IMG/VR virus record: IMGVR_UViG_3300016667_000429
Location: 1 to 61,672 of that record
DNA length: 61,672 nt
Direction: 5' to 3' (one strand)
Origin: a virus
Shown: piece after piece, positions 1 through 61,672 of the stretch
How positions within the stretch are numbered: the first letter of the stretch is position 1
How the letters are laid out: each line of letters starts with the position of its first letter
Translations under genes and position numbers: made by a program
Notes under the pieces: generated by a model
Seen by the model: only the letters and a program-made list of their open reading frames with translations
Databases searched by the model: none
Told to the model about the DNA's origin: nothing

Positions 1-22
1 CTACGTCGCCTACCTATTCGCC
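1..22. repeat. 22-bp terminal overlap identical to 61651..61672 (circular closure of the contig)
   Basis: ctacgtcgcctacctattcgcc occurs at both window ends. Removing one copy keeps the flanking ORF in frame. Confidence 0.9.
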
Positions 23-1300
23 CACAACGCAGGCGGCTTCGGCGCGACGGGCAATGACAATGTGATTAGCTGTGGGTCGTTTACAGGCACTAACTATTCA
101 GATGGCAGTGTCGTCAATCTTGGATATGAGCCGCAGTGGCTTTTGGTTAAAAACGCCTCGGTTGCAGGTACGGGCTGGGTGATTGTTGACAATATGCGGG
201 GGCTTCCTGCCCCGGGGGCAAACAGCAGCTACCTTGAACCTAACACAACCGCCGCCGAGCAGTCAGATTCTGGGTACTACAAAATAACCTCCACAGGTTT
301 TCAGGGGTCAATCGCTACAGGTGGCCCTAACACATTCATCTACATCGCCATCCGTCGCCCGATGAAGCCGCCGACCAGTGGGACGAGCGTGTTTAGCCCA
401 GTAGCTTACACAGGTACAGGCTCAAATAATACTGTTGCTGCCGGATTCGCAACCGATATGGTAATCGAAGGAAACCGTACTTCTGCTTCCGCAGGGCAAA
501 AGTTTGGCGCATGGGATCGTATGCGCTCGGTGAACTTCCTAAACACAACCACCACTGCCGCTGAAGTGGCAGCAACTACCTCGACCATCCAAGCAAACCC
601 GTGGGACAGCATGACCGGGATAAAAGTAGCTGGTACGTCCGCATTGACCAACGCTTCAGGGGTTACGTTTGCATACTGGATGTTTAAGCGCGCCCCCGGC
701 TTCTTTGATGAGGTCTGCTACACCGGCAACGGAACTACGCTGAGTGTCACACATGGCTTGGGTGTTGTCCCACAGTTAATTATCGTCAAGTCACGTTCTA
801 ATGCGCTGAACTGGTACGTGTACCAAGAAAACGAAGGTTCAGGAAAAGCGATTGCTCTTAACTCAACATCTGCGTCATTTACATCAACCGCTTGGGATAA
901 CACATCGCCAACTAATACTGCGTTTATTGTAAGCTCGGCAAACGTAAACACTAATAACGCGACGTATGTAGCCTATTTATTCGCCACCCTGCCCGGCATC
1001 AGCAAAGTCGGCAGATATACCGGCAACGGCTCATCACAGACCATCGACTGCGGGTTTGCAGCGGGTGCGCGATTCTTCCTAGTCAAAGCCACTTCGACCA
1101 CGGGTTCGTGGTGGGTCTATGACAGCGCAAGGGGGATCGTTGCTGCGGCTGATCCGGCATTGCAGTTGAACTCAACAGCGGCTGAAGTCACCAGCGCAGA
1201 TGCTGTAGACCCAACTGCGACCGGCATTATCGTCAACCAAGAAGCTACCTGTTCGATCAATGCGAGCGGGGTCAGTTACATCTTCCTAGCAATTGCGTAA
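2..1300 (+). CDS. tail fibre / receptor-binding protein, C-terminal part of the junction-spanning gene that starts at 60971
   Basis: The frame is open from the window start. Position 2 is in frame with the ORF left open at 61672 once the overlap is collapsed (659 aa in total). Tandem beta-rich modules (YTGNG...W.V.D..RG...NTTAAE...YVAYLFA). The Met at 62 in the ORF track is only the first in-window Met. Confidence 0.75.
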   Translation, partial: YVAYLFAHNAGGFGATGNDNVISCGSFTGTNYSDGSVVNLGYEPQWLLVKNASVAGTGWVIVDNMRGLPAPGANSSYLEPNTTAAEQSDSGYYKITSTGFQGSIATGGPNTFIYIAIRRPMKPPTSGTSVFSPVAYTGTGSNNTVAAGFATDMVIEGNRTSASAGQKFGAWDRMRSVNFLNTTTTAAEVAATTSTIQANPWDSMTGIKVAGTSALTNASGVTFAYWMFKRAPGFFDEVCYTGNGTTLSVTHGLGVVPQLIIVKSRSNALNWYVYQENEGSGKAIALNSTSASFTSTAWDNTSPTNTAFIVSSANVNTNNATYVAYLFATLPGISKVGRYTGNGSSQTIDCGFAAGARFFLVKATSTTGSWWVYDSARGIVAAADPALQLNSTAAEVTSADAVDPTATGIIVNQEATCSINASGVSYIFLAIA

Positions 1301-1309
1301 GGAATAACT

Positions 1310-1792
1310 ATGGAAATCCGAATCAGAAAAACTGGTGCAGTAGTTACAGAGCATGAATTCCGCTCCATGTATCCGACTACTTCGTTCCCGCCGATCCTGA
1401 CTGTTGAACTGCTCGACAGTTTCGATGCTGACCCGGTACTGGAAGGGGCGCAAGCAACGCCTACTACCCCATATCAATTCTCAATGCGTCAAGGCGTAGA
1501 GGAAGTTGGCGGGCAGTGGTTCACTAAATATGTTCTCGGCCCAATCTTCACTGAAACCGAAGAAGCCACAGCAGCCGAGCAGGAAGCTGCTTACAAGGCG
1601 CAAAAAGATACTGAACAAGCCACGTCTGTACGCGCTGACCGCAATCGTAAAATTGCCGAATCAGACTGGACTCAACTGCCTGACAGCCCCGTTGATAAGG
1701 CGGCGTGGGCAGCGTATCGACAAGCCCTGCGTGATTTGACTGCGCAAGCGGGGTTTCCGTGGAAAGTAAATTGGCCGGAAATGCCGAAGTGA
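1310..1792 (+). CDS. tail fibre assembly / chaperone-like protein
   Basis: Starts 10 nt after the fibre gene. The C-terminal DWTQLPDSPVDKAAWAAYRQALRDLT...WP motif resembles tail-fibre assembly proteins. Lies in the same lower-GC patch as the fibre gene. Confidence 0.6.
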   Translation: MEIRIRKTGAVVTEHEFRSMYPTTSFPPILTVELLDSFDADPVLEGAQATPTTPYQFSMRQGVEEVGGQWFTKYVLGPIFTETEEATAAEQEAAYKAQKDTEQATSVRADRNRKIAESDWTQLPDSPVDKAAWAAYRQALRDLTAQAGFPWKVNWPEMPK

Positions 1793-1802
1793 GGACAACG
1801 CA

Positions 1803-2129
1803 ATGACCACCTACACGTGGAAGATAGAGCGCCTGGACGCCTATCCGTCGTATGAGGGAGTCAGCAACGCCGTATACAACATGCACTGGCGGCTGCTGGC
1901 CGAGGATGGTCTTGGACACCGCGCCGAATGCTACGGCACGCAAGCGGCAGGCCCGATCGACGCCGAGGATTTCACGGCGTATGAGGATCTGACAAAGGCG
2001 CAAGTCATCGGCTGGCTTGAAGCGGCGATGGGGCAGGGGATGATTGACGAGCTGAAAGCTGGGCTGGACGGTCAGATCAGCAAGTTGGCCAACCCGACGA
2101 CTGCAATGCTTGCGGTGCCGTGGGAATGA
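1803..2129 (+). CDS. hypothetical protein (virion module)
   Basis: 108-aa ORF with GC-rich third codon positions, tightly packed in the structural operon. Confidence 0.6.
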   Translation: MTTYTWKIERLDAYPSYEGVSNAVYNMHWRLLAEDGLGHRAECYGTQAAGPIDAEDFTAYEDLTKAQVIGWLEAAMGQGMIDELKAGLDGQISKLANPTTAMLAVPWE

Positions 2130-2156
2130 AATTGACTTGAGAAGTGAGAATAGCTG

Positions 2157-4124
2157 ATGGCCGGATTCAAACTTAACGCATTCTCAGGCATTCGCCCCCG
2201 CGTGCCTGAATCTTTGCTGTCGGAGCGCGAGGCGACGACGGCGCAAAACTGCGACTTCGCTTACGGCGAGCTGCGCAACACCAAAGCCGGCTATCAGTTG
2301 TTCGTCATGCAAAACACGCCACGCGGCCTGTACACCGACGATGGCCTGACGTTCTACTCCTGGGCAACCGATGTCAACGCCGTGCGATCGCCCATCGTCA
2401 ACGACACCTTCAATCGACTGTATTACACGGGCGATGGCGCAATGAAAGTTGCCAACCGACTCGGCACACGACCCAACGGCGGCGTACCTAGCACAAGCTA
2501 TCAGGTTGGCGTTCCGCGCCCAACCGTCAAGCCGGTCATTGCGGTTCAAGAAGCTGCCGATGTGACCAGCAGCAACGCAACCATCACGTTCAAGTTTCAC
2601 TACGAGTACGGCGGCGTTAAATATCAGGAGCAAAGCGTTTCGCCGTCAGTCGTCAACAACAAGCAATACCAGTTCACCCCACCGGCAAAAGAAACGGAGA
2701 CACCGGAAACGGCGTTCCCGGTGCTGCGCATGACGGCCAAGTGGATAGCCGACGGCGCACAAGTTTTCGATCTCTACACCGAGAACTCGTCCTTTGATAG
2801 CACGGGCGGCTTGTATTCGCTCGACATGAAGAAGGACACAAGTGGCGACACGTACACCGCTACGCTGACGACCGGCATTAAAGAAGAAGATAAGGAAACG
2901 CGCGCCTACATTTACACCTACGTCAACACGTACAACGAGGAAGGCCCGCCCAGCAGCCCGGAGCTGGTGACGACCTCGCCGGAGCTTGGATGCACGATCA
3001 CGGTAAGAAAGGACGCGATTGGCAGCTATGCCCCAATCAAGGAAATTCGGATCTACCGCACCCCTACCGGATCGACCATTGCAAACTATTTCTACGTTGG
3101 CACGATTGCGGCGGCGGGCAGCTCGACCAGTTTCTCATTCACCGATAACGTCAAAGCGGAATACCTGAATGAGCCACTGTCCTCGCTCAACTACTACCCG
3201 CCGGATGCCGCGCTTACCGGCTTGATGTCGCTCCCCAACGGCATCCTGTGCGCGTGGAAGGGCAACGAGCTGCATTTCTCCGAGGCGTACAAGCCGTGGG
3301 CGTGGCCACCGGCCTACGTCAAGCCAATCGAAAGCGCGATCGTCGGCGGTGTGGTTCACGGCTCCGGCGCGGTCATTACGACCCGCACGAAGCCTTACCT
3401 GCTATCTGGCGTATCGCCGGATTCAATGACGGCCACCAAGCTCAACGTCGATCAGGCGGGCGTGTCGAAGTGGTCGATCGCGGTGGTGGACGGAGTGGCC
3501 ATGTACGCCAGCAACGACGGCTTGGTGGTCATCAATGGAGCCAGCGGCAGCTTGTTGCAAAGCCAAAAGTTCTTCACGCGCGAAGTCTGGCGCGCTCGCA
3601 ACGCGGCTGGCTTGGCCAACATGCGCTTTGCAGTGTGGGATGGCAGGTTGGTGGTGTTTGCTTCAGACAACACCATCACGCCGTTCATGATCCGGGTGGA
3701 CGAAGCTGATGGCACGATGACCGATCTGCCGGAGCTGGTGGCGCAATGTGCTTTCGTCAGCCCGCTGGCCGATCAGTTTTACTACGCCACCGGAACGGCG
3801 CTGCTCCAGTTCAACGGCGGCGTAGAGCAAAGCGCGGTTTGGCAGTCGCGTGAGATGGTCAGCAACCGCCCGGTCAATTTTGGCGCGGCGCAGGCCGTGT
3901 ACACCGGCAACTGGACAATTGAGTTTTGGGCGTACCAGCAAGATCCGGCAACGGGAATATGGACTTACAACCTAGTCCACATGCAATCGCTTGCCGGCAA
4001 CATCACGACTTTCCGTTTGCCGTCAGGCTTTGAGTCCGACCGGCATCGCATCAAGATTAGCGGGTCTGGCCGATTCCGCGAGTTGCGCGTGGCGCAAACA
4101 GCAAGGGAGCTGGCATCGCTATGA
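2157..4124 (+). CDS. virion structural protein, tail-associated (function unknown)
   Basis: 655-aa ORF with ordinary protein-like composition. Antisense and alternative-frame ORFs here are Arg-rich artefacts. ATGA overlap with the next gene. Confidence 0.65.
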   Translation: MAGFKLNAFSGIRPRVPESLLSEREATTAQNCDFAYGELRNTKAGYQLFVMQNTPRGLYTDDGLTFYSWATDVNAVRSPIVNDTFNRLYYTGDGAMKVANRLGTRPNGGVPSTSYQVGVPRPTVKPVIAVQEAADVTSSNATITFKFHYEYGGVKYQEQSVSPSVVNNKQYQFTPPAKETETPETAFPVLRMTAKWIADGAQVFDLYTENSSFDSTGGLYSLDMKKDTSGDTYTATLTTGIKEEDKETRAYIYTYVNTYNEEGPPSSPELVTTSPELGCTITVRKDAIGSYAPIKEIRIYRTPTGSTIANYFYVGTIAAAGSSTSFSFTDNVKAEYLNEPLSSLNYYPPDAALTGLMSLPNGILCAWKGNELHFSEAYKPWAWPPAYVKPIESAIVGGVVHGSGAVITTRTKPYLLSGVSPDSMTATKLNVDQAGVSKWSIAVVDGVAMYASNDGLVVINGASGSLLQSQKFFTREVWRARNAAGLANMRFAVWDGRLVVFASDNTITPFMIRVDEADGTMTDLPELVAQCAFVSPLADQFYYATGTALLQFNGGVEQSAVWQSREMVSNRPVNFGAAQAVYTGNWTIEFWAYQQDPATGIWTYNLVHMQSLAGNITTFRLPSGFESDRHRIKISGSGRFRELRVAQTARELASL

Positions 4125-5038
4125 GCGCGACCAACAAGGGTATTCCTGGCATCCCCGATGCTGCGCTGGATTCTATTTCGGATGAAAACACCCGACTTGT
4201 CTTGCGCGCCCTTGTGGACGGTTGGAACGTGCGCAACGCCGCTTCCGGCTCCGGCGACTCGGCGTTCATCACCAAGGGCGAGATTGACGGTCTGACGGCG
4301 AGATCCGCACAGAAAGCCGTGGCCAATCTCGGCGGGATGCGCCTTGATCCGGGCGAGATCTCCCGCATGATGGACGATCTGCATTCGCAGGTTTTTGAGT
4401 CCAAACTGTTCAAGGATCTGGAGGAACGGGTTGATCTGATTGACAAGCCCGGTGGCATCTTTGACCGGGTGGGCGCAACCGAGTTGGCGCTGGTCAACGA
4501 AACGACGCAACGTATCACCGGGCAGACCGCGCTTTCGACGCAAATCACCGCGCTCGGCACGCGCATCGGCACGGCAGAGGCAGGGCTGATTGCGGAAACG
4601 ACCCAGCGGGTCAACGCCGACAACGCGCTGCAAACGACCATCAGCACGCAGTACGCACAGGTCAGCGAATCGCTGGCGCTGCAACAGTCGTCCATTGTCA
4701 CCAACGCCAATGCCGTTGCCGCGCTCACCACGCAGTACAACCAGATTCAAGCGTCGGTGGGCAACCTCTCGGCGGCGCTTGCCGTGGAGTCCGAGGTTCG
4801 CGCCAACGCTGACAACACGCTGTACGGCCAGTACACGCTGCGCATCGACATCAACGGTCGAGTGTCTGGATTCGGTCTTGCAGCAAGTCCGACTGTCTCC
4901 GACTTCATTGTGCGCGCCGATCGTTTTTCCATTGTCAGTCCCAACGGCAATCAGGCGGCGGTCATCATGTCCAACAACACCATCAACGTGTATGACGAAA
5001 ACGGCGCGTTGCGGGTCAGGATAGGGCGGCTGGCATGA
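4121..5038 (+). CDS. tail fibre / host-specificity-like protein (coiled-coil plus J-like C-terminal domain)
   Basis: ATGA coupling at both ends. Repeated TQR..A.NAL.T.IS segments. The C-terminal YTLRIDINGRVSGFGL...FIVRADRFSI resembles the C-terminal domain of lambda-J-type tip proteins (recalled, not searched). Confidence 0.55.
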   Translation: MSATNKGIPGIPDAALDSISDENTRLVLRALVDGWNVRNAASGSGDSAFITKGEIDGLTARSAQKAVANLGGMRLDPGEISRMMDDLHSQVFESKLFKDLEERVDLIDKPGGIFDRVGATELALVNETTQRITGQTALSTQITALGTRIGTAEAGLIAETTQRVNADNALQTTISTQYAQVSESLALQQSSIVTNANAVAALTTQYNQIQASVGNLSAALAVESEVRANADNTLYGQYTLRIDINGRVSGFGLAASPTVSDFIVRADRFSIVSPNGNQAAVIMSNNTINVYDENGALRVRIGRLA

Positions 5039-5316
5039 CGTTTGGCATGGGCGTCTACAAGGCGAGCGGCGCGCTCGTTTACTCGACCACCGACGTTACA
5101 TGGAATCAAGTCGATTACTTTCTGGTCGAGCGCAGCGAGTCGGTTGCCAAAGAGTTTCCTGTTCTTCAGGGGCGAGAGGTATTGGTCGCGCAAGTCATGA
5201 TCGACCCGCCGCCTATCAATCGAAAGGCGGTCGCGCCTACGGTCACGGTATCTGGCACGACGGTCACGGTATCCGGTGGATCTGAACGCGCTTTCATTCT
5301 GGTGCTGATGCGATGA
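5035..5316 (+). CDS. hypothetical protein
   Basis: 93-aa ORF with ATGA overlaps at both ends. Confidence 0.55.
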   Translation: MTFGMGVYKASGALVYSTTDVTWNQVDYFLVERSESVAKEFPVLQGREVLVAQVMIDPPPINRKAVAPTVTVSGTTVTVSGGSERAFILVLMR

Positions 5317-6230
5317 GTTGGGGATTTCTTGCGCTGAACAACAACAATCAGGTGCTGGTGTCATCCGACACCCGGAACCTGCATTTCATCGGCAAAGCGT
5401 TTCTTCAGGAAACGATCAAGACCGTCAATAGCTACGGCGGCATCCGGCAATGGCGCTTTCGCATCAATTGCGCTGTTACCCCCATGCCGTTCTTCAGTAT
5501 GCCGACGCAAGAGTATTACGCGGTATCGTCCATTACTCAGGTAAGTGTTGGTGTTTGGGACATCGAGATTATCCGGTCGGGAACGTCGGGCAACCTCGTA
5601 CCGGAGGTGTATGTCTTTGCCGATCCGCGCGCAGTGACGCCACGCGATACCAATTATGGAATGCAGGTGTTCCGCGACGACGGCACGCCGTCGTTCGACA
5701 GCCGGCTTCAGCCGTTGGTGGTCACGGGCGGCATCAGCGTCAACCCGCCAAGCAACCCAAAGCTGGCCAGCGTCACCGGCTTGAGTGCAAAGTATTGCGA
5801 ATCCACCAGTGCAGCCGGCGACAAGTTGGGATCGGACAATCGCAATACGTTCCCTGTCAATATCATCGGAACGAAGCCGATCTACTACTACCCATCGATC
5901 GCGCAGGCTCAGAGGCAATGGCAATTCTATGAAGCAGAACTTGAATGTGACGATTACGGGCTTTGCCTAATCACTGAGCGAAGCTATCAGTGGTACAGCC
6001 GGTATTGGGCTTTCTATCGCGGTGGCATTAGCCGTGTCGGGAGCTTCATCTTCTGCGGCTGGATTACGGTGGAGTACGGCTGCAATTGGGATTACCGCAA
6101 ATCCTCGTCCATTATCGGCATCGGCATTGGCGGTGATTCTGGGAATGGCGGCACTTGGCCGTACTCGAACGAAACGCTGAACTTAGATCCAACGGCTGTC
6201 ATCATCGCTGACGGCGCTCGATATGATTAA
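5313..6230 (+). CDS. hypothetical virion-module protein
   Basis: 305-aa ORF, translationally coupled to its neighbours. Confidence 0.6.
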   Translation: MSWGFLALNNNNQVLVSSDTRNLHFIGKAFLQETIKTVNSYGGIRQWRFRINCAVTPMPFFSMPTQEYYAVSSITQVSVGVWDIEIIRSGTSGNLVPEVYVFADPRAVTPRDTNYGMQVFRDDGTPSFDSRLQPLVVTGGISVNPPSNPKLASVTGLSAKYCESTSAAGDKLGSDNRNTFPVNIIGTKPIYYYPSIAQAQRQWQFYEAELECDDYGLCLITERSYQWYSRYWAFYRGGISRVGSFIFCGWITVEYGCNWDYRKSSSIIGIGIGGDSGNGGTWPYSNETLNLDPTAVIIADGARYD

Positions 6231-6432
6231 GCCATTCACCATTCTTGAAACACGCACGGAGGCCGATGGCAGCTTCGGCGTGTTCTATCGGGTTGAGCTT
6301 AGAGTAGTTGAGTCTGTCATGCCACGAAAGGTCGTTCTGAAGCAATTGGAGGGCTATGCGACCGTGCCAAAGGACGCCGACATCGATGCGTACATTTATC
6401 AGTATCTGAAAGACAGCGGGTGGGTGGAATGA
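6223..6432 (+). CDS. hypothetical protein
   Basis: 69-aa ORF overlapping the upstream gene by 8 nt. Confidence 0.5.
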   Translation: MIKPFTILETRTEADGSFGVFYRVELRVVESVMPRKVVLKQLEGYATVPKDADIDAYIYQYLKDSGWVE

Positions 6433-7070
6433 TCGAGCTGATGACATGCGGGGAATTGGAAAGGGTGGCGTATCGCAATGGCACGCCAGAGTTCGAGGAG
6501 CAGGCCAAGGCGCTCCGCGATCAGTTCGGCGCGCTGTCTACCGACAACTGGTTCTCGGTTTCCACGCCGCAATACAACGACATCTACGACGACGACATCG
6601 TTTCCATCGTCTATGTTGCCATCCCGACCTACCTGCACCATTTGGACATTGGCGCAGCCGGCAGGAAGTATTTTCTGCGCAACGGTTGGGTCTACGACAA
6701 GGTGTACCTGTTCATCCCCCCAGGCCAGCGCCCGCTGCCCCAGCCGGAGGGCGCGCGCGGCATGTACGTCGGGTATCTGGCCAACGTCTACGGCCAGCCT
6801 GGGGATGCCGACCTGACCCGTTATCGCTGCCTGTACTTCATGCACCCGGATCACGCCGCCGTCGAGGCGTGGGCGGGGCAGTCGCTGCCGCAGGGCAAGT
6901 ATTCGACGTTCTACTCGGCCACGTTCGATGCCGACGACGGCAACCGGCTGCTGCGCATGAAAACCTACACCTACGACGAGCAGGGCGAGCTGTTCTCGGA
7001 TTGGGATGTGACCTACCTGCGCCACTGCAAGCGGCGCGGGCTGGTGGATGCCCTGATCGAGTCGAATTGA
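6429..7070 (+). CDS. hypothetical protein
   Basis: The ATG at 6429 forms an ATGA overlap with the upstream stop. The GTG at 6420 is an alternative start. Confidence 0.6.
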   Translation: MIELMTCGELERVAYRNGTPEFEEQAKALRDQFGALSTDNWFSVSTPQYNDIYDDDIVSIVYVAIPTYLHHLDIGAAGRKYFLRNGWVYDKVYLFIPPGQRPLPQPEGARGMYVGYLANVYGQPGDADLTRYRCLYFMHPDHAAVEAWAGQSLPQGKYSTFYSATFDADDGNRLLRMKTYTYDEQGELFSDWDVTYLRHCKRRGLVDALIESN

Positions 7071-7657
7071 TGGTTCGAGGGCAGAATCAGGCCATGAAAA
7101 TTGGCCTCAGTACGTCCGTCGAAAACCTGATCTACGACCCGTTTCCGGGCGCGTCTACCGAGCTTGCAAAGATAGCAAGTCTGACGCACGACCAGCGGAT
7201 GGAGTTGCTGGAAGCCATGATGTTGTGCTGCGAACAGGTCGAGATTCCGCTTGAGCATGTGTTCGCGCCGGGGGTTTACATGCGCAAGGGCGTTATTCCA
7301 AAAGGCGCGTTTTTGATCGGACACACCCATCGAACAGAGCATCTGACTGCGGTATTCGCCGGCAAGGTGTCCGTTGTGATGGATGGAATTCGCACCGAAT
7401 TTGTAGGCCCGTGCGTGTTCAACTCAAAGCCAAACACGCGCAAACTGATTTACGCGCATGAGGATGCGGTGATGGCGAACATCCATCCAACAACGGAAAC
7501 TGATTTGAGTAGGCTGGAAGAAATGCTGATTGTTAAGAGTGAAACCAGTGTGATGTTCAAAAAGGGCATCAAAACTGATTTGATGCGATTGGCAGAATCA
7601 CTGGTCAACAGCGACTACTTTGCCGTCGCACAAGGAGAACTGATATGTGGGCAGTGA
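7070..7657 (+). CDS. hypothetical protein, possibly cupin-like beta-barrel
   Basis: The ATG at 7070 overlaps the upstream TGA (TGATG). The 6446..7069 upstream extension in the ORF track is Arg-rich and overlaps the previous gene. The beta-rich G.IPKGAFLIGHTH...HL segment is cupin-like (weak). Confidence 0.55.
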   Translation: MVRGQNQAMKIGLSTSVENLIYDPFPGASTELAKIASLTHDQRMELLEAMMLCCEQVEIPLEHVFAPGVYMRKGVIPKGAFLIGHTHRTEHLTAVFAGKVSVVMDGIRTEFVGPCVFNSKPNTRKLIYAHEDAVMANIHPTTETDLSRLEEMLIVKSETSVMFKKGIKTDLMRLAESLVNSDYFAVAQGELICGQ

Positions 7658-8355
7658 CCGCAGCAGTAGGTGGCGCTTTAGTTAGCGGCATATTTTCCGA
7701 ACGCGCATCGAGCCGCGCCGCCGCCGCCAGCCAAGGGCAATCGGACGCCGCCAAGCTGCAAGCACAGATCGCCGCCGAGCAGTGGGATCGGTACAAAGAA
7801 ATGTACAGCCCGCTCGAAGAAAAATACGTTCAGGACGCGCAGAACTACGACAGCCCGGAGCAATACTCGCGCGCGGCTGGCGAGGCGTCGGCTACGGTCG
7901 CCTCGCAGTTCTCCAAGGCGCGCGACCGTCTGACTCGCACCCCCGGCCTCGATCCGTCGTCGGGGGCGTATCAGTCGGGGTTGCTGGGCTTAGAGCTGGG
8001 GCAGGCCGCGTCCGATGCGACTGCGCAGAACGCGGCACGGCAACAGGTACGCGACACAGCCTACGCTCGCCAGACAAATGCGCTGAACTTGGGCAAGGGC
8101 TTGCCGGGGACGGCCATGAACGGCTTGTCCAACGCCAGCTCGACCATGGGCAGCATTGCCGGTCAGCAGTACCAGCTCGCCAATCAGCAGGCCAACGCGG
8201 GCGGTCAGTTCGTCAGCAACATTTTCAGCGCGGCCAAGAACAACGGCTGGCTCGGTGGTGGCGGCTACAACCATTCCGCTGCCGATCCGACCTACGGCGC
8301 GGGCGGCGGGCGCGGGCTGGACTTCTCCGAAAACATGCAGACCTACGGAATTTAA
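7645..8355 (+). CDS. internal virion protein candidate (Ala/Gly/Gln-rich)
   Basis: 236-aa ORF immediately upstream of the giant virion gene, with low-complexity A/G/Q-rich composition. Confidence 0.55.
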   Translation: MWAVTAAVGGALVSGIFSERASSRAAAASQGQSDAAKLQAQIAAEQWDRYKEMYSPLEEKYVQDAQNYDSPEQYSRAAGEASATVASQFSKARDRLTRTPGLDPSSGAYQSGLLGLELGQAASDATAQNAARQQVRDTAYARQTNALNLGKGLPGTAMNGLSNASSTMGSIAGQQYQLANQQANAGGQFVSNIFSAAKNNGWLGGGGYNHSAADPTYGAGGGRGLDFSENMQTYGI

Positions 8356-8367
8356 GGAGCGCCGACG

Positions 8368-9501
8368 ATGGATCTCGGACTAGCCATGGCGGGCGCAAAC
8401 GCCTTCTTCAAAGAGCAGCAAGCACAGGACATCCGTGACCGCGAGAAGCAACGCTACGAATGGGAAAAGCAGCGAGCCGAAGCGGAGATGTCAACGCTGC
8501 CCGACAAGACCGCCGCCGATCGCAGCGGCTATCAGCTTCGCTCCGGCCAGAACCAGCAGGGGATTGAACTGCTGCCGGGTGAAACCGCCAACAAAAAGAC
8601 CGAGCAGCAGATCAAGACGACCGAGCTGACGGGCCAGCAGAATCGCCTGCCGCAAACGGAAGAAACCAAGGACATCAACGCCGGCATGGGGCTGGCCACG
8701 GCCAAGGCCGAGCAGGAGATGCAGTCTGACGTTATCCAGCAGAAGAAGAACGTACAGACAATTGCCACAGCCGTTTCCAATCTCGATGTTGAGGAATTGC
8801 CGCGCACGCTCGCGCAAAAGCGCCTGCAAAACGAGATCAGCCAATCCGACTCCGATGTGATGATCGCGGCCAAGCTATCCGACCTGATCGACGCGGGCGA
8901 TACCAACAGTATTGTTCGCCTGCTGAACGCGCAGAAGAAAACTATTACCGATCCGAAGATTGCCGGCCTGCCGGATGTCGCGTCGGTCGCGCGCGCCAAG
9001 GACGCGAACGGCGTCGAGTATCTGGTGCTGAAGGATGCCGAAGGCAACCAGATCACCGCACGCCCGATCGAGGGCTACCGCGCGGCCAAGTCCAGCCTCG
9101 CCAAGATCGACTACAAGACAGTGGATGCTGGCGACTCGCTGGTGCGCGTGCAGGGCGGCAAGGTCACGCCGGTCTACACCGCGCCGGAAAGCGAAAAGAG
9201 CAAGGCCACGAAGGCGGGGCCGATGGAGCGCGATGTCAATTACCTGACCAGCACCTTCGGCATGTCGCAGGAGCAGGCGCTGGCTCACCTGAACTCGGCC
9301 AAGACCATGAGCCGTAGTCAGTTCGTACTCAAAAGCGTGCAGGATCTCATCTCCATCGATAAGCAGCCAACGCCAGAGCAGGAAAAAGCAATCGGGGAGG
9401 TTTACGATCGGATCGCCGGGGGCAAACCGCAAAGCTCGAATTCCAAGCCGGCTCCTAAAATGGCCAAGCCAGAGGTAAGGAGTGTCCTCGGCCTCGATTA
9501 A
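8368..9501 (+). CDS. internal virion protein candidate
   Basis: 377-aa ORF with a charged, coiled-coil-like N-terminal half. Position is the main evidence. Confidence 0.55.
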   Translation: MDLGLAMAGANAFFKEQQAQDIRDREKQRYEWEKQRAEAEMSTLPDKTAADRSGYQLRSGQNQQGIELLPGETANKKTEQQIKTTELTGQQNRLPQTEETKDINAGMGLATAKAEQEMQSDVIQQKKNVQTIATAVSNLDVEELPRTLAQKRLQNEISQSDSDVMIAAKLSDLIDAGDTNSIVRLLNAQKKTITDPKIAGLPDVASVARAKDANGVEYLVLKDAEGNQITARPIEGYRAAKSSLAKIDYKTVDAGDSLVRVQGGKVTPVYTAPESEKSKATKAGPMERDVNYLTSTFGMSQEQALAHLNSAKTMSRSQFVLKSVQDLISIDKQPTPEQEKAIGEVYDRIAGGKPQSSNSKPAPKMAKPEVRSVLGLD

Positions 9502-9525
9502 CACCCCCTGACAATTCGGCGCGCC

Positions 9526-12500
9526 ATGAACAAAGAGAACCAGATCGGTCTTGACACCCTAAACTCAAATCCTTCTGGCCTCACCGAAGTTTCATGGAGC
9601 GCCCAATTCCAGCCTCAAGAGCCGCTCCCGCTCAAAGAATCCACCAACCCCGCCGCCGCAGGCCAGCCGCCTCAGAAACAGGGCGCGGGCATCTCCAACG
9701 ACAAGCTCGACGCCATCGCCCAGCGCGAGGGGCTGACGCCAGCGCAGGCGCGCATCTGGAAGGAAGGCATCCTCGCCCAAGAGTCGGGCAAGGGTTCCAA
9801 TTCCAAGACCAGCGTAGACGGCGCGCGCGGCCCCGGCCAAGTCATTCCCAGCACGTTTGCCGGCTACGCCAAGCCGGGGGAGCGCGTCGATAACGAGGAA
9901 CACAACCTCGCCGTGTCGGCGCGCATCGTCAAGGATCTGGCGACCAAGTTCAACGACGACCCGGCGCGCGTGGCCGTCGGCTACTTCTCCGGCGAGGGCA
10001 ACGTCAGCAAGAACGGCGGGCAGGCGTGGAAGAACGACGCCGCCGACGGCAACGGCAAGCGAGTTTCGAGCTACGCTTCCGACGTTCTGCGCCGGCTGGA
10101 AAGCGCGCCGCAGGCCAACGGCTCGCCCGCGCCCGCACCGGACACCAGCAAGATCCCGCGCTGGAACGACATCGTAGCCAAGCCGGAATACGCCAAGCTC
10201 TCGCCGGAAGATCAGCAAGCGGCCAAGGAGCTGTACTTCGACCATTACATCGCCCCGGTCGCGGGGGAGGACGCAGAAAGCCTGCGCGCGGAGTTCATGG
10301 CCAAGAAGGCCAGCGCGCCCGCTCCGAAGCAAGAGCCGGGGTTGCTCGACAAGGCGGGTCAGGTTGTCTCGGACATTTACTCGCAAGCGAAGAAAGAGCT
10401 GTTCCCCAAATCGGTTATGGAAGGCGCGCCGGCACAGCCGACGCCGACCGACGCCTCCTTTGCGCCGGCCAAGCCGGAGGTGCGCCGCGCCGTCGAGGCG
10501 CAGTGGGATGCCGCATCGCCCGCGCAGCGCGCCAAGATGGAGGCCGATCCGAGCTGGGTGGGCGACATCGCCCGCGCGCGCGCGGGTGCTTTTGGCCGTC
10601 AGGACAAGGCGCTGCCAAACAGCCCGACCCTACAAAGCGTCGATCCGCGCGTCGAGGCGCGCCGCGCCGAGCTGATCCGCAAAGGAGAAGATCCACGCTT
10701 TGCCGACACTGCCGCGCAGGAAGGTGCGCGCAAAGCTGCGGTGCCGGGGCAGGAAATTGCCGCGCTCGATGGCGTGGCGCAGAAGTCGGACTTTGACTTC
10801 GATACGCAAGCCGCGTTTTCTGGCGACAACAAGCTGCTGAACAACCCGATCACGCGCGCCGGAGCCAAGGGTGCGCTGGGCATTGCCAAGTTTGGGGCGG
10901 GCTACGGCCAGTTCATGTCCGACCTGTACGGGCTGGACGGCTCTGCCGGCGTGATGAAAGACGCTGGCGATTGGGTTCGCGGCAAGGAAGCGGCCATTGG
11001 CGAACGCGGCACGATGCTGGAGCGCAATCTGGAAGGTGCGCTGAGTTCGATCACGCAACAGCTTCCGCTGATGTTGGTGGGCGTCAAGACAGCCAGCGAA
11101 GCAATCCCGTTGGTCGGCATCGGGATGCAGACGTTCGGACAGGAGTACAGCGACGGTCGCGCCAAAGGGCAATCGATGGGCGAGGCGGCGACGCGCGCCG
11201 GCCTGTTCGCTGCATTTGAAATCGTGGGTGAGAAATTCTCAATCGGCGCAAACCTGAAGGCGCTGAAGGCGATCTTCGACAAGACGCCGACCGATCAGCT
11301 TGCCGGTCTGATGTGGAACGTCATCAAAAAAGAAGTTCCGAGCGAGATGCTGACCACCACCGGCCAGTTCGCCACAGACAAGCTGGGCGGCGGCGTCGGC
11401 CTGAACCCGAACGCCGGTACGCAAGAATTCATTGCGCAGATGGGCGACACGATCGTTCAGACGATCATGCAGTCGGTCATCATGGGTGGCGCACCGGGCG
11501 CGGTGAAAGGCACGCGAGACTTCCTGACCGACAAGGGCGACGAGTCGGCCAACATGGTCGAGATCCGCGCCAACTCCGCGCAAGAGCAGGCGCTGGCCAA
11601 ATGGGAGCAGTTCCGGCAGTCCACGCGCCCGCAGAACGCCGGTCGCCCGGAGCCGACCATGGGCGCGGAGACACCCGTCACCGTTACCGGCGACGGCAGG
11701 ATCGAGCCGACGATGGCCGACGATCCTATCGGGGCGATCGCTCTTACCGGGCAACAGCCGGCCACAGCCACGCCCACGCCGGAGCCGCAGGCCAACGCGA
11801 TCAGCCCGATCGTGGCCGATGCCGACCAGATTGTTTCCGAGCTGGCGACGCAGGCTGGCATCCCGCAGGACACGGTGCTGCCGACTCCCACGGCATCCAC
11901 GCCTACCGTCGCCGCGCCATCACCGACTACCGGCGCGGTAGAGCCGCAGACCGACAACGATGTGTCGGATCTGGCCGAGGTGCGGCTGGATCAGTTGCGT
12001 GCCAAGCGCGACGGCGGTTCGACCATGGTCATGACGGAGGACGGCCCGCAACAGGTCGATCAGCCGCCGATGGCGCTTACGCCGCAAGAAGCGCAGGAGC
12101 TGGCCACACTTGAATCTGGTGACATCAACGCGATCCGCACGTTGTATGGAGCCAACAACCCTGTGGCGCAAGCCACGCTCGAACCCGGCCTCGTAGCCGC
12201 ACAGGAGAACCCCAATGAAAGCGTACAAGCACAAGCCCCAGCCCAAGTCGATGGGACTGCACCTGGCATCGCCCCGCAAAATGCCGTCGGAAATGATGGG
12301 CAGTCAGGCGGGACAGCCGCCGTCCAAGAACCCGCAGCCGACGCCGCAAGCGCCCAAGTCGGTGCCGAAGGTGGCCAACGACAGCAAGGGCTATCAGCCG
12401 AAGATGCGCTAGAGCGCGAGGCGATCCAATCCGAGGCTGATTTCAAGCCGACGGATGTACCCGACATCGACGTTCCTTTTGACCCGATACCGACCAATGG

Positions 12501-15500
12501 CACTCAAACCCCTCAAGCCCAGCAAGCAGAAGCGCAAGGATCGGAAGCACCCGCAGCCAAGCGACAAGTAAGTGAAAAGACGGGCAACGTCAGAACGTCG
12601 TATGACGTTTGGGACGATGAAGGCAACAAGGGAACGATCAACATCATTCGCAAACCGGATGGTGAGGTATTTCGCATCTTTCAGGAATGGACGAACAAGG
12701 ATGGCAAGACAGCCCGTTTTGAGATGTCCACCGGATATGGCAAAGGGGCGGCCGACGATTACATTGTCAAAGCGATTGCAGAGCCAAGCGACTTGTCGCT
12801 AACCAAACCTGAGACAGTAACAGCACCACCCAAGACCGAGAAGGAAGCCAAACAGCGTAAACAGCAGCCGACGCAAGCCGCGCCGGATCTCGACGCCATG
12901 TTCGATGAGGTGCTGGCCGAGGAAACGGGTGGCAAGGAACAAGAGCAATCGCCGCTTTTGCGCGCGCGCAATGACCTGATCGATCTTCGCTCTCAAGTTG
13001 AAGCGCAAGGCAATGTTGTCGATGATCGATTGTTGGAGCGAGTGCGCCGGCAAGAACGTCTGGTCAAAGAGCTTCAGGGAGAGACTGCGCCCAAGACCGA
13101 GCGCCAAGCCAAAGAGCAGCGCACGGCCGGCGAGGCGGCAGCTTCGGCCGCCAAGAACACCGTCGAGGGATTCAACAATGCGATCGACGGGCTGGGCAAG
13201 CTGTTCGGCGGTGGCCCCGGTACGCTGGGCAGCGGCCCCGTGTTCAACGAGGAAACCTACCGCAAGGCCAAGCCGCTGTTCCAAGCCGCTGTTGCAAATT
13301 TCCAACAGGCCGGCGCAGACATTCGTGAGGTGATGCGCGCGGTCGTGCAAGCCTTGCTGGCCAAGTTCGGCAAGCAGGCCGTCGAAAACATGAAGCCGTA
13401 TGTCGTTCGGTTCATTTCGGAGTACCAGCAGGGCGACAAAACCGAGGCGGTATCAACCGCGACCGACCTGTACACGCCGGAAGGAAAGATGAAGGTCGCG
13501 CAGACGCTGGCCGACGAGTTCATCGGCGGCGCGAGCTTCAAGACCATCATCGAAGCGCGCAAGCGCATCAGCGATCTGATCGGCAAGCCCATTGAGGCGG
13601 CGACCGAGCTGGCCAAGCAGGCCGACGAAACGATCGAGGTGGCCGTCGTGCTGGCTGGCCGCGAGATCGTCAAGGCGGGGCGCGCGCAAGGCCGCAGCCC
13701 CCAGGTTATCTATGAACGGCTGGTGGATCTGTACAACCGCCAACCGAATCTGGCCGTGCGCTCGTCAACCAGCGTGCGCGATCAGGCGTACTCGACGCCG
13801 GTTCCGCTGGCGTATCTGGCCTCGGAGCTGGCCGGCATCACCTATGACAGCAAGGTGCTGGAGCCGACGGCGGGCAACGGAATGCTGCTGGTGGGCGCAG
13901 CCACCGAGAATTCCACGGCCAACGAGCTGAACCCGAAGCGTGCGTCCATGCTTCAGGCCATGGGCTTCGATGCGCTGACCGAGAACGCGGCAACCGAGGA
14001 TCTGGCCGATCCCAACAGCCAAGACGCGGTGATTGCCAACCCGCCGTTCGGCGCAACCAAGAACGCCAAAGGCGAAACCATCGTCTATGAGGTCAGGCCG
14101 GACTACGGCACGCGCGAGGTCGATCACGCGATCGCCTTCAACGCGCTGACCACCATGAAGGACGATGGCCGCGCCGCGCTGATCGTTGGTGGTACACAAT
14201 CAACGGAAGAAGAAGCCCGCCGCGAGGATTACCGTGGCAAGGGCAAACGGACGTTCTACTTCAACCTATATAACGAATACAATGTCGTTGACCACTTCAC
14301 TGTGGACGGCTCGCTTTACTCCAAGCAGGGCGCGAGCTACCCGGTGGATGTCATTGTCATTGAGGGTCGTGGGAAGTCTGCGCGGAATCTGCCGGCTGCT
14401 GACTTGCCGCAGATCATTGGTTCCTACGACGAACTCAAGGAGAAATTGAATGGCACTCGTAGCGTGGAGTCCCAAGGGGTACGCAGCACCGATCGAGCTG
14501 CTGGCGGTCAAGATCAAGCCGGGGCAGGTAACGGAACGGCAGTGGATCGAGGCACTGGCCGACCGAGTGACGCAACTGGCGATCGAGGCGGGCGAGGAAA
14601 CGACGCTGCAAGCGTGCCGAGATCTCGAACTGCCGGAGACAGACAACCCGCAGGAAGCGGGACAGTTTCTGGTGATGGGCAATCTCAATCTCAGGACACA
14701 TCTGGATCTCGCAGTGATCGACAAGCCGCCGTTCCCGGCGAAGGTCGGGGAACGCAACCCGGAAGCACAGCAAGCGATCGAGGAAACCGACCTGTCGAGG
14801 TGGGTGGAGAGCGCGTTGTCGCTGGTGAGCGCGTCGGATCTGGACTGACCGACCGGCGCGGCGAAGAAACCGAAACCGAGAACCAAGTAGCCTACGAGCC
14901 GCGCTCGAACGCGGCGTCTGTCGGCACGCTCGTCCCCCGCGCAATGCGGGATTCGATCCAGAACTCGATCGCCAAGATCGAGGATCAGTTCGGCAACATT
15001 GACGAGTTCGTAGCCGAGAAGCTGGAGATGGACGTTGAAACCCTCCGCGAAAATTTCTCTGCGGAGCAGGTTGACGCGCTGGCGCTGGCTATCAAGAACG
15101 CCGAGGAGGGACGCGGCTTCATCATTGGCGACCAGACCGGCATCGGCAAAGGCCGCGTGGTGGCCGCGATGATTCGCTACGCGCTGGTCAACGGCAAGGT
15201 GCCGATCTTCGTCACGGAAAAGCCAAACCTGTATTCGGACATGATCCGAGATCTGGACGACATCGGCATGACCGCCGAGTTGGCGCTCGACACCAACAAG
15301 CCACGCATCTTCATCACGAACGCCAGCGAGTCGATCCCGTACACACTGTTGCGTGAAAGCAACGGCGAGATTACGGAAACGAACCTGACGTTGCGCGCGC
15401 CTGCTTCCGGCAAAGCACTGGAACAACAGTTCCAGATGCACATGAACGCCAATGATCTTGGCCATTACAAGGTCATTTTCACGACGTACAGCCAGCTCCA

Positions 15501-18500
15501 GACGGTCAAAGGCAAGCAGACCACCCGCATGAACTTCGTCAAACAGTTCGGCGCGGGCAACTACATGATCTTCGATGAGTCGCACAACGCGGGCGGCGCG
15601 GGTGAGACTCAGGCGCGCAGCAAGGAGCAGCGCGACGCGGCCAAGGCTGGCGAAAGCCTCGTCACCGGGCGCGCGGCCTTCGTGCGCCAACTGGTCAACG
15701 CTGCCTTTGGCACGTTCTTCAGCTCAGCCACCTACGCCAAGCGACCGGATGTGATGGATCTGTACTCGTCCACGAACATGAAGCTGGCCGTGGATCGAAT
15801 CAGCCAGTTGGGCGAGGCCATCAAGAATGGCGGCGTGCCAATGCAACAGGTCGTCGCCAACATGCTGACGATCGACGGCCAGTACATCCGGCGCGAGCGC
15901 ACGTTCGCAGGCGTTTCCTACGATACCGTGGAAACGAAGGTGGACAAGGAAACCGCAGAAAACATGGCGTCGGCCATGCGGGCGGTGCTGGCGTTCTCGC
16001 GCGCCAAAGAAGCGGTCATCAAGAACATCCAGAAGGAGATGGACAAGGAAGGCACGCTCATCAAGCAGATGGGCGGCGAGTCCTCGACCATTCAGGGTGC
16101 GAACTTTGGCGCGATCATGCACAACCTGATCGACCAGATGCTGCTGTCGCTGAAGGTACAGGACTCCATCAACCACGCGCTTGAGCGCCTGAAGGCAGGC
16201 GAAAAGGTGGTGATGACGGTATCGAACACCATGGGTTCATTCCTCAAGGACTACGCCGAGGAAATGGGTCTGAACATGGGCGATCCGGTCGCGCTGTCGT
16301 TCAAGGATCTGTACGACCGCTACCTTGAGAAGCAGCGCATCGTGACGATCAAGGACGGCGCAGGACGCAAGACCCAGCGCCGACTGACCGACGCCGAGCT
16401 GGGGGCAACGCTGGTGGCTCAGTTCGAGGCGGTGCGCAAGCAGATTGCGGAGTCCGGCTTCGGTTCCGCGCCGATCTCGCCCATCGACTTTTTGCACAAC
16501 GAGCTGCGCAAGGCGGGCTACAAGACCGACGAGATCACCGGGCGCACGGTCACGCTGAACTATCAGAGCGGCACGCCCATCCTGACCAGCCGCAGCGCGA
16601 ACATCCGTCAGCGGGTCAACGCGGTGCGCGGGTTCAACAACGGCGACGTTGACGTAATCATCCTGAACCAAGCTGGCTCGACCGGCCTTTCGCTGCACGC
16701 TGCCTCGAAGTTCAAGGATAAGCGAAAGCGGCACATGATTATTGTGCAGGCCGAGAAGAACATCGACACGCACATGCAGATGCTAGGTCGCGTGCATCGT
16801 ACCGGCCAAGTCATCCCGCCGGCCTACTCGCAGATGATGGCCGACATCCCGGCTGAGATGCGCCCGGCTGCGGTGCTGATGAAGAAGATGGCCAGCCTGA
16901 ACGCAAACACCACGGCCAGCCGCAAGTCGTCGGTGACTGCCGAGGGTGTCGTTGACTTCGTGAACGACTACGGCGGTCAGGTGGCGCAGGAGTTTTTGCG
17001 CGACAACCCGGATGTTGTCGAGGCGATCGGCGGCAGCAAGGTGGTGCCGATCCTCGATGACCCATCCGAGGCGTCCGAGGACGACATTCGCAAGCTAACC
17101 GGCTACATCCCGATCCTGCCGATCAAGCAGCAGGAGCAGATTTATAAGGATCTGATCGACCGCTACAACGAGCTGATCGAGCGCGAGAACACGCTCGGCA
17201 CGAACAAGCTGGAAGCCAAGGCGGTTGATCTTGATGCGCAAATCCTGTCCACGGTTCAGATCACCGAGGACAAGGGCGATCCATCCATCTTTGCCCAGCC
17301 GGCCAGCATGGAGCAGGTTGACGTTAAGCGCAATGTGAAGCCGTACACCAGCGCAGAAGTCAACGAGATCGTCAACGAACGCCTGGGCGATAAGACGGCG
17401 GGTGCCGTTGCGAACGATTTCATCAAGATGGTGACTGAGCTTACGCACCAGTTTGAGCGCGAAAAGATTGATGCCGAGAAGAAGAAGGAAGGTGTCGATC
17501 CGGTTAAGATCGAGTCGCAGCGCGCGATCATCAACATGACGCTCGGCCACGTTCGCGCCGTCCTTCAGAACTACCAGATCGGTAACTCCATCTCGATCAA
17601 GGACAAGAACGGCTTCATCATCTACGGCGTCATCACCGACATTCAGAACAAAGGCCGCACGCAAAACCCGGCAGCGGGTTCGGCGTGGAAGATGACGATC
17701 GCGCTGGCCAACGGCGATGCCAAGAGCCTGACGATCAACTTCGGCCAGATCGGAAATCGCTACGAGCTGTCGCGGGAAACGCGCGTCAACTGGTACAACG
17801 CGGAAACGCAGAGTGCCGAGATGATGAACATCACGGACATCTTCGACAAAGGTTCGACGGTGCGCCGCGAGAAGCGTTGGATGGTGACGGGCAACATCCT
17901 CGCTGGCTTTGCTAAGTACCCCGGCCAGATCATTCAGTACACCAAGAAAGACGGCACGACCGGACAGGGCGTGCTGATGAACCGTCAGTTTGATTTTGCC
18001 AAAGAGCAGAAGAACCAGCCGGTCACGCTGAAGTCCGGCGCGCAAGTCATGCAGTTCATCAAGGCGGTTGGCGATGGCGCGATGGTTGGTACGCCGGATG
18101 GTAATTTCCGTATGAGCTTGCGCAACGGCAAATTTGTATTCGTAGTGCCAAAGAGCAAGAGACAGGGCGGCAAATACCATCAGGACAAAGGACTCACCCA
18201 ACACACCGGCGAATTTTACAGTCGCGGTGAGCAGATGGTGGCCAACACCTATGACGCCGCCGACGCCACAGCCGCGCTGGACTACATCATCAACGAGATT
18301 GAGGAATCGATTCAGGCGTTGAACAACGCCGACAAGGCGCGCGAGATGTTTGCGCCGAAGCCGAAGGAGGGCGGCGTCGAGCTGAACGACATACCCAGCA
18401 ACCTCGCTGAAAACGGGCTGTTCACCAATCTTCCGGAGCCTGAGCGCGTTAACGCAATGGCGCGATTGAAGTCGCTGGAGCGTCGTGCGCAAGCTGGCAA

Positions 18501-21500
18501 GATCACCGACGCCGAGTTCCGGCTGGGAGTGGCACAAGTCGTTGCCGACATGCAACGCAAGGCCAATGCGAGATCGGAGCCAAAAGATCTGGTGCGTGGC
18601 CCCGATTGGGTCAGGGAGCGGCTGCTGCGCGCTCGTCGCACCAATGAACTGCCGGCCAATGTGGTCGATTTCGCGCTGTGGCTGCTGGACAAGAATCCGG
18701 CGCTGGCAACCGATCTCGCCATCAGCTTGCAGAAAGGCGGTGACAACTCGCCGTCCGGTTCATACAAGTCGCTGGCGCGGCTGGTCACGTTGTTCAAGAA
18801 CAACGTCAACTCCGGCACCGCCGTCCACGAGATCCTGCACCACGCCGAGCGCATGATGTCGGGCGAAGTGCATAAGGGCGTGATCCGCGAATGGCAGCGG
18901 GCTTGGGACGCTGCGTACCGCAAAGGTGACGCCAAGACCAAAGAGGCGCTGGTCAAGCTGCTACAAGGCGGGCTGGGCAACAAGGCAGCGTTTGCCGATG
19001 CGATACAAGCCTTCAAGGACGGCACGCTGAATTACGAGGAACACTACCAGCTTACGAATCCTTCTGAGTATTGGGCAGTCAACGCCACGCGCATCCTGTC
19101 GCAGCGGTACGGCGCGAACACTTGGCAGGAGAAGGCGCGTCAATTCCTGCGCGAGATGATCGAGTACATGAAAGGTGCGTTGGGTTTCCGCTCCGACACG
19201 CAGATCATGAAAGGGCTGCGTCAGGTCATCAAAGGCGACGGCTCGATGGTGTCGAGCAAGATGCTGGTCGAGCAGGTAGCGAACAATGACATCAAGGCCG
19301 ACCCGAACAAGCTGCCACCGACCGAGTTCATGGACATTCGATCCAGCGTGCAGGCCGCGCTGTTCAAGAACCCAAAGACGCTGCGCACGTTCGGCTGGTA
19401 CGACAGGAGCATTTCGACTCAGCTCAATAAGGCGCTCAAAGACGCTGACTTTGCCAAGGTGTTCGGCTACGTCAACGCCATCCAGAACGAGGTGTCGCTG
19501 ACCTCCCTGCGCGCCGCCGAGCTGGCTCCGGGCTACCTGCCGCGCATTACCGATGTGAAGGCGGCGGCAAAAACGATGGTCATGGGGCGCAAATCCGGCT
19601 CCGCGCAAGCCAAGGCTTCGCAGGCGATCTTCTCCGGCACGCTGGCCGGCGATACGGTCATGGAGGGCAAGGTCTGGACGGAAGAAGAACTGCGCAACAA
19701 CTTCGGTCTGGACGATACCGGCGTGGCGCTGTACTTCCAAGCGCGCGCCGCGATCGATGCCAGCCTGGACGAAGTGGCCGCAGCGGAAGCCTACGCCATG
19801 GCGCAAGGCTTCATTCCAAAAGCAATGCGCCGCGCCATCATCGACAGCCCGCAACGCGCCGAGGCACTCATTTCGGCTTCCCTTGAGCAGCAGATCAAGA
19901 AGCTACAGCGCGCTATCAAGGCCGCAAACGACATGGGCAACGAGGCGCAAGCCAAGTCGCTGGAGGATGTCATCAACGGCTATTTTTCGACGGCCAAGCA
20001 GATCGAGAAAATCTTCACGACCTCACGCAACTTGAAGGCGGCTGGATACGCACCGCTGATGCGCTTCGGCAAGTACACGGTGACGGCTCAAGCCATCGAT
20101 GCGGCAACTGGCAACCTGATCCGCGACGAAGAGGGCAACTCAATCACGATGTTCTTCGGCAAGTACGAAACCGAAGGCGAAGCGCAAAACGTCCTGCAAT
20201 CCATGCAAGCACAGTACGCAGGGCGCGACGATGTGAAGATCAGCGCGGGCGTGAGCAGCGAAGCCGGCTACGAGCTGTACTCCGGTATCAGCCCAGAAAC
20301 GCTGGCGCTGTTTGCCGAGGCGCTGGGCGCAGACAAGGTGATGAAGAAGTACATTCAGGAAGCCCTGTCTGAGCGGTCGGCATTGAAGCGCCGGCTGGAG
20401 CGCAAAGGGGTCGAGGGCTACACGCAAGATATGCCCCGCGTGCTGGCGAACTTCATTACCAGCAATGCGCGTCACGCATCGAAGCAGTATTACATGCGCG
20501 ACCTCAACAACGCGATCAAGTACATCCCGAAAGAGAAGGGTGATGTAAAGGACGAGGCGATCGCGCTCAAGGAGTTCGTCCTGAACGCGAAAGACCCCGG
20601 CTCGGCATTGTCGGCCATCACGTTCGGCTGGTTCTTGGGCGGGTCGGTGTCGTCGGCTTTGGTCAACATGACCCAGCCGATCATGATGACCGGCCCGTAC
20701 CTGTCGCAGTTTGGCGTGCGCGACGCCACGACCGCCATGGCCAAGGCCATGCCGATCGCGCTGGGCAGAAAGCAGATCACCGATGCGGAACTCCGCAATG
20801 CCTTGAAGCGCGCATCGCAGGAAGGCATCGTGGACGCGCAGGAGATCTTCCACCTGTACAGCCAAGGCGCGCAGAACACGGCGGCATGGCTGGCCAGCAC
20901 ATTGGCCAAAGTGCCGGGGGCAGGCGCGAAGGTCAAAGCCGGTAGCGAAAGCGTTCGGGCGCGCGCATCGGCGTTCGGCGTGCTGTGGGGTTCGATGTTT
21001 GCCGCTGTGGAGGGCTTCAACCGTCGCCTGACGTTCGTGGCGGCGTGGGAAGTGGCCAAAGCGACGGGCGTCAAGAACCCGTATGCGTTCGCCGTGCGCG
21101 CTGTCAACGAAACTCAGGGCATCTTCAACAAGGCCAACCGCCCGAATTGGGCGCGCGGCGGTCTTGGCCGAATGGTATTCACTTTCAAGCAGTACAGCAT
21201 CATGTACGTCGAGCTGGTCAAGCGCATGGCTACAAAAGGTGGCCCCGAAGGCAAGCGGGCTGCGCTCATCATGCTGGCCACGCTGCTGCTGCTGTCGGGC
21301 GAGGAAGGTCTGCCGTTTTCGCAGGATCTTGCCGACATCATTGACACGATCGGCCAGTTCCTCGGCTACGACACCAACATGCTGCGCAGCAAGCGCGAGC
21401 TGGCGCACAAGATCTTGGGCGAGCAGCTTGGCGACTTCGCTTTGTATGGCCTGTCATCCTTCCTGCCGGTGGACTTCCAAGGCCGGCTTGGCTTGGGCAA

Positions 21501-22125
21501 CCTGATCCCCGGCACGGGTATGTTGAAAAAATCCAACACCGCGATGGAATCTGTGCGGTCGATTGTGGAGATTGCCGGCCCGACCGCCTCCATCGGCACG
21601 CAGGTGGGCGACGCGGCAGAGGCGGCGTCGGAGGAAAACTACGATCAGGCTCGCCGCAACCTTGCACCCAAGGCCGTCAAGGATTTGATGATGGGCTTGG
21701 ACATGCTGGACAAGGGCTATGCGGTGGACGCTGCGGGCAACAAGAAGGTGAACACGACGCCTGCCGACGCCTACATCAAGATGCTGGGCTTCAATCCAAC
21801 TGTCGTGGCACAGAAGAACCGTAGCCAGATGGTCGAGCGACAGGACATCAATCTTCAAAAGGAAACCGAGTCGTCCATTGTCAAACAGATGGCACGCGCG
21901 CTTTCGGAAGGCGACAAAGAGCTAGAGAAGAAGGCCGACCGGCGCTTGGAGAATTGGAACAAGTCCAACCCGAATACGCCGATCGTCATCAAACCGCGTC
22001 AAATCAAAGATGCGATGAAGAACATGGCTTCTGACAGCGATGCTCGGCTCATCAAACGCGCCCCGCGTGAGATGCGGGGGCGCGTTGCGGATAATTTATC
22101 GGACGACACAACAAGTGACGATTAA
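9526..22125 (+). CDS. giant polyvalent virion protein (4199 aa): lytic transglycosylase + N6-adenine-type methyltransferase + SNF2/strawberry-notch-like helicase + HExxH zincin-like region + PLxRFG region + C-terminal TM helices
   Basis: 12.6-kb uninterrupted frame. SLT motif AQESG...GPGQV (Glu codon 9781). MTase motifs EPTAGNG (13861) and NPPF (14038..14049). Helicase motifs GDQTGIGKGR (15127..), DESH (15574..), STGLSLH and QMLGRVHRTGQ (about 16.7-16.8 kb). HEILH at 18826..18840. PLMRFG at 20053..20070. Hydrophobic helices at about 20.6-21.3 kb. Confidence 0.9.
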   Translation: MNKENQIGLDTLNSNPSGLTEVSWSAQFQPQEPLPLKESTNPAAAGQPPQKQGAGISNDKLDAIAQREGLTPAQARIWKEGILAQESGKGSNSKTSVDGARGPGQVIPSTFAGYAKPGERVDNEEHNLAVSARIVKDLATKFNDDPARVAVGYFSGEGNVSKNGGQAWKNDAADGNGKRVSSYASDVLRRLESAPQANGSPAPAPDTSKIPRWNDIVAKPEYAKLSPEDQQAAKELYFDHYIAPVAGEDAESLRAEFMAKKASAPAPKQEPGLLDKAGQVVSDIYSQAKKELFPKSVMEGAPAQPTPTDASFAPAKPEVRRAVEAQWDAASPAQRAKMEADPSWVGDIARARAGAFGRQDKALPNSPTLQSVDPRVEARRAELIRKGEDPRFADTAAQEGARKAAVPGQEIAALDGVAQKSDFDFDTQAAFSGDNKLLNNPITRAGAKGALGIAKFGAGYGQFMSDLYGLDGSAGVMKDAGDWVRGKEAAIGERGTMLERNLEGALSSITQQLPLMLVGVKTASEAIPLVGIGMQTFGQEYSDGRAKGQSMGEAATRAGLFAAFEIVGEKFSIGANLKALKAIFDKTPTDQLAGLMWNVIKKEVPSEMLTTTGQFATDKLGGGVGLNPNAGTQEFIAQMGDTIVQTIMQSVIMGGAPGAVKGTRDFLTDKGDESANMVEIRANSAQEQALAKWEQFRQSTRPQNAGRPEPTMGAETPVTVTGDGRIEPTMADDPIGAIALTGQQPATATPTPEPQANAISPIVADADQIVSELATQAGIPQDTVLPTPTASTPTVAAPSPTTGAVEPQTDNDVSDLAEVRLDQLRAKRDGGSTMVMTEDGPQQVDQPPMALTPQEAQELATLESGDINAIRTLYGANNPVAQATLEPGLVAAQENPNESVQAQAPAQVDGTAPGIAPQNAVGNDGQSGGTAAVQEPAADAASAQVGAEGGQRQQGLSAEDALEREAIQSEADFKPTDVPDIDVPFDPIPTNGTQTPQAQQAEAQGSEAPAAKRQVSEKTGNVRTSYDVWDDEGNKGTINIIRKPDGEVFRIFQEWTNKDGKTARFEMSTGYGKGAADDYIVKAIAEPSDLSLTKPETVTAPPKTEKEAKQRKQQPTQAAPDLDAMFDEVLAEETGGKEQEQSPLLRARNDLIDLRSQVEAQGNVVDDRLLERVRRQERLVKELQGETAPKTERQAKEQRTAGEAAASAAKNTVEGFNNAIDGLGKLFGGGPGTLGSGPVFNEETYRKAKPLFQAAVANFQQAGADIREVMRAVVQALLAKFGKQAVENMKPYVVRFISEYQQGDKTEAVSTATDLYTPEGKMKVAQTLADEFIGGASFKTIIEARKRISDLIGKPIEAATELAKQADETIEVAVVLAGREIVKAGRAQGRSPQVIYERLVDLYNRQPNLAVRSSTSVRDQAYSTPVPLAYLASELAGITYDSKVLEPTAGNGMLLVGAATENSTANELNPKRASMLQAMGFDALTENAATEDLADPNSQDAVIANPPFGATKNAKGETIVYEVRPDYGTREVDHAIAFNALTTMKDDGRAALIVGGTQSTEEEARREDYRGKGKRTFYFNLYNEYNVVDHFTVDGSLYSKQGASYPVDVIVIEGRGKSARNLPAADLPQIIGSYDELKEKLNGTRSVESQGVRSTDRAAGGQDQAGAGNGTAVDRGTGRPSDATGDRGGRGNDAASVPRSRTAGDRQPAGSGTVSGDGQSQSQDTSGSRSDRQAAVPGEGRGTQPGSTASDRGNRPVEVGGERVVAGERVGSGLTDRRGEETETENQVAYEPRSNAASVGTLVPRAMRDSIQNSIAKIEDQFGNIDEFVAEKLEMDVETLRENFSAEQVDALALAIKNAEEGRGFIIGDQTGIGKGRVVAAMIRYALVNGKVPIFVTEKPNLYSDMIRDLDDIGMTAELALDTNKPRIFITNASESIPYTLLRESNGEITETNLTLRAPASGKALEQQFQMHMNANDLGHYKVIFTTYSQLQTVKGKQTTRMNFVKQFGAGNYMIFDESHNAGGAGETQARSKEQRDAAKAGESLVTGRAAFVRQLVNAAFGTFFSSATYAKRPDVMDLYSSTNMKLAVDRISQLGEAIKNGGVPMQQVVANMLTIDGQYIRRERTFAGVSYDTVETKVDKETAENMASAMRAVLAFSRAKEAVIKNIQKEMDKEGTLIKQMGGESSTIQGANFGAIMHNLIDQMLLSLKVQDSINHALERLKAGEKVVMTVSNTMGSFLKDYAEEMGLNMGDPVALSFKDLYDRYLEKQRIVTIKDGAGRKTQRRLTDAELGATLVAQFEAVRKQIAESGFGSAPISPIDFLHNELRKAGYKTDEITGRTVTLNYQSGTPILTSRSANIRQRVNAVRGFNNGDVDVIILNQAGSTGLSLHAASKFKDKRKRHMIIVQAEKNIDTHMQMLGRVHRTGQVIPPAYSQMMADIPAEMRPAAVLMKKMASLNANTTASRKSSVTAEGVVDFVNDYGGQVAQEFLRDNPDVVEAIGGSKVVPILDDPSEASEDDIRKLTGYIPILPIKQQEQIYKDLIDRYNELIERENTLGTNKLEAKAVDLDAQILSTVQITEDKGDPSIFAQPASMEQVDVKRNVKPYTSAEVNEIVNERLGDKTAGAVANDFIKMVTELTHQFEREKIDAEKKKEGVDPVKIESQRAIINMTLGHVRAVLQNYQIGNSISIKDKNGFIIYGVITDIQNKGRTQNPAAGSAWKMTIALANGDAKSLTINFGQIGNRYELSRETRVNWYNAETQSAEMMNITDIFDKGSTVRREKRWMVTGNILAGFAKYPGQIIQYTKKDGTTGQGVLMNRQFDFAKEQKNQPVTLKSGAQVMQFIKAVGDGAMVGTPDGNFRMSLRNGKFVFVVPKSKRQGGKYHQDKGLTQHTGEFYSRGEQMVANTYDAADATAALDYIINEIEESIQALNNADKAREMFAPKPKEGGVELNDIPSNLAENGLFTNLPEPERVNAMARLKSLERRAQAGKITDAEFRLGVAQVVADMQRKANARSEPKDLVRGPDWVRERLLRARRTNELPANVVDFALWLLDKNPALATDLAISLQKGGDNSPSGSYKSLARLVTLFKNNVNSGTAVHEILHHAERMMSGEVHKGVIREWQRAWDAAYRKGDAKTKEALVKLLQGGLGNKAAFADAIQAFKDGTLNYEEHYQLTNPSEYWAVNATRILSQRYGANTWQEKARQFLREMIEYMKGALGFRSDTQIMKGLRQVIKGDGSMVSSKMLVEQVANNDIKADPNKLPPTEFMDIRSSVQAALFKNPKTLRTFGWYDRSISTQLNKALKDADFAKVFGYVNAIQNEVSLTSLRAAELAPGYLPRITDVKAAAKTMVMGRKSGSAQAKASQAIFSGTLAGDTVMEGKVWTEEELRNNFGLDDTGVALYFQARAAIDASLDEVAAAEAYAMAQGFIPKAMRRAIIDSPQRAEALISASLEQQIKKLQRAIKAANDMGNEAQAKSLEDVINGYFSTAKQIEKIFTTSRNLKAAGYAPLMRFGKYTVTAQAIDAATGNLIRDEEGNSITMFFGKYETEGEAQNVLQSMQAQYAGRDDVKISAGVSSEAGYELYSGISPETLALFAEALGADKVMKKYIQEALSERSALKRRLERKGVEGYTQDMPRVLANFITSNARHASKQYYMRDLNNAIKYIPKEKGDVKDEAIALKEFVLNAKDPGSALSAITFGWFLGGSVSSALVNMTQPIMMTGPYLSQFGVRDATTAMAKAMPIALGRKQITDAELRNALKRASQEGIVDAQEIFHLYSQGAQNTAAWLASTLAKVPGAGAKVKAGSESVRARASAFGVLWGSMFAAVEGFNRRLTFVAAWEVAKATGVKNPYAFAVRAVNETQGIFNKANRPNWARGGLGRMVFTFKQYSIMYVELVKRMATKGGPEGKRAALIMLATLLLLSGEEGLPFSQDLADIIDTIGQFLGYDTNMLRSKRELAHKILGEQLGDFALYGLSSFLPVDFQGRLGLGNLIPGTGMLKKSNTAMESVRSIVEIAGPTASIGTQVGDAAEAASEENYDQARRNLAPKAVKDLMMGLDMLDKGYAVDAAGNKKVNTTPADAYIKMLGFNPTVVAQKNRSQMVERQDINLQKETESSIVKQMARALSEGDKELEKKADRRLENWNKSNPNTPIVIKPRQIKDAMKNMASDSDARLIKRAPREMRGRVADNLSDDTTSDD
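14450..14848 (+). CDS. nested +1-frame ORF (132 aa, acidic) inside the giant gene linker; candidate overprinted gene
   Basis: AAGGAG (14437..14442) lies 7 nt before the ATG, and an in-frame TGA lies immediately upstream. Hand-counted GC3 is about 77% in this frame versus about 43% in the giant-gene frame over the same bases. The translated sequence is globular-looking, whereas the main frame here is a G/R/D/S low-complexity stretch. Confidence 0.45.
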   Translation: MALVAWSPKGYAAPIELLAVKIKPGQVTERQWIEALADRVTQLAIEAGEETTLQACRDLELPETDNPQEAGQFLVMGNLNLRTHLDLAVIDKPPFPAKVGERNPEAQQAIEETDLSRWVESALSLVSASDLD

Positions 22126-22511
22126 CGGCATTCGATACAAGAAACGTCAGACAACAGGTTCTCCAAATTGTCTTTGGCGAAGTCGATTTGCATTTTTATA
22201 GCCATCATTGTCGTGCAGAGTTGGCCATTGACGAGATGAACAGCGGCGAAATCGCTGTCCGTCGATCCAGATAAGCGCGTACCAATTCTCACTGCCTTCC
22301 CGCTTGTAGAGGCCGTCTTTTGACATGGCTGTGGCTGTGATTGGGAGGGTGCGTATTGTGCGCGCAGGTAGGCCACGAGGTCAACGTCCAGAAACCGCCA
22401 CTCCTTACCGATCTTCGCGCCAGGAATAAGACCGGCCTTGGCGCGCTGCTGGAGCGTGACCGGGTGTAGCCCAAGGAAGGCAGCGGCTTGCTGCAAGTCA
22501 AAAGTGTTCAT
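22122..22511 (-). CDS. MerR/excisionase-type HTH (HTH_17-like) DNA-binding protein
   Basis: N-terminal FDLQQAAAFLGLHPVTLQQRAKAGLIPGAKIGKEWRF motif. Last gene of the early-left block. Its stop overlaps the giant gene stop (TTAA). Confidence 0.6.
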   Translation of the reverse strand: MNTFDLQQAAAFLGLHPVTLQQRAKAGLIPGAKIGKEWRFLDVDLVAYLRAQYAPSQSQPQPCQKTASTSGKAVRIGTRLSGSTDSDFAAVHLVNGQLCTTMMAIKMQIDFAKDNLENLLSDVSCIECR

Positions 22512-22513
22512 GG

Positions 22514-22717
22514 CTAGAAAGGAATTTCATCCCAATCCCACTGAGGGCAAGCCGTCTTGACCACTTCGGGCGGCGGCTCCACGCCACCGGCCAGACCGCA
22601 CCCACGGTGCTGCCATTGCTTGCAGTCCATGCAGGACTTCTTGGCCAGCACGTTCTCCCACCATTGCAGCTCGCGCCGCAGGACGTTGATCTTCACTTGG
22701 ATTTCGGCGGGGATCAT
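22514..22717 (-). CDS. small Cys-rich protein ending in an SSB-like C-terminal tail (DWDEIPF)
   Basis: The ATG at 22717 forms an ATGA overlap with the upstream stop. Contains CxxC...C...C. C-terminus is WDWDEIPF. Confidence 0.6.
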   Translation of the reverse strand: MIPAEIQVKINVLRRELQWWENVLAKKSCMDCKQWQHRGCGLAGGVEPPPEVVKTACPQWDWDEIPF

Positions 22718-23118
22718 GCGGCCTCCCTCGTCGGAATCCACGATGCAGACCAATCCCGGCGCGGCATGATCCGCTTCGCGCGCGCTTTTGCCGCCTCGCG
22801 CACCTTGAATTCTTCATCTTTGCGCCGCTCCCGTGATCGCTCCGCATCGGTCGGTTTTTTCGGCGGCGGCGCATCTGCACCAGCGCCCCATGCGTAAACC
22901 TTCAGATGCCAAGTGTGGGTTCGCGTGACCTCTCGGTATCCGCAGATGTGGATCTGAAACGTCTGGTGAAGATGCTTAACGTACTGGCGCGCATACTCAC
23001 GATTGATGAAAACGGCGTCTGCAATTTCTTCCGTCGTCATTTCGCGCAACTTCAGCGCCTGACGAATGCGCTCGATTCGTTTGATCGACGGCGTTCTGGT
23101 GAAGGTGTTTTGTTTCAT
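22714..23118 (-). CDS. putative HTH DNA-binding protein
   Basis: The ATG at 23118 forms an ATGA overlap with the helicase stop. HTH-like segment TTEEIADAVFINREYARQYVKHL. Basic C-terminal tail. Confidence 0.5.
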   Translation of the reverse strand: MKQNTFTRTPSIKRIERIRQALKLREMTTEEIADAVFINREYARQYVKHLHQTFQIHICGYREVTRTHTWHLKVYAWGAGADAPPPKKPTDAERSRERRKDEEFKVREAAKARAKRIMPRRDWSASWIPTREAA

Positions 23119-24719
23119 GCCGCCACTCCTGCTTTTTTGTTCATATCGATCTTGGCGTCGATCACGCGCCAATACTTGCCTTCGGGCTTGACGGTAATCG
23201 TGTCGGGCGTGGGGATCTTGTCCTCGAACACCATGTCCAGAAACTCGGTCACGGTGTCAGGGCAGACGATGCCGCGCTTCCAGCACCAGATGACCGCGTG
23301 TTTCTTCACGAAGCTGCGCTCGTCCTCGATGGGCAACCATTCGGTGAAGAACGACGCGCCGCAGTTGTACTCAACCTTCACCGAATCCGGCTTGCCCGGT
23401 TTCTGGTGGCGCGAGTAGCTGACATCCGTGACGGCATAGACCCGTGGCTTCTCCAAAGCGGCGACGATCACGCCGTCGCTGGCTTGTGTGCCGTGCGGAT
23501 TCGAGCGGGGGAACTCGTGGCCGCAGGCGGGGCAGACGGCAACGCTCGTGTGCAGCAGCTCGTGGCAGTCAGGGCATTCCTTGACCGGCGCGACAGACAC
23601 CTCGGACTTGCCACGCTTGCTCTTGATGCGGATCTGGTCGATGGGGCCGTGCCGCTCGATGTTCCCGGCGAAGTCCAATACCAGCGTGTCCTGCTTGCCA
23701 TCGTGCTTGCGCAAACCACGCCCCATGATCTGCACATACAGGCCAGTGGATTTGGTGGGGCGCAGCATCACGATGCAGTCGATGGCCGGATAGTCGAAGC
23801 CGGTGGTCAGCAGCATCGCGTTGAACAGAAAACGAATCTGGCCGCTGGTAAAGGCCGAGATCTTGGTGTCGCGCTCGGTCGGCGTCATATCGCCGGTCAC
23901 GTAGTCAGCCGTCCAGCCCCGTGCGCGCGCGGCCTCGGCGCAGTGTTGCGCGTGTTCGACGCCCGCGCAGAAGCCCAAGATGTGCTGCCGGTCGGCGGCG
24001 TACTTCTCGACCTCATCGAGCGCGCCGTGAATCAGGTGCGCTTGATCCATGGCCGCTTGCAGCTCGCCGGCCACATACTCGCCGCCGCGCGTATGCACCG
24101 CACTCAAATCGGCCTTGGTCGAGCCGTTCTTGGCCACCAGCGGGCAGAGATACCCGTCCTTGATAAGATCGCCAACGTGCGCCTCGTAGGCAACGTCGGT
24201 GAAAATGCGCTCGTCGCCCTCGGTCAACAGGCCGGAGTCCATCCGGTAGTGCGTGGCGGTCAGGCCGACGACCTTCAGTTTCGGGTTGTAGTGCCGCAGC
24301 CCCGCCAGGAATCGTCCGTACATGGTGTCGGACTTCTTGCTGACCAGATGCGCCTCGTCCACGATGACCAGATCGGTGAAGCCGAACTTGGCCGGCAGCT
24401 TGTGGATGGATTGAATCCCGGCCACGGTCACTTTCGCCTTGACCTTCTGCCCGACGCCCGCCGACCAGATGCCAAGCGGGGCTTCCGGCCAGTAGCGGGC
24501 AATCGCGCGCGCGTCCTGCTCGATCAGCTCCTTCACATGGGTCAGGACGATGACGTTCGTGGACGGGTACGCCTCGATAGCGCCCTTGATGAAAGCGGCC
24601 AGCGTCAGGCTTTTGCCCGCCCCAGTGGGGAGGACAATGAGGGGATTGCCCTGATGCTTGCCAAAATAGTCGTACAGCGCCTCGATGGCGGCTGTCTGGT
24701 ACGGTCGTAGCTCGATCAT
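23115..24719 (-). CDS. SF2 DEAH-box DNA helicase with C-terminal zinc ribbon
   Basis: Walker A LPTGAGKS, DEAH box VDEAH, later helicase motifs, and CPDC...CPAC. The start at 24719 is set by an ATGA overlap with the upstream gene. Confidence 0.85.
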   Translation of the reverse strand: MIELRPYQTAAIEALYDYFGKHQGNPLIVLPTGAGKSLTLAAFIKGAIEAYPSTNVIVLTHVKELIEQDARAIARYWPEAPLGIWSAGVGQKVKAKVTVAGIQSIHKLPAKFGFTDLVIVDEAHLVSKKSDTMYGRFLAGLRHYNPKLKVVGLTATHYRMDSGLLTEGDERIFTDVAYEAHVGDLIKDGYLCPLVAKNGSTKADLSAVHTRGGEYVAGELQAAMDQAHLIHGALDEVEKYAADRQHILGFCAGVEHAQHCAEAARARGWTADYVTGDMTPTERDTKISAFTSGQIRFLFNAMLLTTGFDYPAIDCIVMLRPTKSTGLYVQIMGRGLRKHDGKQDTLVLDFAGNIERHGPIDQIRIKSKRGKSEVSVAPVKECPDCHELLHTSVAVCPACGHEFPRSNPHGTQASDGVIVAALEKPRVYAVTDVSYSRHQKPGKPDSVKVEYNCGASFFTEWLPIEDERSFVKKHAVIWCWKRGIVCPDTVTEFLDMVFEDKIPTPDTITVKPEGKYWRVIDAKIDMNKKAGVAA

Positions 24720-24922
24720 TTCTTCTTTCGATTCACGTTCCCGATGTGCCACCCGCCGCAGGTGTCGCATCGATACACTCCCGGTCGGCACGAATCGCGC
24801 CGCCGTGCTGATTGCCTCGCCACCCTTTCTGCCAAGCTGCGGTCATCAAACCGATGCTTGCCAGCGCATTGCGCGTGGGCGATCCATTCACGACCCGGAT
24901 GCGCGCGCTTCATCCTTGACAA
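24716..24922 (-). CDS. small hypothetical protein (zinc-ribbon-like C-terminus)
   Basis: 68-aa ORF with YRCDTCGGWH at its end, coupled to the helicase gene. Confidence 0.5.
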   Translation of the reverse strand: MSRMKRAHPGREWIAHAQCAGKHRFDDRSLAERVARQSARRRDSCRPGVYRCDTCGGWHIGNVNRKKK

Positions 24923-25214
24923 ACACGCCGTTCGGCAGCAGCGTCCCTTTGCGGTCTTTGATTTCTTCGTAAGCGGCTTTTAAGCAGCTCGTCATGTCCA
25001 GATCGAGCAGCGCACACATATTGATGAGGCAAACGATCGTGTCGCCCACACCGTCAATGATCGCGGCGCGATTTTTCTTGTTCAGGGCATCTGCCAGCTC
25101 GCCCATCTCGCTCACCGCTTTCAGGAATTGCGTTTCCGGGGTTGAGTTCGGGATGATTCGCCGCGCCTCTGCCCATTGAATGACTTTCAATTCAAGCTCG
25201 TTGAAACTTGCCAT
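24888..25214 (-). CDS. MazG-like nucleoside triphosphate pyrophosphohydrolase
   Basis: EMGELADA...DGVGDTIVCL...EEIKDRKG pattern typical of the phage MazG all-alpha NTP-PPase. Confidence 0.7.
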   Translation of the reverse strand: MASFNELELKVIQWAEARRIIPNSTPETQFLKAVSEMGELADALNKKNRAAIIDGVGDTIVCLINMCALLDLDMTSCLKAAYEEIKDRKGTLLPNGVFVKDEARASGS

Positions 25215-25226
25215 GCTTCCTCCAAA

Positions 25227-26312
25227 TTAACCGACGATCGTTGCGCCGAACTCTGTTCTGAATTTCTCAACGTCCGGGTCGCCAATGATTTGGTGGTCGC
25301 GGGCGGCGCTAATCTCGTTGCTCGTATAGGCCGGGATCTCGGTGTCAACTACATCAACGTGTGATCCAACGATGAACTCCCGCCCGTTGTCCTTGCGCCG
25401 GTAGCGCACCCATGTTTGGCCTGCATCTACAGCCACTGCATAGGTCAGCAGGAACGGCAGGGGCAGGTGCTGCGGGCATCCGGCGCGCTGGATCTCGATG
25501 GGGATGCTGCTGATGTTGGGATCGGCTTGGACTTTGGCGCATGACCAACGCCCATCGCCGTGCGGCTCCGGCGTGGAGTGAACGCAAGTGCGGCACGACA
25601 GCGCCGGGACTTGATCGTTGTGACACACGTTCTTGTGATCGCAGAAGTTGCAAAGGTAATACTTGGGATCGTCCGACAGCTTGGGCGGCGGCTCGGTCGA
25701 GAAGATGATTCGCTCGGCTTTGGCCTGAATCTTCTCGAACTCGGCCAGATCAAACGGCACGCGCTCCGAATACAGCTCGTCGGTATCTTTGTTGACGGCC
25801 AGATACAGGCCGCGCTCCATACCGCTTTTGCCCATGTACCACTGCATCTGAACGTAGTGCTGCGGCTTGGATGCTTTCACGCCCTTCTTGCGAAGGTCGC
25901 CAAAGCTCTTAGTCGAATGCGTTTTGAATTCGACAACGTGCCACTTCTGACCACCGCCTGGAATGTATCGGGCGCAGCCGTCCATGTGTCCCTTCATGTG
26001 ACCGCCGTGATCGGTAAAGCCAAACTGCTTGCCGGTGGCAGGATCAGCGTCATAGACCTCGACGCCAATCGAGCGAAGGTCGGCCACAAAACGCGGCTCG
26101 GCAATGAAGCCAGACTGAAACAGTCGGTACATCCTTCCGTCGAAGGATACCGGCGTAGCCCAGCGGAAGTCGTACCAGATGGCGCGCGCGCACTCCTTGC
26201 CGACAATCGACGCGCCAAGGTACGTGCGCGACTTTTCGGCTTTGCCGCGTGTCTCGTATTGTTCGTAGATCGCGGCTGCGATCTCATCAACGTGTTCGGA
26301 TATGTCAGCCAT
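25227..26312 (-). CDS. PD-(D/E)xK exonuclease, Cas4/RecB-like, with Cys cluster
   Basis: HMDG...VEFK nuclease motif. N-terminal Cys plus CNFCDHKNVC (Cas4/AddB-like 4-Cys pattern). Additional C-terminal CxxC...C...C region. Confidence 0.75.
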   Translation of the reverse strand: MADISEHVDEIAAAIYEQYETRGKAEKSRTYLGASIVGKECARAIWYDFRWATPVSFDGRMYRLFQSGFIAEPRFVADLRSIGVEVYDADPATGKQFGFTDHGGHMKGHMDGCARYIPGGGQKWHVVEFKTHSTKSFGDLRKKGVKASKPQHYVQMQWYMGKSGMERGLYLAVNKDTDELYSERVPFDLAEFEKIQAKAERIIFSTEPPPKLSDDPKYYLCNFCDHKNVCHNDQVPALSCRTCVHSTPEPHGDGRWSCAKVQADPNISSIPIEIQRAGCPQHLPLPFLLTYAVAVDAGQTWVRYRRKDNGREFIVGSHVDVVDTEIPAYTSNEISAARDHQIIGDPDVEKFRTEFGATIVG

Positions 26313-26320
26313 GCAGTCTC

Positions 26321-26626
26321 TCAGTCGTTCGTGTTATTGGGTTGAAATACGTCCCGTAGGAATTGTTCATAGGTAATCAGGTTGCCGTTCATGTGAATGA
26401 CTTTCTCCTGATCGCCGTGGATCTCGCGCTGTTCGACGCAAGCGTGATACGCGATGGCCTTCATCATCGTGTCCATGACAAAGTGCATCTTGTCGTGGTC
26501 TGGCATCAGCGCCAGAGCCTTTGCCAACGCATTACTTAACGCGCCCAGCAGCTCGGTATGCCGTTCATCGGTGTAGTCATTACCCAACTCGATCAGCATA
26601 TCGATCGCGGTGCTTTTGAAGTCCAT
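26321..26626 (-). CDS. hypothetical protein
   Basis: The start at 26626 is preceded by GGAGGAGCA. The longer track ORF (start 26647) lacks an SD. Confidence 0.55.
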   Translation of the reverse strand: MDFKSTAIDMLIELGNDYTDERHTELLGALSNALAKALALMPDHDKMHFVMDTMMKAIAYHACVEQREIHGDQEKVIHMNGNLITYEQFLRDVFQPNNTND

Positions 26627-26757
26627 TGCTCCTCCGCTCGCTAACACGGATGGGCAGTGTCTTGCCCATGCGTCTTAGCCCGGATCTCTCTCCGGTGTCA
26701 CGCATTTAGGCAGCGCAGCGTTTGCGCCGATCACACGGGGGAGTCGCCCGCGTGCCT

Positions 26758-26991
26758 TTACTGCACAGGTTGATCGGATGCCGGCAATTCGATCTGTTGC
26801 TGCGCCTCCGCAGCGCGCGCCTCGGCCAGCGCAGCTTCTTCCGCAGCTTTGAGCTGACGCAGGGTTTCGGCGCGCAGCCCGACGACAAACTCAGCCACAC
26901 GCTCGTGCGGCATCTTGCCGAGCGATTCAAGAATCAGATTGATTTGATCCAGATTCAGGGTCAGATTGATTGGTACTTGGTTCGGGTTCAT
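26758..26991 (-). CDS. hypothetical protein
   Basis: The start at 26991 is preceded by CAGAGGAGAACC. Coiled-coil Ala/Glu-rich C-terminus. Confidence 0.55.
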   Translation of the reverse strand: MNPNQVPINLTLNLDQINLILESLGKMPHERVAEFVVGLRAETLRQLKAAEEAALAEARAAEAQQQIELPASDQPVQ

Positions 26992-27098
26992 GGTTCTCCT
27001 CTGAATAAAAATGGGTGGGGTACTCGCTACCTCGTATGTGCCGAACCTAATCTGGCGTCTAGAACACCGCACATAGAATCCGCTTTCCCCCGTAATCG

Positions 27099-27575
27099 TT
27101 ACTTAGCCCACGGCGGCGCAGCACCGGCAGCAGCAGGGGCGGGTGCAGCAGCAGGGGCAAAGCCGCCAGAGGCAACACCGCCGCCCACCGGCTCGTACTT
27201 CTTGATGGTGTTGTTCTCGCGCTTGCGGTCATCAACCTCGACGGCGACCGTCACCAGAATCGGCTTGTTGTGCAGCTCGGCGCTGTCGGATGGCTTGATG
27301 ATGCCGACAGCACGGCAGATAGCGCCCAGCTCGCGCTTGGCAATGTCCACGGCAGTCTCGTTCTGGTTCACAAGGTTCAGGCGCGACCAGACCTTGCGAC
27401 CCTTCATCGGGCCGTCCACGACCTCGAACGTGAATTGCAAGAACTGACCGTTGCCGTTCTTGGTCGGTTTCATTTCCGACGCCGTGGCGATCACGACGTA
27501 TTGACCTTCCGGCAGTGCAGAGAACTCCTGCTGTTCAGGTACTTGGCTTGCATCGAATCCGGCTAGATTGGCCAT
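27099..27575 (-). CDS. DUF669-like phage single-strand DNA-binding protein
   Basis: OB-fold-like core (LPEGQYVV...KNGNGQFLQFTFEVVDGP.KGRK) plus a Gly/Ala/Pro tail. Lies immediately downstream of the Sak4-like ATPase, as in known Sak4/DUF669 pairs. Confidence 0.6.
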   Translation of the reverse strand: MANLAGFDASQVPEQQEFSALPEGQYVVIATASEMKPTKNGNGQFLQFTFEVVDGPMKGRKVWSRLNLVNQNETAVDIAKRELGAICRAVGIIKPSDSAELHNKPILVTVAVEVDDRKRENNTIKKYEPVGGGVASGGFAPAAAPAPAAAGAAPPWAK

Positions 27576-27615
27576 CGTTCGTTCCTTTCTTAGTGGTTGA
27601 GAAAAACTGGATTGT

Positions 27616-28380
27616 TTAGGCAGCAGAAGGCGCGGTCATTGCCGCCGTCAGCGCCTGGGAGAATGCCGCCCACGACAGCGGTACGTCTGGCACACCGTAT
27701 CGATTGCCAGCAATGTAGGCCGGATGCGGATTCAGATGGAGCTTGCGCTGGCCAGTAGCCACCGCCTTAATGTCCTTCTGATTGAATCCGGCGTCCGTCG
27801 CGCGGGTGATGACTTCATGATTGGCAAAGCCAATGATGTCAGCCCACTCGTTGATGATGCCCACCGCCCGCTTGTTGAGCTTGAGCGAGTAAGCGTCATA
27901 ATCGTCGGCCAGCGTCGGGTTCTTGACCTTGTTGATCTGTTCGTGCGCGATGCAGATCACGGTCATTCCGCGCTCGTTGCGCAGGTAGTCCAGTGCTGCA
28001 AAGAAGTCGCGCCACAGGTCGTCGGCCATGATGTAGCCTTTGCCATAGCCGATGTCCTCGATGTTCTTGACGCGGTGTGCCTCGCAGACGTTTTGCAGAA
28101 TCAGCGGCTCCAGCCAATCCAGCGAGTCGATGAACACCGATTGATACTCGTGCGGCTCGGTGGCCAGAGTGCGCAGGGCAGACTTCACCTCGTCCAGCTT
28201 GGTCGCCTTCGGGAAGGCGTCAACGTCCAGATTGTCCAGCCCTTCCTCGGTGATGATGCCGATCGCCTTGGGCGCTTGCGCCGCAAAGGTGGACTTGCCG
28301 ACCTTCGGGGGGCCGTAGATGACAATCTTGGGTGCGCGGAGTCGTTTGCCGCGTGTGATGCTTGATAGATCAAAGGCCAT
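27616..28380 (-). CDS. Sak4-like RecA-fold ATPase (AAA_24-type) recombination protein
   Basis: Walker A YGPPKVGKST, Walker B-like VFIDSLD. Size and context match. Confidence 0.7.
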   Translation of the reverse strand: MAFDLSSITRGKRLRAPKIVIYGPPKVGKSTFAAQAPKAIGIITEEGLDNLDVDAFPKATKLDEVKSALRTLATEPHEYQSVFIDSLDWLEPLILQNVCEAHRVKNIEDIGYGKGYIMADDLWRDFFAALDYLRNERGMTVICIAHEQINKVKNPTLADDYDAYSLKLNKRAVGIINEWADIIGFANHEVITRATDAGFNQKDIKAVATGQRKLHLNPHPAYIAGNRYGVPDVPLSWAAFSQALTAAMTAPSAA

Positions 28381-28382
28381 AG

Positions 28383-28592
28383 TTATTCTCCGGTGATGAT
28401 TTTCGGTGCTTCGGTCGCTTGTTCCTTGTCCATTTCCTCGACAGATTTCGAGGCCATCAGAACGGACTGCGCCAAGTTTTCGACCATCTGATGCGCTCGG
28501 CTCGTCGGGACAAACTCCCCGCCGTCGAAATCGATGGTCATAAAGACGCCGGTCGTTTCTCCGTCCTCAATTGTCAGTGTTGCCTTGGGCAT
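28383..28592 (-). CDS. hypothetical protein
   Basis: The start at 28592 shares one base with the upstream stop (TAATG). Confidence 0.5.
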   Translation of the reverse strand: MPKATLTIEDGETTGVFMTIDFDGGEFVPTSRAHQMVENLAQSVLMASKSVEEMDKEQATEAPKIITGE

Positions 28593-28858
28593 TAAGCCTC
28601 CTTGATGGTCGATTGATAGATGCGCTCGGCCAGCAAGTAGCCTTCCAGTTCCCACAGCTTTTCAAACGCATTTTCGTAGGCGATCTCCTCGCCTTTTTCC
28701 CGGCTGTAGTTGGCCGGATCAACACACGCCGATTCCCCGGTCACGGTGAAGCCGTTGACCATGCGAATGACGCACAGCGTCATCGTGGAGTCGGGGATGC
28801 GGTGATAGCGAACGCTGTCGATGCGAGCGTCGATGCTGCCGATGGTGACTGTGTTCAT
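28592..28858 (-). CDS. Gp49-like (Phage_gp49_66-type) protein
   Basis: ATGA-coupled start at 28858. VTIGSID...T.T.C...NGFTVTGESAC...WELEGY pattern recalled from that family. Confidence 0.5.
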   Translation of the reverse strand: MNTVTIGSIDARIDSVRYHRIPDSTMTLCVIRMVNGFTVTGESACVDPANYSREKGEEIAYENAFEKLWELEGYLLAERIYQSTIKEA

Positions 28859-29235
28859 GCCGTCACCTTCACTTCCACGCCGGTCTTGCCGGGGGTCATC
28901 TCGATGGGCAGCAGCTTGTACAGCTCCGGGCGGTTGTGCCGCAGCCACTTCACGCCCTTGTCGTCCAGCTCCTGCTTGGTCTTGACCGGATGCAGCTCGG
29001 CGGGGATCTGCGGTGCAACGTCGCGCCATTTGTCCCAATCCATCTTCGTGTACATCACGCCCTTGACCGTGACCTTGAAGTGATCGAGCGCGTGCGTTTC
29101 CGAGCCGTCATCCTTCTTGCCGGTGATGGCAACGATCTTTTCCTCGATCTCGACGCGACGCTTGTTGGCGGCGAGTTCGTCGGCTTTGGCAACTAGCCAG
29201 TCCTTACAAAGTTCATTCAGTTGATCCATGTTCAA
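28855..29235 (-). CDS. hypothetical protein (first gene of early-left block 2)
   Basis: 126-aa ORF downstream of an operator-like site. Confidence 0.55.
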   Translation of the reverse strand: MNMDQLNELCKDWLVAKADELAANKRRVEIEEKIVAITGKKDDGSETHALDHFKVTVKGVMYTKMDWDKWRDVAPQIPAELHPVKTKQELDDKGVKWLRHNRPELYKLLPIEMTPGKTGVEVKVTA

Positions 29236-29280
29236 TCCTTCAATCCTTGTGTTTGAGGAGGATCAAACTCTAAATGCGAG

Positions 29281-29296
29281 GTGAGAAAAACTCAAC
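29281..29296. promoter_or_regulatory. operator-like 16-bp site GTGAGAAAAACTCAAC (copy 1)
   Basis: Exact reverse complement of 30062..30077. Lies between the repressor gene end and the first early-left gene. Confidence 0.5.
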
Positions 29297-29340
29297 AAGT
29301 TTTTCAATAGCAAGAAACGGGTTGGTAAAAAACAACAGTT

Positions 29341-29970
29341 TCAGGCGAGCATCCTGCGAACCGTTACTTCGGTCACGCGCCCAATGATCCTTGCGCCGTC
29401 CTCGACGCGAAAGGTTGGGAACCGCGTGTCGTCGGCCACGAGCATATCGTCGCCGGCTTCGCGTATGTACTTGCGCAACACCGGCTCACCGGCCTTCGAT
29501 ACCTGCGCCAACACAACCTGACCGGGGCGCACCGAGTCGCCTTTGCTGACCACGCAATAACACCCGGTCGGGCAAGTGCTGGTCATGGCATCGCTTGACA
29601 CCAGCATGGCCGCTGCCGTGCCTGGGGGGTAGGCCACGGTCGTCTGTAACAGCTCAGTGGGAATGTTGAGTTGCCACTTTGCCAGAGCAGAGGGGGTAAC
29701 AACCGGCACAGTAAACAACGGCGGCTTGGCCGTGGGCTTGGCAGGATGCGGAGTTTCCTCGACGCCCAACAGCCAATCGGTCGTGACTTTAAACCATCGC
29801 GCTATGTCGGCCAGATCCTCGGCGCTGGGCTGCGTCTTGCCCGCTTCCCACAGGTTGACCGCAGACGGCGACACCTTCATGCGCTTGGCCACCTCGCGCT
29901 GCGTGACTGCCGGATGAAGCGCCTGCCGTGCGGCGCGCAGACGCTGGGCAAGAACGGGTTTCATGGTCAA
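29341..29970 (-). CDS. CI/LexA-type repressor (XRE HTH + S24 peptidase domain)
   Basis: N-terminal TQREVAKRMKVSPSAVNLWEAG HTH. C-terminal S24-like domain (SSDAM...GRV). Divergent from a Cro-like gene. Confidence 0.85.
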   Translation of the reverse strand: MTMKPVLAQRLRAARQALHPAVTQREVAKRMKVSPSAVNLWEAGKTQPSAEDLADIARWFKVTTDWLLGVEETPHPAKPTAKPPLFTVPVVTPSALAKWQLNIPTELLQTTVAYPPGTAAAMLVSSDAMTSTCPTGCYCVVSKGDSVRPGQVVLAQVSKAGEPVLRKYIREAGDDMLVADDTRFPTFRVEDGARIIGRVTEVTVRRMLA

Positions 29971-29988
29971 TCCTTCGCTCGATCGTTC

Positions 29989-30004
29989 GTTGTGTTTTCA
30001 CAAC
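29989..30004. promoter_or_regulatory. palindrome GTTGTGTTTTCACAAC in the switch region
   Basis: 6-bp arms around TTTT. Related in pattern to the 16-bp sites. Confidence 0.35.
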
Positions 30005-30017
30005 AGCGCGTAGTGTA

Positions 30018-30033
30018 GTGAGAAAAGTTCAAC
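30018..30033. promoter_or_regulatory. operator-like 16-bp site GTGAGAAAAGTTCAAC (copy 2)
   Basis: 14/16 identical to copy 1. Inverted relative to copy 3, which lies 28 bp away. Confidence 0.5.
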
Positions 30034-30061
30034 TGGAGCAAGATTTTTTGATAGCATCGCG

Positions 30062-30077
30062 GTTGAGTTTTTCTCAC
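30062..30077. promoter_or_regulatory. operator-like 16-bp site GTTGAGTTTTTCTCAC (copy 3, inverted)
   Basis: Perfect reverse complement of copy 1. Lies 20 bp upstream of the cro-like ATG. Confidence 0.5.
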
Positions 30078-30096
30078 AGGTAATTAACCCATTGAT

Positions 30097-30348
30097 ATGA
30101 CGACGAATCGACAAGACGAACGCAAACGCTCCGACGAACCCATCGGCTTCACCGTGCAGGGCGTGCTTGGCCTTGCCGGGGGCAGGGGAGCAGTCGCTGC
30201 GGCTTGCGGCGTCAGCGTGCAAACGGTGGCGAAGTGGGATCGCCGGATTCCGGCGCAACACGCCCGCACCGTCGCCATTCTCGCCGGGTTGCCGATCTCA
30301 ATCGTGCGCCCGGATATGGTCAGGGACGATGAACGGAGGCTCGCATGA
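30097..30348 (+). CDS. Cro/YdaS-like HTH regulator
   Basis: GGRGAVAAACGVSVQTVAKWDRRIP HTH. Divergent from the repressor. No obvious SD, so possibly a very short leader. Confidence 0.65.
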   Translation: MTTNRQDERKRSDEPIGFTVQGVLGLAGGRGAVAAACGVSVQTVAKWDRRIPAQHARTVAILAGLPISIVRPDMVRDDERRLA

Positions 30349-30476
30349 TGGTCATCTTTGCTTTGCTGCTCGGTGTTCTGCTGGGGATTTTCGTGATGGC
30401 TTTGATGGCGATGGCTAGATCAAACGACGATGAACAGTTGCCAACGACAAAGGAGGACGACAACGATGCTACGTGA
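30345..30476 (+). CDS. 43-aa single-pass membrane peptide
   Basis: ATGA overlap with the cro-like stop. MMVIFALLLGVLLGIFVMALMAMA followed by an acidic tail. Below the ORF-track length cut-off. Confidence 0.45.
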   Translation: MMVIFALLLGVLLGIFVMALMAMARSNDDEQLPTTKEDDNDAT

Positions 30477-30705
30477 TGGACAGTATTTGCCAGAGAAGCC
30501 GATCAAGATTGGGGCGCACTACGCACGACAACAAAAGCACGAGCCGAACGAAACAGAGGTATTTATGCAATCGGTTTTGCTTGGACACCGCCTTCCAAAG
30601 CCGCGCACCCGCTATGACGTTATCGCTGTCATCGTCGGCTGCTACGCTGCTTGCGCCGTGCTGGTCGGGCTAGTGAAAGGATGGGATGCGATATTTGGTG
30701 GTTGA
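30466..30705 (+). CDS. 79-aa protein with C-terminal TM helix
   Basis: The ATG at 30466 is preceded by AAGGAGGA. C-terminal VIAVIVGCYAACAVLVGLV. Confidence 0.5.
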   Translation: MLRDGQYLPEKPIKIGAHYARQQKHEPNETEVFMQSVLLGHRLPKPRTRYDVIAVIVGCYAACAVLVGLVKGWDAIFGG

Positions 30706-30721
30706 TGAGGATGGCGTGGCT

Positions 30722-30847
30722 ATGCGCAAGTTTTGGACTCGCGCCGATGCTGAACGCTTCCTGCAAACGGGGTGGGTGGTCAAGGTACTGCCCAAGCCGG
30801 TGAAAAAAGTGCCGACACCAGAAGAATATGGCGAGGCGCGTTGGTAG
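30722..30847 (+). CDS. possible small ORF (41 aa; GTG 30698 is an alternative start)
   Basis: Fills the gap between neighbours. Encodes RKFWTRADAERFLQTGWVVKVLP.... Weak evidence. Confidence 0.3.
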   Translation: MRKFWTRADAERFLQTGWVVKVLPKPVKKVPTPEEYGEARW

Positions 30848-30873
30848 AGCAGACGCCGATACAGGAGAAGAAA

Positions 30874-31071
30874 GTGAAGAAGAAGTTATTGCACGACTTG
30901 TTGGAACACATTGAGGTCAACGATCCCGGATGCCCGTTTCTATCGCAGCTCCGCAAGCTCGTTGAAGCGCCGCCCGCCGCTTGGCACGATCCCACCACGC
31001 GCAAGTTCGCCACCTCCCCGACTTCGTTCCCGCAAGCGGCAAAGATTTATCCGCTGTACCGCATGGATTGA
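30874..31071 (+). CDS. hypothetical protein (GTG start)
   Basis: The GTG is preceded by CAGGAGAAGAAA. The upstream part of track ORF 30772.. overlaps the previous small ORF. Confidence 0.45.
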   Translation: MKKKLLHDLLEHIEVNDPGCPFLSQLRKLVEAPPAAWHDPTTRKFATSPTSFPQAAKIYPLYRMD

Positions 31072-31074
31072 TAC

Positions 31075-33561
31075 ATGGCAGACAAAATTGAGTCGCCGTA
31101 TGAGCGACGCGCCTACGCTTACATTGAGCGTGGATACTCCGTTATCCCCATCGCGCCGGGGACAAAGCGCCCCGGCCAGTGGTCGCAGGAACACGGCTGG
31201 CGCGGGATGTCCGATTGGGAGCGATTCGCCACCCGCCTGCCCACAGAGATTGAGCTGGCGCATTGGTACAAGTGGCCTGATGCTGGTATCGGATTGCTCA
31301 CCGGCAAACTGTCTGGCGTCGTCGCGCTGGATCGTGACTACGACACCAAAGGAACCGACGGCCTCGATGCGTTGATCCCGTACACGCCCGTGAAGAAGAA
31401 AGGGGCGAAGGGCTACACCGCTTTCTTCCGCTACTCCGGCGAGCGTTCGTGCAGCTTCAACATCAACAAGATGCGGGTGCTGGATGTGCTGTCGGACGGA
31501 CGGCAGACATTGATGCCAGGAACGGCTCACCCCGACGGACATACCTACATCTATCTGACCGAAGATTGCTTAGAGGATTTCGACCCGGATCAGTTGCCGC
31601 TGCTGCCTGCGGATTTCCTCGATCAAGTCGCCGCCATTCTCGCGCCGTACCAGACCGATGATGACAAGAAATACCAGCGCAAGACGATTGCCCTGCCCGA
31701 AAACTCCGGCGCGATCGACACCAGCCTGTCCATTCAGGGCGAGTATTTCAATGACCTCAAGCAACAAGCCCTGCAACGGCTGGATGATTGGGTTCCCAAG
31801 CTGATTCCCGCCTCCCGACGGGAGCGTGACGGATGGCGCTGCGTGGCAACGTGGCGAAACGTGACCAATTACAACGTCAGCATCCACCCCAAAGGCATCT
31901 TCGATTTCGGCGGCAACTACGGGATCAACGCCATCGACCTCGTGATGCTCGCCAACGGCATCAACTTCAACAAGGCCGTGGATCTGCTTCGGGACTGCAT
32001 TCCGATGAGCGATTCCGAACCGTTGACCATGACCGTCAATGGAGCGACCGCTCTTGCGCCCGCGCCGGCCATGCCAGCGCCGGCCTACGAACCGATCCAG
32101 CACCCGCACATCCTGCCCGAAAAACCGCCCGCGCCGCCCGTCGCCCCTCCGGTCAAGGCTGCGCCCGCCGTGATGCCGTGGCAGATTCCCAAGACCAGCA
32201 AGCCTGCGCCCGTGATGCTGCCGCCGTCCACCAGCATCGACGCCGCGCCCGCGCTGCCCGCGTTCCTGACGAACCCGCCAGGAATTTTGGGTGACATTGC
32301 CCGCTGGATTACAGCCACCGCGCCCAAGAGTCAGCCGGAGCTGTCGCTGGCCGCAGCGATTGCCCTGTGCGCGACCGTGATGGGGCGCTGCTACCGCAGT
32401 CAGTACGGCAACTTCACCAGCCTCTACCTTGTGATGGTTGCCAAGTCCACCGAGGGCAAGGAGCATCCGCAAGGCTGCGTGGAAAAGATCCTCTCTGCCG
32501 CCACCTTGACGCACCTGATCGGCGGCTCCGGGTACACCAGCTCTGGTGCGGTGTACTCGGCGCTACTGAAAGAGCCTTCCCATATCGCCACCATCGACGA
32601 AATGGGCAAGCTCCTGAAAGTCTCTCGCGCCAAAGGCCAAAGTCATACCGAGGCCGCGCTCGACAAGCTCGTGGAGGCTTTCGGGCGGCAGGATGGCGTG
32701 CTGCGCCCGCCGACCTACTCGACCATGACCCTTGCCCGTGGCGGCACGAACAACACGGATCGCGTTGTCCACAACCCTGCGATCACGCTTTTGGGTGCGA
32801 CCACGCCCGCGACCTTCTATGACAACCTGACCGACGATCTCGTGAAGGATGGCTTTCTTGGCCGCTGCCTCGTGATCGAGTCCAGCCAGCCGCGCCAACT
32901 CACCCGCTTCGTGGATCGTAATGACCCGCCCGCCAAGATCGTGGAGTGGTGCGCCGCCGTTCACGTTTCCAACGCCGCCGATGGCAACTTGGCCGGTTTG
33001 CTGCCCGCCGATGTGCCAGCCAAGACCATCGAGCTGCCGTTCGATGACGGTTGCCACCCGCTCATGGATGCGTTCGAGGCGCGTCTGAATGACGCCAAAG
33101 AAGCCAGTGAAGGCGAAGGGCTGGATGTTCTGTTAGGCCGCACGCTGGAAAAGGCCATGAAGCTGTCCATGATTGTCTGCAAGGCCGAAAACGCCGACAA
33201 CAAGGCCGTGATGCCGCACCACCTAGAGTGGGCAATTCAGTTCGTGAATCATTACGACAACGCTCTGGTGCGAGCGGTTCGTACCAAGCGCGTGACCAGC
33301 CAGACGGACGGCGACGTTAAAAAGGTGATCGAGTACGTCAGGCATTCGCGCAAGTACGTCGGAGACAAGAAGTTCGGCCATGTCCTCGCCGCTGGCGCAA
33401 TGCCGCACAGCAAACTGCTCAAGCTCATGAAGATGTCGGCCAAGCATTTCAAGGAAGTGATCGACACTGCTATCGAGTCCGGTGTCGTGATGCGAGCGCC
33501 CGGTGCGGAGTTCGGGTTGGGCGCAATGGAAGTCTATCGAGTAGGGGAGTTGGACGAATAA
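31075..33561 (+). CDS. replication protein: N-terminal primase-polymerase (AEP) domain + C-terminal DUF3987-type helicase-like domain
   Basis: GYSVIPIAPGTKRP...GVVALDRDYD...GTAHPDGHTY prim-pol pattern. Pro/Ala linker. C-terminal ...SSGAVYSALL...ATIDEMGKLL resembles DUF3987. Confidence 0.85.
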   Translation: MADKIESPYERRAYAYIERGYSVIPIAPGTKRPGQWSQEHGWRGMSDWERFATRLPTEIELAHWYKWPDAGIGLLTGKLSGVVALDRDYDTKGTDGLDALIPYTPVKKKGAKGYTAFFRYSGERSCSFNINKMRVLDVLSDGRQTLMPGTAHPDGHTYIYLTEDCLEDFDPDQLPLLPADFLDQVAAILAPYQTDDDKKYQRKTIALPENSGAIDTSLSIQGEYFNDLKQQALQRLDDWVPKLIPASRRERDGWRCVATWRNVTNYNVSIHPKGIFDFGGNYGINAIDLVMLANGINFNKAVDLLRDCIPMSDSEPLTMTVNGATALAPAPAMPAPAYEPIQHPHILPEKPPAPPVAPPVKAAPAVMPWQIPKTSKPAPVMLPPSTSIDAAPALPAFLTNPPGILGDIARWITATAPKSQPELSLAAAIALCATVMGRCYRSQYGNFTSLYLVMVAKSTEGKEHPQGCVEKILSAATLTHLIGGSGYTSSGAVYSALLKEPSHIATIDEMGKLLKVSRAKGQSHTEAALDKLVEAFGRQDGVLRPPTYSTMTLARGGTNNTDRVVHNPAITLLGATTPATFYDNLTDDLVKDGFLGRCLVIESSQPRQLTRFVDRNDPPAKIVEWCAAVHVSNAADGNLAGLLPADVPAKTIELPFDDGCHPLMDAFEARLNDAKEASEGEGLDVLLGRTLEKAMKLSMIVCKAENADNKAVMPHHLEWAIQFVNHYDNALVRAVRTKRVTSQTDGDVKKVIEYVRHSRKYVGDKKFGHVLAAGAMPHSKLLKLMKMSAKHFKEVIDTAIESGVVMRAPGAEFGLGAMEVYRVGELDE

Positions 33562-33563
33562 AA

Positions 33564-33583
33564 AAAGGGGCTTACGCCCCTTT
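33564..33583. terminator. bidirectional rho-independent terminator between convergent blocks
   Basis: AAAGGGGC-TTAC-GCCCCTTT, with an A-run on one side and a T-run on the other. Overlaps the last codons of the minus-strand gene. Confidence 0.6.
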
Positions 33584-33892
33584 GTCTTGCTTGTTTTCCT
33601 TGCGCCGCTTGTCCTCCTCTGGCGGTTTCTTCAGCGGGCGCTTGACGCCCTTCGGGTACGGATTGCGATTCTTTGCCCCCTTCGGACGACCGGGGGATCG
33701 TTCCTCGCCCTGCTTGGGAGCAACGTATCCCGGTGGGACAAGAATCGTGAAGCCGGGATCGATCATCCAGATGTTTGCCACGCGACTAGCAGGGCTGATG
33801 CGCCCCTGTCGGCAGAGCAGCCGCACCAGATAGCGCGGCAACCCCAACATCTCGGACACTTCCGCAATCGTGTAATACGGGTGTGCGTTCAT
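33572..33892 (-). CDS. HTH_17/excisionase-like DNA-binding protein with basic tail
   Basis: ATGA-coupled start at 33892. YYTIAEVSEMLGLPRYLVRLLCRQGRI. Lys/Arg/Pro-rich C-terminus. Confidence 0.6.
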   Translation of the reverse strand: MNAHPYYTIAEVSEMLGLPRYLVRLLCRQGRISPASRVANIWMIDPGFTILVPPGYVAPKQGEERSPGRPKGAKNRNPYPKGVKRPLKKPPEEDKRRKENKQDKGA

Positions 33893-33996
33893 AGGTAAAG
33901 AATGATAGCAACGTCCAGAGCGATGGAAACGACGGAAGCTAACGCAAGACCAAGCGCCACCCATACCAACAAAGTCTTTTCGTTGTCATCCATCAT
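33889..33996 (-). CDS. 35-aa membrane micro-ORF
   Basis: ATGA overlaps at both ends. MMDDNEKTLLVWVALGLALASVVSIALDVAIILYL. Confidence 0.5.
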   Translation of the reverse strand: MMDDNEKTLLVWVALGLALASVVSIALDVAIILYL

Positions 33997-34265
33997 TTCC
34001 TCCCAGTGATCTCGGACAACAGTTCAACAACGTCGCGCTCGAACACGGGCGCACCATCGAATACGCCGCTTTCCAGACCTCGTGAAAGCAACTCATACAG
34101 CTCTGGTGCGCCAGCGATCAGCCGCGCATTGGCAAGGCATTGCCGCTTGTCGATGCTGGAATAGACCAGAAAGCAGTCGGCAATCGCGTACCCCTCGTGC
34201 GTCATAACGTGGCCTGGGGTGTCAGGGTCGAGTAGCCACGGGGCAGGTGTGTGCAGTGATTTCAT
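33993..34265 (-). CDS. hypothetical protein, HTPxPW...NA.LIA.APEL family (paralogue of 36946..37212)
   Basis: ATGA-coupled start at 34265. Motifs shared with 36946..37212. Confidence 0.6.
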   Translation of the reverse strand: MKSLHTPAPWLLDPDTPGHVMTHEGYAIADCFLVYSSIDKRQCLANARLIAGAPELYELLSRGLESGVFDGAPVFERDVVELLSEITGRK

Positions 34266-34459
34266 TTGTTGGTTTTCTCCTTGAGTGACTTCGGGATCTT
34301 CGGCTTCGGACACCAGCCGAGACAGTCATCGCTCCACTGCCCCACGATCAACACGCCGCCCGGATTCAGCAACAGCATATTGACGTTGCGTGGGGGCGGT
34401 TCAACGGCTGGATCTCGGAAGTAAAGCTGGTCGGTAGTGAGTTGGTCGGGTTCGCTCAT
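34262..34459 (-). CDS. hypothetical protein
   Basis: 65-aa ORF, ATGA-coupled at both ends. Confidence 0.55.
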   Translation of the reverse strand: MSEPDQLTTDQLYFRDPAVEPPPRNVNMLLLNPGGVLIVGQWSDDCLGWCPKPKIPKSLKEKTNK

Positions 34460-34845
34460 GTGTTCTTTTCCTTCAGCTTGGCTTCGATGGCGCGGGCAAA
34501 TTCCAGCCAGTCAGCAGTCATGGCTCCACAAGACAAAGCGACTTGGCTCTTTTCCTCATCCGTCAGCGATTGCCATTCGCGCTGTGGTGGGGCGGTGTAG
34601 AGTGGTTGAACTTCAATGTTGGAAAACTTTGTCTCTGGGGTAGGACAGCGATACATTAGCGTCCAATCGCGCATAGGATCAATGCTTCTAATGCGCCACG
34701 CCACCGGCTCCACGCTTGGTTCAGGCTGTGCAAGTCGGGCGCGGAGGAGTTCGATTGCCTCCTCTTCCAATTCATCCATTGCGGCGTGTAGCAATAACGC
34801 ATCCAGCACCTGCTGCGCCTCCTCGCGGGTTAGTTTGATGGTCAT
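34456..34845 (-). CDS. hypothetical protein, LRARLAQPEP / YTAPPQREWQ family (paralogue of 36160..36753)
   Basis: Shares a 33-bp identical DNA block and the N- and C-terminal motifs with 36160..36753. Confidence 0.6.
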   Translation of the reverse strand: MTIKLTREEAQQVLDALLLHAAMDELEEEAIELLRARLAQPEPSVEPVAWRIRSIDPMRDWTLMYRCPTPETKFSNIEVQPLYTAPPQREWQSLTDEEKSQVALSCGAMTADWLEFARAIEAKLKEKNT

Positions 34846-35006
34846 TGGAACCTCTGCGGCAAGTTTTCTATCGTTACCCTAAGTGCTTCTTCTAAAGCGT
34901 ATGCAATCGCCGCGCGGTCTTCGTCTGCGGTATCTGGATCAAGGTTTTTGACTACAACGGATACACCATCCTCGTCATGGTTTACTTCGATTGTGTAGGT
35001 TGTCAT
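34842..35006 (-). CDS. 54-aa acidic micro-ORF
   Basis: ATGA overlaps at both ends. MTTYTIEVNHDEDGVSVVVKNLDPDTADEDRAAIAYALEEAL.... Confidence 0.5.
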   Translation of the reverse strand: MTTYTIEVNHDEDGVSVVVKNLDPDTADEDRAAIAYALEEALRVTIENLPQRFQ

Positions 35007-35350
35007 TGTTGTTCTCCTGTAGCTTTGGCGATGGCGGTGTTCACCTTCTTTTCGACTTGCGTAATAACGTGCCGCATATTACTTGCGCTGATAGCGTCCA
35101 GCGTCATGCCGTTTTCCGTGAGAACCTTGTGCGCTTTGTCGAAGTCAGGTTCAGGAAATATCGTTACTGGATATGCTCTTGCCCATGCGCTGAGTTCTTG
35201 CAGCGTCTCCACCAACTCAGCATTCACCTCATGCAGTCGGCGTAGCTCTGCTGCGGCTTTTTCAAGCAATGCAAAATGTTCCGGACTAAAGCGACGCAAT
35301 CCACTAAAAGCCTCAGCCAGCCTCAATGCTTCAGGTTGTTTGTCAGTCAT
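35003..35350 (-). CDS. hypothetical protein, MTDKQPEALRLA family (paralogue of 37212..37445)
   Basis: The start at 35350 is preceded by GAGGAGAG. Shares N-terminal, central (AAAELRRLHEVNAEL) and C-terminal (AIAKATGEQQ) motifs with its paralogue. Confidence 0.6.
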   Translation of the reverse strand: MTDKQPEALRLAEAFSGLRRFSPEHFALLEKAAAELRRLHEVNAELVETLQELSAWARAYPVTIFPEPDFDKAHKVLTENGMTLDAISASNMRHVITQVEKKVNTAIAKATGEQQ

Positions 35351-35360
35351 TGTTCTCTCC

Positions 35361-35561
35361 TCACAAATCAGGATCAATCCAAAACCCGTCACCAAAGATC
35401 AGTGGGATCGGGTCGTAGTCAGGTCCCTCTGCTTTGGCAATCTGCTTTTGCAGCGCGGTGCATTTCTCGTGCAGCTCCATCACCTTGGAGTAAACCTCTT
35501 GCCCTTCCTTCAGCAGCCGGTTGTGCTCTTTCTTCAAATCGTTGATTTCTTTTGGCGTCAT
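35361..35561 (-). CDS. hypothetical coiled-coil protein
   Basis: 66-aa ORF with an ATGA-coupled start. Confidence 0.55.
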   Translation of the reverse strand: MTPKEINDLKKEHNRLLKEGQEVYSKVMELHEKCTALQKQIAKAEGPDYDPIPLIFGDGFWIDPDL

Positions 35562-35686
35562 TGCGGTTTCTCCTCTTCGTCGAACGTCATAGTTTCTGGG
35601 TGCGGCACAGGGTCATGCACGATCACGCCTTCGTCGTCTGCTTCAATCAGTCTGCCGCAGATCACGCAGTAGTAGCCGTCGCTCAT
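35558..35686 (-). CDS. 42-aa micro-ORF (CxxC)
   Basis: ATGA overlaps at both ends. MSDGYYCVICGRLIEADDEGVIVHDPVPHPETMTFDEEEKPQ. Confidence 0.5.
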   Translation of the reverse strand: MSDGYYCVICGRLIEADDEGVIVHDPVPHPETMTFDEEEKPQ

Positions 35687-35922
35687 TTCGATTTCTCCGG
35701 TGGATGAAGGAAGTTCAGCACTGCCGAATAGACGCGAAACCGACCATAGTTGTCGCCAACCTCATTCGCCCACCCTGCATAGCGCATCTCGACTTCGCAC
35801 TGCTGTAATAGCTCGTATGCTTCACTGAGTTCCTTTGCGCCCCAGTCAGGGTTGAATTCGGTTTCGCGTTCGCACCCAGACTGTTTACAAAACCCGCCGC
35901 AGCTTGAGCATTGTCTATCCAT
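35683..35922 (-). CDS. hypothetical Cys-rich protein
   Basis: The start at 35922 (MDRQCSSCGGFCKQSGCE...) has GAGGAG upstream. 8-nt overlap with the upstream gene. Confidence 0.5.
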   Translation of the reverse strand: MDRQCSSCGGFCKQSGCERETEFNPDWGAKELSEAYELLQQCEVEMRYAGWANEVGDNYGRFRVYSAVLNFLHPPEKSK

Positions 35923-36163
35923 GGTTTTTCTCCTCAAGCAACGCGCCACACAGGTCGCGCGCTGCGTCGTTGTTACCAGCAAAGACAACCACGTCTAATT
36001 CTTCCGGTTCAGGCTGCGCTAGTGCTGCGCGGAGTGCTTCATATAAAACAGCTATTGCTTTGTGTTGAAGTTGTAATTGTTCTTTACCGCCAAAATCTTC
36101 AATTATCGGCAGACCATGCTCCAACGCATTCAGCGCCATCTGCATCAGTTCTCGATCATTCAT
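35915..36163 (-). CDS. hypothetical protein
   Basis: ATGA-coupled start at 36163. Contains an ALAQPEPEE motif related to the LRARLAQPEP family. Confidence 0.55.
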   Translation of the reverse strand: MNDRELMQMALNALEHGLPIIEDFGGKEQLQLQHKAIAVLYEALRAALAQPEPEELDVVVFAGNNDAARDLCGALLEEKNHG

Positions 36164-36753
36164 GTGTTCTTCTCCTTTAGTTTGGCTTCGACTGCCGCGA
36201 CAACATTGCCAGTGCCCCAACACTCCGAGATTTCATCTCCCGTCAGACCTTGCCATTCGCGCTGTGGTGGGGCGGTGTAGAGATTGGACGGAATAACCTC
36301 CAAAGCAAGCAACGCAGTTTCAATTTCTTCCATATTTGGAATGAACCCATAATGCGCGTCAGGGTCGATGCTGTGATAAACGCGAAGCAAAAACGCCGGG
36401 TCAATAATCCAATCTTCCCCATGCTTTGGCGCATGACGCGGGAAACGTACCGAACATGTCACCGGCTCCGGTTTGCAGAACGATTCTGCCGAATCTGCCG
36501 AATGTGTTGCCGAATGTGGGCTGGTATAGAGCGGGACAGTGTAGGTCTTTGTCTGGTACGCGCTGAAGTCTCGGCTGAAGTCAGTAATTAAGCCTCGCAC
36601 AGTCCACGCCACCGGCTCCTGCTCGGGCTGCGCGAGTCGGGCGCGGAGTAGTTCGCTTGCTTCTCGGCGCGGCGTACCGACACTATTTCTTTCAATAACA
36701 TCCAGCACCTGCTGCATTTCGCTGCGCGTGAGTGTGATTGTGTTGTTAGTCAT
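36160..36753 (-). CDS. hypothetical protein, LRARLAQPEQ / YTAPPQREWQ family
   Basis: 197-aa ORF, paralogue of 34456..34845 with an inserted middle region. Confidence 0.6.
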   Translation of the reverse strand: MTNNTITLTRSEMQQVLDVIERNSVGTPRREASELLRARLAQPEQEPVAWTVRGLITDFSRDFSAYQTKTYTVPLYTSPHSATHSADSAESFCKPEPVTCSVRFPRHAPKHGEDWIIDPAFLLRVYHSIDPDAHYGFIPNMEEIETALLALEVIPSNLYTAPPQREWQGLTGDEISECWGTGNVVAAVEAKLKEKNT

Positions 36754-36760
36754 GCTCGCC

Positions 36761-36949
36761 TCATTTAGTGAACCCGCTTTGTACGCAGGTATACTTAACT
36801 GACTTAGTTGTTAGCTGAACCATCTTAGCCGCTGCTTTACCTGCGGCTTCGCAATGCTGCTCAGTAGCAAACACGGTGGTTGTCATGCTATTGCTGTCTT
36901 TTTCAGACAAAACACCGGCGTGTATAAACAGAATCAATACCCAAGTCAT
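36761..36949 (-). CDS. small protein with N-terminal hydrophobic (signal-like) segment
   Basis: MTWVLILFIHAGVLS.... ATGA-coupled start. Confidence 0.5.
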   Translation of the reverse strand: MTWVLILFIHAGVLSEKDSNSMTTTVFATEQHCEAAGKAAAKMVQLTTKSVKYTCVQSGFTK

Positions 36950-37212
36950 TGTTGTTCTCCTGTAGCTTTGGCGATGGCGGTGCGTATTTCAGCCTCTAGC
37001 TCGTCCGCAAATCCGCGCTCTTGGTTGATATTGCCAATGCAATTTTCCAGCGCTTCCAACAAAACAGGAGCAGCGGCTATCAGATGGGCGTCCTGAATTA
37101 CACGTGAAATGCGCTTGTCATCGTGAAACAAAGTCTCATTGTTTGCTCCTACCACTGTGACATGAGTCGCGGTTTCTCGGATCGTCCACGGCCCCGGCGT
37201 GTGTTTGTTCAT
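36946..37212 (-). CDS. hypothetical protein, HTPGPW...AHLIAAAPVL family with AIAKATGEQQ tail
   Basis: Paralogue of 33993..34265. Its 3' end is a 37-bp block identical to 35003..35039. Confidence 0.6.
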   Translation of the reverse strand: MNKHTPGPWTIRETATHVTVVGANNETLFHDDKRISRVIQDAHLIAAAPVLLEALENCIGNINQERGFADELEAEIRTAIAKATGEQQ

Positions 37213-37445
37213 TATTGTTCTCCTGTAGCTTTGGCGATGGCTTCCTGTGCAATCGTGTTGCCTATGCTGTTACCGTATCTATCGCCATTCCCAAGTCGAG
37301 CCAGCTTATCCAGAGCCGCCAGCAACTCAGCATTCACCTCATGCAAGCGGCGTAGTTCGGCGGCGGCAGCGTCTGTATCCGCGTATCCGTAAAGTTCCTC
37401 AAGCGCATCAGCCAGCCGCAAGGCTTCGGGTTGTTTGTCAGTCAT
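37212..37445 (-). CDS. hypothetical protein, MTDKQPEALRLA family
   Basis: Paralogue of 35003..35350. TAATG junction with the next gene. Confidence 0.6.
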   Translation of the reverse strand: MTDKQPEALRLADALEELYGYADTDAAAAELRRLHEVNAELLAALDKLARLGNGDRYGNSIGNTIAQEAIAKATGEQ

Positions 37446-37717
37446 TGTTCTCTCCTTGCGCGGATAGCTATTGCAGCTACTTTGTAATAGTTGGACAGCC
37501 TGTCTTTAGCTGCCATCTCATCCAATACTTTCGCACACGCCTCATTCTCATCCTTGCGACCTGCTTCGTATACTGCGGCGCATATTTGCCCTACGATTCC
37601 TTCAATGTTTACCCACGATCCATTGGAATGCGTGACAACTAAACCGCCGTGAATCCTATGAGGCTCTAACCCCGCGTTCCGCGCCCATGCGATGACTTGC
37701 TCTTGTGTTGGTTTCAT
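37442..37717 (-). CDS. hypothetical protein
   Basis: 91-aa ORF, ATGA-coupled. Confidence 0.55.
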   Translation of the reverse strand: MKPTQEQVIAWARNAGLEPHRIHGGLVVTHSNGSWVNIEGIVGQICAAVYEAGRKDENEACAKVLDEMAAKDRLSNYYKVAAIAIRARREQ

Positions 37718-37923
37718 TCCGTTCCCCTCCGTGACCGTACATCGGCCACCATCTCGTAATTGCCCATCATCAGCGGCTTCAGCGGCTTCAATTGAATCGT
37801 CACCACCGCGTCATACGCCCGCGCCATCTTGATGAGATAGTCGGCGTGGGCTTGCAGTGACAGCAGATCCATCTCGCGCCGCGATTCTTCAACCGTCTTG
37901 AACTTCACAATCTCGGCGCTCAT
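37714..37923 (-). CDS. hypothetical protein
   Basis: 69-aa ORF, ATGA-coupled. Confidence 0.55.
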   Translation of the reverse strand: MSAEIVKFKTVEESRREMDLLSLQAHADYLIKMARAYDAVVTIQLKPLKPLMMGNYEMVADVRSRRGTE

Positions 37924-38207
37924 TTCTTTTGCTCCGTGTCGATCAATTGAAACGATTCCATCGGGTAGGTGTACGCATCGCCGTCGTCATAGCGAACGTG
38001 GATCTCGTTCGCTAGTACGCCCCAACACCCGAACAACGTGGTGCTGTTCGGTGCGCTGGCGTACATCCGGCGCAGCGCCGGCCTGTCAGGGCAGGCTTCG
38101 GCGGTCAGCACGATCTTGCCCCCGGCCTTGTTCTTCCATTCCAGCCACTTCTCGGCGTGCGCGGTGCTGGCCGTGACCAGCAGCGCCATCAAAAGCAATC
38201 GCTTCAT
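37920..38207 (-). CDS. secreted/periplasmic protein (cleavable signal peptide)
   Basis: MKRLLLMALLVTASTAHA/EK signal-peptide pattern. Two Cys in the mature part. Confidence 0.6.
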   Translation of the reverse strand: MKRLLLMALLVTASTAHAEKWLEWKNKAGGKIVLTAEACPDRPALRRMYASAPNSTTLFGCWGVLANEIHVRYDDGDAYTYPMESFQLIDTEQKK

Positions 38208-38422
38208 AGCTCCCCCTCTTTTTCCTGTTCGTAATGTGTCTTGCTCAGTGACAAAACGTGAGCGAAGTTGATCCCCTGTAAGTCACAAAAGTGACGCAAG
38301 TCGGATAGAACGTCGATCACGTTTTCCTCGCTGGCAGCATCAAATGGCAGCTTCAGCAATTGCTCGGTATAAATCTGTACCGTGCATTGCGCCCGGTATG
38401 CGCGTTCGCGGTTTGTCATCAT
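38204..38422 (-). CDS. hypothetical protein
   Basis: 72-aa ORF, ATGA-coupled. Confidence 0.55.
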   Translation of the reverse strand: MMTNRERAYRAQCTVQIYTEQLLKLPFDAASEENVIDVLSDLRHFCDLQGINFAHVLSLSKTHYEQEKEGEL

Positions 38423-38709
38423 TCTTCGCCCCCCAGGAATCGCAAACCCTTCGGCGTGACCGTGAGCCGGTTAGCCCGCTTGTCGCGCTCGGACGGCTTC
38501 ACATCCACCAGCTTCGCCTCGATCAGCTCGTGAATGGCGTGATGCAGCGTGGCAGGACTGCCAACGCCTTCAGCCAGCGCCAGCCGCTTCAATTCGTTCT
38601 GACTGCACCCCGGCTTCTCGAACCGGCGGCACAGGTCGAGCAGGATTTCCGCGTGAATGGAAATACCAGCGGCTTGCCGCCGCTGGAAATGCTTGAATGG
38701 TGTGGTCAT
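38419..38709 (-). CDS. MarR-like winged-helix regulator
   Basis: CSQNELKRLALAEGVGSPATLHHAIHELIEAKLVDVKPSERDKRANRLTVTPKG matches the wHTH plus wing pattern. Confidence 0.55.
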   Translation of the reverse strand: MTTPFKHFQRRQAAGISIHAEILLDLCRRFEKPGCSQNELKRLALAEGVGSPATLHHAIHELIEAKLVDVKPSERDKRANRLTVTPKGLRFLGGEE

Positions 38710-39245
38710 TTCTTCGCCCCCTTCTTCTTGTCCGGCCAGCCAGCTTTCACAAGATCAGTAATCAGCCCCGTGACCGCCGGAACCGTCCGATCAAGCTTTA
38801 CCGCCGGGTCAGGCAGGTACTTCGCCAGCTCCGGCATAGCGTCACGCGCGGCCTTGACCGTGGTGAACGCCTTGATCGTTGACCATAGCTTTCGCTCCAG
38901 CTCCCGGCGCTCGTCTTTTTGCTTCCTGTCAGCCGCGTTCAGCTCGGTCAGCTTCTTGATGATCTTGGCATCCGTGATTCGGTAGTAGTTGCTATGCCCT
39001 TCGTTCGGCACGACAAAGCAGTTCGTGGTGTTGTAGTGGCTGTGGTCGTCAGCCCACCGAACCGTGTGCTGGTGAAAGTAATGGCGCGTGTCCGGGTTCT
39101 TGTAGAGGCGCACCACCGCAGCCGGGGCAATGTCGAGCAAATACTCTTGGGCAACCTTCTGTATCTGTTCGGTGTAGTCGGTCTTGGGTGTGTCAGCGAG
39201 TACGGCGCGAACGAATGCGTCGCGTAGGTTTTCGGTCAGTCTCAT
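38706..39245 (-). CDS. hypothetical protein
   Basis: 179-aa ORF, ATGA-coupled. Confidence 0.6.
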   Translation of the reverse strand: MRLTENLRDAFVRAVLADTPKTDYTEQIQKVAQEYLLDIAPAAVVRLYKNPDTRHYFHQHTVRWADDHSHYNTTNCFVVPNEGHSNYYRITDAKIIKKLTELNAADRKQKDERRELERKLWSTIKAFTTVKAARDAMPELAKYLPDPAVKLDRTVPAVTGLITDLVKAGWPDKKKGAKK

Positions 39246-39649
39246 GCTTGGCTCCTTTCAATGGTGATAGTCCCCGGTCGGGTAGATGTCAGCGTGATGC
39301 TGTCGCCAGCCGCGCCCAACCGTTCCAGCAGCTTCGTGCTGTTGATGTCAACAATCGGACGCTCCGGCTTGCCCGCAATGCGCCGCGCCCCGCCCTCGGT
39401 TTTGCTGATGACGTAGCGCCCGCTTTGCATATCGATCAGGTCGTACCTGTCGCCGTGAGCAAAGCCAGCGTCGAGCAGGAACTTGCCCTCGATCCAGAGG
39501 CGCAGGTTGCCCCGGTTCAGGCATACCTTGCGGGTCGCGGTAACGGTCGTGAGCGCAGCTACGCGCTCGCGGTGTCGAGTGAATACCCCGTCGTCAACCC
39601 CTTTCGGGGTTGAGCGCAGGGTTCGGTCAGCCTGTGCCATGTCGATCAT
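39242..39649 (-). CDS. hypothetical protein with AbrB/SymE-like swapped-hairpin segments
   Basis: ATGA-coupled start at 39649. LRLWIEGKFLLDAGFAHGDRYDLI...GRYVI resembles the SymE/AbrB-type pattern (weak recall). Confidence 0.5.
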   Translation of the reverse strand: MIDMAQADRTLRSTPKGVDDGVFTRHRERVAALTTVTATRKVCLNRGNLRLWIEGKFLLDAGFAHGDRYDLIDMQSGRYVISKTEGGARRIAGKPERPIVDINSTKLLERLGAAGDSITLTSTRPGTITIERSQA

Positions 39650-39978
39650 GCGGTCGCTCCTTTGTTCTGGTAGAAGGCTCGCGCCTCTTGAATCAGGAAT
39701 TGCAGGTCGTTCACTGCCGCCTGATGCTGGACTTCCACGTTCTTCTCGGTGCAACGGGACTTCGATAGCGTCACGCTCTTGTGATAGTCCTGATAGATCG
39801 CAAAGGTGAACCCAAAATCGGTTTTGACTGCAACGGATGCACTCGTCACCAGCCCTCGGTCGCTCTTGCGCGTGGTCAGTTGCAAAATGCGCTCGCCCTT
39901 CTTGATCTCGTCGCCCTCCAGCGGCACAACGGTTTCGGCTTTCCATCCATCACGGCCTTTGTAGATTTGCGTTCTCAT
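39646..39978 (-). CDS. hypothetical protein
   Basis: 110-aa ORF. AAGGAGCGAAGC precedes the ATG. First cistron downstream of hammerhead copy A. Confidence 0.6.
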   Translation of the reverse strand: MRTQIYKGRDGWKAETVVPLEGDEIKKGERILQLTTRKSDRGLVTSASVAVKTDFGFTFAIYQDYHKSVTLSKSRCTEKNVEVQHQAAVNDLQFLIQEARAFYQNKGATA

Positions 39979-40002
39979 GCTTCGCTCCTTCGTTCAGTAG
40001 TT

Positions 40003-40056
40003 GGACTCATCAGTACCGGCTTGACCGGCAGACCGGGGCGTACCCCGGTTTCGTCC
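40003..40056 (-). ncRNA. hammerhead ribozyme motif, type II topology (copy A)
   Basis: Minus-strand RNA: GGAC-GAA-ACCGGGG(UACG)CCCCGGU-C/UGCCGGU(CAA)GCCGGUA-CUGAUGA-GUCC. All invariant core positions and three helices are present. Lies in an intercistronic spacer. Confidence 0.75.
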
Positions 40057-40229
40057 TAGTCGGTGTTCTGGTCGCCTTCCTCGGCCAGTTCACCGTCGTT
40101 GCTGTCCAGCGCCACAAGGTTGTTATCCAGCCCAAAGTGGTACTTCACTTCCTCGTGCAGCTCGTCCCGCGCCGCTTCCAGCGTTTCGCCACGCACCCAA
40201 ACCACGCATTCAAATCGGTATAAATTCAT
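40056..40229 (-). CDS. 57-aa acidic micro-ORF
   Basis: GAGGAA SD. MNLYRFECVVWVRGETLEAARDELHEEV.... Its UAG stop abuts ribozyme stem II. Confidence 0.5.
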   Translation of the reverse strand: MNLYRFECVVWVRGETLEAARDELHEEVKYHFGLDNNLVALDSNDGELAEEGDQNTD

Positions 40230-40248
40230 GTTGAGAATTCCTCAATCT

Positions 40249-40515
40249 CTACGACAAAAAAACACCGCCGAAGTCGCGGTACGTGCGAATCGGTGTGCGC
40301 TCCTGATAGACCTCCTCGAACTTGACCGGCTCGCCCCGGTTCTTCTTCGCCTCCATGAACAGTGCCGCGTCGCAATCTTCTTCAAGGTAGGCCATGTTTT
40401 TGTGCTGATAGCTGTACCGGCTAATGCGATTGGTCAGGCCAAGACGCACCACCTCTGCCAGCGGAACCTCCAGCCAGCCGTGGCCGGGGTCAGAGATGAA
40501 TCGGTAGGTATTCAT
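40249..40515 (-). CDS. hypothetical protein (YRFISDPGHGWLEV family)
   Basis: ATGA-coupled start at 40515. Confidence 0.6.
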   Translation of the reverse strand: MNTYRFISDPGHGWLEVPLAEVVRLGLTNRISRYSYQHKNMAYLEEDCDAALFMEAKKNRGEPVKFEEVYQERTPIRTYRDFGGVFLS

Positions 40516-41144
40516 GCTGTCACCTCCTGTTCGGTCTTTTCGATCACCGGCTGGCGTTCCGCACCATGCACCCATACCGGCACGTTGAATTGCTCGTAGC
40601 CGCGCATCGCCATCACCACGCCGATAAAGTCAGGCACTTCGATGTTGACAAGGCACGTTCCCTGTCCACGCTGGCGAACCCACACCTTGCCGCCGTCCAG
40701 TGCCGCCGACACTTCCGCGAACCGCACCAGCAGGTACGGGTCAATCGCGCTCGGCGCGTCCGGCTCGATCAGCAGATCGCCGTTCTTGGGGGTCACGCGG
40801 CTCGTGTCGGGGAAAACACCGTCCACGGCCTTCATGGTCAGGTTGATACCCACGGCCGCAGCCTTGACCACGCCCTCGGACACATAGAACTCCACCAGCT
40901 CGTCAGCTTGCCGCTTCGTCCCCAACAGCGGCTTCAGCGAATCGCGCTCCAGAATCACCTCCGCTTGCGGCTTCGGCTCGGTCGAGATACGCAGCATTCC
41001 GAGCAGGTGTCCGTCAGTCGCCTCGATGATCGTGCCGAACTGCCCTTGCCGAACGTGCAGCCCGTTCAGGTAATACCGAACATCCTTCGTCGCCGCCAGC
41101 ACCAGCATGGCCTTCAGTTGCCCGCGCATAATCGAAAATTCCAT
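40512..41144 (-). CDS. two-domain DNA polymerase III beta (sliding clamp)-like protein
   Basis: KDVRYYLNGL...EATDGHLLG...VDGVFPD..RV.P...GVVMAMRG parallels DnaN domain II-III landmarks (RYYLNG, ATDGHRL, DG.FPDY..V.P, VVMPMRL; recalled from E. coli DnaN). Confidence 0.6.
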   Translation of the reverse strand: MEFSIMRGQLKAMLVLAATKDVRYYLNGLHVRQGQFGTIIEATDGHLLGMLRISTEPKPQAEVILERDSLKPLLGTKRQADELVEFYVSEGVVKAAAVGINLTMKAVDGVFPDTSRVTPKNGDLLIEPDAPSAIDPYLLVRFAEVSAALDGGKVWVRQRGQGTCLVNIEVPDFIGVVMAMRGYEQFNVPVWVHGAERQPVIEKTEQEVTA

Positions 41145-41155
41145 CGTTCGCTCCT

Positions 41156-41389
41156 TCAGTCGTCAAAGTCAGGGGAAACAGTAAAACCCATGTCACGCAG
41201 CCCCCGCGCTACGTCACCGGGCAGACAAGCCACGCCGTCATAGTCCACCAGCGATCCGTCCTCGAACCACAGACCGCCGCCGCACTCGTCGCCGTAGTCC
41301 TCATGCTCGAAGTACCCGTACTGGGCAGTCGAATCGACCATCACCTCGAACTTGCCCACCCTCGTTACCTTGTCAAATGCGTATTTCAT
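41156..41389 (-). CDS. hypothetical acidic protein
   Basis: The start at 41389 has AAGGGG upstream. Confidence 0.5.
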   Translation of the reverse strand: MKYAFDKVTRVGKFEVMVDSTAQYGYFEHEDYGDECGGGLWFEDGSLVDYDGVACLPGDVARGLRDMGFTVSPDFDD

Positions 41390-41399
41390 AGCCAGCCCC

Positions 41400-41735
41400 T
41401 TAAACGTCATACCGATGATGAACAATTACCAGACAAGCAATTGTGCTGCCCGGATATTGGACGGCAGACACCGCATGGCAGTAGTAGCTGCCAGCCGCAC
41501 CACCCTCGCGGTAAACCTGCGGCAGTAGCCATTGCTCGGCCTGTTCCGGCGCCAGCTCGGCATTGCGGCAGGTCAGCAGCACCACGCCGTCCGTACCGCG
41601 ACCGTTCGGAAGGTCGATGTTGCCGACCGTTTCCATGTGAATCTCAACCTCGCGGATTGGGCAGTCGTCGGACTCGCAGACCGGGTTATCCGGCTCCATG
41701 TCGCGCCCGCAGAAGGCGCAGGTGCAGTTAGTCAT
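41400..41735 (-). CDS. hypothetical protein with N-terminal Cys cluster
   Basis: ATGA-coupled start at 41735. MTNCTCAFCGRDMEPDNPVCESDDCP. Confidence 0.55.
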   Translation of the reverse strand: MTNCTCAFCGRDMEPDNPVCESDDCPIREVEIHMETVGNIDLPNGRGTDGVVLLTCRNAELAPEQAEQWLLPQVYREGGAAGSYYCHAVSAVQYPGSTIACLVIVHHRYDV

Positions 41736-41860
41736 ACAGCCCTCCATTCCTTTGTCACAGGGTTGAATCCAGCCCGCAGCAGGGCATCAAATGCCCGCTG
41801 GCTCAAAGGCTGGAACCGCTTGCTGGCCGCGTAAGCGACGTATTCGGCGTAAGTTGGCAT
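41732..41860 (-). CDS. 42-aa micro-ORF
   Basis: GGGTGAGG precedes the ATG. MPTYAEYVAYAASKRFQPLSQRAFDALLRAGFNPVTKEWRAV. Confidence 0.45.
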   Translation of the reverse strand: MPTYAEYVAYAASKRFQPLSQRAFDALLRAGFNPVTKEWRAV

Positions 41861-41862
41861 CC

Positions 41863-41955
41863 TCACCCCCACACCAAAGCCACCACAAACCCGACCGCAG
41901 CAACCGCCGCGATCGTCCAGTCGATGTCCCACTCGAATCCGTCCCGGTCGTTCAT
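41863..41955 (-). CDS. 30-aa membrane micro-ORF
   Basis: ATGA-coupled start. MNDRDGFEWDIDWTIAAVAAVGFVVALVWG. Confidence 0.45.
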   Translation of the reverse strand: MNDRDGFEWDIDWTIAAVAAVGFVVALVWG

Positions 41956-42197
41956 GCCGCCACCTCGTCAGCCTTCGGCACGACACAAGACCGGCCTGAC
42001 ATGATCGCCACCGTCCACCACACCGGCATCTCGAAACCAGCCGCCACAAGGCCAGCCATCGCGCCGACAAAGAACTCCACCTCCAGCTCGCGGTACTTCT
42101 TCGTGCCAGCCTTCAGGCCAGCATTGGCAGCTCGCGCCACCCATTGCCGTTCCACGTTGTCCTGCATTTCCTTCGTTATGTGTCCCATGTGCGCCAT
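41952..42197 (-). CDS. 81-aa membrane protein
   Basis: The start at 42197 is preceded by AAGGGAGCGAACG. Hydrophobic FFVGAMAGLVAAGFEMPVWWTVAIM. First cistron downstream of hammerhead copy B. Confidence 0.55.
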   Translation of the reverse strand: MAHMGHITKEMQDNVERQWVARAANAGLKAGTKKYRELEVEFFVGAMAGLVAAGFEMPVWWTVAIMSGRSCVVPKADEVAA

Positions 42198-42236
42198 CGT
42201 TCGCTCCCTTGTTCGATGGCGGGCGCTACCCGCCGT

Positions 42237-42288
42237 TGCCTCATCAGTGCCGGTGCGACCGGCAGACCCGCCGCAGCGGGTTTCGGCA
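42237..42288 (-). ncRNA. hammerhead ribozyme motif, type II topology (copy B)
   Basis: Minus-strand RNA: UGCC-GAA-ACCCGC(UGCG)GCGGGU-C/UGCCGGU(CGC)ACCGGCA-CUGAUGA-GGCA. Same core as copy A, with compensatory changes in all three stems. Confidence 0.75.
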
Positions 42289-42672
42289 TCAGGCACGTTG
42301 GATCGAGACAGCCGTTCCGAACTGGCTTACCGCTCCGTACGTCATGCCGCCCTCCAGCGCCGCCACATCCGGCTGGCATGGCAGCATCCCGCCAACCATC
42401 TCGCCGTAATACGCAATCGCGTCCTCAGCATCCTCAAAAGACCGAACCAGCAGACCGTCGGTGTCATGCGTCTTGACCACAAAGCCCGCCGCCGCCACAG
42501 GCACACCCAGATAGGCCGCAGCATTGGCGATCGCTTGCTCAATCGTCTTTGCGTCGCCAATCGCCTCCAGCACATCGCCGTCCGAGTAGCACTCCACCAG
42601 CGTGTCCCAGCCGTTTTCGTAGTTACGCATCGCGTGTTGTCGTACCGCCTGAATCATTGTCTGTTCGTCCAT
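42289..42672 (-). CDS. hypothetical protein (first gene of the 9-kb early-left operon)
   Basis: 127-aa ORF with GAGGAG SD. N-terminal NYENGWDTLVECYSD motif. Confidence 0.6.
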   Translation of the reverse strand: MDEQTMIQAVRQHAMRNYENGWDTLVECYSDGDVLEAIGDAKTIEQAIANAAAYLGVPVAAAGFVVKTHDTDGLLVRSFEDAEDAIAYYGEMVGGMLPCQPDVAALEGGMTYGAVSQFGTAVSIQRA

Positions 42673-42688
42673 CGTTCGCTCCTCAAGT

Positions 42689-42727
42689 CGGTTTTAAATA
42701 TTGAGCGCCGCTCAACGGTTTTAAATA
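42689..42727. promoter_or_regulatory. direct repeat - palindrome - direct repeat element (CGGTTTTAAATA / TTGAGCGCCGCTCAA / CGGTTTTAAATA)
   Basis: 12-bp repeats at 42689..42700 and 42716..42727 flank a 15-bp palindrome. Lies 17 bp upstream of the first early-left ATG. Confidence 0.45.
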
Positions 42728-42906
42728 TATACGCGCGCGAAGTTATTTAAAAGGGGTTTCGTCAAATATTTTTGCCCGAACCGTTGTACGGACACCACAC
42801 GTTGCGTTCTTGGCAAAATTCTCCGGTTTTTCCCGTTTTCGGAGAATCGGGAGAGGATTTAAGAAGCATTGAGAAATCAGGTGTTTTAAGGAATATATAT
42901 AATAAA

Positions 42907-42925
42907 ATATATATATATATATATA
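42907..42925. repeat. (AT)n tract, 19 nt, preceded by a shorter ATATATAT tract (42893..42900)
   Basis: Read directly. Lies at the centre of the AT-rich island. Confidence 0.9.
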
Positions 42926-43060
42926 CTAATTCTCTAATTCTCCCTCTCTCTCATATATACAGACTATTTATTTCAAAATAGAAATCTATCTATCTATTTA
43001 TAAGAGAATTGGAGAATTGGAGAATTTAGCGAAATCCGTATAACGATTCGGCTTCAAATG

Positions 43061-43085
43061 CCGCACAAACACTGGCTTTGTGCGG
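43061..43085. other. 9-bp-stem hairpin CCGCACAAA-CACTGGC-TTTGTGCGG
   Basis: Perfect inverted repeat. No clear U-tract on either strand. Confidence 0.4.
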
Positions 43086-43188
43086 TTGCAACATAGTTCC
43101 GAGAATTTTGAGAGAATCGAGAATCGGCTGTCAGGTTCGCGTCAGGTTCGTGCGCGTTGTTGAGTTGGCATCAATCGTGGGCAGATTG

Positions 43189-43217
43189 TTGCGCGACCCT
43201 TATCTACCCCCTATGAT
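43189..43217 (+). promoter_or_regulatory. putative sigma70-type promoter TTGCGC-N17-TATGAT for the rightward block
   Basis: Hexamers at 43189..43194 and 43212..43217 with a 17-nt spacer, 54 nt upstream of the first rightward CDS. Confidence 0.35.
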
Positions 43218-43218
43218 C

Positions 43219-43253
43219 GTTCTGTCCCCAATTTGCGGGATGTTCTGTCCCCA
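43219..43253. promoter_or_regulatory. two direct 12-bp repeats GTTCTGTCCCCA (43219..43230, 43242..43253)
   Basis: 23-bp spacing, directly downstream of the putative -10. Operator or activator-site candidate. Confidence 0.4.
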
Positions 43254-43270
43254 TTTTTTGAGCGAGGAAC

Positions 43271-43684
43271 GTGGCTACTTCGACAACGAAAAAAACAGGC
43301 CGAACAGAGGAAGCAGAACAGGCTCGCGTTATCAAATGGTCACACCGCAAGCTGGTGCGCGACCTCATGCCCGACCTCCGCTGGCTCCATCACTCGCCCA
43401 ACGGCGGCAAGCGCGATGCCTTCACCGGCGCTCAGATGAAGGCGCTTGGCGTCAAGCCCGGTTTCCCCGACCTCCTCCTCCCCGTCCGGTCAGGCAACCA
43501 CCCCGGCCTCGTCATCGAGATGAAGTCGGCTACCGGCAAGGTCACGCCCGAACAAGCCGATTGGCTCGATCACCTCACCAGCCAGCAATGGGCAACCGCC
43601 GTCGCCCGATCAGCCGAAGAAGCCCGCACCGTCCTCTGCGACTACCTCGGATTCGACCCGATCAAAGCCCCGCCGCTGGACTAA
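43271..43684 (+). CDS. VRR-NUC domain nuclease
   Basis: GTG start with a GAGG-type SD. HHSPNGG...G.KPGFPDLLL...GLVIEMKS...Q..W pattern. Confidence 0.7.
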   Translation: MATSTTKKTGRTEEAEQARVIKWSHRKLVRDLMPDLRWLHHSPNGGKRDAFTGAQMKALGVKPGFPDLLLPVRSGNHPGLVIEMKSATGKVTPEQADWLDHLTSQQWATAVARSAEEARTVLCDYLGFDPIKAPPLD

Positions 43685-43971
43685 TGCCGCGCTCGCCAGC
43701 CAAAACCAGCACCAACACGCACCGCCTGCGTGTCCTCACCGTCATTCAATCCACCGAAGGCTGGATCACAGGCCACGATGTCGCCCAACTGTCCGGGTTG
43801 ACCCACAAGCAGGCCATCGACGCGCTCAACTACCTCAACAACACGGCCAAGATCGCCCGCACAGGCCGCAAATTCACCGCCAAATGGGGCAGATTGGTCA
43901 CGCCAGACCCCGCTGACGACCCCATCACCGCACTAGAACTCGCCTTTAGGAAAGGATTCCTCGCCCGATGA
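43684..43971 (+). CDS. putative winged-helix protein
   Basis: TAATG junction. RVLTVIQSTEGWITGHDVAQLSGLTHKQAIDALNYLNN. Confidence 0.5.
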   Translation: MPRSPAKTSTNTHRLRVLTVIQSTEGWITGHDVAQLSGLTHKQAIDALNYLNNTAKIARTGRKFTAKWGRLVTPDPADDPITALELAFRKGFLAR

Positions 43972-44306
43972 CCACCCACGAAGCAGCCGCAACCGGCATC
44001 CTCATCCCCATTGACGAGTCAAACTCGCCCATCCATCACCCGCTGTACCCGGTTTTGCTGGCCGCCATCGAGCAGGCCATGTTCGGCAAGGGCGAACGTC
44101 ACGGCGGCGCTGTCACGCCCTTCCTCGACCAGCCATGGACGCACTACGCAGCCATGCATGGACGCGGATTCCTCACCGGCCAAGCAGCCAAAAAGCTCGA
44201 AGAAGCAGCATCCACCCGCAACGGCGCAGCATTCGAGGCCGAAGTGCTGGGCGCGATCGTCTACTGCGGCATGGCAATCCTGCACGAGCGCGCCAGCTCG
44301 GACTGA
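43968..44306 (+). CDS. small protein resembling the DUF5664 / dATP-dGTP pyrophosphohydrolase N-terminal domain
   Basis: ATGA-coupled. GKGERHGG...F.DQPW...GRGFLTGQAAKKLEEA pattern (recalled). Confidence 0.45.
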   Translation: MTTHEAAATGILIPIDESNSPIHHPLYPVLLAAIEQAMFGKGERHGGAVTPFLDQPWTHYAAMHGRGFLTGQAAKKLEEAASTRNGAAFEAEVLGAIVYCGMAILHERASSD

Positions 44307-44345
44307 TTCGCGTCGTCCAGGCGCCCCCGCCTGCATCGATCGACA

Positions 44346-44366
44346 CCCCCCCACCCTCCGGGGGGG
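44346..44366. repeat. C7-ACCCTCC-G7 hairpin (copy 1 of CCCTCCGGGGGG element)
   Basis: Read directly. Lies in a 370-bp C-rich non-coding spacer. Confidence 0.6.
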
Positions 44367-44558
44367 CAGGCCGCAGGCGCAGGGGGCGGGGCGCAGGCAC
44401 ATACCTCCCACCCGCCCTCCGTCGCCACGCACCTCAACACGCCCACGCACCACGAAGCCACCGCCCAAGGCCGCATCCCTCGCCGCCCGCTACCGACAAC
44501 GCCGGCAGAGCGAGCCGCTTACGCGCGCGCCACCGAGCGCGACTTCGACTGCGACTGA

Positions 44559-44581
44559 CCCCCCCCCCGCCCTCCGGGGGG
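44559..44581. repeat. C10-GCCCTCC-G6 hairpin (copy 2)
   Basis: Read directly. Both copies are preceded by CGAC. Confidence 0.6.
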
Positions 44582-44676
44582 CAACCCAACAAAACGCCCG
44601 CCCCGTCCAAAGCTCTACCTCCCCCAAAGTCGAATAGCACGCGCTCACCGACAATCGCTTCAACTATGGAGCGCGT

Positions 44677-45399
44677 GTGCTTGATCCGATCACCATTGGA
44701 GCGGCGATCAAGGCCGCGACGACCGCCATCGACATGGCGAAAAAGGGTGTCGCTCTTTACAAAGAGATAAAGGCGACATCGGGTGATGTGTCGGATGTGC
44801 TGAAAGATCTGAGGGAGCAGTTCCACAAGATCGCAAGCCCGACGAACGAGCAGAAGAAGCAGTACAACGAGGAGGTCAAACGCATTGAGCAGATCAAGAA
44901 CACTGATCCGCACGAGGCGTTGAACGACATCTGGAATCACCTCGGCACGTTTGTCGATGAGTACGACAAGATTGCCAAGGCGTATGTCGCGGAGGAAGCG
45001 AGTGCGCTGGCTGTGTACAAGGGGGACGAGTCCATTGCAAGGCGGGCGTTGCGGCGCATTCAGATAAGGACGCAGCTCGACGCGATGCTGGCCGAAGTTC
45101 GGCAGGAGATGGTTTACAACACGCCGTCGGAATTGGGCGATGTGTGGACGAGATTTGAAGCGATGTGGCGGCAGATCGTCAAGGAGCAGAACGCGGCTTT
45201 GGAAGCAGAGATGAGGAAGGCGCAGACGGCGAGATGGCGACGAGAAAGAGCGATCGAGGATCTAAAGGCGAGGGCGGTATGGATTGGGGCAGCGGCATTC
45301 GTCCTGGCGTGGTACGTCCTTCTAATGATCGGCCTGCGTCTGAGCCACACGTACCGTGGATATTACTCATCGCCGTGGTGGTCTTGTGCTTTGTGTTGA
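44677..45399 (+). CDS. coiled-coil protein with C-terminal TM helix (lysis-cassette associated)
   Basis: GTG start 5 nt after GGAG. AVWIGAAAFVLAWYVLLMIGL near the C-terminus. Confidence 0.55.
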   Translation: MLDPITIGAAIKAATTAIDMAKKGVALYKEIKATSGDVSDVLKDLREQFHKIASPTNEQKKQYNEEVKRIEQIKNTDPHEALNDIWNHLGTFVDEYDKIAKAYVAEEASALAVYKGDESIARRALRRIQIRTQLDAMLAEVRQEMVYNTPSELGDVWTRFEAMWRQIVKEQNAALEAEMRKAQTARWRRERAIEDLKARAVWIGAAAFVLAWYVLLMIGLRLSHTYRGYYSSPWWSCALC

Positions 45400-45548
45400 T
45401 TGTGGTGATTCCGGTGATGGGCGTGATGTACGGCGACTTGCATCGTGCGGTGCAGGAAGCGCAGTACCAGACGGACAAGATGAAGCGGTTGCGATTGGAG
45501 TTGCTGCAAGAGCGGCGGCTGGGACAAGGGGGGCAGGGTGATAACTGA
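45279..45548 (+). CDS. possible 89-aa TM protein overlapping the 3' end of the previous gene out of frame (holin/antiholin-type candidate)
   Basis: The ATG is preceded by GAGGGCGGT. Encodes ILLIAVVVLCFVLIVVIPVMGV followed by a charged tail. Ends 11 nt inside the endolysin gene. The start is uncertain (GTG 45375 is an alternative). Confidence 0.35.
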   Translation: MDWGSGIRPGVVRPSNDRPASEPHVPWILLIAVVVLCFVLIVVIPVMGVMYGDLHRAVQEAQYQTDKMKRLRLELLQERRLGQGGQGDN

Positions 45549-46203
45549 AGCGCAGTTGAAGGCCATTATTCCGAAAAACCCGTATGTAAAGCACTGGTGG
45601 GCGGCGATGTTCGGCCCGCAAGACGAGTTTGGCGGCAACAGCCTGCTTTCCGAGTACGACATCAACACGCCGAAAAGGATTGCCGCGTTTCTGGCGCAGT
45701 GCGCGCACGAGAGCGGGGGGTTCATGGTGTTGACGGAGAACCTGAACTACCGGCCTGCCACGCTGCGCAAGCTGTTCCCTAAGTATTTCCCGACTGACTC
45801 ACTGGCTGCTGAATACTGTGCAAAACCGAACAAGCAGGAGGCGATTGCAAACCGAATTTATGCAAATCGCATGGGCAATGGCGACGAGTCTAGCGGCGAT
45901 GGGTATCGCTTCCGTGGTGCTGGGGTTCTTCAGCTTACTGGACGATCGAACCATCAGGCTTTTGCTGACAGTTTACAGATGGCCATAAACGATGTGCCGC
46001 AGTTTCTGTTGACGTTCGAGGGTGCGGCTCAGAGCGCGTGCTGGTTTTGGGAAACCAACGGCTTGAACAAGTGGGCTGACGCCGGGGATCTGGTCAATCT
46101 GACCAAGCGTATCAACGGCGGGGTGATTGGTCTGGACGATCGCAAGCATCACTACGAGCTGGCGTTGAACACTATTGGTGTCAATGGCGGGGTGTTTGCA
46201 TGA
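45538..46203 (+). CDS. endolysin, glycoside hydrolase family 19-like
   Basis: AAFLAQCAHESGGF...TENLNY...YRFRGAGVLQLTGR motifs. Confidence 0.8.
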   Translation: MITEAQLKAIIPKNPYVKHWWAAMFGPQDEFGGNSLLSEYDINTPKRIAAFLAQCAHESGGFMVLTENLNYRPATLRKLFPKYFPTDSLAAEYCAKPNKQEAIANRIYANRMGNGDESSGDGYRFRGAGVLQLTGRSNHQAFADSLQMAINDVPQFLLTFEGAAQSACWFWETNGLNKWADAGDLVNLTKRINGGVIGLDDRKHHYELALNTIGVNGGVFA

Positions 46204-46448
46204 GGATGATCGTCGCCATTCTGTTGCCGCTGGCCGTGATTGTTTTCGGGCTGGCCTCGTGCGAGGACAGGTTCCGTTATGCGTGCCAAAACCCTGACAA
46301 CTGGAACACGCCGCAGTGCCAAAAACCGCAGTGTGACGTTACGCAAACTTGCCCGGAGCATGTTTTTGCGGATCAAAGAAAAATTCAGGAGCAACTTGAA
46401 AACAAAGCGCCAACGAACACGGAGTCAAAAAATGAGTGTCCTAAATAA
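46200..46448 (+). CDS. Cys-rich lipoprotein (lipobox LASC)
   Basis: MRMIVAILLPLAVIVFGLAS/C. ATGA-coupled to the endolysin. Lies in a lower-GC patch. Confidence 0.6.
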   Translation: MRMIVAILLPLAVIVFGLASCEDRFRYACQNPDNWNTPQCQKPQCDVTQTCPEHVFADQRKIQEQLENKAPTNTESKNECPK

Positions 46449-46914
46449 GATCTGGAACGAGAAATACTCGTCCGAAGAATTGATGGTGCGCCTGAAATTC
46501 ATCATCGGTCTGGCGCTCACGTTCACGCTCATGGGCATCATTTTCACGATTCTGTTTTCCGTCATCTTTGTTCAGCAGCCGCTGAAGTCAATTTCCCCAA
46601 TCGATCAAAAGTTCTTCGAGGTCATCATCCCGGTCGCGTCATTCCTGTGCGGCATCCTGTCGGGGATCATGTTAAACGGCTCGAACCAGCAGGCGCTGGA
46701 TGCCGTCCAGAACACAATGAAAAATTTCAACGAAGCCGGCAAACAGGCGCAGTCGGCTCCGCAGGGGGTGGGGGCAACAATCAGCTACTCCGAACGCTTG
46801 CCTGCGCAACAACGTGCAACCCCTCGATCTGAGCCGTCACTCGACGCGCTTCCCCCGCAACCGGGCTTTGGTGGCAAGTTAGCACCGCCGCCCGCACCGC
46901 AACCCGAAATCTAA
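46432..46914 (+). CDS. membrane protein with 2-3 TM helices (holin candidate)
   Basis: ATG at 46432. FIIGLALTFTLMGIIFTILFSVIFV and VIIPVASFLCGILSGIML. Pro-rich tail. Confidence 0.5.
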   Translation: MSVLNKIWNEKYSSEELMVRLKFIIGLALTFTLMGIIFTILFSVIFVQQPLKSISPIDQKFFEVIIPVASFLCGILSGIMLNGSNQQALDAVQNTMKNFNEAGKQAQSAPQGVGATISYSERLPAQQRATPRSEPSLDALPPQPGFGGKLAPPPAPQPEI

Positions 46915-46924
46915 GGAGAATCAA

Positions 46925-47119
46925 ATGAAAGCAATGCTATGGATTCGCATGGCCGCAACGGTCATCGGCAGCGTGGTCTTGGCGTTCAATGTTCATGCTG
47001 GTGGCGAGATGAAAAAAGTCTGTCACACCGAAAAGGTCAAAGGCAAGGACACTGAGGTGTGCAAGACGATCAAGGTGCATAAGAAGTTGGAGCCGACGGG
47101 CAAGCCGGGGCAGAAATGA
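46925..47119 (+). CDS. small secreted Lys-rich protein
   Basis: Signal-like MKAMLWIRMAATVIGSVVLAFNVHA. GGAGAATCAA lies upstream. Confidence 0.5.
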   Translation: MKAMLWIRMAATVIGSVVLAFNVHAGGEMKKVCHTEKVKGKDTEVCKTIKVHKKLEPTGKPGQK

Positions 47120-47592
47120 TTCCGATCCCTTACATCATTGCGGCCTTGATCGTTTCGTTTGCTACCGGCGCGGGGCTTGGCGGTTGGAAGGGTTACGCCT
47201 GGGGACAGGAAGCGGTGCAGGCCAAATGGGATACGGAAAAGAAAGAACTGGCCGAGGAACACGCGAAGAACATGGAAGTCGCGCGTGAGAAGGAGCAGGC
47301 GCTGCAAGCGGCATCAGACAAACTACGTCAGGAGAAAGATCGTGAGATCAGGAATGTTAATGCTCGTGCTACCGCTCTTGCTAACAGCTTGCGCGAGCGC
47401 CCCGAAGCCCCCGGCGCGAACAGTGCAGCCGCCGAAAGCGCCGGTCATGGACAAGCTCCCGCCGGATGTACTGGAGCCGAGCTTTATCGAGCGCATGGAG
47501 AATTTCTTGTTGGGGAAGCTGCCAGAGCAGAAAACCTCAAAGCAGCCCTGAAGCAATGCTACGCACAATACGATGAAGTAAAGGGGAGGTGA
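47116..47592 (+). CDS. i-spanin (Rz-like)
   Basis: N-terminal TM helix plus a coiled-coil periplasmic domain. Contains an embedded lipoprotein gene. Confidence 0.75.
   Translation: MIPIPYIIAALIVSFATGAGLGGWKGYAWGQEAVQAKWDTEKKELAEEHAKNMEVAREKEQALQAASDKLRQEKDREIRNVNARATALANSLRERPEAPGANSAAAESAGHGQAPAGCTGAELYRAHGEFLVGEAARAENLKAALKQCYAQYDEVKGR
47354..47551 (+). CDS. o-spanin (Rz1-like lipoprotein) embedded in the +1 frame of the i-spanin gene
   Basis: MLMLVLPLLLTA/C lipobox. Pro-rich mature part. Lies entirely within 47116..47592. Confidence 0.7.
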   Translation: MLMLVLPLLLTACASAPKPPARTVQPPKAPVMDKLPPDVLEPSFIERMENFLLGKLPEQKTSKQP

Positions 47593-47912
47593 TGGACGAA
47601 GTACAGCAACCAACAGCCGCCGGTCACGATGCGCTGACACAGTATCGATTGACCATGATTGAAAAGACGCTGGAAGCAATACGAGACAACCTGACTCAAC
47701 TGGCTCAGTTGGAGCAAAAGCACGTTGAGACACGCGAGGCGCTGGCGCGAGCGTTCAAGCAGATTGATATGCACGACAATCGCATCAGGAATATCGAAGG
47801 CGAAATGCCGACGCTGAAGTTAACAAGGGGCTGGATCATCTCAGGCGTGGTCGCACTGGTGGCCATGATGGGTCTGGCGTTGTTCAAACTGTTTTCGTTC
47901 ACAGGTGGCTGA
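47589..47912 (+). CDS. coiled-coil protein with C-terminal TM helix
   Basis: ATGA-coupled. GWIISGVVALVAMMGLALFKLF. Confidence 0.55.
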   Translation: MMDEVQQPTAAGHDALTQYRLTMIEKTLEAIRDNLTQLAQLEQKHVETREALARAFKQIDMHDNRIRNIEGEMPTLKLTRGWIISGVVALVAMMGLALFKLFSFTGG

Positions 47913-48502
47913 TGGGAACGGCCAAAGGCGAAACCTCCCTCGTAGGCCACCGGCTTCCGATCTCCAACCTGACCGTCGAGCAGGAAGCGTATTGCCGCTC
48001 GCGCGCAATGGGCATGGGCATCAGGGAGGCATTGCAAGCCTCGAAGTACGACATCACCCCCGCCACGGCGCGGCAATGGGAAAAGAAGAACCTCAACATC
48101 ATCAAGCGCATTGAGGAACTGTCTGCCATTGCAACCAACAACGCGATTCTCAAGACGGGATTGAACCGGACTTGGGTGATCGAGCGCCTGATGAGTGTGG
48201 TCGATCGCTGTATGCAAGCCGAGCCGGTGAAAGACCGCGACGGCAACGAAACGGGCGAGTTCAAATTTGATTCCAACGGCGCGAACCGCGCGCTGCAATT
48301 GCTTGGCAGTGAGCTGGGCATGTTCACCCCCAAGGAGGAGAAACCGGGCGATGAATACGCCAACCTTTCCGACGCAGACCTTACCCGACTCGCTCAAGAG
48401 CTTGTCGCCCAAACTGGCCTTATTGAAAATCACGCAGGAACTCAAGCGCCGTCAGGACAGGAACAAGCTATCGAAGTACAAGCCGTACCAAAAGCAGATT
48501 GA
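47912..48502 (+). CDS. terS: terminase small subunit
   Basis: LTVEQEAYCRSRAMG...NRTWVIERLMSVV...GANRALQLLGSELGMF pattern (Terminase_2/P27-like, recalled). Lies immediately upstream of terL. Confidence 0.7.
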   Translation: MGTAKGETSLVGHRLPISNLTVEQEAYCRSRAMGMGIREALQASKYDITPATARQWEKKNLNIIKRIEELSAIATNNAILKTGLNRTWVIERLMSVVDRCMQAEPVKDRDGNETGEFKFDSNGANRALQLLGSELGMFTPKEEKPGDEYANLSDADLTRLAQELVAQTGLIENHAGTQAPSGQEQAIEVQAVPKAD

Positions 48503-49823
48503 TTTCCACACGGCGGGGGCGACGCACCGCGAACGACTGTTCCGCGCGGGCAACCAGCTCGGTAAAACGTGGTCGTCAGCCTACGAGGTCGGCTTTCACC
48601 TGACCGGCTTGTACCCCGAATGGTGGACGGGCAAGCGGTGGCATCGCGGCGTGACCGGCTGGGCGCTGGGCGAATCGATGGAATCGACGCGAGACACCAT
48701 GCAGCGGCTGGTGCTGGGTCGTCCTGGGGAATGGGGAACAGGAACGATCCCCGAACACCTGATTATCTCGGTCAAGCGCGCGCAGGGCATTGCTGACTCG
48801 GTGGACTGCGTGTTCGTGCGCCATGTGTCTGGCATGGTGAGCCGCCTGTACTTCAAGTCGTATGAGAAGGGTCGCTCGAAGTTGCAGGGCGAAACGCTCG
48901 ACTTTGCGGCGCTGGACGAAGAACCGCCACGGGATATTTACACCGAGGTCTTGACCCGAACGAACGCGACCAAGGGCATCGTGTGGATCACGTTCACCCC
49001 GCTTTTGGGTATGTCGGAGGTGGTGCGGCTGTTCCTGCAAAACCCAACGCCGGATCGTGCCGACATCAACATGACGATTGAGGATGTCGAGCATTACACC
49101 AAAGAGGAGCGCGAAAGGATCATCCTGTCCTACCCTGCGCACGAACGAGAGGCGCGGGCGAAGGGCATTCCGATCCTTGGCTCCGGTCGCGTGTTCCCGA
49201 TTGAGGAAAGCGCGATCACGGTCGAGCCGTTCTCGATGCCCGATCTTTGGCCACGGATCTGCGGCGTGGACTTTGGCTGGGATCACCCCAGCGCGGCGGT
49301 GTGGATGGCGTGGGATCGGGACACCGACACGATCTACGTCTACGACTGCCTGCGGGTTCGGGAAACCACGGCGCGCGAGCAAGCGCCGGCCATCAATTCG
49401 CGTGGCAACTGGATTCCGGTGGCGTGGCCGCACGACGGCCTGCAAACGGAGAAGGGCAGCGGCTTCCAGCTCGCGCAGCAGTACCGGGACGCGGGCGTGA
49501 ACATGCTGCATGAGATGGCGCAGTTCCCCGAAACCGGCGACGAGTCGGGGCATAAGGTGAGCCGCACCAGCGTCGAGGCGGGCGTCTTGGCCATGTATCA
49601 GAAGATGCAGGCGGGCAAATTCAAGGTCTTTTCGACTTGCAACGATTGGTTCGAGGAGTTCCGGCTCTACCACCGCAAGGACGGCAAGATCGTCAAGTTG
49701 CAGGACGACCTGATGGCGGCAACCCGCTACGGCTACATGATGATGCGCTACGCCATTACCCCGCCTGACCCGTCCAAGCTGATGCTGAACCCGCGCCGCT
49801 CCTACGATTGGAGGGCGGGATGA
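48351..49823 (+). CDS. terL: terminase large subunit
   Basis: AAGGAGGAGA SD before ATG 48351. KPYQKQIDFH, ...GKTW (Walker A-like) and a nuclease-domain-like C-terminal half. Overlaps terS by 152 nt. Confidence 0.8.
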   Translation: MNTPTFPTQTLPDSLKSLSPKLALLKITQELKRRQDRNKLSKYKPYQKQIDFHTAGATHRERLFRAGNQLGKTWSSAYEVGFHLTGLYPEWWTGKRWHRGVTGWALGESMESTRDTMQRLVLGRPGEWGTGTIPEHLIISVKRAQGIADSVDCVFVRHVSGMVSRLYFKSYEKGRSKLQGETLDFAALDEEPPRDIYTEVLTRTNATKGIVWITFTPLLGMSEVVRLFLQNPTPDRADINMTIEDVEHYTKEERERIILSYPAHEREARAKGIPILGSGRVFPIEESAITVEPFSMPDLWPRICGVDFGWDHPSAAVWMAWDRDTDTIYVYDCLRVRETTAREQAPAINSRGNWIPVAWPHDGLQTEKGSGFQLAQQYRDAGVNMLHEMAQFPETGDESGHKVSRTSVEAGVLAMYQKMQAGKFKVFSTCNDWFEEFRLYHRKDGKIVKLQDDLMAATRYGYMMMRYAITPPDPSKLMLNPRRSYDWRAG

Positions 49824-49883
49824 GTCGAATAGACCGACACCGCCCACAATTACCCTGAAACGATGTTTTAACCGGAAGAATTT

Positions 49884-52031
49884 ATGGCCATTGGCGATAT
49901 TCAACTGACCAGCGAGGCGCTGCCTGACGACGAAGGCACCTTCGCCGGCAACGCTGGCGGGCCGACCATGGCCAAAAAGTACCAGCCGGATGAAAAACCA
50001 CGCGGTCGCGTGGTAATGGGCGAAGCGCCGACCGATTCGGGGCAGATGCCGGAGGATCTTGAAGATTCGGCACTGCCACGCGGTCAGGTCGAGATGTTCC
50101 TGCGCGAGATCAAGCACCAGCCGCACTGGCGGCGTGAGGCCGACCGTGCCGCCGACTACTACGACGGCAACCAACTGTCGCCGGAAACGGTGGAGAAGTT
50201 GCAGGAGCGCGGGCAACCGCCGCTCATCACGAACATCATCAAGCCGACGATCGATACGGTGCTTGGCATCGAGGCCAAAGCGCGCAGCGATTGGCGCGTG
50301 CGACCGGAAGATGACGAGGAATGCTCCGACGATCTGGCCGAGGCGCTGTCGGTCAAGCTGAAGCACGCGGAAATCGAGTCGCGCGCTGACCGCGCCATCT
50401 CGGATGCGTATGCCGCCGAGATCAAGGCTGGGCTGGGCTGGGTGGAGGTCGCGCGCGAGCATGACCCGTTCAAATGCCCGTACCGCGTTCGCTACGTCCA
50501 TCGCCGCGAGATCTTTTGGGATTGGCGCGCCGAGCAGCCGGATCTGTCGGACGCCCGCTACCTGATACGCCGGCGCTGGCTGGAGCTGGAACACGCCATT
50601 GCCCTGATGCCGCAATACGCCAGCCTGTTCCGCATGACGACGGGCGGCTGGGCTGGCTTCGATCCACTGCTGGAGCAGGACAGCCGGCTCGTGCAAAGCT
50701 GGGAAATCGAGCGTGACACGCGGATTGCCGCCGTGGATTGGCGCGACATTCAGCGCCTGCGGATTTGCCTCTACGAGATCTGGTATCGCAAGTGGGTGCG
50801 CGGGTATGTGATGACGCTGCCCAACGGCACGACCATGGAAGCCGACTTCAACAACCCGCGCCACAACGAGGCGATCGTGGCCGGCATTGCCAAGGTCAAG
50901 CAGGCGACGTTCCAGAAAGTGCGTCTGGCTTGGTACACGGGGCCGCACTTCCTCTACGACGTTCCCAGCCCGTACAAGCACAACCAGTTCCCGTATGTGC
51001 CGTTCTTCGGCCACCGCGAGGATCTGACCAACGTGCCGTATGGCCTGATCCGCTCGATGGTATCGCCGCAGGATGAGGTCAACGCCCGCAAGTCGAAGAT
51101 GCTGTGGTCGCTGAACTCGAAGCGCGTCATCGTGGACGCCGACGCGGTGCTGGATCACCAGAAGGCGCAGCAGGAAATTGCCCGCCCGGATGCTTACATC
51201 GTCCTGAACGCCAACCGCAAGCCGACCTCAAAGTTTCAGGTCGATCCGGGCGGCGATCTGGCCACGCAGCAGTTTCAGGTCATGCAGGAAGCCAAAGACG
51301 AAATTGCCCAGGCATCCGGCATCCACAAGTCGATGCAGGGACAGAACTCGAATGCCTCGTCCGGTCTGGCCATCAACAGCCTGATCGAGCAGGGCATGAA
51401 CACGCTGGCCGAGATCAACGACAACTTCCGTTACGCGCGCCGGCTGGTGGGCGAAATGCTGTTCGAGCTGGTCAAGCAAAACCTGATTTCGCAGGGGCCG
51501 AGCAAGGTCGTCATCGGGGAAGGCCAGAAACGCAAGGTCATTCCGCTCAATACCCCGACCATGGACGAGCAAACTGGCGAACCGACCATGCTCAACGATG
51601 TGGCCAAAATCAAGGTCAAGGTCGTGCTGGACGATGTGCCGAGTACGCCGACGTACCGAATGCAGCAGCTTCAGATGCTCTCTGAAGTCACCAAGAGCCT
51701 GCCGCCAAACCTGCAAGCGGCGGTCGCGGATTTTGTCATCGAGGCGACGGACTTCCCGAACCGCCACGAGGTTGCCGACCGGATCAGGAACGCCATCGGC
51801 ATTGTTGATCCAGAGCAGCAGAAAGCGCAGGCCGCAGCGCAGGCGCAAGCGCAACAAGTGCAGCAGGACATGGCGCAGAAAGCGTTCGTCATGGATATGG
51901 CCGAGAAGGCGTCGAAGATCAGGAAGCTCAACGCCGACGCCGAAAAGGTGCAAGCCGAAGCCAAGATGGCCAAATTTCAACCCATGGTGAGGACGCCGCA
52001 GATTGCGGTGACCCCGCCAGCAATTCAGTAA
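49884..52031 (+). CDS. portal protein
   Basis: 715 aa, directly after terL. ADYYDGNQL motif. Acidic/coiled C-terminal barrel-like tail. Confidence 0.8.
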   Translation: MAIGDIQLTSEALPDDEGTFAGNAGGPTMAKKYQPDEKPRGRVVMGEAPTDSGQMPEDLEDSALPRGQVEMFLREIKHQPHWRREADRAADYYDGNQLSPETVEKLQERGQPPLITNIIKPTIDTVLGIEAKARSDWRVRPEDDEECSDDLAEALSVKLKHAEIESRADRAISDAYAAEIKAGLGWVEVAREHDPFKCPYRVRYVHRREIFWDWRAEQPDLSDARYLIRRRWLELEHAIALMPQYASLFRMTTGGWAGFDPLLEQDSRLVQSWEIERDTRIAAVDWRDIQRLRICLYEIWYRKWVRGYVMTLPNGTTMEADFNNPRHNEAIVAGIAKVKQATFQKVRLAWYTGPHFLYDVPSPYKHNQFPYVPFFGHREDLTNVPYGLIRSMVSPQDEVNARKSKMLWSLNSKRVIVDADAVLDHQKAQQEIARPDAYIVLNANRKPTSKFQVDPGGDLATQQFQVMQEAKDEIAQASGIHKSMQGQNSNASSGLAINSLIEQGMNTLAEINDNFRYARRLVGEMLFELVKQNLISQGPSKVVIGEGQKRKVIPLNTPTMDEQTGEPTMLNDVAKIKVKVVLDDVPSTPTYRMQQLQMLSEVTKSLPPNLQAAVADFVIEATDFPNRHEVADRIRNAIGIVDPEQQKAQAAAQAQAQQVQQDMAQKAFVMDMAEKASKIRKLNADAEKVQAEAKMAKFQPMVRTPQIAVTPPAIQ

Positions 52032-52043
52032 CGAAGGAATCCT

Positions 52044-52316
52044 ATGTCCTCCAACATCAAAACCCGCCACACCAATAAGGTAACGGTCAACGCCAGCCCG
52101 ATCACGGGTGCGTTTGCGATCACGCCGTCCGACTCAACCGATCTGGACGAGATCACCTTGAACCTGTACGTCGGCACGGCGGGCGCGGCCAAACTGACCA
52201 TGTTCGACGGCTCGGTGGTGACTTACGCCACGCTGGCCGCTGGCCGTCACCCGCTGCGCGTCAAGCGCGTGTGGGCAACCGGCACGACCGCCACCGGCTT
52301 GGTTGGCGAGGTCTGA
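52044..52316 (+). CDS. hypothetical head-module protein
   Basis: 90-aa ORF. Confidence 0.55.
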   Translation: MSSNIKTRHTNKVTVNASPITGAFAITPSDSTDLDEITLNLYVGTAGAAKLTMFDGSVVTYATLAAGRHPLRVKRVWATGTTATGLVGEV

Positions 52317-52317
52317 C

Positions 52318-52698
52318 ATGCAACATGCCGAAGCAGGCATTTTGGTGGCGACCCTGTTTCTGGCGCGCGACCTCGCGCACCGGGAACATCTTCGGGTCAC
52401 TGGCGAGGGCAGCTTTGCCCGTCACAAGGCGTTGGAGGGTTTTTACGATGGAATCGTTGACTTGGCTGACCAATTGGCTGAAGCGTATCAAGGTTGCTTT
52501 GATGTCATTCTGGAAATCCCGCTGCTGGCCGCGCCTGAAGAAACTGACATCATCGAGCAGTTAGCTTCACAGCGGCAGTGGATCAGGGAGGAAGGCCGCG
52601 AAGCGATCCCTCGCTCCGAAACGCCGCTGCACAACATCGTGGATGAGATCGAGGCGCTGTACATGTCTACCCTGTACCAACTGCGCCGACTACGCTGA
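52318..52698 (+). CDS. helical-bundle protein, Dps/ferritin-like (DUF5856-like)
   Basis: The ATG at 52318 lies 2 nt after the upstream stop. LARDLAHREHL...G.GSFARHKALEGFYD pattern (weak recall). Confidence 0.45.
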   Translation: MQHAEAGILVATLFLARDLAHREHLRVTGEGSFARHKALEGFYDGIVDLADQLAEAYQGCFDVILEIPLLAAPEETDIIEQLASQRQWIREEGREAIPRSETPLHNIVDEIEALYMSTLYQLRRLR

Positions 52699-52724
52699 GT
52701 CTCCTCTGGTGCTATCCCAGACCT

Positions 52725-52752
52725 TGCCCCGGTTCATCCGGGGCATTTTTTT
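52725..52752 (+). terminator. rho-independent terminator
   Basis: TGCCCCGG-TTCAT-CCGGGGCA followed by TTTTTTT. Confidence 0.7.
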
Positions 52753-52889
52753 GCCCCGGTACAAAAGCTCGAATTGCTATTTCGCTTCTATATTCCAATC
52801 ACCTGTAAAGGCAGTTTTCCCCGCCATGGGTTATTGGCCTCGCCGTACAGGATTTCCGCAACCAACTGCGATAACGTGGAGTGAAGTGA

Positions 52890-53903
52890 ATGGCAACTAT
52901 TGATCTCGATTTGGAGAACCTTTCGGACGACCCGGAACAACTGGCAGCGGCTTTCGCAGCATTGGAAGCAGGGGACACACCCCCGCCGCCCACGGAATCC
53001 GATCCACCGAAGGACGAACCGACCGAGGCCAAACAGGCAGTCGAGGACAAGCAGCAGGTCAGCGAGAACCCGCCTGACGACCAAGAGCAGGAGCCGCAAG
53101 GCATCGCAACGAAGGACGGCAAGAACGTCATTCCGTATGCGGTGTTGAAAAGCGAACGCGAACGCGCGCACCGAGCCGAACAAACGGCGCGGGAAATGCA
53201 AGAACGTGTCGCCGCGCTCGAAGCGATGGTCAAGGGGCAGGTAAATGAAGGGGCGAAAGACGGTGAGAGCGCCCGCACCAACTCACTACCGGCTGAAAAC
53301 GAGCTTTCCCAAGAAGATCTGGAAGCTCTGAAAGAAGATTTCCCGACCGTTTACAAGGCGGTGATGGCGTCGATGGCTGCGGCCAAAACGCTCGAAGCCA
53401 AATTGCAGCCGGTCGAAGATGTGGTGCGACAGGAACAGCAGGAGCGCGCGCAATCTGCAACGGAAACGGTGCAGGACGCAATCGACTCAGTGCCGAAACT
53501 GGCGCACATCCAAGCAACCAACGCCGAAGCATTCGAGCTGGCAAAACAGTTCGACGCATCACTCCGGCAGCAGGCAGCTTGGCAAGCGAAATCGCTTTCG
53601 GAACGCTTTACCAAGGTCGCAGAAATGGTGGAAGCCGCACTTGGGCCAATCGATGTGCCGGGACAAAAGCCAACTTCACAACCGAGTGCCGAGGATCTGA
53701 AGGCAGCGGCGAAGGCCAAAGCAGCGGAACAGGCGAAAGCCAACCGCTCCAACGTGCCGACCTCGCTTTCCGAAGCCCCGGCAGGACAACATGCAGCGCA
53801 GGACGATCAGGAAGAAGCAGAGAACCTTACCCCTCTGCAACTGGCTGAAAAGTTCTCCGCGATGACGCCCGATCAAATGGATGCGTATTTCCGAAACCTG
53901 TAA
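52890..53903 (+). CDS. scaffolding protein
   Basis: 337 aa, acidic, Ala/Glu/Gln-rich coiled coil. Lies immediately upstream of the capsid gene. Confidence 0.7.
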   Translation: MATIDLDLENLSDDPEQLAAAFAALEAGDTPPPPTESDPPKDEPTEAKQAVEDKQQVSENPPDDQEQEPQGIATKDGKNVIPYAVLKSERERAHRAEQTAREMQERVAALEAMVKGQVNEGAKDGESARTNSLPAENELSQEDLEALKEDFPTVYKAVMASMAAAKTLEAKLQPVEDVVRQEQQERAQSATETVQDAIDSVPKLAHIQATNAEAFELAKQFDASLRQQAAWQAKSLSERFTKVAEMVEAALGPIDVPGQKPTSQPSAEDLKAAAKAKAAEQAKANRSNVPTSLSEAPAGQHAAQDDQEEAENLTPLQLAEKFSAMTPDQMDAYFRNL

Positions 53904-53919
53904 ATAGCGAGGCACACAA

Positions 53920-55188
53920 ATGGCAACCAATATCCCAGTAGGCTCGGCCCTTGCACGGAAGATCTATTCCGTCGGCCTGTTCACCCGTGTTCAGCACACC
54001 CCCGGCTTCATGAACCTGATCTCCGGCGAGATGCCGAAGGAAGGCTCGTTTGCAGCCAAAACCAAAGGTCAAACCTCCCCGGACTACCCGATCGTCAAAG
54101 CTGGCGATCTGGCCAAGGGTGCAGGCGACACCGTTAGCATCGACCTGTTCAACATCCTGCAAGGCAAGCCGGTGATGGGTGATACCCGCATCGAAGGCCG
54201 CATGATGCAGCTCACCTACAGCTCGATGGATGTCAAGATCAACCAAGTTCGCGGTGGCGCGGATTCGGGCGGTCGCATGACCCAAAAGCGTACCGTCCAC
54301 AACCTGCGCAACATCTCGATGGCTGGCCTCCAGGCATGGATGCAGCGTCTGGAAGATCAGACCGCGCTGGTGCATCTGGCCGGCGCACGCGGTTCGCAAG
54401 CAACGTCGGATTGGGTTGTCCCGACTCAATCGGACAGCGACTTTGACTCCATCATGGTCAACAGCGTCAAGGCTCCGACCAAGAACCGCTACTTTGCGGC
54501 CAACGACGCCACCGACCCGTCGAACATCGGCACCAACGATGCGCTGACCCTGCAAGACATCGACCGTATCGTCGCGCAGCTCCGCGAGTCGCCGGTTGTC
54601 ATGCAGTCGGTGAAGATCAAGGGCGACGACCGCGCGTGGAACGATCCGCTGTGGGTCATGTTTGTGACCGAGCGCCAGTGGCTGTATCTGCAAGCTCGTA
54701 CCGGCCAGACCACTTGGCGTCAGGCTGTGCAGTACGCCTTCGAGCGTAAGTCGGCTGGTGTGAAGCACCCGCTGTTCGACGCCTACGAAACGATCATGTG
54801 GAACGGTGTGCTGATTAAGCGCATGAACCGCTACGCTATCCGTTTTGCAGCCGGCGATGTGGTGAAGCACGATTCCGGCGGCACTGACGGCGGCACCTAC
54901 ACCGAAACCGACAAGCAGACTGCCCAGCCGGTTGATCGCGCGATCATCGTCGGCGCTCAAGCTCTGGCCAAGGCATACGGCAAGTCGGCATCGGACTACT
55001 TCTACGATTGGTCGGAGAAGGAAGTCGATCACGGCAACTCGATCGAAACGGTGACTGCGGCCATGTGCGGCTCGGCCAAGATCCGCTTCAAGATCGACGG
55101 CGCTGACACCGACTTCGGCGTGGCCGTGGTGGACAGCTACGCACCCGACCCCGCATCGGCTGCTGGCCGCACGCTGCTCGGCTCGTAA
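53920..55188 (+). CDS. major capsid protein (HK97-fold, N4 gp56/DUF4043-like)
   Basis: 422 aa. Position after the scaffold. Followed by a terminator. N-terminal MATNIPVGSALARKIYSVGLF pattern. Confidence 0.8.
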   Translation: MATNIPVGSALARKIYSVGLFTRVQHTPGFMNLISGEMPKEGSFAAKTKGQTSPDYPIVKAGDLAKGAGDTVSIDLFNILQGKPVMGDTRIEGRMMQLTYSSMDVKINQVRGGADSGGRMTQKRTVHNLRNISMAGLQAWMQRLEDQTALVHLAGARGSQATSDWVVPTQSDSDFDSIMVNSVKAPTKNRYFAANDATDPSNIGTNDALTLQDIDRIVAQLRESPVVMQSVKIKGDDRAWNDPLWVMFVTERQWLYLQARTGQTTWRQAVQYAFERKSAGVKHPLFDAYETIMWNGVLIKRMNRYAIRFAAGDVVKHDSGGTDGGTYTETDKQTAQPVDRAIIVGAQALAKAYGKSASDYFYDWSEKEVDHGNSIETVTAAMCGSAKIRFKIDGADTDFGVAVVDSYAPDPASAAGRTLLGS

Positions 55189-55194
55189 TCAAAT

Positions 55195-55214
55195 GGGGGC
55201 TTCGGCCCCCGTTT
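55195..55214 (+). terminator. hairpin terminator after the capsid gene
   Basis: GGGGGC-TTCG-GCCCCC-GTTT. Confidence 0.55.
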
Positions 55215-55246
55215 GGCGAACAAACATCTTGTAAAGGAAATGCAAA

Positions 55247-55654
55247 ATGGCAACTATCAATGCTCCTACTCTGGCTAATACCCAGTACAGCGGCGTAGCT
55301 CCACTGGCCGTTGCTCACGGCCAAGCGGAACTGTCGTCGGTCGCGGTTGACGACAAGATCCGTCTGGTCAAGCTCTACGCCGGCACCAAGATCTATCGCG
55401 TCGATACCGTGTTCGATGACATGGGTACGTCCAGCACCCTCGACGTTGGCTTCGAGTACGCCAATGGCGAGGCCGGCGGCTCGGCAACTGCGTTCGCTAC
55501 CGGCATCGACACCGATCCGGCTGGCACTTCGTCGCATGTGTTTGCGCCGGTCACTCTGGCCTACGACGCTTACATCATTGCAACGGTCAAGGGCGCGACC
55601 TCCACCGGCACGCTGGATGTCATGACCACCTTCGAGTTCAGTGGCGCGAAGTAA
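55247..55654 (+). CDS. putative head decoration protein
   Basis: 135-aa beta-rich ORF between two terminators, next to the capsid gene. Confidence 0.45.
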   Translation: MATINAPTLANTQYSGVAPLAVAHGQAELSSVAVDDKIRLVKLYAGTKIYRVDTVFDDMGTSSTLDVGFEYANGEAGGSATAFATGIDTDPAGTSSHVFAPVTLAYDAYIIATVKGATSTGTLDVMTTFEFSGAK

Positions 55655-55681
55655 TCCATTGAGCGGTTGAAGGAAACCGGA

Positions 55682-55713
55682 CGGGGGAGCTACGGCTTCC
55701 CCGTTTCTATTTA
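55682..55713 (+). terminator. rho-independent terminator
   Basis: CGGGGGAGC-TACG-GCTTCCCCG followed by TTTCTATTTAT. Confidence 0.65.
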
Positions 55714-55726
55714 TAAAGGAGAAACT

Positions 55727-56146
55727 ATGTCAGCGACCATCTTGCTTATGTACGTCGGCAACAAGCCCGCCGCCTACGACAACATTGCCCGCTCCGGCAA
55801 GACTTGGAACGGCCACGGCGACATTCAGGAAGTCACCGAGGCGCAGGCGCGCTTGCTCCTGAAATTCCCCGATCAGTGGCAGCTCGTGTACGAGGCTCAA
55901 CAGGAGGCCGTCGAGCATACCGAATCGATCAAGGTGACGGACGAGGACGGCGATCAAGTCATCATTGACCCAGACGCCTTCAAAAAGCCGATCGAGAAAA
56001 TGACCAAGGCTGAGATGGTGGCCTACGCGCGCGACCGTTGGAGCAAGGAACTGGACGTTTCCATGGCCAAAAAGATGATGATCGACCAGATTGAAGAATG
56101 GGAACGGGATCTTGATGTGACCATTGGTGGCCCCGCCGAGGGTTGA
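55727..56146 (+). CDS. hypothetical head/neck protein
   Basis: The ATG at 55727 is preceded by AAAGGAGAAACT. Confidence 0.6.
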   Translation: MSATILLMYVGNKPAAYDNIARSGKTWNGHGDIQEVTEAQARLLLKFPDQWQLVYEAQQEAVEHTESIKVTDEDGDQVIIDPDAFKKPIEKMTKAEMVAYARDRWSKELDVSMAKKMMIDQIEEWERDLDVTIGGPAEG

Positions 56147-56200
56147 GTCGAATTGCACTCTGTCGGGGATACTTGCTCTGTCGCTTAATGGGTTTTAATC

Positions 56201-56839
56201 GTGGCCAACATCAAGTATTCCGAACTGCTGGACGAGGTTCTGCCCTATTTGGCGGCAGACCCGTCCAATCCGGTGACAGTCAACGCGATCAAGCGTTCTG
56301 TCATCGATTTCTGTTCGGGGTCATGGATCTGGCAGTACCTGCCTGACCCGTTGGATGTCGTGGCCGGCGAAGCCTTCTACACGCTTGAAGCGCCGCCGGG
56401 GACGGACATCTCCGTTGTCATGGACGTTTCGCACAACAACGTCCCGCTGACCAACAAAACGACGAGCTGGCTTGACCACGAGATCCCCGGCTGGCGCACC
56501 GAGCGGAAGAACCCGAAGTATTTCACGCAGGTTGATACCGAGCAGATCGTCTTGGCCGCAGTGCCGGATCTGAACATCACGAGCGGCTTGTCGATGACCT
56601 TTGCGCTGCAACCGTCGCAGTCGGCCTCCAGTTTCCCAAAATGGATCTTCAATCAGTACGTCTACGCGCTGGCCGACGGTGCGATCTCCAAACTGATGCT
56701 GATGCCGGGTAAGCCGTGGACGGATACGCAAAACGGAGCCGACCGCCGCACCCGTTTTGAGCAAGCTATTGCCAACGCCCGCAACTCAGCAGCGTCTGCC
56801 GTCGGGCGCGCCGCAGGGCGCGTGAAGCCCCAGCATTGA
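56201..56839 (+). CDS. hypothetical neck/connector protein
   Basis: GTG start. 212 aa. Confidence 0.55.
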   Translation: MANIKYSELLDEVLPYLAADPSNPVTVNAIKRSVIDFCSGSWIWQYLPDPLDVVAGEAFYTLEAPPGTDISVVMDVSHNNVPLTNKTTSWLDHEIPGWRTERKNPKYFTQVDTEQIVLAAVPDLNITSGLSMTFALQPSQSASSFPKWIFNQYVYALADGAISKLMLMPGKPWTDTQNGADRRTRFEQAIANARNSAASAVGRAAGRVKPQH

Positions 56840-56851
56840 TAAGGAACGCCC

Positions 56852-57538
56852 ATGGCAACCATCCTCGCATCATCGATCATCGACAAGGCGCAAGTCATCT
56901 TGCAGGACACGACCGGCGTGCGCTGGCCAGACACCGAGCTGCTGGGCTGGCTCAACGACGGGCAGCGCGAGATCACGATCTTCAAGCCCAACGCTTCGGT
57001 CAAAAACACGGCGGTGCAACTCGCGGCAGGCACCAAGCAGTCCCTGCCCGCCGACGGCGTGCAACTGATCGATGTCCCGCGCAACATGGGAACCAACGGC
57101 ACGACGCCTGGGCGCGCAATCCGCATCACCATGCGCGAGATCTTGGATTCGCAAGTGCCGAACTGGCACACCATGACCGCCGACGCGGAAGCGGTGCATT
57201 ACATGTACTCGGTGCTTGATCCCAAAAATTTCTACGTGTACCCGCCGCAGCCGGCCAACAACCGGGGATACGTCGAGCTGATCTATGCTTGCGCGCCGGT
57301 TGATGCGACAAGCAACGGCACGATCACACTGGACGACATCTACCAGACCGTTTTGCTTGATTACATTCTGTACCGCGCGTACAGCAAGGACACCGAATTT
57401 GCTGCCGACGCCAACCGCGCGTCCCAGCATCAAGCTGCCTATTTAGCCGCGCTTACGGGCAAGGCAAAGGTGGAAGCGGGTGCAAACCCAAATGTCTCGG
57501 CTCCGGCCAACCCCAATGTTGTACCCAACTCCCGTTAA
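56852..57538 (+). CDS. head-tail adaptor-like protein
   Basis: IIDKAQVILQDTTGVRWPDTELLGWLNDGQREI pattern seen in phage adaptor proteins (recalled). Confidence 0.5.
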   Translation: MATILASSIIDKAQVILQDTTGVRWPDTELLGWLNDGQREITIFKPNASVKNTAVQLAAGTKQSLPADGVQLIDVPRNMGTNGTTPGRAIRITMREILDSQVPNWHTMTADAEAVHYMYSVLDPKNFYVYPPQPANNRGYVELIYACAPVDATSNGTITLDDIYQTVLLDYILYRAYSKDTEFAADANRASQHQAAYLAALTGKAKVEAGANPNVSAPANPNVVPNSR

Positions 57539-57554
57539 CTGAAAGGAAGAAGTC

Positions 57555-57950
57555 ATGGGCGCGTTTAGCAACTACCTTGAAGAAAAGATCGTTGAGCATT
57601 TCCTGCGCAACAATGCCATCACCCCGCCGGCCACGGTTTACGTCGGCCTGTTTGAGTCCGATCCGGGCGAGGCCACCAGCGGCACCGAAACGTCGTACAG
57701 CGGCTACGCTCGCCAATCGTCGGCATGGACTGCGCTCGATGTCAACGGCCAGACCAAGAACAGCGCATCAATCACTTTCCCGGCCAACGGCAACGCTTCG
57801 GCTTCGGTGACGATCACGCATCTGTGCCTGTTTGACGCTGCGACTGCCGGCAACCGACTGTTCTACGCGCAGCTCTCCGCGCCAAAAACTCTCTCGCCGG
57901 GTGACGTTCTGAGCTTTGCCGCCAACGCAATTGTGTTTGGCCTCGACTAA
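57555..57950 (+). CDS. hypothetical virion protein
   Basis: 131-aa ORF with GGAAG SD. Confidence 0.55.
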   Translation: MGAFSNYLEEKIVEHFLRNNAITPPATVYVGLFESDPGEATSGTETSYSGYARQSSAWTALDVNGQTKNSASITFPANGNASASVTITHLCLFDAATAGNRLFYAQLSAPKTLSPGDVLSFAANAIVFGLD

Positions 57951-57970
57951 CACGTTGATCTAGGATCACC

Positions 57971-59278
57971 GTGCGCGGGACAGTTAACGGGTACTCGATC
58001 AACGGCGCTGCGCTGCCCAATTGGGTGGTGCGCGCCGTGGTCGTGGCCGCCGCTGCTGCGACCGTTGCCAACGTCAATCAGACGCGCATCACCTTTGGGT
58101 CGGCACTGGCCGATGCCGGTGTTGTCGTCACGCTGACGCAGACGCAAACCATACAGGCGCGTTCCAACGCGACTGCAACTGCCAGCTCGTCACTTAGCCC
58201 GACGCTCCTGTTTGCTGGCAGATCCACCGCCTTTGCGGAAGCCACCGGCAACGGCGCGGTTATCCGCGATGTCTTTGCCTCTGCGGGCGGCGATGCCACC
58301 TGTACCGCCGAAGCCCTGACGGCGCAGGCCATTGGCGCAGCCACGGCCACGATGGAATCGTCCGTCGTTCTGGCCAAGCCGCATTTGATTCGCCCAGGCG
58401 CAAGCCTGCGCTACGGCGAGCTGTCCTCCAGCGTGACCGGAAACGTCACGCGCTACACCCTCATCCCGACCACCAATTTTGGAGAGGCAAGCGGCAGGGG
58501 CGAGGCCAGCCACAAGATTTACCCGAACAACTACTTCCGGCACGACGGCTACGTGCTGCGGGCGATGGCCGGAGCCAGCAGCCAGATTTTGCAGGATCGA
58601 ATCGTCACCATTTCGACCATCGGTTCGTTCCAGTTTGCCGAGTGCGATGGAACCTCGCGCTCGTTCATCCGGTATTCCGCACGCTCGCTGGCTACCGGCA
58701 TTACTACCCGACTGCAAGCCAGCGCCATTCACATCCAGCGCGGCAGAGTCAACGCGCTCGCGCAAGCCAACATTACAGCCAATGCGCTGCGCACGCGACA
58801 GGGAGCGGCAGTCGCCTTTGCCGATGTCGCGCCCAATGCGCCGCGCGCGCGAATCCTGCAAGCATCCAGAGCGTCGGCCAGCGCCGCAGCCGTCGTATCG
58901 GTGACGCAACGCAGGACGGCTTTTGCCGCCGCTGTTAGCGCCGCCCAATCCGCTGTGCCGTTTGCAATTCTTTACGGCACGCAGCATCGAACTACCGTCA
59001 ACGCCCTTGCTGAAACGACCGGAATCGGACTAGCTTTTCAGCGGTTTGCCGGCACATCGCTCTCGGCCATAGCCGAGCTGCAAGCGCGCTCGGTCGATGG
59101 CTACAGGGTTGCAGCCGGCAGCGTCAGCACGACCATGGCCAGCGCCACCGTGGGTCGTGCGTTTGGCTTGACGAACTCGGAAGTGCTGGCACCTGATGAT
59201 CGCTACATGCGTGTATCGGCAGAAGAAAGAGCAATGGCGGTAGCGATCGAAGAACGAACCATGATGGTGACAGCATGA
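57971..59278 (+). CDS. Ala-rich virion structural protein
   Basis: GTG start. 435 aa. Confidence 0.55.
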   Translation: MRGTVNGYSINGAALPNWVVRAVVVAAAAATVANVNQTRITFGSALADAGVVVTLTQTQTIQARSNATATASSSLSPTLLFAGRSTAFAEATGNGAVIRDVFASAGGDATCTAEALTAQAIGAATATMESSVVLAKPHLIRPGASLRYGELSSSVTGNVTRYTLIPTTNFGEASGRGEASHKIYPNNYFRHDGYVLRAMAGASSQILQDRIVTISTIGSFQFAECDGTSRSFIRYSARSLATGITTRLQASAIHIQRGRVNALAQANITANALRTRQGAAVAFADVAPNAPRARILQASRASASAAAVVSVTQRRTAFAAAVSAAQSAVPFAILYGTQHRTTVNALAETTGIGLAFQRFAGTSLSAIAELQARSVDGYRVAAGSVSTTMASATVGRAFGLTNSEVLAPDDRYMRVSAEERAMAVAIEERTMMVTA

Positions 59279-59553
59279 ACCTTGGAAACTTTACCAAACA
59301 GCCGGTCGAGGTCATTGACTACGACATTGATTACAGCGAATGGCTGACTCCCGGCGACAACGTGGAATCCGCTGCCGTCACTGTAGAACCTGCCGGCCTG
59401 ACGATCGAATCGACATTCATCAACGATCCGCGCGTCAAGATTTGGGTATCGGGCGGCAGCAACGGCACGCAGTACAAACTCACCATCACGACCACCACCG
59501 CCGATGGCCGCGTCAAACAAGATGAATTCAAGATTCGCGTGAAGGATGTATAA
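59275..59553 (+). CDS. small Ig-like virion protein (fibre adaptor candidate)
   Basis: ATGA-coupled. FTKQPVEVIDYDIDYSEWL...VWVSGGSNGTQYKLTITTTTADGR pattern. Confidence 0.5.
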   Translation: MNLGNFTKQPVEVIDYDIDYSEWLTPGDNVESAAVTVEPAGLTIESTFINDPRVKIWVSGGSNGTQYKLTITTTTADGRVKQDEFKIRVKDV

Positions 59554-59555
59554 CC

Positions 59556-60971
59556 ATGCCACAACTATTCGCCAACAACGCCTACAGCTCGCTTTCCACG
59601 TCCTTGGGCGCGAGCGGAACCAGCCTGACGCTGGCCACTGGCACGGGTTCGCGCTTTCCTTCGCCCACAGGCGGCGATTACTTTCTTCTGACGCTGATCG
59701 GTCTTGATTCCAACGGTAACGAAAACTCGTGGGAAATCGTCAAGGTCACTGGCCGCGCGTCCGATGTTCTGACCATCGTTCGCGCTCAAGAAAGCACGAC
59801 GGCAGTGGCGTGGGCGTCGGGTACGCGCGCGGAGCTGCGCAGCACAGCCGGCACGTTCAGCGGGTTGCAGCCACTAGATGACGATCTGACTGCACTGGCC
59901 GCACTTTCCACCACTGGAATACTAAGAAGAACCGGCGCAAACACGTTTGCCGCAGGGAACATCACCCTCAGCGGCGATGTCACGGGAACCGGAACTACGC
60001 CACTTGTTACGACCTTGGCCAATAGCGGCGTCACCGCTGGCACGTACACGAAGGTCACGGTGGACGCCAAAGGGCGCGTCACCACGGGCGCTTCGCTGGC
60101 ATCAAGCGATGTCACCACCGCGCTGACCTTTACGCCGGAGAACGTCGCCAACAAGAACGCAGCCAACGGCTACGCCGGCCTCGATTCGAGCGGCCTGATC
60201 CCGTCCTCGCTGCTGCCGTCCTATGTGGACGACGTTCTGGAATACAGCAATCTGGCCGGCTTCCCAGGCACCGGAACCACCGGCAAGATCTATGTGGCAC
60301 TCGACACCGGCAAAATCTATCGCTGGAGCGGCTCGGCCTACATCGAGATTAGCGCCTCGCCGGGATCGACCGATTCCGTAACCGAAGGCTCGGTCAACCT
60401 GTATTTCACGACGGCGCGCGCCCGTTCTTCGATTACCGTCACGCAAAACCTGACCTACAACAGCACGACCGGCGTTATTACGGGGCCGGATCTAACCGGC
60501 TATATGCCCCTGGCCGGCGGCACGATGACGGGCGCGATTACGTTTGCCGCAGGGCAGACGTTCCCTGGCACGGGCGATGTGACCACGACCGGCACGCAGA
60601 CGCTGACGAACAAGACGCTGACCAGCCCGACCATCAATACGCCGACAATTGCAGGCGCAACCTTCAACGACGGGTATACCGAGGAAATCTTCGCCGTCAC
60701 AGGTACGACTCCCGCGCTATCGGCCAATAACGGCAGCATCCAGACATGGACGCTGACAGCCAACTCTAGCCCGACTGACTCGCTCTCCAACGGTCAGAGC
60801 ATCCTGCTTGGCGTGACCGCAGGTTCCTTCACGATCACGTGGCCGACAACGACATGGAGCAAGGTGGGTGGTAGCGGTGCAGCTCCGACGCTGACCTCGA
60901 CGGGTGTGAACTGGATCGTGCTGTGGAAGGTGGGCGGCACGCTGCGTGCGGCATTTTTGGGGACTGCGTAA
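59556..60971 (+). CDS. tail fibre protein
   Basis: N-terminal LFANNAYSSLSTSLGASGTSLTLATGTGSRFP...WEIVKVTGR pattern typical of fibre N-termini. Thr/Gly-rich repeats. Confidence 0.7.
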   Translation: MPQLFANNAYSSLSTSLGASGTSLTLATGTGSRFPSPTGGDYFLLTLIGLDSNGNENSWEIVKVTGRASDVLTIVRAQESTTAVAWASGTRAELRSTAGTFSGLQPLDDDLTALAALSTTGILRRTGANTFAAGNITLSGDVTGTGTTPLVTTLANSGVTAGTYTKVTVDAKGRVTTGASLASSDVTTALTFTPENVANKNAANGYAGLDSSGLIPSSLLPSYVDDVLEYSNLAGFPGTGTTGKIYVALDTGKIYRWSGSAYIEISASPGSTDSVTEGSVNLYFTTARARSSITVTQNLTYNSTTGVITGPDLTGYMPLAGGTMTGAITFAAGQTFPGTGDVTTTGTQTLTNKTLTSPTINTPTIAGATFNDGYTEEIFAVTGTTPALSANNGSIQTWTLTANSSPTDSLSNGQSILLGVTAGSFTITWPTTTWSKVGGSGAAPTLTSTGVNWIVLWKVGGTLRAAFLGTA

Positions 60972-61672
60972 TGCTGAAGAACAAGATACTTTCCGCGAGC
61001 GGGCAGGGCGTTGATCCGGTGTACGTCGATGACGTTTTCGTCAGCTATTTAAGGACAGGCACAGGCTCCGCAACAACCGTCCCAACTGGTCTAGATCTAT
61101 CCACAAAAGGCGGGTTGGTCTTTTCCAAGAGCCGCTCTGCCGCGACGAATTGGGCGTGGTACGACACTGCGCGAGGCGCGACATTCGATCTTGCAAGTAA
61201 CACCACTGCGGCGCAGACAACGCAATCGACTGGCCTGACTGCATTTGGCACTACAGGACATTCGTGGGGATCGCTAGCAAAGGTAAATACCAGCGGCGCG
61301 ACTTATGTCGATTACGTTTTTCGTAAAGCGGAAAAGTTTTGTGATGTGGTGACGTATACGGGGAATGGCTCTAACTCGATTGTCGTTAATCATGGCTTAC
61401 GCAGCACAGTAGGTTTTTTGTTGCTAAAGAAATTAGATGACGCAAGTAATTGGGCTGCATTTGCAAGAAAGAGTGACGGAACGTATTTCCTGTTCAATAC
61501 GGCAACTGCAAGTTTTAATCTAAGCGGAGCAGCCGCAAGTAGTGCTGATTTATCTTCTCTTGGGTATTTAACTTCAACCACATTCAAACCATATGATTTG
61601 AGCAGTTCGCATACTGGTGGGGAAAACGACTTTAACGCAAACGGCTCTACCTACGTCGCCTACCTATTCGCC
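60971..61672 (+). CDS. tail fibre / receptor-binding protein, N-terminal part (continues at position 2 across the junction)
   Basis: The ATG overlaps the upstream TAA (TAATG). The frame stays open to the window end (234 codons). Not listed in the ORF track because it has no stop inside the window. Confidence 0.75.
   Translation, partial: MLKNKILSASGQGVDPVYVDDVFVSYLRTGTGSATTVPTGLDLSTKGGLVFSKSRSAATNWAWYDTARGATFDLASNTTAAQTTQSTGLTAFGTTGHSWGSLAKVNTSGATYVDYVFRKAEKFCDVVTYTGNGSNSIVVNHGLRSTVGFLLLKKLDDASNWAAFARKSDGTYFLFNTATASFNLSGAAASSADLSSLGYLTSTTFKPYDLSSSHTGGENDFNANGSTYVAYLFA

What the first reader, a model, noticed from the sequence alone, without database searches (positions are those of the whole stretch)
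14450..14848. Nested +1-frame gene candidate inside the giant gene: the linker looks like the wrong frame of a real gene
Between the methyltransferase and helicase modules, the giant-gene frame encodes about 130 aa of G/R/D/S low complexity. It uses codons that are rare elsewhere in the gene (cga, gga, tct, aga). My hand count gives about 43% G/C at third positions there (55 of 129 codons). That compares with about 84% in the 50 codons just downstream.

The +1 frame over the same bases behaves differently.
- It has about 77% GC3 (101 of 132 codons).
- It uses the genome-typical ctg/gcg/ccg/atc/gag codons.
- It starts with an ATG placed 7 nt after AAGGAG (14437..14442).
- It is immediately preceded by an in-frame TGA.
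- It encodes a globular-looking, strongly acidic 132-aa protein (roughly 22 D/E versus 11 K/R): MALVAWSPKGYAAPIELLAVKIKPGQVTERQWIEALADRVTQLAIEAG...

No other alternative-frame ORF in the 12.6-kb gene has these properties; the others are Arg/Ser/Cys-rich. Two readings are possible. An originally separate small gene may have been overprinted when flanking genes fused into one frame. Alternatively it may be a genuine gene-within-gene, co-expressed with the polyvalent protein. Given its acidity and its position between DarB-like modules, it could be an anti-restriction or DNA-mimic type factor; that last point is speculative.
Basis: seen in the sequence. Interest (0 to 1): 0.8.

Follow-up and report, generated by a model that had tools for sequence, protein, structure and literature searches.

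The report
Hidden gene inside giant phage gene
A small, well-folded protein of unknown function is encoded in a shifted reading frame inside the flexible linker of a 4,199-residue phage protein; both readings are conserved in dozens of uncultured phages, and standard annotation misses the small gene.

Summary

- **The ORF.** ORF 14450-14848 (132 aa) lies in the +1 frame of the giant gene 9526-22125. It is the only one of 32 alternative-frame segments of 70 or more codons with coding-type codon-position GC (0.70/0.42/0.77).
- **Conservation.** The same ORF sits at the same place in 64 distinct phage and metagenome sequences (37-69% GC).
- **Start signals.** AAGGAG-N7-ATG is nearly universal. 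All 48 loci with Lys-Glu there use AAG-GAG, against 14.6 expected.
- **Selection on the small frame.** dN/dS is about 0.4 in the small frame, against about 1.4 in the giant frame.
- **Fold.** AlphaFold gives a confident fold (pLDDT 91) with no known relative.
- **Selection on the giant frame.** It stays open (0 stops against 8.6 expected) and hydrophilic (2.6% against 16% hydrophobic residues). Synonymous change in the small gene is 2-10 times lower than in the flanks.
- **Escaped copies.** Intact copies survive in conjugative and integrative elements where the giant frame is broken.
- **Deeper relatives.** More distant giant genes carry shorter homologous nested ORFs. A cultured Bacteroides phage, BS-TP4, has an unannotated analogue.

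Function is unknown. The DNA-mimic idea is not supported, and no expression data exist.

The parts
9526..22125 (+). Host gene. It encodes a 4199-aa polyvalent protein with SLT lytic transglycosylase (aa 82-169), an N6-adenine methyltransferase (NPPF motif at 14038-14052), and a Strawberry-notch-type SF2 helicase (AAA_34 aa 1843-2144; Helicase_C_4 aa 2335-2559). It lies next to internal-virion-protein and tail-fibre genes of a phage.
14422..14448 (+). Conserved end of the methyltransferase module in the giant frame (SYDELKEKL). Its Lys-Glu codons form the ribosome-binding site of the nested gene.
14437..14442 (+). Shine-Dalgarno AAGGAG, 7 nt upstream of the nested ATG. AAG-GAG is used in 48 of 48 loci that have Lys-Glu here, against 14.6 expected from each locus's own codon usage. 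This holds even in phages of 37-45% GC.
14447..14449 (+). TGA in the nested frame immediately before the ATG. A stop at this place occurs in 47 of 53 unique nested loci, against about 42% expected. It rules out an N-terminally extended product and rules out frameshift entry upstream of the ATG.
14450..14848 (+). Nested gene in the +1 frame: a 132-aa acidic (pI 4.4) globular alpha/beta protein. It belongs to an uncharacterised family of 148 clusters at 50% identity. AlphaFold gives pLDDT 91.3, and there is no fold or sequence relative in PDB, BFVD, Pfam, PHROGs, NCBIfam or PADLOC.
14449..14850 (+). The same bases read in the giant frame (aa 1642-1775): a G/R/S/A/D/T-rich linker with almost no hydrophobic residues (1 Leu, no aromatic). 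Its sequence is not conserved beyond non-coding expectation. It is nevertheless kept free of stops and of hydrophobic residues.
14815..14907 (+). Conserved giant-frame motif VVAGERVGSGL-TDRRGEETETENQVAYEPRS, which begins the helicase module. Its first 11 codons overlap the conserved C-terminus of the nested protein (..SLVSASDLD*), so this stretch is conserved in both frames.

Best explanation
14450-14848 is a real protein-coding gene wholly embedded, in the +1 frame, in the gene for a giant DarB-like polyvalent phage protein.

Supported by comparative sequence analysis:
- The small frame carries the selection on amino-acid sequence.
- The same nucleotides read in the giant frame give a flexible hydrophilic linker between the methyltransferase and helicase modules. 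Its sequence is free to vary, but it is kept open and non-hydrophobic by the choice of synonymous codons in the small gene. This is true dual coding.
- The arrangement is ancestral to a broad clade of uncultured phages.
- The small gene has repeatedly escaped as a stand-alone gene into other mobile elements.

Inferred:
- The small protein is made by internal translation initiation at its own AAGGAG-N7-ATG on the giant-gene mRNA, so it is produced together with the giant protein late in infection.
- The arrangement most likely arose when a pre-existing small gene was captured in the tolerant disordered linker of an already fused methyltransferase-helicase gene. The -1 reading of an ordinary gene is naturally hydrophilic, because its second codon position is the purine-rich first position of the small gene. 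Read-through therefore needed only stop avoidance.

Function is not determined. My best guess is a trans-acting binding protein of the same counter-defence module. It would be either an autonomous anti-defence factor (about 40%) or an adaptor/chaperone for the giant ejected protein (about 25%).
For: - **Composition.** It is the only alternative-frame ORF in the gene with a coding-type GC1/2/3 profile.
- **Family size and length.** 30 close homologues of 119-164 aa. 148 clusters in a search of 1.84 billion proteins, none a giant protein carrying the domain in frame.
- **Nesting is conserved.** All 25 viral loci found with the small protein are nested. All loci found through the helicase flank at 54% identity or more, and with enough upstream DNA, are nested. 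26 of 31 metagenome loci are nested. In total there are 64 unique nested ORFs, forming 28 clusters at 70% identity, at 37-69% GC.
- **Selection on the small frame.** Median dN/dS is 0.40, against 1.37 in the giant frame and 1.02 in the third frame. Amino-acid identity is 52.6%, against 40.4% and 41.5%.
- **Dual constraint.** The probability that the giant frame stays open under synonymous resampling is 0-0.08 per locus. Stops are 0 against 8.6 expected, and FWYILMC is 2.6% against 16.1%. dS inside the small ORF is 2-10 times lower than in the flanks. Small-ORF GC3 stays at 0.67-0.77 in phages of 42-49% GC, whereas a stand-alone homologue in a 39% GC genome has GC3 0.30.
- **RBS.** AAGGAG occurs in 48 of 48 loci, against 14.6 expected. 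A stop precedes the ATG in 47 of 53. No hairpin masks the site.
- **Fold.** pLDDT 91.3, pTM 0.85.
- **Escaped intact copies with a broken giant frame.** L001 lies in an F-type conjugative element and keeps a 530-nt relic of giant aa 1615-1792. L006 lies after hsdR. L115/L116 lie in an integrase plus AAA_25 element.
- **Deep conservation.** Giant genes with only 44-49% identity in the helicase flank all carry a +1 ORF of 84-148 codons at the same place. These are homologous to the family core (hhalign Prob 91%, E 1e-6).
Against: - There is no direct evidence of expression: no ribosome profiling, proteomics or transcript data.
- In the window alone, the open +1 frame is expected by chance 48% of the time.
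- The loci are phylogenetically related, so counts such as 48/48 and 47/53 are not independent trials.
- Nei-Gojobori dN/dS is biased in overlapping regions.
- Six of 53 nested loci lack the stop before the ATG, and a few GC-rich ones lack AAGGAG.
- The origin cannot be settled. Every stand-alone copy above about 50% identity carries relics of the giant gene, so birth of the family inside the linker is not excluded.
- For function there is nothing beyond context and one domain fusion.
Confidence: 0.87

Rival explanations
1. Chance ORF. The +1 frame of a G/R/S-rich low-complexity linker happens to be open and to look coding, and no protein is made.
For: Given the linker's amino-acid sequence, the +1 frame is open in 48% of resamplings in the window. 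High-GC DNA carries many long spurious ORFs.
Against: - The protein sequence is conserved down to 39% identity at constant length.
- dN/dS is 0.4 in this frame only.
- The SD codon choice is 48 of 48.
- The fold prediction is confident.
- Intact copies persist where the giant frame has decayed.
- The giant-frame peptide is no more conserved than the non-coding frame.
Confidence: 0.02
2. Sequencing or assembly artefact. Two compensating indels put an in-frame domain of the giant protein out of frame.
For: One short metagenome contig (L145) does show a single frame change that fuses the methyltransferase end to residues 22-132 of the small protein.
Against: - The same frame relationship, with a stop just before the ATG and a stop at the end, recurs in 64 distinct sequences. 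These come from independent samples and assemblers.
- No protein in 1.84 billion representatives carries the domain in frame within a giant protein.
Confidence: 0.01
3. The small frame is decoded by programmed +1 ribosomal frameshifting from the giant frame rather than by independent initiation. This would give a truncated SLT-methyltransferase-small-domain fusion.
For: An internal SD-like AAGGAG a few nucleotides upstream is the kind of element that stimulates frameshifting in prfB and dnaX (my own knowledge). The L145 variant shows that such a fusion can exist as DNA.
Against: - A stop codon in the +1 frame sits immediately before the ATG in 47 of 53 loci. A shift would therefore have to occur exactly on (A/G)AU-G, where tRNA-Asn or tRNA-Asp cannot re-pair.
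- There is no slippery motif.
- SD-to-ATG spacing is the canonical 7 nt.
- Stand-alone copies start at the same Met.
Confidence: 0.04
4. The small gene is real, but the giant ORF is not translated across it. The locus would effectively be two large genes, with the helicase half made by re-initiation, and the open linker would be incidental.
For: - Gene callers split the locus at this point on truncated contigs, calling the helicase gene from an internal start.
- The linker uses codons that are rare for the gene.
Against: - The giant frame has 0 stops against 8.6 expected in each of 64 linkers. It is also depleted sixfold in hydrophobic residues. Neither is expected if it were untranslated.
- The methyltransferase-helicase dyad is a single polypeptide in relatives (PMC5512222).
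- Free-standing copies quickly acquire 2-7 stops in that frame.
Confidence: 0.04
5. Rival on origin. The small protein family was born de novo inside the linker by classical overprinting and later spread to other elements, rather than being a captured pre-existing gene.
For: - All stand-alone copies at 50% identity or more carry relics of the giant gene (L001, L006, L115, L121, L141), so the observed direction of movement is outward.
- The nested state is ancestral to the whole phage clade.
Against: - The small frame has the genome-typical codon profile and the giant frame does not. By the usual codon-usage criterion the small frame is therefore the older one.
- The product is a compact, confidently folded alpha/beta domain. 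It has diverse fusions: ankyrin, T5orf172, YbjN-like and tandem.
- Relic-free stand-alone members exist in low-GC genomes (L113, L130).
- De novo overprinted proteins are typically disordered (PMC8227390).
Confidence: 0.25

Closest known systems
Embedded spanin genes Rz/Rz1 of phage lambda and relatives (from my own knowledge)
   Same: A small gene lies wholly inside a larger gene in the +1 frame. It has its own ribosome-binding site, and both products are made from one late mRNA.
   Different: - In Rz/Rz1 both products are small and both sequences are constrained. Here the host frame over the overlap is only a spacer under composition and openness constraints.
- The embedded protein here is a soluble acidic globular protein, not a lipoprotein.
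- The host gene is 12.6 kb.
- Functional partnership of the two products is not shown here.
Viral overlapping genes created by overprinting (reviewed in PMC8227390; phiX174 A/B/K and D/E from my own knowledge)
   Same: There is dual coding of one stretch of DNA, synonymous change is suppressed, and one frame encodes a disordered peptide.
   Different: The usual polarity is reversed. Here the embedded frame is the ordered one with typical codon usage, which marks it as older. The host gene's frame is the disordered one with atypical codon usage. The likely origin is capture of a gene in a linker rather than birth of a new ORF.
DarB-type methyltransferase-helicase dyad of polyvalent proteins (phage P1 DarB; PMC5512222)
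   Same: The host gene has the dyad, with additional modules (SLT), and it lies among virion genes. The Xanthomonas plasmid relative aligns on both sides of the linker (33% identity over the methyltransferase, 49% at the start of the helicase).
   Different: - The plasmid relative has a normal in-frame linker with GC3 0.84-0.88 and no +1 ORF.
- Acinetobacter phage MD-2021a has an acidic in-frame linker without a nested ORF.
- The review of polyvalent proteins has no occurrence of 'overlapping' or 'frameshift', and its one use of 'reading frame' concerns neighbouring small ORFs, so it mentions no embedded gene.
Small anti-restriction proteins and DNA mimics (Ocr, ArdA, ArdB/KlcA)
   Same: It is small and acidic, is carried by phages, conjugative elements and integrative elements, and is associated with a counter-restriction gene.
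   Different: There is no sequence or fold similarity. Acidic content is modest at 17%. Conserved residues are mostly hydrophobic plus W, G, R and N, not a charge ladder.

Membership tests
Fully embedded out-of-frame phage gene (Rz1-type architecture) | The ORF lies entirely within a longer ORF on the same strand in a different frame. | tested here: met
   14450-14848 lies inside 9526-22125, in the +1 frame.
Fully embedded out-of-frame phage gene (Rz1-type architecture) | It has its own translation start signals. | tested here: met
   AAGGAG-N7-ATG is present. AAG-GAG is used in 48 of 48 loci, against 14.6 expected. Actual initiation is not testable here.
Fully embedded out-of-frame phage gene (Rz1-type architecture) | Both frames are under selection. 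| tested here: met
   - Small frame: dN/dS 0.40.
- Giant frame: 0 stops against 8.6 expected and hydrophobic residues 2.6% against 16.1%.
- dS is suppressed 2-10 fold.
Fully embedded out-of-frame phage gene (Rz1-type architecture) | Both products are detected and functionally linked. | not testable with these tools
   No expression or interaction data are available.
DarB-like methyltransferase-helicase polyvalent protein (host gene) | An N6-adenine methyltransferase is followed in the same polypeptide by an SF2 (Sno/SNF2-type) helicase. | tested here: met
   - AAA_34 E 7e-24 and Helicase_C_4 E 2e-22.
- N6_Mtase is only E 0.002, below the Pfam cut-off. However, the NPPF motif is present, and there is 33% identity over 254 aa to the methyltransferase of a plasmid dyad protein.
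DarB-like methyltransferase-helicase polyvalent protein (host gene) | The protein is packaged in the virion and protects incoming DNA from restriction. | not testable with these tools
   There is only gene neighbourhood: internal virion protein and tail-fibre genes lie upstream.
Known anti-restriction proteins / DNA mimics (Ocr, ArdA, ArdB/KlcA, ArdC) | Sequence or fold similarity to a characterised member. | tested here: not met
   - No Pfam, PHROG, NCBIfam or PADLOC family.
- Foldseek best E > 1 and TM < 0.3 against PDB and BFVD.
- No PDB sequence match.
Known anti-restriction proteins / DNA mimics (Ocr, ArdA, ArdB/KlcA, ArdC) | A very high density of surface carboxylates that mimics the DNA backbone. 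| tested here: inconclusive
   There are 22 D/E in 132 aa (17%), pI 4.43. From memory this is well below Ocr and ArdA. The conserved columns are not acidic. Surface geometry was not analysed.
Programmed ribosomal frameshift site | A slippery sequence that allows tRNA re-pairing in the new frame, with the new frame open across the shift site. | tested here: not met
   The +1 frame has a stop immediately before the ATG in 47 of 53 loci, and there is no slippery motif.
YbjN / type III secretion chaperone-like fold | An alpha-beta3-alpha-beta2-alpha fold. | tested here: not met
   The small protein itself has a different fold. Only the C-terminal domain fused to it in one subfamily matches YbjN, AmyR and SicP (prob 1.0, TM about 0.6, E 1e-3 to 6e-2).

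The most novel reading that the evidence does not exclude
The disordered linker of a giant ejected counter-defence protein doubles as the coding region of a new-fold protein. This protein would be a functional partner of the giant protein or a further, separately delivered anti-defence effector.

Its embedded position would ensure synthesis in cis with the giant protein. Satellite-like integrative elements and conjugative elements would have repeatedly stolen it.

The arrangement would have arisen by capture of a gene into a linker, which is overprinting in reverse. The same trick would be used independently or anciently in Bacteroides gut phages such as BS-TP4.
Probability: 0.3. Interest if true: 0.85.

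Novelty: new variant of a known kind. Interest (0 to 1): 0.78.

Why it matters
- **A clean natural case of long dual coding in dsDNA phages.** About 400 nt are read in two frames, and the division of labour can be read from the sequence. One frame carries a folded protein. The other needs only to be an open, hydrophilic spacer. This shows how a disordered linker can host a whole gene at little cost.
- **A systematic annotation blind spot.** In the protein database the family appears almost only on short contigs, or where a contig end cuts the giant ORF. The GenBank record of phage BS-TP4 annotates only the giant gene over the analogous ORF.
- **A new player in a counter-defence module.** The family has no known relative, has a confident predicted fold, and sits in the middle of a DarB-like module. 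It has spread to conjugative and integrative elements, which makes it a candidate anti-defence or effector-handling factor.
- **A testable system.** A cultured phage with an analogous nested ORF (Bacteroides phage BS-TP4, host B. salyersiae) makes direct experiments possible.

Tried and rejected
- **Family libraries.** Pfam, PHROGs, NCBIfam and PADLOC scans of the small protein and six relatives found nothing.
- **Structure and PDB sequence.** Foldseek against PDB and BFVD, and a profile search of PDB sequences, found nothing.
- **Cultured phages and plasmids.** tblastn of the small protein and of two distant nested proteins against cultured phages found no match, nor did the small protein against PLSDB plasmids. 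blastn of the region found only the helicase start in plasmids.
- **Xanthomonas linker motif.** The in-frame linker of the Xanthomonas plasmid dyad has MTLREWDAALAE, which resembles VTERQWIEALADR. hhalign gives Prob 1.3%, so I rejected it as evidence of homology.
- **Second low-GC3 stretch.** The +1 segment 12197-12409 inside the giant gene's other low-GC3 stretch (12076-12976) has GC3 0.85. It encodes a P/K-rich peptide without a good start, so it is not a gene candidate.
- **RNA structure at the start.** I looked for a conserved RNA hairpin over the SD and AUG, which could imply translational coupling. None was found.
- **Openness in the window alone.** This is not significant (P = 0.48).
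- **BS-TP4 homology.** The BS-TP4 nested family (A5) against the small-protein family (A1) gives hhalign Prob 4.5-12%. I therefore treat it as an analogue at the homologous junction, not as a proven homologue.
- **Literature.** Searches for an embedded gene in DarB-like or polyvalent genes found no prior report in the held library.
Full report
**1.

The window carries a 4199-codon ORF at 9526-22125 and a 132-codon ORF at 14450-14848, one base further along the frame.
- AAGGAG lies at 14437-14442, 7 nt before the ATG. TGA at 14447-14449 is in the small frame directly before the ATG.
- Across 14476-14776 the giant frame has codon-position GC of 0.74/0.74/0.40, against 0.62/0.44/0.77 for the whole gene. 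Read in the +1 frame the ORF gives 0.70/0.42/0.77, which is the normal coding signature.
- Among 32 alternative-frame open segments of at least 70 codons inside the giant gene, it is the only one with this profile.
- The small protein has 22 D/E and 11 K/R, pI 4.4. The giant-frame peptide over the same bases is G/R/S/A-rich, with no aromatic residue and one Leu.
- One caveat: given that linker peptide, the +1 frame would be open by chance in 48% of resamplings. The window alone does not prove a gene.

**2. Context**

The window is a tailed phage. It encodes a portal protein, a major head protein, an internal virion protein, tail fibres and a primase.

The giant protein has an SLT domain, an N6-adenine methyltransferase (NPPF motif) and a Strawberry-notch-type SF2 helicase. 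This is the methyltransferase-helicase dyad of DarB-like polyvalent proteins (PMC5512222). The nested ORF lies exactly between the two dyad modules.

**3. The small ORF is a conserved protein**
- A search of 5.8 billion proteins found 30 relatives at 39-100% identity, nearly all 129-135 aa. They share the N-terminus MAL(V/I)AW.P and the C-terminus ..SSLD.
- A profile search of 1.84 billion representatives found 148 clusters. Most are 125-150 aa. Some are fused to ankyrin repeats, a T5orf172 domain, a second copy of the domain, or a C-terminal domain of about 200 aa.
- No giant protein carries the domain in frame.
- AlphaFold2 on the 30-sequence alignment gives pLDDT 91.3 and pTM 0.85, with three short strands and six helices.
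- Nothing similar was found in PDB or BFVD by fold, in PDB by sequence, or in Pfam, PHROGs, NCBIfam or PADLOC.

**4. The nested arrangement is conserved**
- All 25 IMG/VR loci found with the small protein have it in the +1 frame of an open giant ORF of 2300-4640 codons. Nearly all have AAGGAG-N7-ATG and a stop before the ATG. The giant frame reads ..Y(D/E)(E/Q)LKEKL(N/D).. at the junction.
- I also searched from the other side, with the first 300 residues of the helicase module. Every locus at 54% identity or more with enough upstream DNA has the nested ORF.
- 26 of 31 metagenome loci are nested.
- In total there are 70 unique small ORFs, of which 64 are nested. The nested ones form 28 clusters at 70% identity, from loci of 37-69% GC.

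**5. Which frame is selected**

Over the same nucleotides:

| Measure | Small frame | Giant frame | Third frame |
|---|---|---|---|
| Mean pairwise amino-acid identity | 52.6% | 40.4% | 41.5% |
| Median Nei-Gojobori dN/dS | 0.40 | 1.37 | 1.02 |

So the small protein's sequence is under purifying selection. The linker peptide's sequence is not, except at its two ends. There the conserved giant motifs (SYDELKEKL, and VVAGERVGSGL-TDRRGEE.ETENQV.Y.P.S) abut or overlap the small gene.

**6. The giant frame is nevertheless constrained: true dual coding**

I resampled synonymous codons of the small gene using each locus's own codon usage.
- The giant frame stays open with probability 0-0.08, mostly below 0.01. 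All nested loci are open.
- The expected number of stops per linker is 8.6, and the observed number is 0. Expected FWYILMC content is 16.1%, and observed is 2.6%.
- In phages of 42-49% GC the small ORF keeps GC3 at 0.67-0.77. A stand-alone homologue in a 39% GC genome has GC3 0.30, and its -1 frame is full of stops.
- dS inside the small ORF is 2-10 times lower than in the 300-codon flanks of the same pairs.

The linker is therefore translated and selected to be an open, hydrophilic spacer.

**7. Translation signals**
- In all 48 loci where the giant protein has Lys-Glu at this place, the codons are AAG-GAG. Only 14.6 are expected from each locus's own Lys and Glu codon usage. The per-locus expectation is 0.02-0.18 in the phages of 37-45% GC that have Lys-Glu there. 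This is selection on the nucleotides of a Shine-Dalgarno sequence.
- A stop codon sits directly before the ATG in 47 of 53 loci, against about 42% expected.
- Together with the absence of a slippery site, this argues for independent initiation rather than frameshifting.
- No conserved hairpin covers the site.

**8. Escaped copies**
- **L001.** In a 125-kb contig with F-type transfer genes, the small gene is intact. It sits on a 530-nt relic of the giant gene (aa 1615-1792, 47% identity) whose giant frame has three stops.
- **L006.** In a Proteobacteria MAG, an intact copy with its AAGGAG lies 40 nt after a type I hsdR gene. The giant frame is broken there too.
- **L115/L116.** These carry an intact copy in a small integrative element (integrase plus AAA_25 protein), with a faint relic of the junction.
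- **L121.** This is an N-terminally extended fusion in an integrase plus DUF3987 element.
- **L130.** This is a relic-free copy directly downstream of a McrB_N-NOV_C gene.
- **L141.** This is a truncated, decaying copy.

The small gene thus survives without the giant gene, which argues for an autonomous function.

**9. Depth of the arrangement**
- Giant genes with only 44-49% identity in the helicase flank (L099-L112, GC 37-68%) give no hit with the family HMM at its threshold, apart from one weak match (L110, E 2e-6). All of them still have a +1 ORF of 84-148 codons right after the methyltransferase end. In that ORF the +1 frame has higher GC3 than the giant frame, whose GC3 collapses over the linker in most of them. 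Most have an SD-like element and an ATG at the junction.
- A profile of 12 of these products matches the core helices of the family (hhalign Prob 91%, E 1e-6).
- A Xanthomonas plasmid dyad protein and Acinetobacter phage MD-2021a have ordinary in-frame linkers without a nested ORF.
- The cultured Bacteroides phage BS-TP4 (PQ571277.1, gp3, 5391 aa) has the junction NFNEKTNGTE, a G/R/S/T-rich linker and an unannotated +1 ORF of 115 codons (GC3 0.65, against 0.34-0.38 in the giant frame).
  - Relatives of 103-125 aa occur in gut metagenomes.
  - Its homology to the window's family is not significant (Prob 4.5-12%).

**10. Mechanism and origin (inference)**

The small protein is made from the giant-gene mRNA by internal initiation. 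The giant protein is read through the same bases as a flexible tether.

The dyad is normally a single protein, the small frame has the typical codon profile, and the small protein is a compact folded domain with many architectures. The most economical origin is therefore capture of a small gene, with its RBS, in the tolerant linker after ..SYDEL.

The -1 reading of a normal gene is intrinsically hydrophilic, because its second codon position is the purine-rich first position of the embedded gene. Only stop avoidance and some polishing were needed. In-situ birth followed by escape is not excluded (I put it at about 25%).

**11. Function**

Function is unknown.
- For an autonomous counter-defence role: the gene sits in a DarB-like module, it has spread to conjugative and integrative elements, and two stand-alone copies lie directly downstream of restriction-type genes.
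- For a chaperone or adaptor role towards the giant ejected protein: it is synthesised in cis. One subfamily fuses the domain to a YbjN / type III secretion chaperone-like domain (pLDDT 80.8; matches to YbjN, AmyR and SicP with TM about 0.6 but weak E-values).
- The conserved residues (W, G, R, N, D and hydrophobic residues) look like a binding protein, not an enzyme.
- The DNA-mimic idea has no support.

**12. Limits**
- There are no expression data.
- The loci are related, so counts are not independent trials.
- dN/dS estimators are biased in overlaps.
- Functional inference rests on context only.
- No prior description of this nested gene was found in the searchable literature. That library is incomplete.

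Noticed in passing
L150 2627-2971 (Bacteroides phage BS-TP4, PQ571277.1, inside gp3): This cultured phage has an unannotated 115-codon +1 ORF in the methyltransferase-helicase linker of its 5391-aa giant gene, at the homologous junction (NFNEKTNGTE). Relatives of 103-125 aa occur in human gut metagenomes. Homology to the window's family is not significant. It is a possible experimental model.
   Followed up: partly
P0058, P0061, P0064 and relatives (alignment A4); L113 930-1928: A subfamily of about 330 aa fuses the small domain to a C-terminal domain whose predicted fold matches YbjN, AmyR and type III secretion chaperones (SicP). In L113 it lies next to a divergent HTH_3 regulator and an unknown 134-aa gene.
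   Followed up: partly
L006 90-2291; L130 174-2152: Two stand-alone copies of the small gene lie directly downstream of, and co-oriented with, restriction-type genes. One is a type I HsdR and the other a McrB_N plus NOV_C protein. This could reflect a functional link, or simply defence-island and mobile-element clustering.
   Followed up: no
L145 1288-1959 (metagenome contig Ga0182022_1276163): A single frame change about 20 codons into the overlap fuses the methyltransferase C-terminus to residues 22-132 of the small protein. The helicase half is left in another frame. It may be a real variant or a sequencing error.
   Followed up: no
window 12076-12976: A second stretch of the giant gene has low GC3 (0.53-0.63). 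It is an A/Q/G/P-rich low-complexity spacer (aa about 850-1150). The +1 segment 12197-12409 has GC3 0.85 but encodes a P/K-rich peptide. I did not compare it across relatives.
   Followed up: partly
L032 6265-6835 (Xanthomonas citri plasmid NZ_CP020890.1, Sno-domain protein aa 480-655): The in-frame linker of the plasmid dyad protein contains a helical-looking segment with the motif MTLREWDAALAE. This resembles the small protein's VTERQWIEALADR. The profile comparison is not significant (Prob 1.3%).
   Followed up: yes
database hits P0001-P0030: Gene callers report the small protein almost only on contigs shorter than 2 kb, or where a contig end or decay removes the giant ORF. On long contigs the giant gene masks it, so the family is systematically under-annotated.
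   Followed up: partly
window 14266-15690 (- strand): A 474-codon antisense ORF spans the finding. I did not analyse it. Long antisense ORFs occur along the whole giant gene.
   Followed up: no
L105/L106, L108, L109, L112 (distant giant genes): In some distant relatives an extra in-frame, normally coded domain lies between the nested ORF and the helicase. The nested ORF therefore tracks the methyltransferase end rather than the helicase start.
   Followed up: no

Follow-up and report, generated by a model that had tools for sequence, protein, structure and literature searches.

Two hammerhead motifs in the only wide gaps of a 32-gene phage operon, and the predicted division of its transcript into three RNAs

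The window, by which we mean the whole stretch of 61,672 nucleotides analysed here, is a complete 61.7-kb phage genome that has a P22-type portal gene and an operon, read leftward, whose small genes are accessory or associated with replication. Two spacers in this operon probably encode functional ribozymes of the hammerhead type, which would split one transcript into three RNAs and uncouple genes g2 and g10 from what lies upstream. Both the anatomy of the operon and conservation lend good support, as far as sequence can tell, to a division into three RNAs that carry 1, 8 and 23 genes. That the cut occurs in vivo, that the primary transcript is single and that stability or translation is affected are inferences. 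A preliminary description of this DNA had noticed the arrangement, and its observation is confirmed; its interpretation, that the transcript is cut in three, is partly supported, and the different stabilities and translation rates that it proposed for the pieces would be a further step. The same hypothesis on stability and translation was already stated in a 2019 review, where the roles of hammerheads in bacteria and phages are described as largely elusive (PMC6765202).

A chain of overlapping genes

Walking along the minus strand from the ATG at 42672 to the stop codon at 33572, one meets a single chain of 32 open reading frames (g1 to g32; 33572..42672), 97.6% of it coding, to be compared with the approximately 62% that ATG-initiated frames of at least 30 aa cover in Markov-1 simulated sequence. 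The figure of some 35 genes given in the preliminary description was thus too high. Its more than 20 consecutive ATGA junctions are there in number, since 21 of the 31 junctions are start/stop overlaps of this type (-4), but not in succession, the longest uninterrupted run being 8. The remaining junctions measure -11, -8, -1, +2, +7, +10, +11 and +19, one each, to which are added two long spacers of +91 and +77. The tetramer itself is mildly enriched on the operon strand (65 observed, 52 ± 7 expected; 16 on the other strand), and most cistrons would be coupled translationally via these overlaps. Gaps longer than 20 nt are restricted, as previously described, to 42198..42288 (91 nt) and 39979..40055 (77 nt), each of which holds a complete type II hammerhead.

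These gaps delimit three segments, all on the minus strand. Segment A is g1 (42289..42672), which codes for a protein of 127 aa with a weak, sub-threshold match to Jag_N and no function assigned. The coding part of segment B (40056..42197) comprises g2 to g9, eight genes rather than about ten, among them a clamp-like gene of 210 aa (41144..40512) and the micro-ORFs 40056..40229 (57 aa), 41732..41860 (42 aa) and 41863..41955 (30 aa). That of segment C (33572..39978) runs from g10 to g32, 23 genes instead of about 24, with g11, g12, g13, g32 and the micro-ORFs 33889..33996 (35 aa), 34842..35006 (54 aa) and 35558..35686 (42 aa). All six micro-ORFs had been correctly placed. In each, GC varies with codon position as it does in coding sequence. 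A GGAG-type Shine-Dalgarno motif is clear in all but 41732..41860, which has only a weaker G-rich stretch; the micro-ORF of 30 aa has a homologue, 57% identical, called as a gene in the related contig L086. Two alternative starts were discarded: reading g32 from 33964, which would give 130 aa, leaves it without a Shine-Dalgarno motif and with GC distributed as in non-coding sequence, and a g2 beginning at GTG 42296, which would run through the first spacer, also lacks a Shine-Dalgarno motif, with GC peaking at codon position 2 and a low-complexity peptide.

Pfam, PHROGs and PADLOC returned almost nothing for the operon proteins besides clamp-like, Nmad5 (g12), HTH_17 (g32) and weak MarR-like (g13) matches. 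The model of g11 is MraZ/AbrB-like; Foldseek found no match to it in the PDB at E <= 0.001, and no g11 relative was found in reference genomes. The PHROGs label of the clamp-like gene, 'RusA-like', looks like a family mis-naming.

Near 42.7 kb an AT-rich island marks the start of the operon, which diverges there from the terminase/portal block. It does not start at a CI/Cro switch, and the label 'early-left' proposed for it is not supported: a rightward prim-pol gene (31075..33561, plus strand), convergent with the operon, lies between it and the CI-like repressor (29341..29970). At 34-38 kb the GC content falls to 52-53% and paralogous modules are present, which suggests a separately acquired block. 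In lambdoid and P22-like phages, nin-type regions are long ATGA-joined runs of small, mostly unknown genes placed between the replication and late modules. The long run of small, ATGA-joined genes described here is similar, also in its place between the replication and late modules, and genes neighbouring in relatives match Pfam Phage_P22_NinX and Phage_P22_Y8K6, while the window's own genes gave no Nin-family match at the thresholds used. Unlike nin-type regions, the operon points away from the late block, converges on a replication gene and carries ribozymes.

The two hammerheads and their conservation

The first motif, HH1 (42237..42288, minus strand), lies upstream of g2 and reaches 40.2 bits against the Rfam family RF02276 (gathering cut-off 37), with an E-value of 9.6e-5 over the whole window (alignment 42288..42230). 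Its core is CUGAUGA...GAA, with C17 at 42265; stem II is UGCC/GGCA, stem III has 5 bp plus the A15.1-U16.1 pair and a UGCG loop, and stem I has 6 bp and a 5-nt loop. The second, HH2 (40003..40056, minus strand), upstream of g10, is built of a stem II GGAC/GUCC, a stem III of 6 bp plus the A-U pair with a UACG loop, and a stem I of 6 bp, with C17 at 40031. It scores 30.1 bits (alignment 40056..39995), below the cut-off, because its stem II is short and the tail consensus is missing; the E-value, 1.8e-4 when 251 nt are searched, rises to 0.043 for the whole window. We nevertheless keep it as a member because core, fold, orthology and covariation all agree. Both copies possess all the bases of the invariant core, C3 U4 G5 A6 N7 G8 A9 and G12 A13 A14, the A15.1-U16.1 pair, C17 at the cleavage position H17 and the permuted type II topology, with stems I and III capped and stem II open, as well as the consensus stem I of the family (UGCCGG...CCGGYA); they depart from it in the sub-threshold score of HH2, in a loop I of 5 nt and in the want of clear pairing of that loop to the 3' tail. 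The cleavage positions and the UNCG-type stem III loops reported earlier stand: self-cleavage is predicted at 42264..42265, after C42265, and at 40030..40031, after C40031. In isolation, both sequences adopt the three-way junction as minimum-energy fold (z about -2.4) and as centroid fold. No further or degenerate copy was detected in the window with our own model (R1), and other RNA families gave chance-level matches only at E <= 1.

When eight hammerheads taken from this group of phages are aligned, 99.2% of the cells are paired, and compensatory changes on both sides affect 7 of the 17 helix pairs, spread over all three helices; none of 500 shuffles reaches this level, and pairing in slid controls is 26-43%. 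All eight share one and the same unpaired core (CUGAUGA, GAA, C17) except at the free position N7, and stem III is capped in all relatives by a hyperstable UNCG or GNRA loop. A hammerhead sits directly upstream of the g10 and g11 orthologues in four related contigs (L085, L193, L195, L196). The orthologous copies of HH2 are 93-94% identical in nucleotides, to be set against 67-79% for g7, g10 and g11, and relatives keep HH2 at the same gene border when proteins have diverged to about 55% identity. These comparisons support a purifying selection stronger on the motifs than on the flanking genes, and the persistence of HH2 at one border argues that the element is needed, not decorative. For HH1, no orthologue was seen in the relatives reached, the closest look-alike (94% identical) lying among unrelated genes in L132. 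A single-protein pattern scan of IMG/VR found no close relatives.

In the HH1/HH2 subfamily the motif has a regular place: it is always on the sense strand, with a stop codon before it and a Shine-Dalgarno motif after it. In IMG/VR, a co-directional ORF ends at most 40 nt upstream of 94 of 110 subfamily motifs, most often -2 to +5 nt from the motif start, and the next ORF starts at a median of 21 nt past it. HH1 and HH2 themselves start 0-3 nt past the upstream stop codon or overlap it, the first G of HH2 stem II being the last base of the g9 stop codon. This leaves room for an elaboration that we consider rather unlikely, namely that the hammerheads are translation-gated cassette joints, where cleavage, far from being constitutive, reports whether the cistron before them is translated. 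With the motif starting at the stop codon, the 5' strand of stem II and the GAA box would be hidden under a ribosome that is terminating; folding and cutting would have to wait until it had left, and a cut 24-25 nt past the stop codon would leave the upstream mRNA long enough for normal termination; the conserved 54-nt element would serve as a joint for swapping variable genes before the conserved g10-g11 pair.

A variable segment separates two conserved landmarks, the clamp gene on one side and the hammerhead followed by g10 and g11 on the other: it holds no gene in L086 and L197, two different genes in L085, g8 and g9 in the window, and about 570 nt of non-homologous sequence in L193, L195 and L196. 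One may ask whether the hammerheads are nothing but conserved borders of shuffled cassettes, recombination anchors or mobile passengers, with cleavage incidental and of little effect on expression. The variable segment and the HH1 look-alike among unrelated genes of L132 would fit, as would a search of 50 more distant IMG/VR phages carrying the clamp gene, where no type II hammerhead came up at E <= 0.01, a blank that is not proof of absence. Because of these 50 phages the ribozymes seem dispensable for the clamp gene set, and an obligatory association with the g11 family is rejected, only 2 of 16 distant g11 loci carrying one. However, homology at the DNA level alone would not demand compensatory changes keeping three helices paired around an invariant core. 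The motif also keeps its fixed sense-strand place between stop codon and Shine-Dalgarno motif, and we hold the explanation by borders for distinctly unlikely; borders of this kind are, besides, compatible with a ribozyme role.

A predicted processing of one transcript into three RNAs

A sigma-70-like promoter candidate, TTTAAA-16-TATATT (42724..42751, minus strand), identified by its match to the consensus only, lies about 50 nt upstream of the g1 ATG. At the other end, a bidirectional intrinsic terminator (33564..33583, both strands) overlaps the g32 stop codon; it has an 8-bp GC stem and, on the minus strand, a T-run, and the convergent prim-pol gene shares it. Neither hammerhead spacer holds a promoter-like or terminator-like site; three-way cutting of one transcript is therefore the natural consequence. 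It could be argued that the 9 kb are not a single transcript, internal starts and stops defining the units and the hammerheads merely trimming the leaders of separate RNAs. A terminator-like hairpin with a U7 tail (40255..40282, minus strand) lies inside the 3' end of g8, some 200 nt before HH2, and could stop part of the transcripts there; the low-GC block with its paralogous modules points the same way. Against this, the operon contains only one further minus-strand promoter-like match, near its end, and promoter-like sites are fewer than shuffles would give; terminator-like matches (17, versus 11.2 ± 3.9 in shuffles) are not clearly above chance; and ATGA overlaps occupy junctions almost throughout. 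Separate transcripts are consequently quite improbable.

Hammerheads self-cleave after C17, leaving 2',3'-cyclic phosphate and 5'-OH ends. In the reading that we prefer, processing of one primary transcript, each ribozyme would fold during RNA synthesis and cut itself after C17 (C42265, C40031). The upstream pieces would carry a 2',3'-cyclic phosphate at their ends, 24-25 nt beyond the stop codon and within the UNCG hairpin of stem III (segment A at C42265, 24 nt past the g1 stop codon). The downstream pieces would begin with a 5'-OH and the stem I hairpin, to which segment B would add, as a second 5' hairpin, an extra GC hairpin of 6-7 bp (42218..42234, minus strand) located past HH1 but before the Shine-Dalgarno motif of g2. 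Next would come GGAGCGAA, a strong Shine-Dalgarno motif 52-67 nt from the new 5' end; the exact string GGAGCGAACGATG is common to g1, g2 and g7, none of which is ATGA-coupled. The likely effect would be that decay and translation start of g2 and g10 become uncoupled from upstream. Synthetic insulators of the RiboJ type combine a self-cleaving ribozyme and a hairpin placed before the ribosome binding site. The order HH1, extra hairpin, Shine-Dalgarno motif is similar, and would standardise the 5' leader of g2 whatever lies upstream; unlike RiboJ, the HH1 arrangement is natural, and its insulating effect is putative.

Speed of cleavage is another matter. A pseudoknot between loop I and the 3' tail, important for fast cleavage at low Mg2+ (PMC3088659), is taken here as a pairing of at least 4 bp, a feature found in the majority of type II members and typical, not obligatory. 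HH1 could form 4 bp, one of them a G-U, although a local hairpin competes with them, and HH2 only 3 bp; of 98 short-loop members of the subfamily a fraction of 0.32 reach 4 bp or more, compared with 0.24 ± 0.035 when the tails are permuted. Clear pseudoknots are confined to the long-loop subtype, and a tertiary clamp of this kind is not supported for HH1 and HH2. In addition, the stem II of HH2, a mere 4 bp, disappears from the centroid fold once flanks are included. Another reading, in which the folded motifs are too slow to matter in cells and their stable hairpins, left uncut, insulate translational units or bar nucleases between them, would suit this open 4-bp stem, the lack of a convincing pseudoknot, the hyperstable stem III caps and the slowness of minimal hammerheads at physiological Mg2+ (PMC3088659), but hairpin barriers would not need an unpaired core invariant in eight copies except at N7, and type II hammerheads from similar contexts do cleave in vivo (PMC8782182), which makes it highly improbable.

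Place among known phage hammerheads

Perreault et al. [quoted passage not shown] As in those clusters, where several co-oriented hammerheads occupy intergenic gaps of one phage operon and the flanked genes vary between genomes, HH1 and HH2 are both on the sense strand, in intergenic gaps of one co-directional array. The differences are that the 2011 clusters flank single genes, while two copies here split a 32-gene chain unequally, and that both copies are of the short-loop form without a clear pseudoknot and known from their sequence. In Desulfovibrio vulgaris cells, three type II hammerheads near hypothetical or phage-like genes cleave, cyPhyRNA-seq having captured both cleavage products, in a study silent on any effect on expression (PMC8782182); the ribozyme type is the same, the organism and genes differ.

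The operon is, then, a clean new example of the arrangement described in 2011, and involves no new principle. It makes a tidy test case: a complete genome with just two ribozymes, placed at the only breaks in translational coupling. The conservation of HH2 points to g10 and g11 as the genes whose expression may depend on an active core.

The gene chain and its setting

From the ATG at 42672, a walk along the minus strand gives 32 ORFs (g1 to g32 in reading order), the last of which ends at 33572, and these cover 97.6% of 33572..42672. ATGA overlaps, every one verified base by base, form 21 of the 31 junctions, with eight as the longest unbroken run. The remaining junctions measure -11, -8, -1, +2, +7, +10, +11 and +19 nt, together with +91 and +77 nt at the two long spacers. 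A majority of the ORFs display a Shine-Dalgarno motif of the GGAG type, and their GC pattern by codon position is coding-like. The preliminary description had proposed a chain of about 35 genes divided into three segments: chain and division both stand, with counts slightly high, as we find 32 genes in segments of 1, 8 and 23. All six of its micro-ORFs are present, exactly as placed, and a related contig has a called gene that is homologous to the 30-aa one. A 130-aa version of the last gene was discarded, being non-coding in appearance.

The virus record is complete, with 61,672 bp and direct terminal repeats. The block lies between a prim-pol/DUF3987 gene (31075..33561, plus strand) and an AT-rich non-coding island (about 42.7-43.3 kb); it reads leftward, away from the island, and a bidirectional terminator (33564..33583) marks where it meets the prim-pol gene. 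Genes for a T4-type large terminase, a P22-type portal and the major capsid protein are found right of 43 kb on the plus strand, while a CI-like repressor (HTH_3 and Peptidase_S24) is encoded at 29341..29970. Since the block starts at the island and converges on the prim-pol gene, it is not an operon beside the CI/Cro switch, and the 'early-left' label that it had received is not supported, being only a guess on timing. A 15-nt palindrome (TTGAGCG G CGCTCAA, 42701..42715), a possible operator, separates a promoter-like -10 box from the g1 Shine-Dalgarno motif.

Genes g1, g2 and g7 share an exact 13-mer, GGAGCGAACGATG, that runs from the Shine-Dalgarno motif through the spacer to the start codon (42670..42682, 42195..42207 and 41142..41154, minus strand), and a near copy precedes g10; none of these four genes is ATGA-coupled. 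Paralogous modules occupy 34456..37445 (minus strand), a part with 52-53% GC against about 59% elsewhere: identity is 57% between g18 and g26 across about 50 N-terminal residues and about 46% between g21 and g28, and g19 and g26 have similar C-terminal tails. A 20-nt junction, CCAAAGCTACAGGAGAACAA, recurs in three identical copies ending at 37215, 36952 and 35009.

Few of the proteins match a family, and most have no assigned function. The exceptions are a 210-aa clamp-like protein (40512..41144, minus strand; Pfam DNA_pol3_beta_2), an Nmad5-domain protein, a weakly matched MarR-like protein and, at the end of the operon, an HTH_17 protein. The top PHROGs match of the clamp-like protein, phrog_3007 'RusA-like Holliday junction resolvase' (4.5e-24), is probably a mis-naming. 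Gene g11 (39242..39649, minus strand) belongs to a family of proteins of about 100 aa without Pfam entry; the family counts at least 96 clusters, Ruegeria genomes being the source of some, and further members lie on contigs at L262:5992-6336 and L273:4800-5222. Its AlphaFold model is confident (pLDDT about 97 across residues 35-135) and best matches MraZ 1n0e_A (Z 6.9, rmsd 2.8, 88 residues aligned), followed by swapped-hairpin barrels of the B3, AbrB, SpoVT and MazE types. With Z under 8 this match suggests a fold class only, and the model makes g11 tentatively a DNA-binding regulator. Type II hammerheads adjoin its close orthologues and two of 16 distant homologues.

Two hammerheads in the long spacers

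The Rfam type II hammerhead model matches HH1, in spacer 42198..42288, at 42288..42230 with 40.2 bits, which exceeds the cut-off (37), and HH2, in spacer 39979..40055, at 40056..39995 with 30.1 bits, which falls below it. Read directly as RNA, both copies contain CUGAUGA, GAA, the A15.1-U16.1 pair and the G10.1-C11.1 pair, and C17 falls at 42265 and 40031, the very positions first proposed for the cuts. Stem I has 6 bp and a 5-nt loop, stem II is open with 4 bp, and stem III is capped by a UNCG loop. Taken alone, each motif folds into the expected three-way junction; stem II is weak when flanks enter the fold. HH1 starts directly 3' of the g1 stop codon, and the first base of HH2 also belongs to the g9 stop codon. 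The predicted cuts would lie 24 and 25 nt beyond these stops, leaving leaders of 67 nt for g2 and 52 nt for g10. An extended g2 reading through the HH1 spacer was rejected: the frame is formally open, yet the stretch is not coding-like.

Within the 3' end of g8, a terminator-like hairpin of 5-7 bp followed by U7 (40282..40255, minus strand) is placed 19 nt ahead of the Shine-Dalgarno-led start of g9. As a predicted element, it could end part of transcription before HH2, or be an attenuator upstream of HH2.

Conservation and spread of the layout

Relatives of the clamp-like protein, at 51-67% identity, are found on short metagenome contigs, and contigs L084, L085, L086, L193, L195, L196 and L197 carry type II hammerheads on the sense strand. 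In L085, L193, L195 and L196 the ribozyme is located directly 5' of orthologues of g10 (53-56% amino acid identity) and g11 (71-82%), and the HH2 border is therefore orthologous; the interval between clamp gene and ribozyme holds genes that vary by contig, or none. HH2 is 93% identical to these four copies, against 64-79% nucleotide identity for g7, g10 and g11, and 94% identical to the L197 copy. Its differences among relatives are in loops or compensatory. In eight aligned hammerhead copies, pairing is kept in 99.2% of cells and two-sided changes affect 7 of 17 pairs, spread over all three helices; shuffled and slid controls fall far short of this. The unpaired core is invariant across diverged relatives, which argues that catalysis, not merely hairpins, is under selection. 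No HH1 orthologue exists among the relatives reached, which lack g1-g4; its nearest look-alike (94%) has unrelated genes as neighbours. In fifty clamp-bearing phages that are more distantly related, the search found no type II hammerhead at E <= 0.01. In the same operon, three related contigs (L083:2311-2397, L193:7608-7694 and L196:704-790) match C4 antisense RNA (71.7 bits) or sRNA-Xcc1 (62-63 bits), the L083 copy just 5' of a pRha-family gene; this RNA is absent from the window.

A strict sequence pattern for the stem I subfamily of HH1 and HH2, run on IMG/VR, retrieved 106 contigs, several with 2-4 copies. A co-directional ORF ends no more than 40 nt upstream in 94 of 110 motifs, in most cases at -2 to +5 nt relative to where the motif begins, and the following ORF starts at a median of 21 nt beyond the motif. 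A hammerhead placed between a stop codon and the Shine-Dalgarno motif and start codon of the next gene is thus the normal layout in this subfamily. A denser form of the window's layout is seen at L273:4360-5495, where four type II hammerheads in 1.1 kb border individual small genes, a g11 homologue among them.

A transcript probably split by ribozymes

The first natural type II hammerheads were described with multiple copies bordering prophage genes or short blocks of them, with cleavage demonstrated in vitro and in E. coli, and processing of long phage transcripts was proposed (Perreault et al., 2011; PMC3088659). A hypothesis of effects on stability and translation was later given, and called still unproven (Weinberg, Weinberg and Hammann, 2019; PMC6765202), and, for three type II hammerheads, the two products of cleavage were captured from Desulfovibrio cells (Olzog et al., 2021; PMC8782182). 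The block is another case of this known arrangement, not a new system. By contrast with the hammerheads of the 2011 study, where a pseudoknot between loop I and the 3' tail was stressed for fast cleavage at low Mg2+ (PMC3088659), HH1 and HH2 are of a short-loop subtype in which this pairing is not convincing. The operon with two ribozyme spacers of the preliminary description is upheld as an observation, after slight correction of its counts, and its reading as a transcript cut by ribozymes is well founded as a prediction from sequence and conservation.

We infer how this would work from hammerhead chemistry and established knowledge of bacterial mRNA decay. After cleavage, a stable hairpin carrying a cyclic phosphate would close the upstream RNA, an end on which 3' exonucleases and polyadenylation act poorly. 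At the head of the downstream RNA there would be a 5'-OH, then one or two hairpins; RNase E, which is stimulated by 5' monophosphates, attacks such ends poorly. Beyond these hairpins would come the same strong initiation signal, GGAGCGAACGATG, as before g1 and g7. The ribozyme sites thus coincide with breaks in translational coupling, and g2 and g10 would each obtain a defined leader, independent of upstream events.

Follow-up and report, generated by a model that had tools for sequence, protein, structure and literature searches.

Introduction

Type II hammerhead ribozymes were described in 2011, together with the findings that they are abundant in prophages, that they cluster around small genes whose function is unknown and that such clusters cleave in vitro and in vivo (Perreault et al., 2011; PMC3088659). 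In the prophage clusters of Agrobacterium tumefaciens, Azorhizobium caulinodans and Clostridium scindens, multiple ribozymes lie on one polycistronic transcript and separate single genes or small groups of them. These clusters cleave during in vitro transcription, and that of A. tumefaciens also cleaves in E. coli (PMC3088659). The processing of long phage transcripts has been proposed as their role (PMC3088659, PMC6765202), and the reviews of 2017 and 2019 that cover phage and bacterial hammerheads still list the biological role as open (PMC6155905, PMC6765202).

A typical member of the type II family (Rfam RF02276, Hammerhead_II) has a loop 1 of about 10 nt, which pairs with the 3' tail GCAGCC in a pseudoknot, and a stem II of 2-3 bp (PMC3088659). 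In the main type II class this loop 1-tail pseudoknot is critical for fast cleavage at 0.5 mM Mg2+ (PMC3088659). Hammerheads of types III and I such as those of sTRSV, CChMVd and Schistosoma are known for a contact between loop 1 and loop 2. This contact follows the motif UNmYN/RNnA, in which the U and the A form a reverse Hoogsteen pair, as seen in the Schistosoma and sTRSV structures (Dufour 2009; PMC2632901). No newer functional work on phage hammerheads was found in a literature search. Synthetic insulators of the RiboJ type place a self-cleaving hammerhead-type ribozyme upstream of a ribosome binding site, which yields a hairpin-capped 5' end and uncouples expression from the upstream context; they are engineered and derived from sTRSV (type III), not from natural type II ribozymes. 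Here we describe two type II hammerheads, copy A and copy B, in an operon of an uncultured phage. Like the RiboJ-type insulators, both lie just upstream of a ribosome binding site, where they would define a hairpin-capped 5' end.

Results

The phage and its minus-strand operon

The window, i.e. the whole stretch of DNA that was analysed (61,672 nt, IMG/VR record IMGVR_UViG_3300016667_000429), is phage DNA and encodes a portal, a large terminase, an internal virion protein, tail fibres, a primase and a Cas4-type exonuclease. The portal is 37-46% identical (tblastn) to those of Achromobacter phage CF418P1, 933W-like and other podophages. Megablast of positions 38000-44000 against GenBank phages gave no match, and no close DNA relative exists among GenBank phages; the phage is not a described one. 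A 4199-aa ORF among the virion genes (9526-22125, plus strand) combines an N-terminal SLT lytic transglycosylase with a Strawberry-notch-type helicase (AAA_34, Helicase_C_4, ResIII) and may be a DarB-like giant ejected protein.

Both hammerheads are carried by the minus-strand operon listed in Table 1, whose only sizeable spacers are the 91 nt that harbor copy B and the 77 nt that harbor copy A. At all other junctions the spacers are 19 nt or shorter, or start and stop codons overlap, in the ATGA form. Both motifs begin at the stop codon of the gene before them, and 24-39 nt separate their end from the next start codon. The same gene model was obtained in independent ENA, JGI and Logan calls of the same or a 95%-related phage. 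An apparent gap of 217 nt (41735-41952) was considered as a third RNA element and rejected; two small ORFs fill it, and it gave no ribozyme match.

When ten flanking ORFs were compared with PHROGs and Pfam, only beta-clamp-like and Nmad5 domains were detected, neither of them adjacent to the ribozymes. The former is found in a 210-aa ORF between the hammerheads (40512-41144, minus strand), which has matches to the beta clamp of DNA polymerase III (central domain, PF02767) and to a PHROG annotated as RusA-like resolvase or processivity factor. The latter is found in a 179-aa, nucleotide-modification associated gene (38706-39245, minus strand), which the window shares with ENA contig L123 and which is missing from the 95%-related Logan contig L121 (2376-2429), corresponding to a gene-sized indel within the operon.

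An AT-rich region (42700-43078) separates the minus-strand operon from a divergent plus-strand operon and is probably the operator/promoter region between two early operons. Within it, AATTCTCC is repeated in direct as well as inverted orientation; the region also has a long run of (TA)n and an imperfect palindrome (42928-43026), the latter of which gave spurious Rfam miRNA matches. One promoter-like site was found (42751-42724, minus strand), a weak consensus match only, and promoter-like sites were not enriched upstream of the operon. An earlier reading of the DNA letters (the sequence-only reading) had labeled the operon as early. The layout beside the AT-rich divergent region makes this presumptive label plausible; the transcription unit and its promoter are likewise presumed here.

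Table 1. Features of the hammerhead locus and its operon (positions in the window; strand in brackets).
Feature	Position	Strand	Remarks
Hammerhead copy A, whole type II motif	40003..40056	(-)	stem II 5' strand through stem II 3' strand
Copy A, unpaired A directly 5' of stem II	40057	(-)	middle base of UAG stop
Copy A, stem II 5' strand GGAC (11.4-11.1)	40053..40056	(-)	G40056 doubles as final base of UAG stop
Copy A, core G12-A13-A14	40050..40052	(-)	GAAA begins at 40052
Copy A, stem III hairpin, A15.1 to U16.1	40032..40049	(-)	7 bp, UACG loop
Copy A, C17	40031	(-)	GUC triplet; predicted scission 40031/40030
Copy A, stem I hairpin UGCCGG-UCAAG-CCGGUA	40014..40030	(-)	U40024 = L1.U1
Copy A, core C3-U4-G5-A6-U7-G8-A9 (CUGAUGA)	40007..40013	(-)	
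Copy A, stem II 3' strand GUCC (10.1-10.4)	40003..40006	(-)	followed by unpaired A40002
Hammerhead copy B, same subclass	42237..42288	(-)	C17 = 42265; stem II UGCC/GGCA; predicted cut end 42264
Upstream cistron, 57 aa	40056..40229	(-)	stop overlaps stem II; no family match; gene call in independent assemblies
Downstream cistron, 110 aa	39646..39978	(-)	no family match; SD AAGGAG at 39985-39990
Minus-strand operon, about 25 small ORFs, tightly packed	35361..42672	(-)	carries both hammerheads
AT-rich divergent intergenic region, 380 bp	42700..43078		presumed promoter/operator upstream of minus-strand operon

Copy A has the core and the helices of a type II hammerhead

Read from 40056 to 40003, the minus-strand RNA of copy A consists of the stem II 5' strand (GGAC), GAA, which together with the first base of stem III forms GAAA, the stem III hairpin (ACCGGGG, UACG, CCCCGGU), C17, the stem I hairpin (UGCCGGU, CAA, GCCGGUA), CUGAUGA and the stem II 3' strand (GUCC). 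All positions that define a hammerhead core (C3 U4 G5 A6 N7 G8 A9, G12 A13 A14, A15.1:U16.1, H17) are present, as are all three helices. The core is bordered by the Watson-Crick pairs G40006:C40053 (10.1:11.1), U40030:A40014 (1.1:2.1) and A40049:U40032 (15.1:16.1). In stem III, 40049-40043 pairs with 40038-40032, while stem I has six Watson-Crick or GU pairs plus a closing U:G around the loop CAA. [quoted passage not shown]

According to the sequence-only reading, a spacer between two cistrons of a phage operon holds a type II hammerhead that is complete, and this claim is supported: on re-reading base for base, the core, the pairs, C17 and the stems were all found where they had been placed. 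It was also right that a UAG (40058..40056) abuts stem II, this being the stop codon of the 57-aa ORF, and that an AUG at 39978 follows 24 nt past the motif with a Shine-Dalgarno sequence (SD; 39990..39985) in front of it.

For the 54-mer of copy A alone, both the minimum free energy (MFE) structure and the centroid are the exact three-way hammerhead junction (-25.5 kcal/mol). In a context of 101 nt the MFE structure keeps the junction, and the centroid retains the stem III and stem I hairpins only.

Copy B is located 2.2 kb upstream of copy A and begins directly behind the first gene of the operon, whose TGA stop is at 42289-42291. The two copies are near-identical in core and stem I, and the differences in stem III are compensatory. 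UGCC occurs in tandem (UGCC UGA UGCC) at the 5' edge of copy B (42285-42296, minus strand). In a context of 111 nt the MFE structure takes the upstream UGCC, giving an extended alternative stem II register that pairs part of CUGAUGA; in this folding model the register could be a competing fold. Between copy B and the next ribosome binding site lies a 7-bp GC hairpin (GGCGGGU AGC GCCCGCC, 42218-42234, minus strand), which is not followed by a U-run. A reading as terminators was rejected, because a U-run is absent after either hammerhead and after this hairpin.

Rfam scores and expectation by chance

The bare sequence pattern GAAA..UC..CUGAUGA is expected about 1.2 times per window. A descriptor that demands the core pattern together with a stem III of at least 4 bp, a stem I of at least 5 bp, a stem II of at least 3 bp and H17 gave two matches in the window, compared to none in 1000 dinucleotide-preserving shuffles.

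At Rfam gathering thresholds, copy B was the sole match in the whole window (Hammerhead_II, 40.2 bits). At permissive thresholds RF02276 also recovered copy A, with 30.1 bits (E 0.014 in 20 kb), which falls short of the 37 bits set as the gathering score. As the sequence-only reading had itself named a score below the gathering threshold as evidence against a hammerhead, this result formally speaks against copy A. However, the low score is explained by the architecture of the subclass described below, which departs from the pseudoknot-type consensus of the model, and not by a defect of the motif. Members with the same architecture from nine unrelated loci scored between 24.7 and 38.3 bits and thus straddle the threshold.

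A pseudoknot-free form with a 4-bp stem II

When IMG/VR was scanned by pattern for type II hammerheads that share this stem I (UGCCGG..CCGGNA), the stem I sequence of copy A was seen to occur in at least 119 hammerhead loci. Most of the matches listed have a loop 1 of 10 nt and, by our counting, a stem II of 0-3 bp, and in most of them the tail GCAGCC or GGCAGNNC pairs with loop 1, which is the pseudoknot form of Perreault et al. Among the matches listed, 15 have a loop 1 of 5-6 nt and lack the pseudoknot, and stem II is exactly 4 bp in each (15/15). Copies A and B both have this architecture of a short loop and a 4-bp stem II. In the subclass, as defined from the IMG/VR loci, the CCGG arms enclose a loop 1 of 5-6 nt that begins with U, stem II has exactly 4 bp, an A stands 5' of stem II and the 3' flank is other than U. 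Copy A shows all of these features (UCAAG, GGAC/GUCC, A40057, U40024 and A40002). Inspection of copy A showed no pseudoknot of 4 bp or more that would join loop 1 to the tail 3' of stem II, as loop 1 (CAA, within UCAAG) and the tail AACUACUGAACG can form at most three contiguous pairs. Copy B likewise has no loop 1-tail pseudoknot, and a pseudoknot reading was rejected on inspection of loop 1 and tail.

A covariance model (R1) was built only from 15 unrelated viral-contig sequences of IMG/VR, with the window excluded. In the window, searched with filters off, R1 scored copy A with 63.3 bits (E 4.5e-17) and copy B with 66.2 bits, compared to only 11.4 bits for the next match, which is not a hammerhead. 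On 100 IMG/VR loci, training members reached 61-75 bits and main-class hammerheads at most 52 bits; five more members with different stem I sequences were recovered at 52.6-59.3 bits.

Among 23 aligned subclass sequences, standard pairs account for 99.7% of pair cells and 8 of the 14 pairs show compensatory changes on both sides, values which are somewhat favoured by the fitting of the alignment to the model. None of 500 shuffles reached them, and sliding the partners left 27-40% paired. In stem II, three of the four pairs have compensatory changes, and the types GGAC/GUCC, GGUC/GACC, GGCC/GGCC, ACGC/GCGU, GAUC/GAUC, AGUC/GACU and UGCC/GGCA can be read directly. Stem III of copy A shows compensatory changes relative to the subclass as well as to copy B. 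Position 17 is C in 22 of the 23 sequences and A in the remaining one.

A proposed contact between loop 1 and the flanks of stem II

In the 23 subclass sequences the nucleotide 5' of stem II is invariably A and the first nucleotide of loop 1 invariably U (23/23 each). As the nucleotide 3' of stem II, 15 sequences have A, four have G and four have C, and none has U, and the penultimate base of loop 1 is a pyrimidine in 16 of the 23. When these flanks are mapped onto closed-loop hammerheads, they coincide with the 3' A and the 5' R of loop 2 and with the U and the Y of loop 1; the classical contact is therefore proposed for the subclass. A40057 is the topological counterpart of the 3' A of loop 2. 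Of the UNmYN/RNnA features, copy A has the U, the R (A40002) and the A (A40057) and lacks the penultimate Y, as this base is A in its loop 1 (UCAAG). Copy B has the Y, while the relative of copy A (UUGAG) is also without it. Judged by this conservation pattern, it is probably the classical loop 1-loop 2 contact that stabilises the active fold, and not the usual type II pseudoknot: U40024 would pair with A40057, with loop 2 'opened' into the two flanks of stem II.

Compared to type III and type I hammerheads (PMC2632901), the likeness comprises a helix I of 6 bp, whose loop begins with U and frequently carries a pyrimidine as its penultimate base, and a helix II of 4 bp with a purine on one side and the invariant A on the other. 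In contrast to these, loop 2 is not closed in the window, where its end nucleotides flank the open stem II and continue into the mRNA, and loop 1 is not as long (5-6 nt if the U and its partner are included), with A instead of Y as penultimate base in copy A. The contact itself is deduced for the window from conservation only.

Placement in phage operons and relatives of the locus

Placement was surveyed for 114 distinct hammerheads, which came from IMG/VR (loci L001-L119) and from the window. For 97 of the 114, an ORF with 45 codons or more lies upstream and ends within 40 nt of CGAAAC, at a distance of 0-6 nt in most cases. The upstream stop codon thus overlaps or abuts the 5' strand of stem II in most of the phage type II hammerheads surveyed, and in most of them the next SD and start codon follow 15-45 nt past CUGAUGA. 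Two to four hammerheads per contig, spaced by one or a few genes, are common in the IMG/VR loci. The layout of the window matches this placement and therefore is the family norm. In two of the viral contigs, sub-threshold Hammerhead_3 (type III) matches of 31-35 bits (L080, 3857-3913, minus strand; L009, 4072-4128, plus strand) lie on the same strand as the type II copies and a few hundred nt from them, which suggests mixed-type hammerhead clusters.

A protein database search with the 110-aa ORF returned one homologue cluster only, with 95% identity, from two Logan contigs (L121 and L122), in which the same intact hammerhead precedes the homologue. Compared to copy A, this relative has two substitutions in loop 1 (CAA to UGA), and its tail, which leads from stem II to the SD, differs by further substitutions and by an indel of 14 nt; the changes near copy A are confined to these two places. 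Such a pattern would be expected from selection on the ribozyme, with the relatives too close for a strong test. Exact-match look-ups found copy B 100% identical in near-identical metagenomic contigs, which is uninformative on conservation. Homologues of the flanking ORFs were not found outside near-identical metagenomic contigs. A search for syntenic relatives in IMG/VR and GTDB genomes by means of the 110-aa and 210-aa proteins gave nothing useful among the matches listed; a GTDB match for a flanking protein was spurious (24 residues, Clostridia MAG).

Discussion

The window copies share with the RF02276 family (PMC3088659) the identical catalytic core, the open stem II, the closed stems I and III and a stem I that equals the family consensus (UGCCGG...CCGGYA). 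As in that family, several copies lie in one phage operon beside small genes whose function is unknown, directly behind a stop codon and shortly ahead of the next ribosome binding site. They differ from the typical member in that loop 1 has 3-5 nt, stem II is exactly 4 bp long and the pseudoknot is lacking. Compared to the prophage clusters of Perreault et al., the phage of the window belongs to another lineage and has other flanking genes, and its ribozymes are known here from sequence alone. A ribozyme between cistrons of a phage operon had been called a distinctive regulatory device in the sequence-only reading. This is not the case, as hammerheads that flank genes in prophage operons were described in 2011 (PMC3088659). 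Copy A is an ordinary new example of a known arrangement and would not surprise a ribozyme specialist.

Judged from its sequence, copy A is likely a functional type II hammerhead that acts as an intercistronic self-cleaving processing site of a polycistronic phage mRNA. It would be transcribed within a long minus-strand polycistronic message, and once the 3' strand of stem II is made, the three-way junction would fold and cut after C17, between 40031 and 40030. Copy B would cut likewise after the first gene, leaving the transcript in three segments, namely gene 1 alone, a nine-gene block (42197-40056) and the remaining downstream genes. Hammerhead scission 3' of C17 generates a 2',3'-cyclic phosphate and a 5'-OH. 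The upstream product would thus have the stem III hairpin and a 2',3'-cyclic phosphate at its 3' end, and the downstream product would open with the stem I hairpin, whose first nucleotide bears the 5'-OH, ahead of the SD of the next gene and of the AUG 24 nt past the motif; the 4-bp stem II would be too weak to keep the cleaved halves together. In bacterial mRNA decay, 5'-terminal hairpins and 5'-OH ends slow the entry of RNase E, and 3' hairpins block exonucleases. For this reason the segments may be stabilised separately, and they would gain independent stabilities and translation rates. Cleavage in vivo and its effect on mRNA stability are our inference from the locus, and the end chemistry is taken from hammerheads in general.

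A more far-reaching reading, which joins the structural and the positional observations, is tentative and rather unlikely. It would make the ribozymes of the window a distinct, under-annotated type II variant, in which a U:A reverse Hoogsteen contact replaces the pseudoknot and which serves as a translation-sensitive processing switch, not as a constitutive cutter. Loop 2 would be split open and its conserved 3' A supplied by, or adjoining, the stop codon of the upstream gene, such that translation termination and formation of the tertiary contact would be mutually exclusive. Taken by itself, the notion of a conditional ribozyme that couples cutting to the translation status is improbable. A terminating ribosome would cover stem II, G12-A14 and part of stem III, and the RNA would be cut only if translation of the upstream cistron is poor, or once the ribosome has been released. 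The stop codons fit this idea, as they end 2-3 nt before CGAAAC in both window copies and at a distance of 0-6 nt in the majority of the 114 phage hammerheads surveyed. However, abutting signals are expected in compact phage genomes without any coupling, and the A 5' of stem II is conserved in the subclass even outside stop codons, so that the adjacency is not needed for it.

It is clearly improbable that copy A is a structurally intact but slow or inactive relic, in which the hammerhead core was retained by recent descent and not by selection, and the hairpins act mainly as mRNA stabilisers or RNase targets. Neither copy has the pseudoknot, minimal hammerheads are slow at physiological Mg2+ (PMC6155905, PMC3088659), and 4 of the 18 consensus candidates of Perreault et al. 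were inactive (PMC3088659), all of which would be in line with such a relic. Against it, two diverged copies in one operon have kept every core base while changing stem III in a compensatory manner, and the architecture recurs in unrelated contigs with covarying helices and with the invariant flanking A and U. Both observations point to purifying selection on the whole motif.

That the pair of hammerheads excises the 2.2-kb segment between them, whose 5'-OH and 2',3'-cyclic phosphate ends would then be joined into a circular or spliced RNA by the reverse reaction of the ribozyme or by RtcB, is highly improbable. The two same-strand ribozymes do flank a defined block, and the possibility was raised by Perreault et al., but these authors sought such products and found none (PMC3088659). 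In addition, nothing in the sequence joins the ends, as the stem II strands of the copies are not cross-complementary (GGAC/GUCC versus UGCC/GGCA). Finally, a chance resemblance to the hammerhead consensus in GC-rich DNA, to which the sub-threshold Rfam score of copy A and the bare pattern expected about once per window might point, has a negligible probability, being refuted by the shuffle test (two descriptor matches against none in 1000) and the R1 scores (E about 5e-17 for copy A), with both sites exactly within non-coding spacers.

Only a few points are modestly new: the pseudoknot-free architecture with a 4-bp stem II and an invariant A and U, its being missed in large part by the Rfam threshold, and the near-universal overlap with the upstream stop codon. 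Sequences of the subclass type were not found in those parts of the 2011 supplements of Perreault et al. that were searched, and earlier alignments may already contain the form. As for the type II topology, both helices that flank the cut are closed hairpins and both cleavage products are therefore hairpin-ended, which is a suggested rationale for its use in mRNAs. The locus offers a clean layout of two ribozymes in an otherwise spacer-free operon, beside the divergent control region of a temperate-type podophage. Each hammerhead that is as well placed as these adds context on the biological role, without settling that question, and as the Rfam gathering score misses much of the recurrent pseudoknot-free form, annotation pipelines under-count phage hammerheads.
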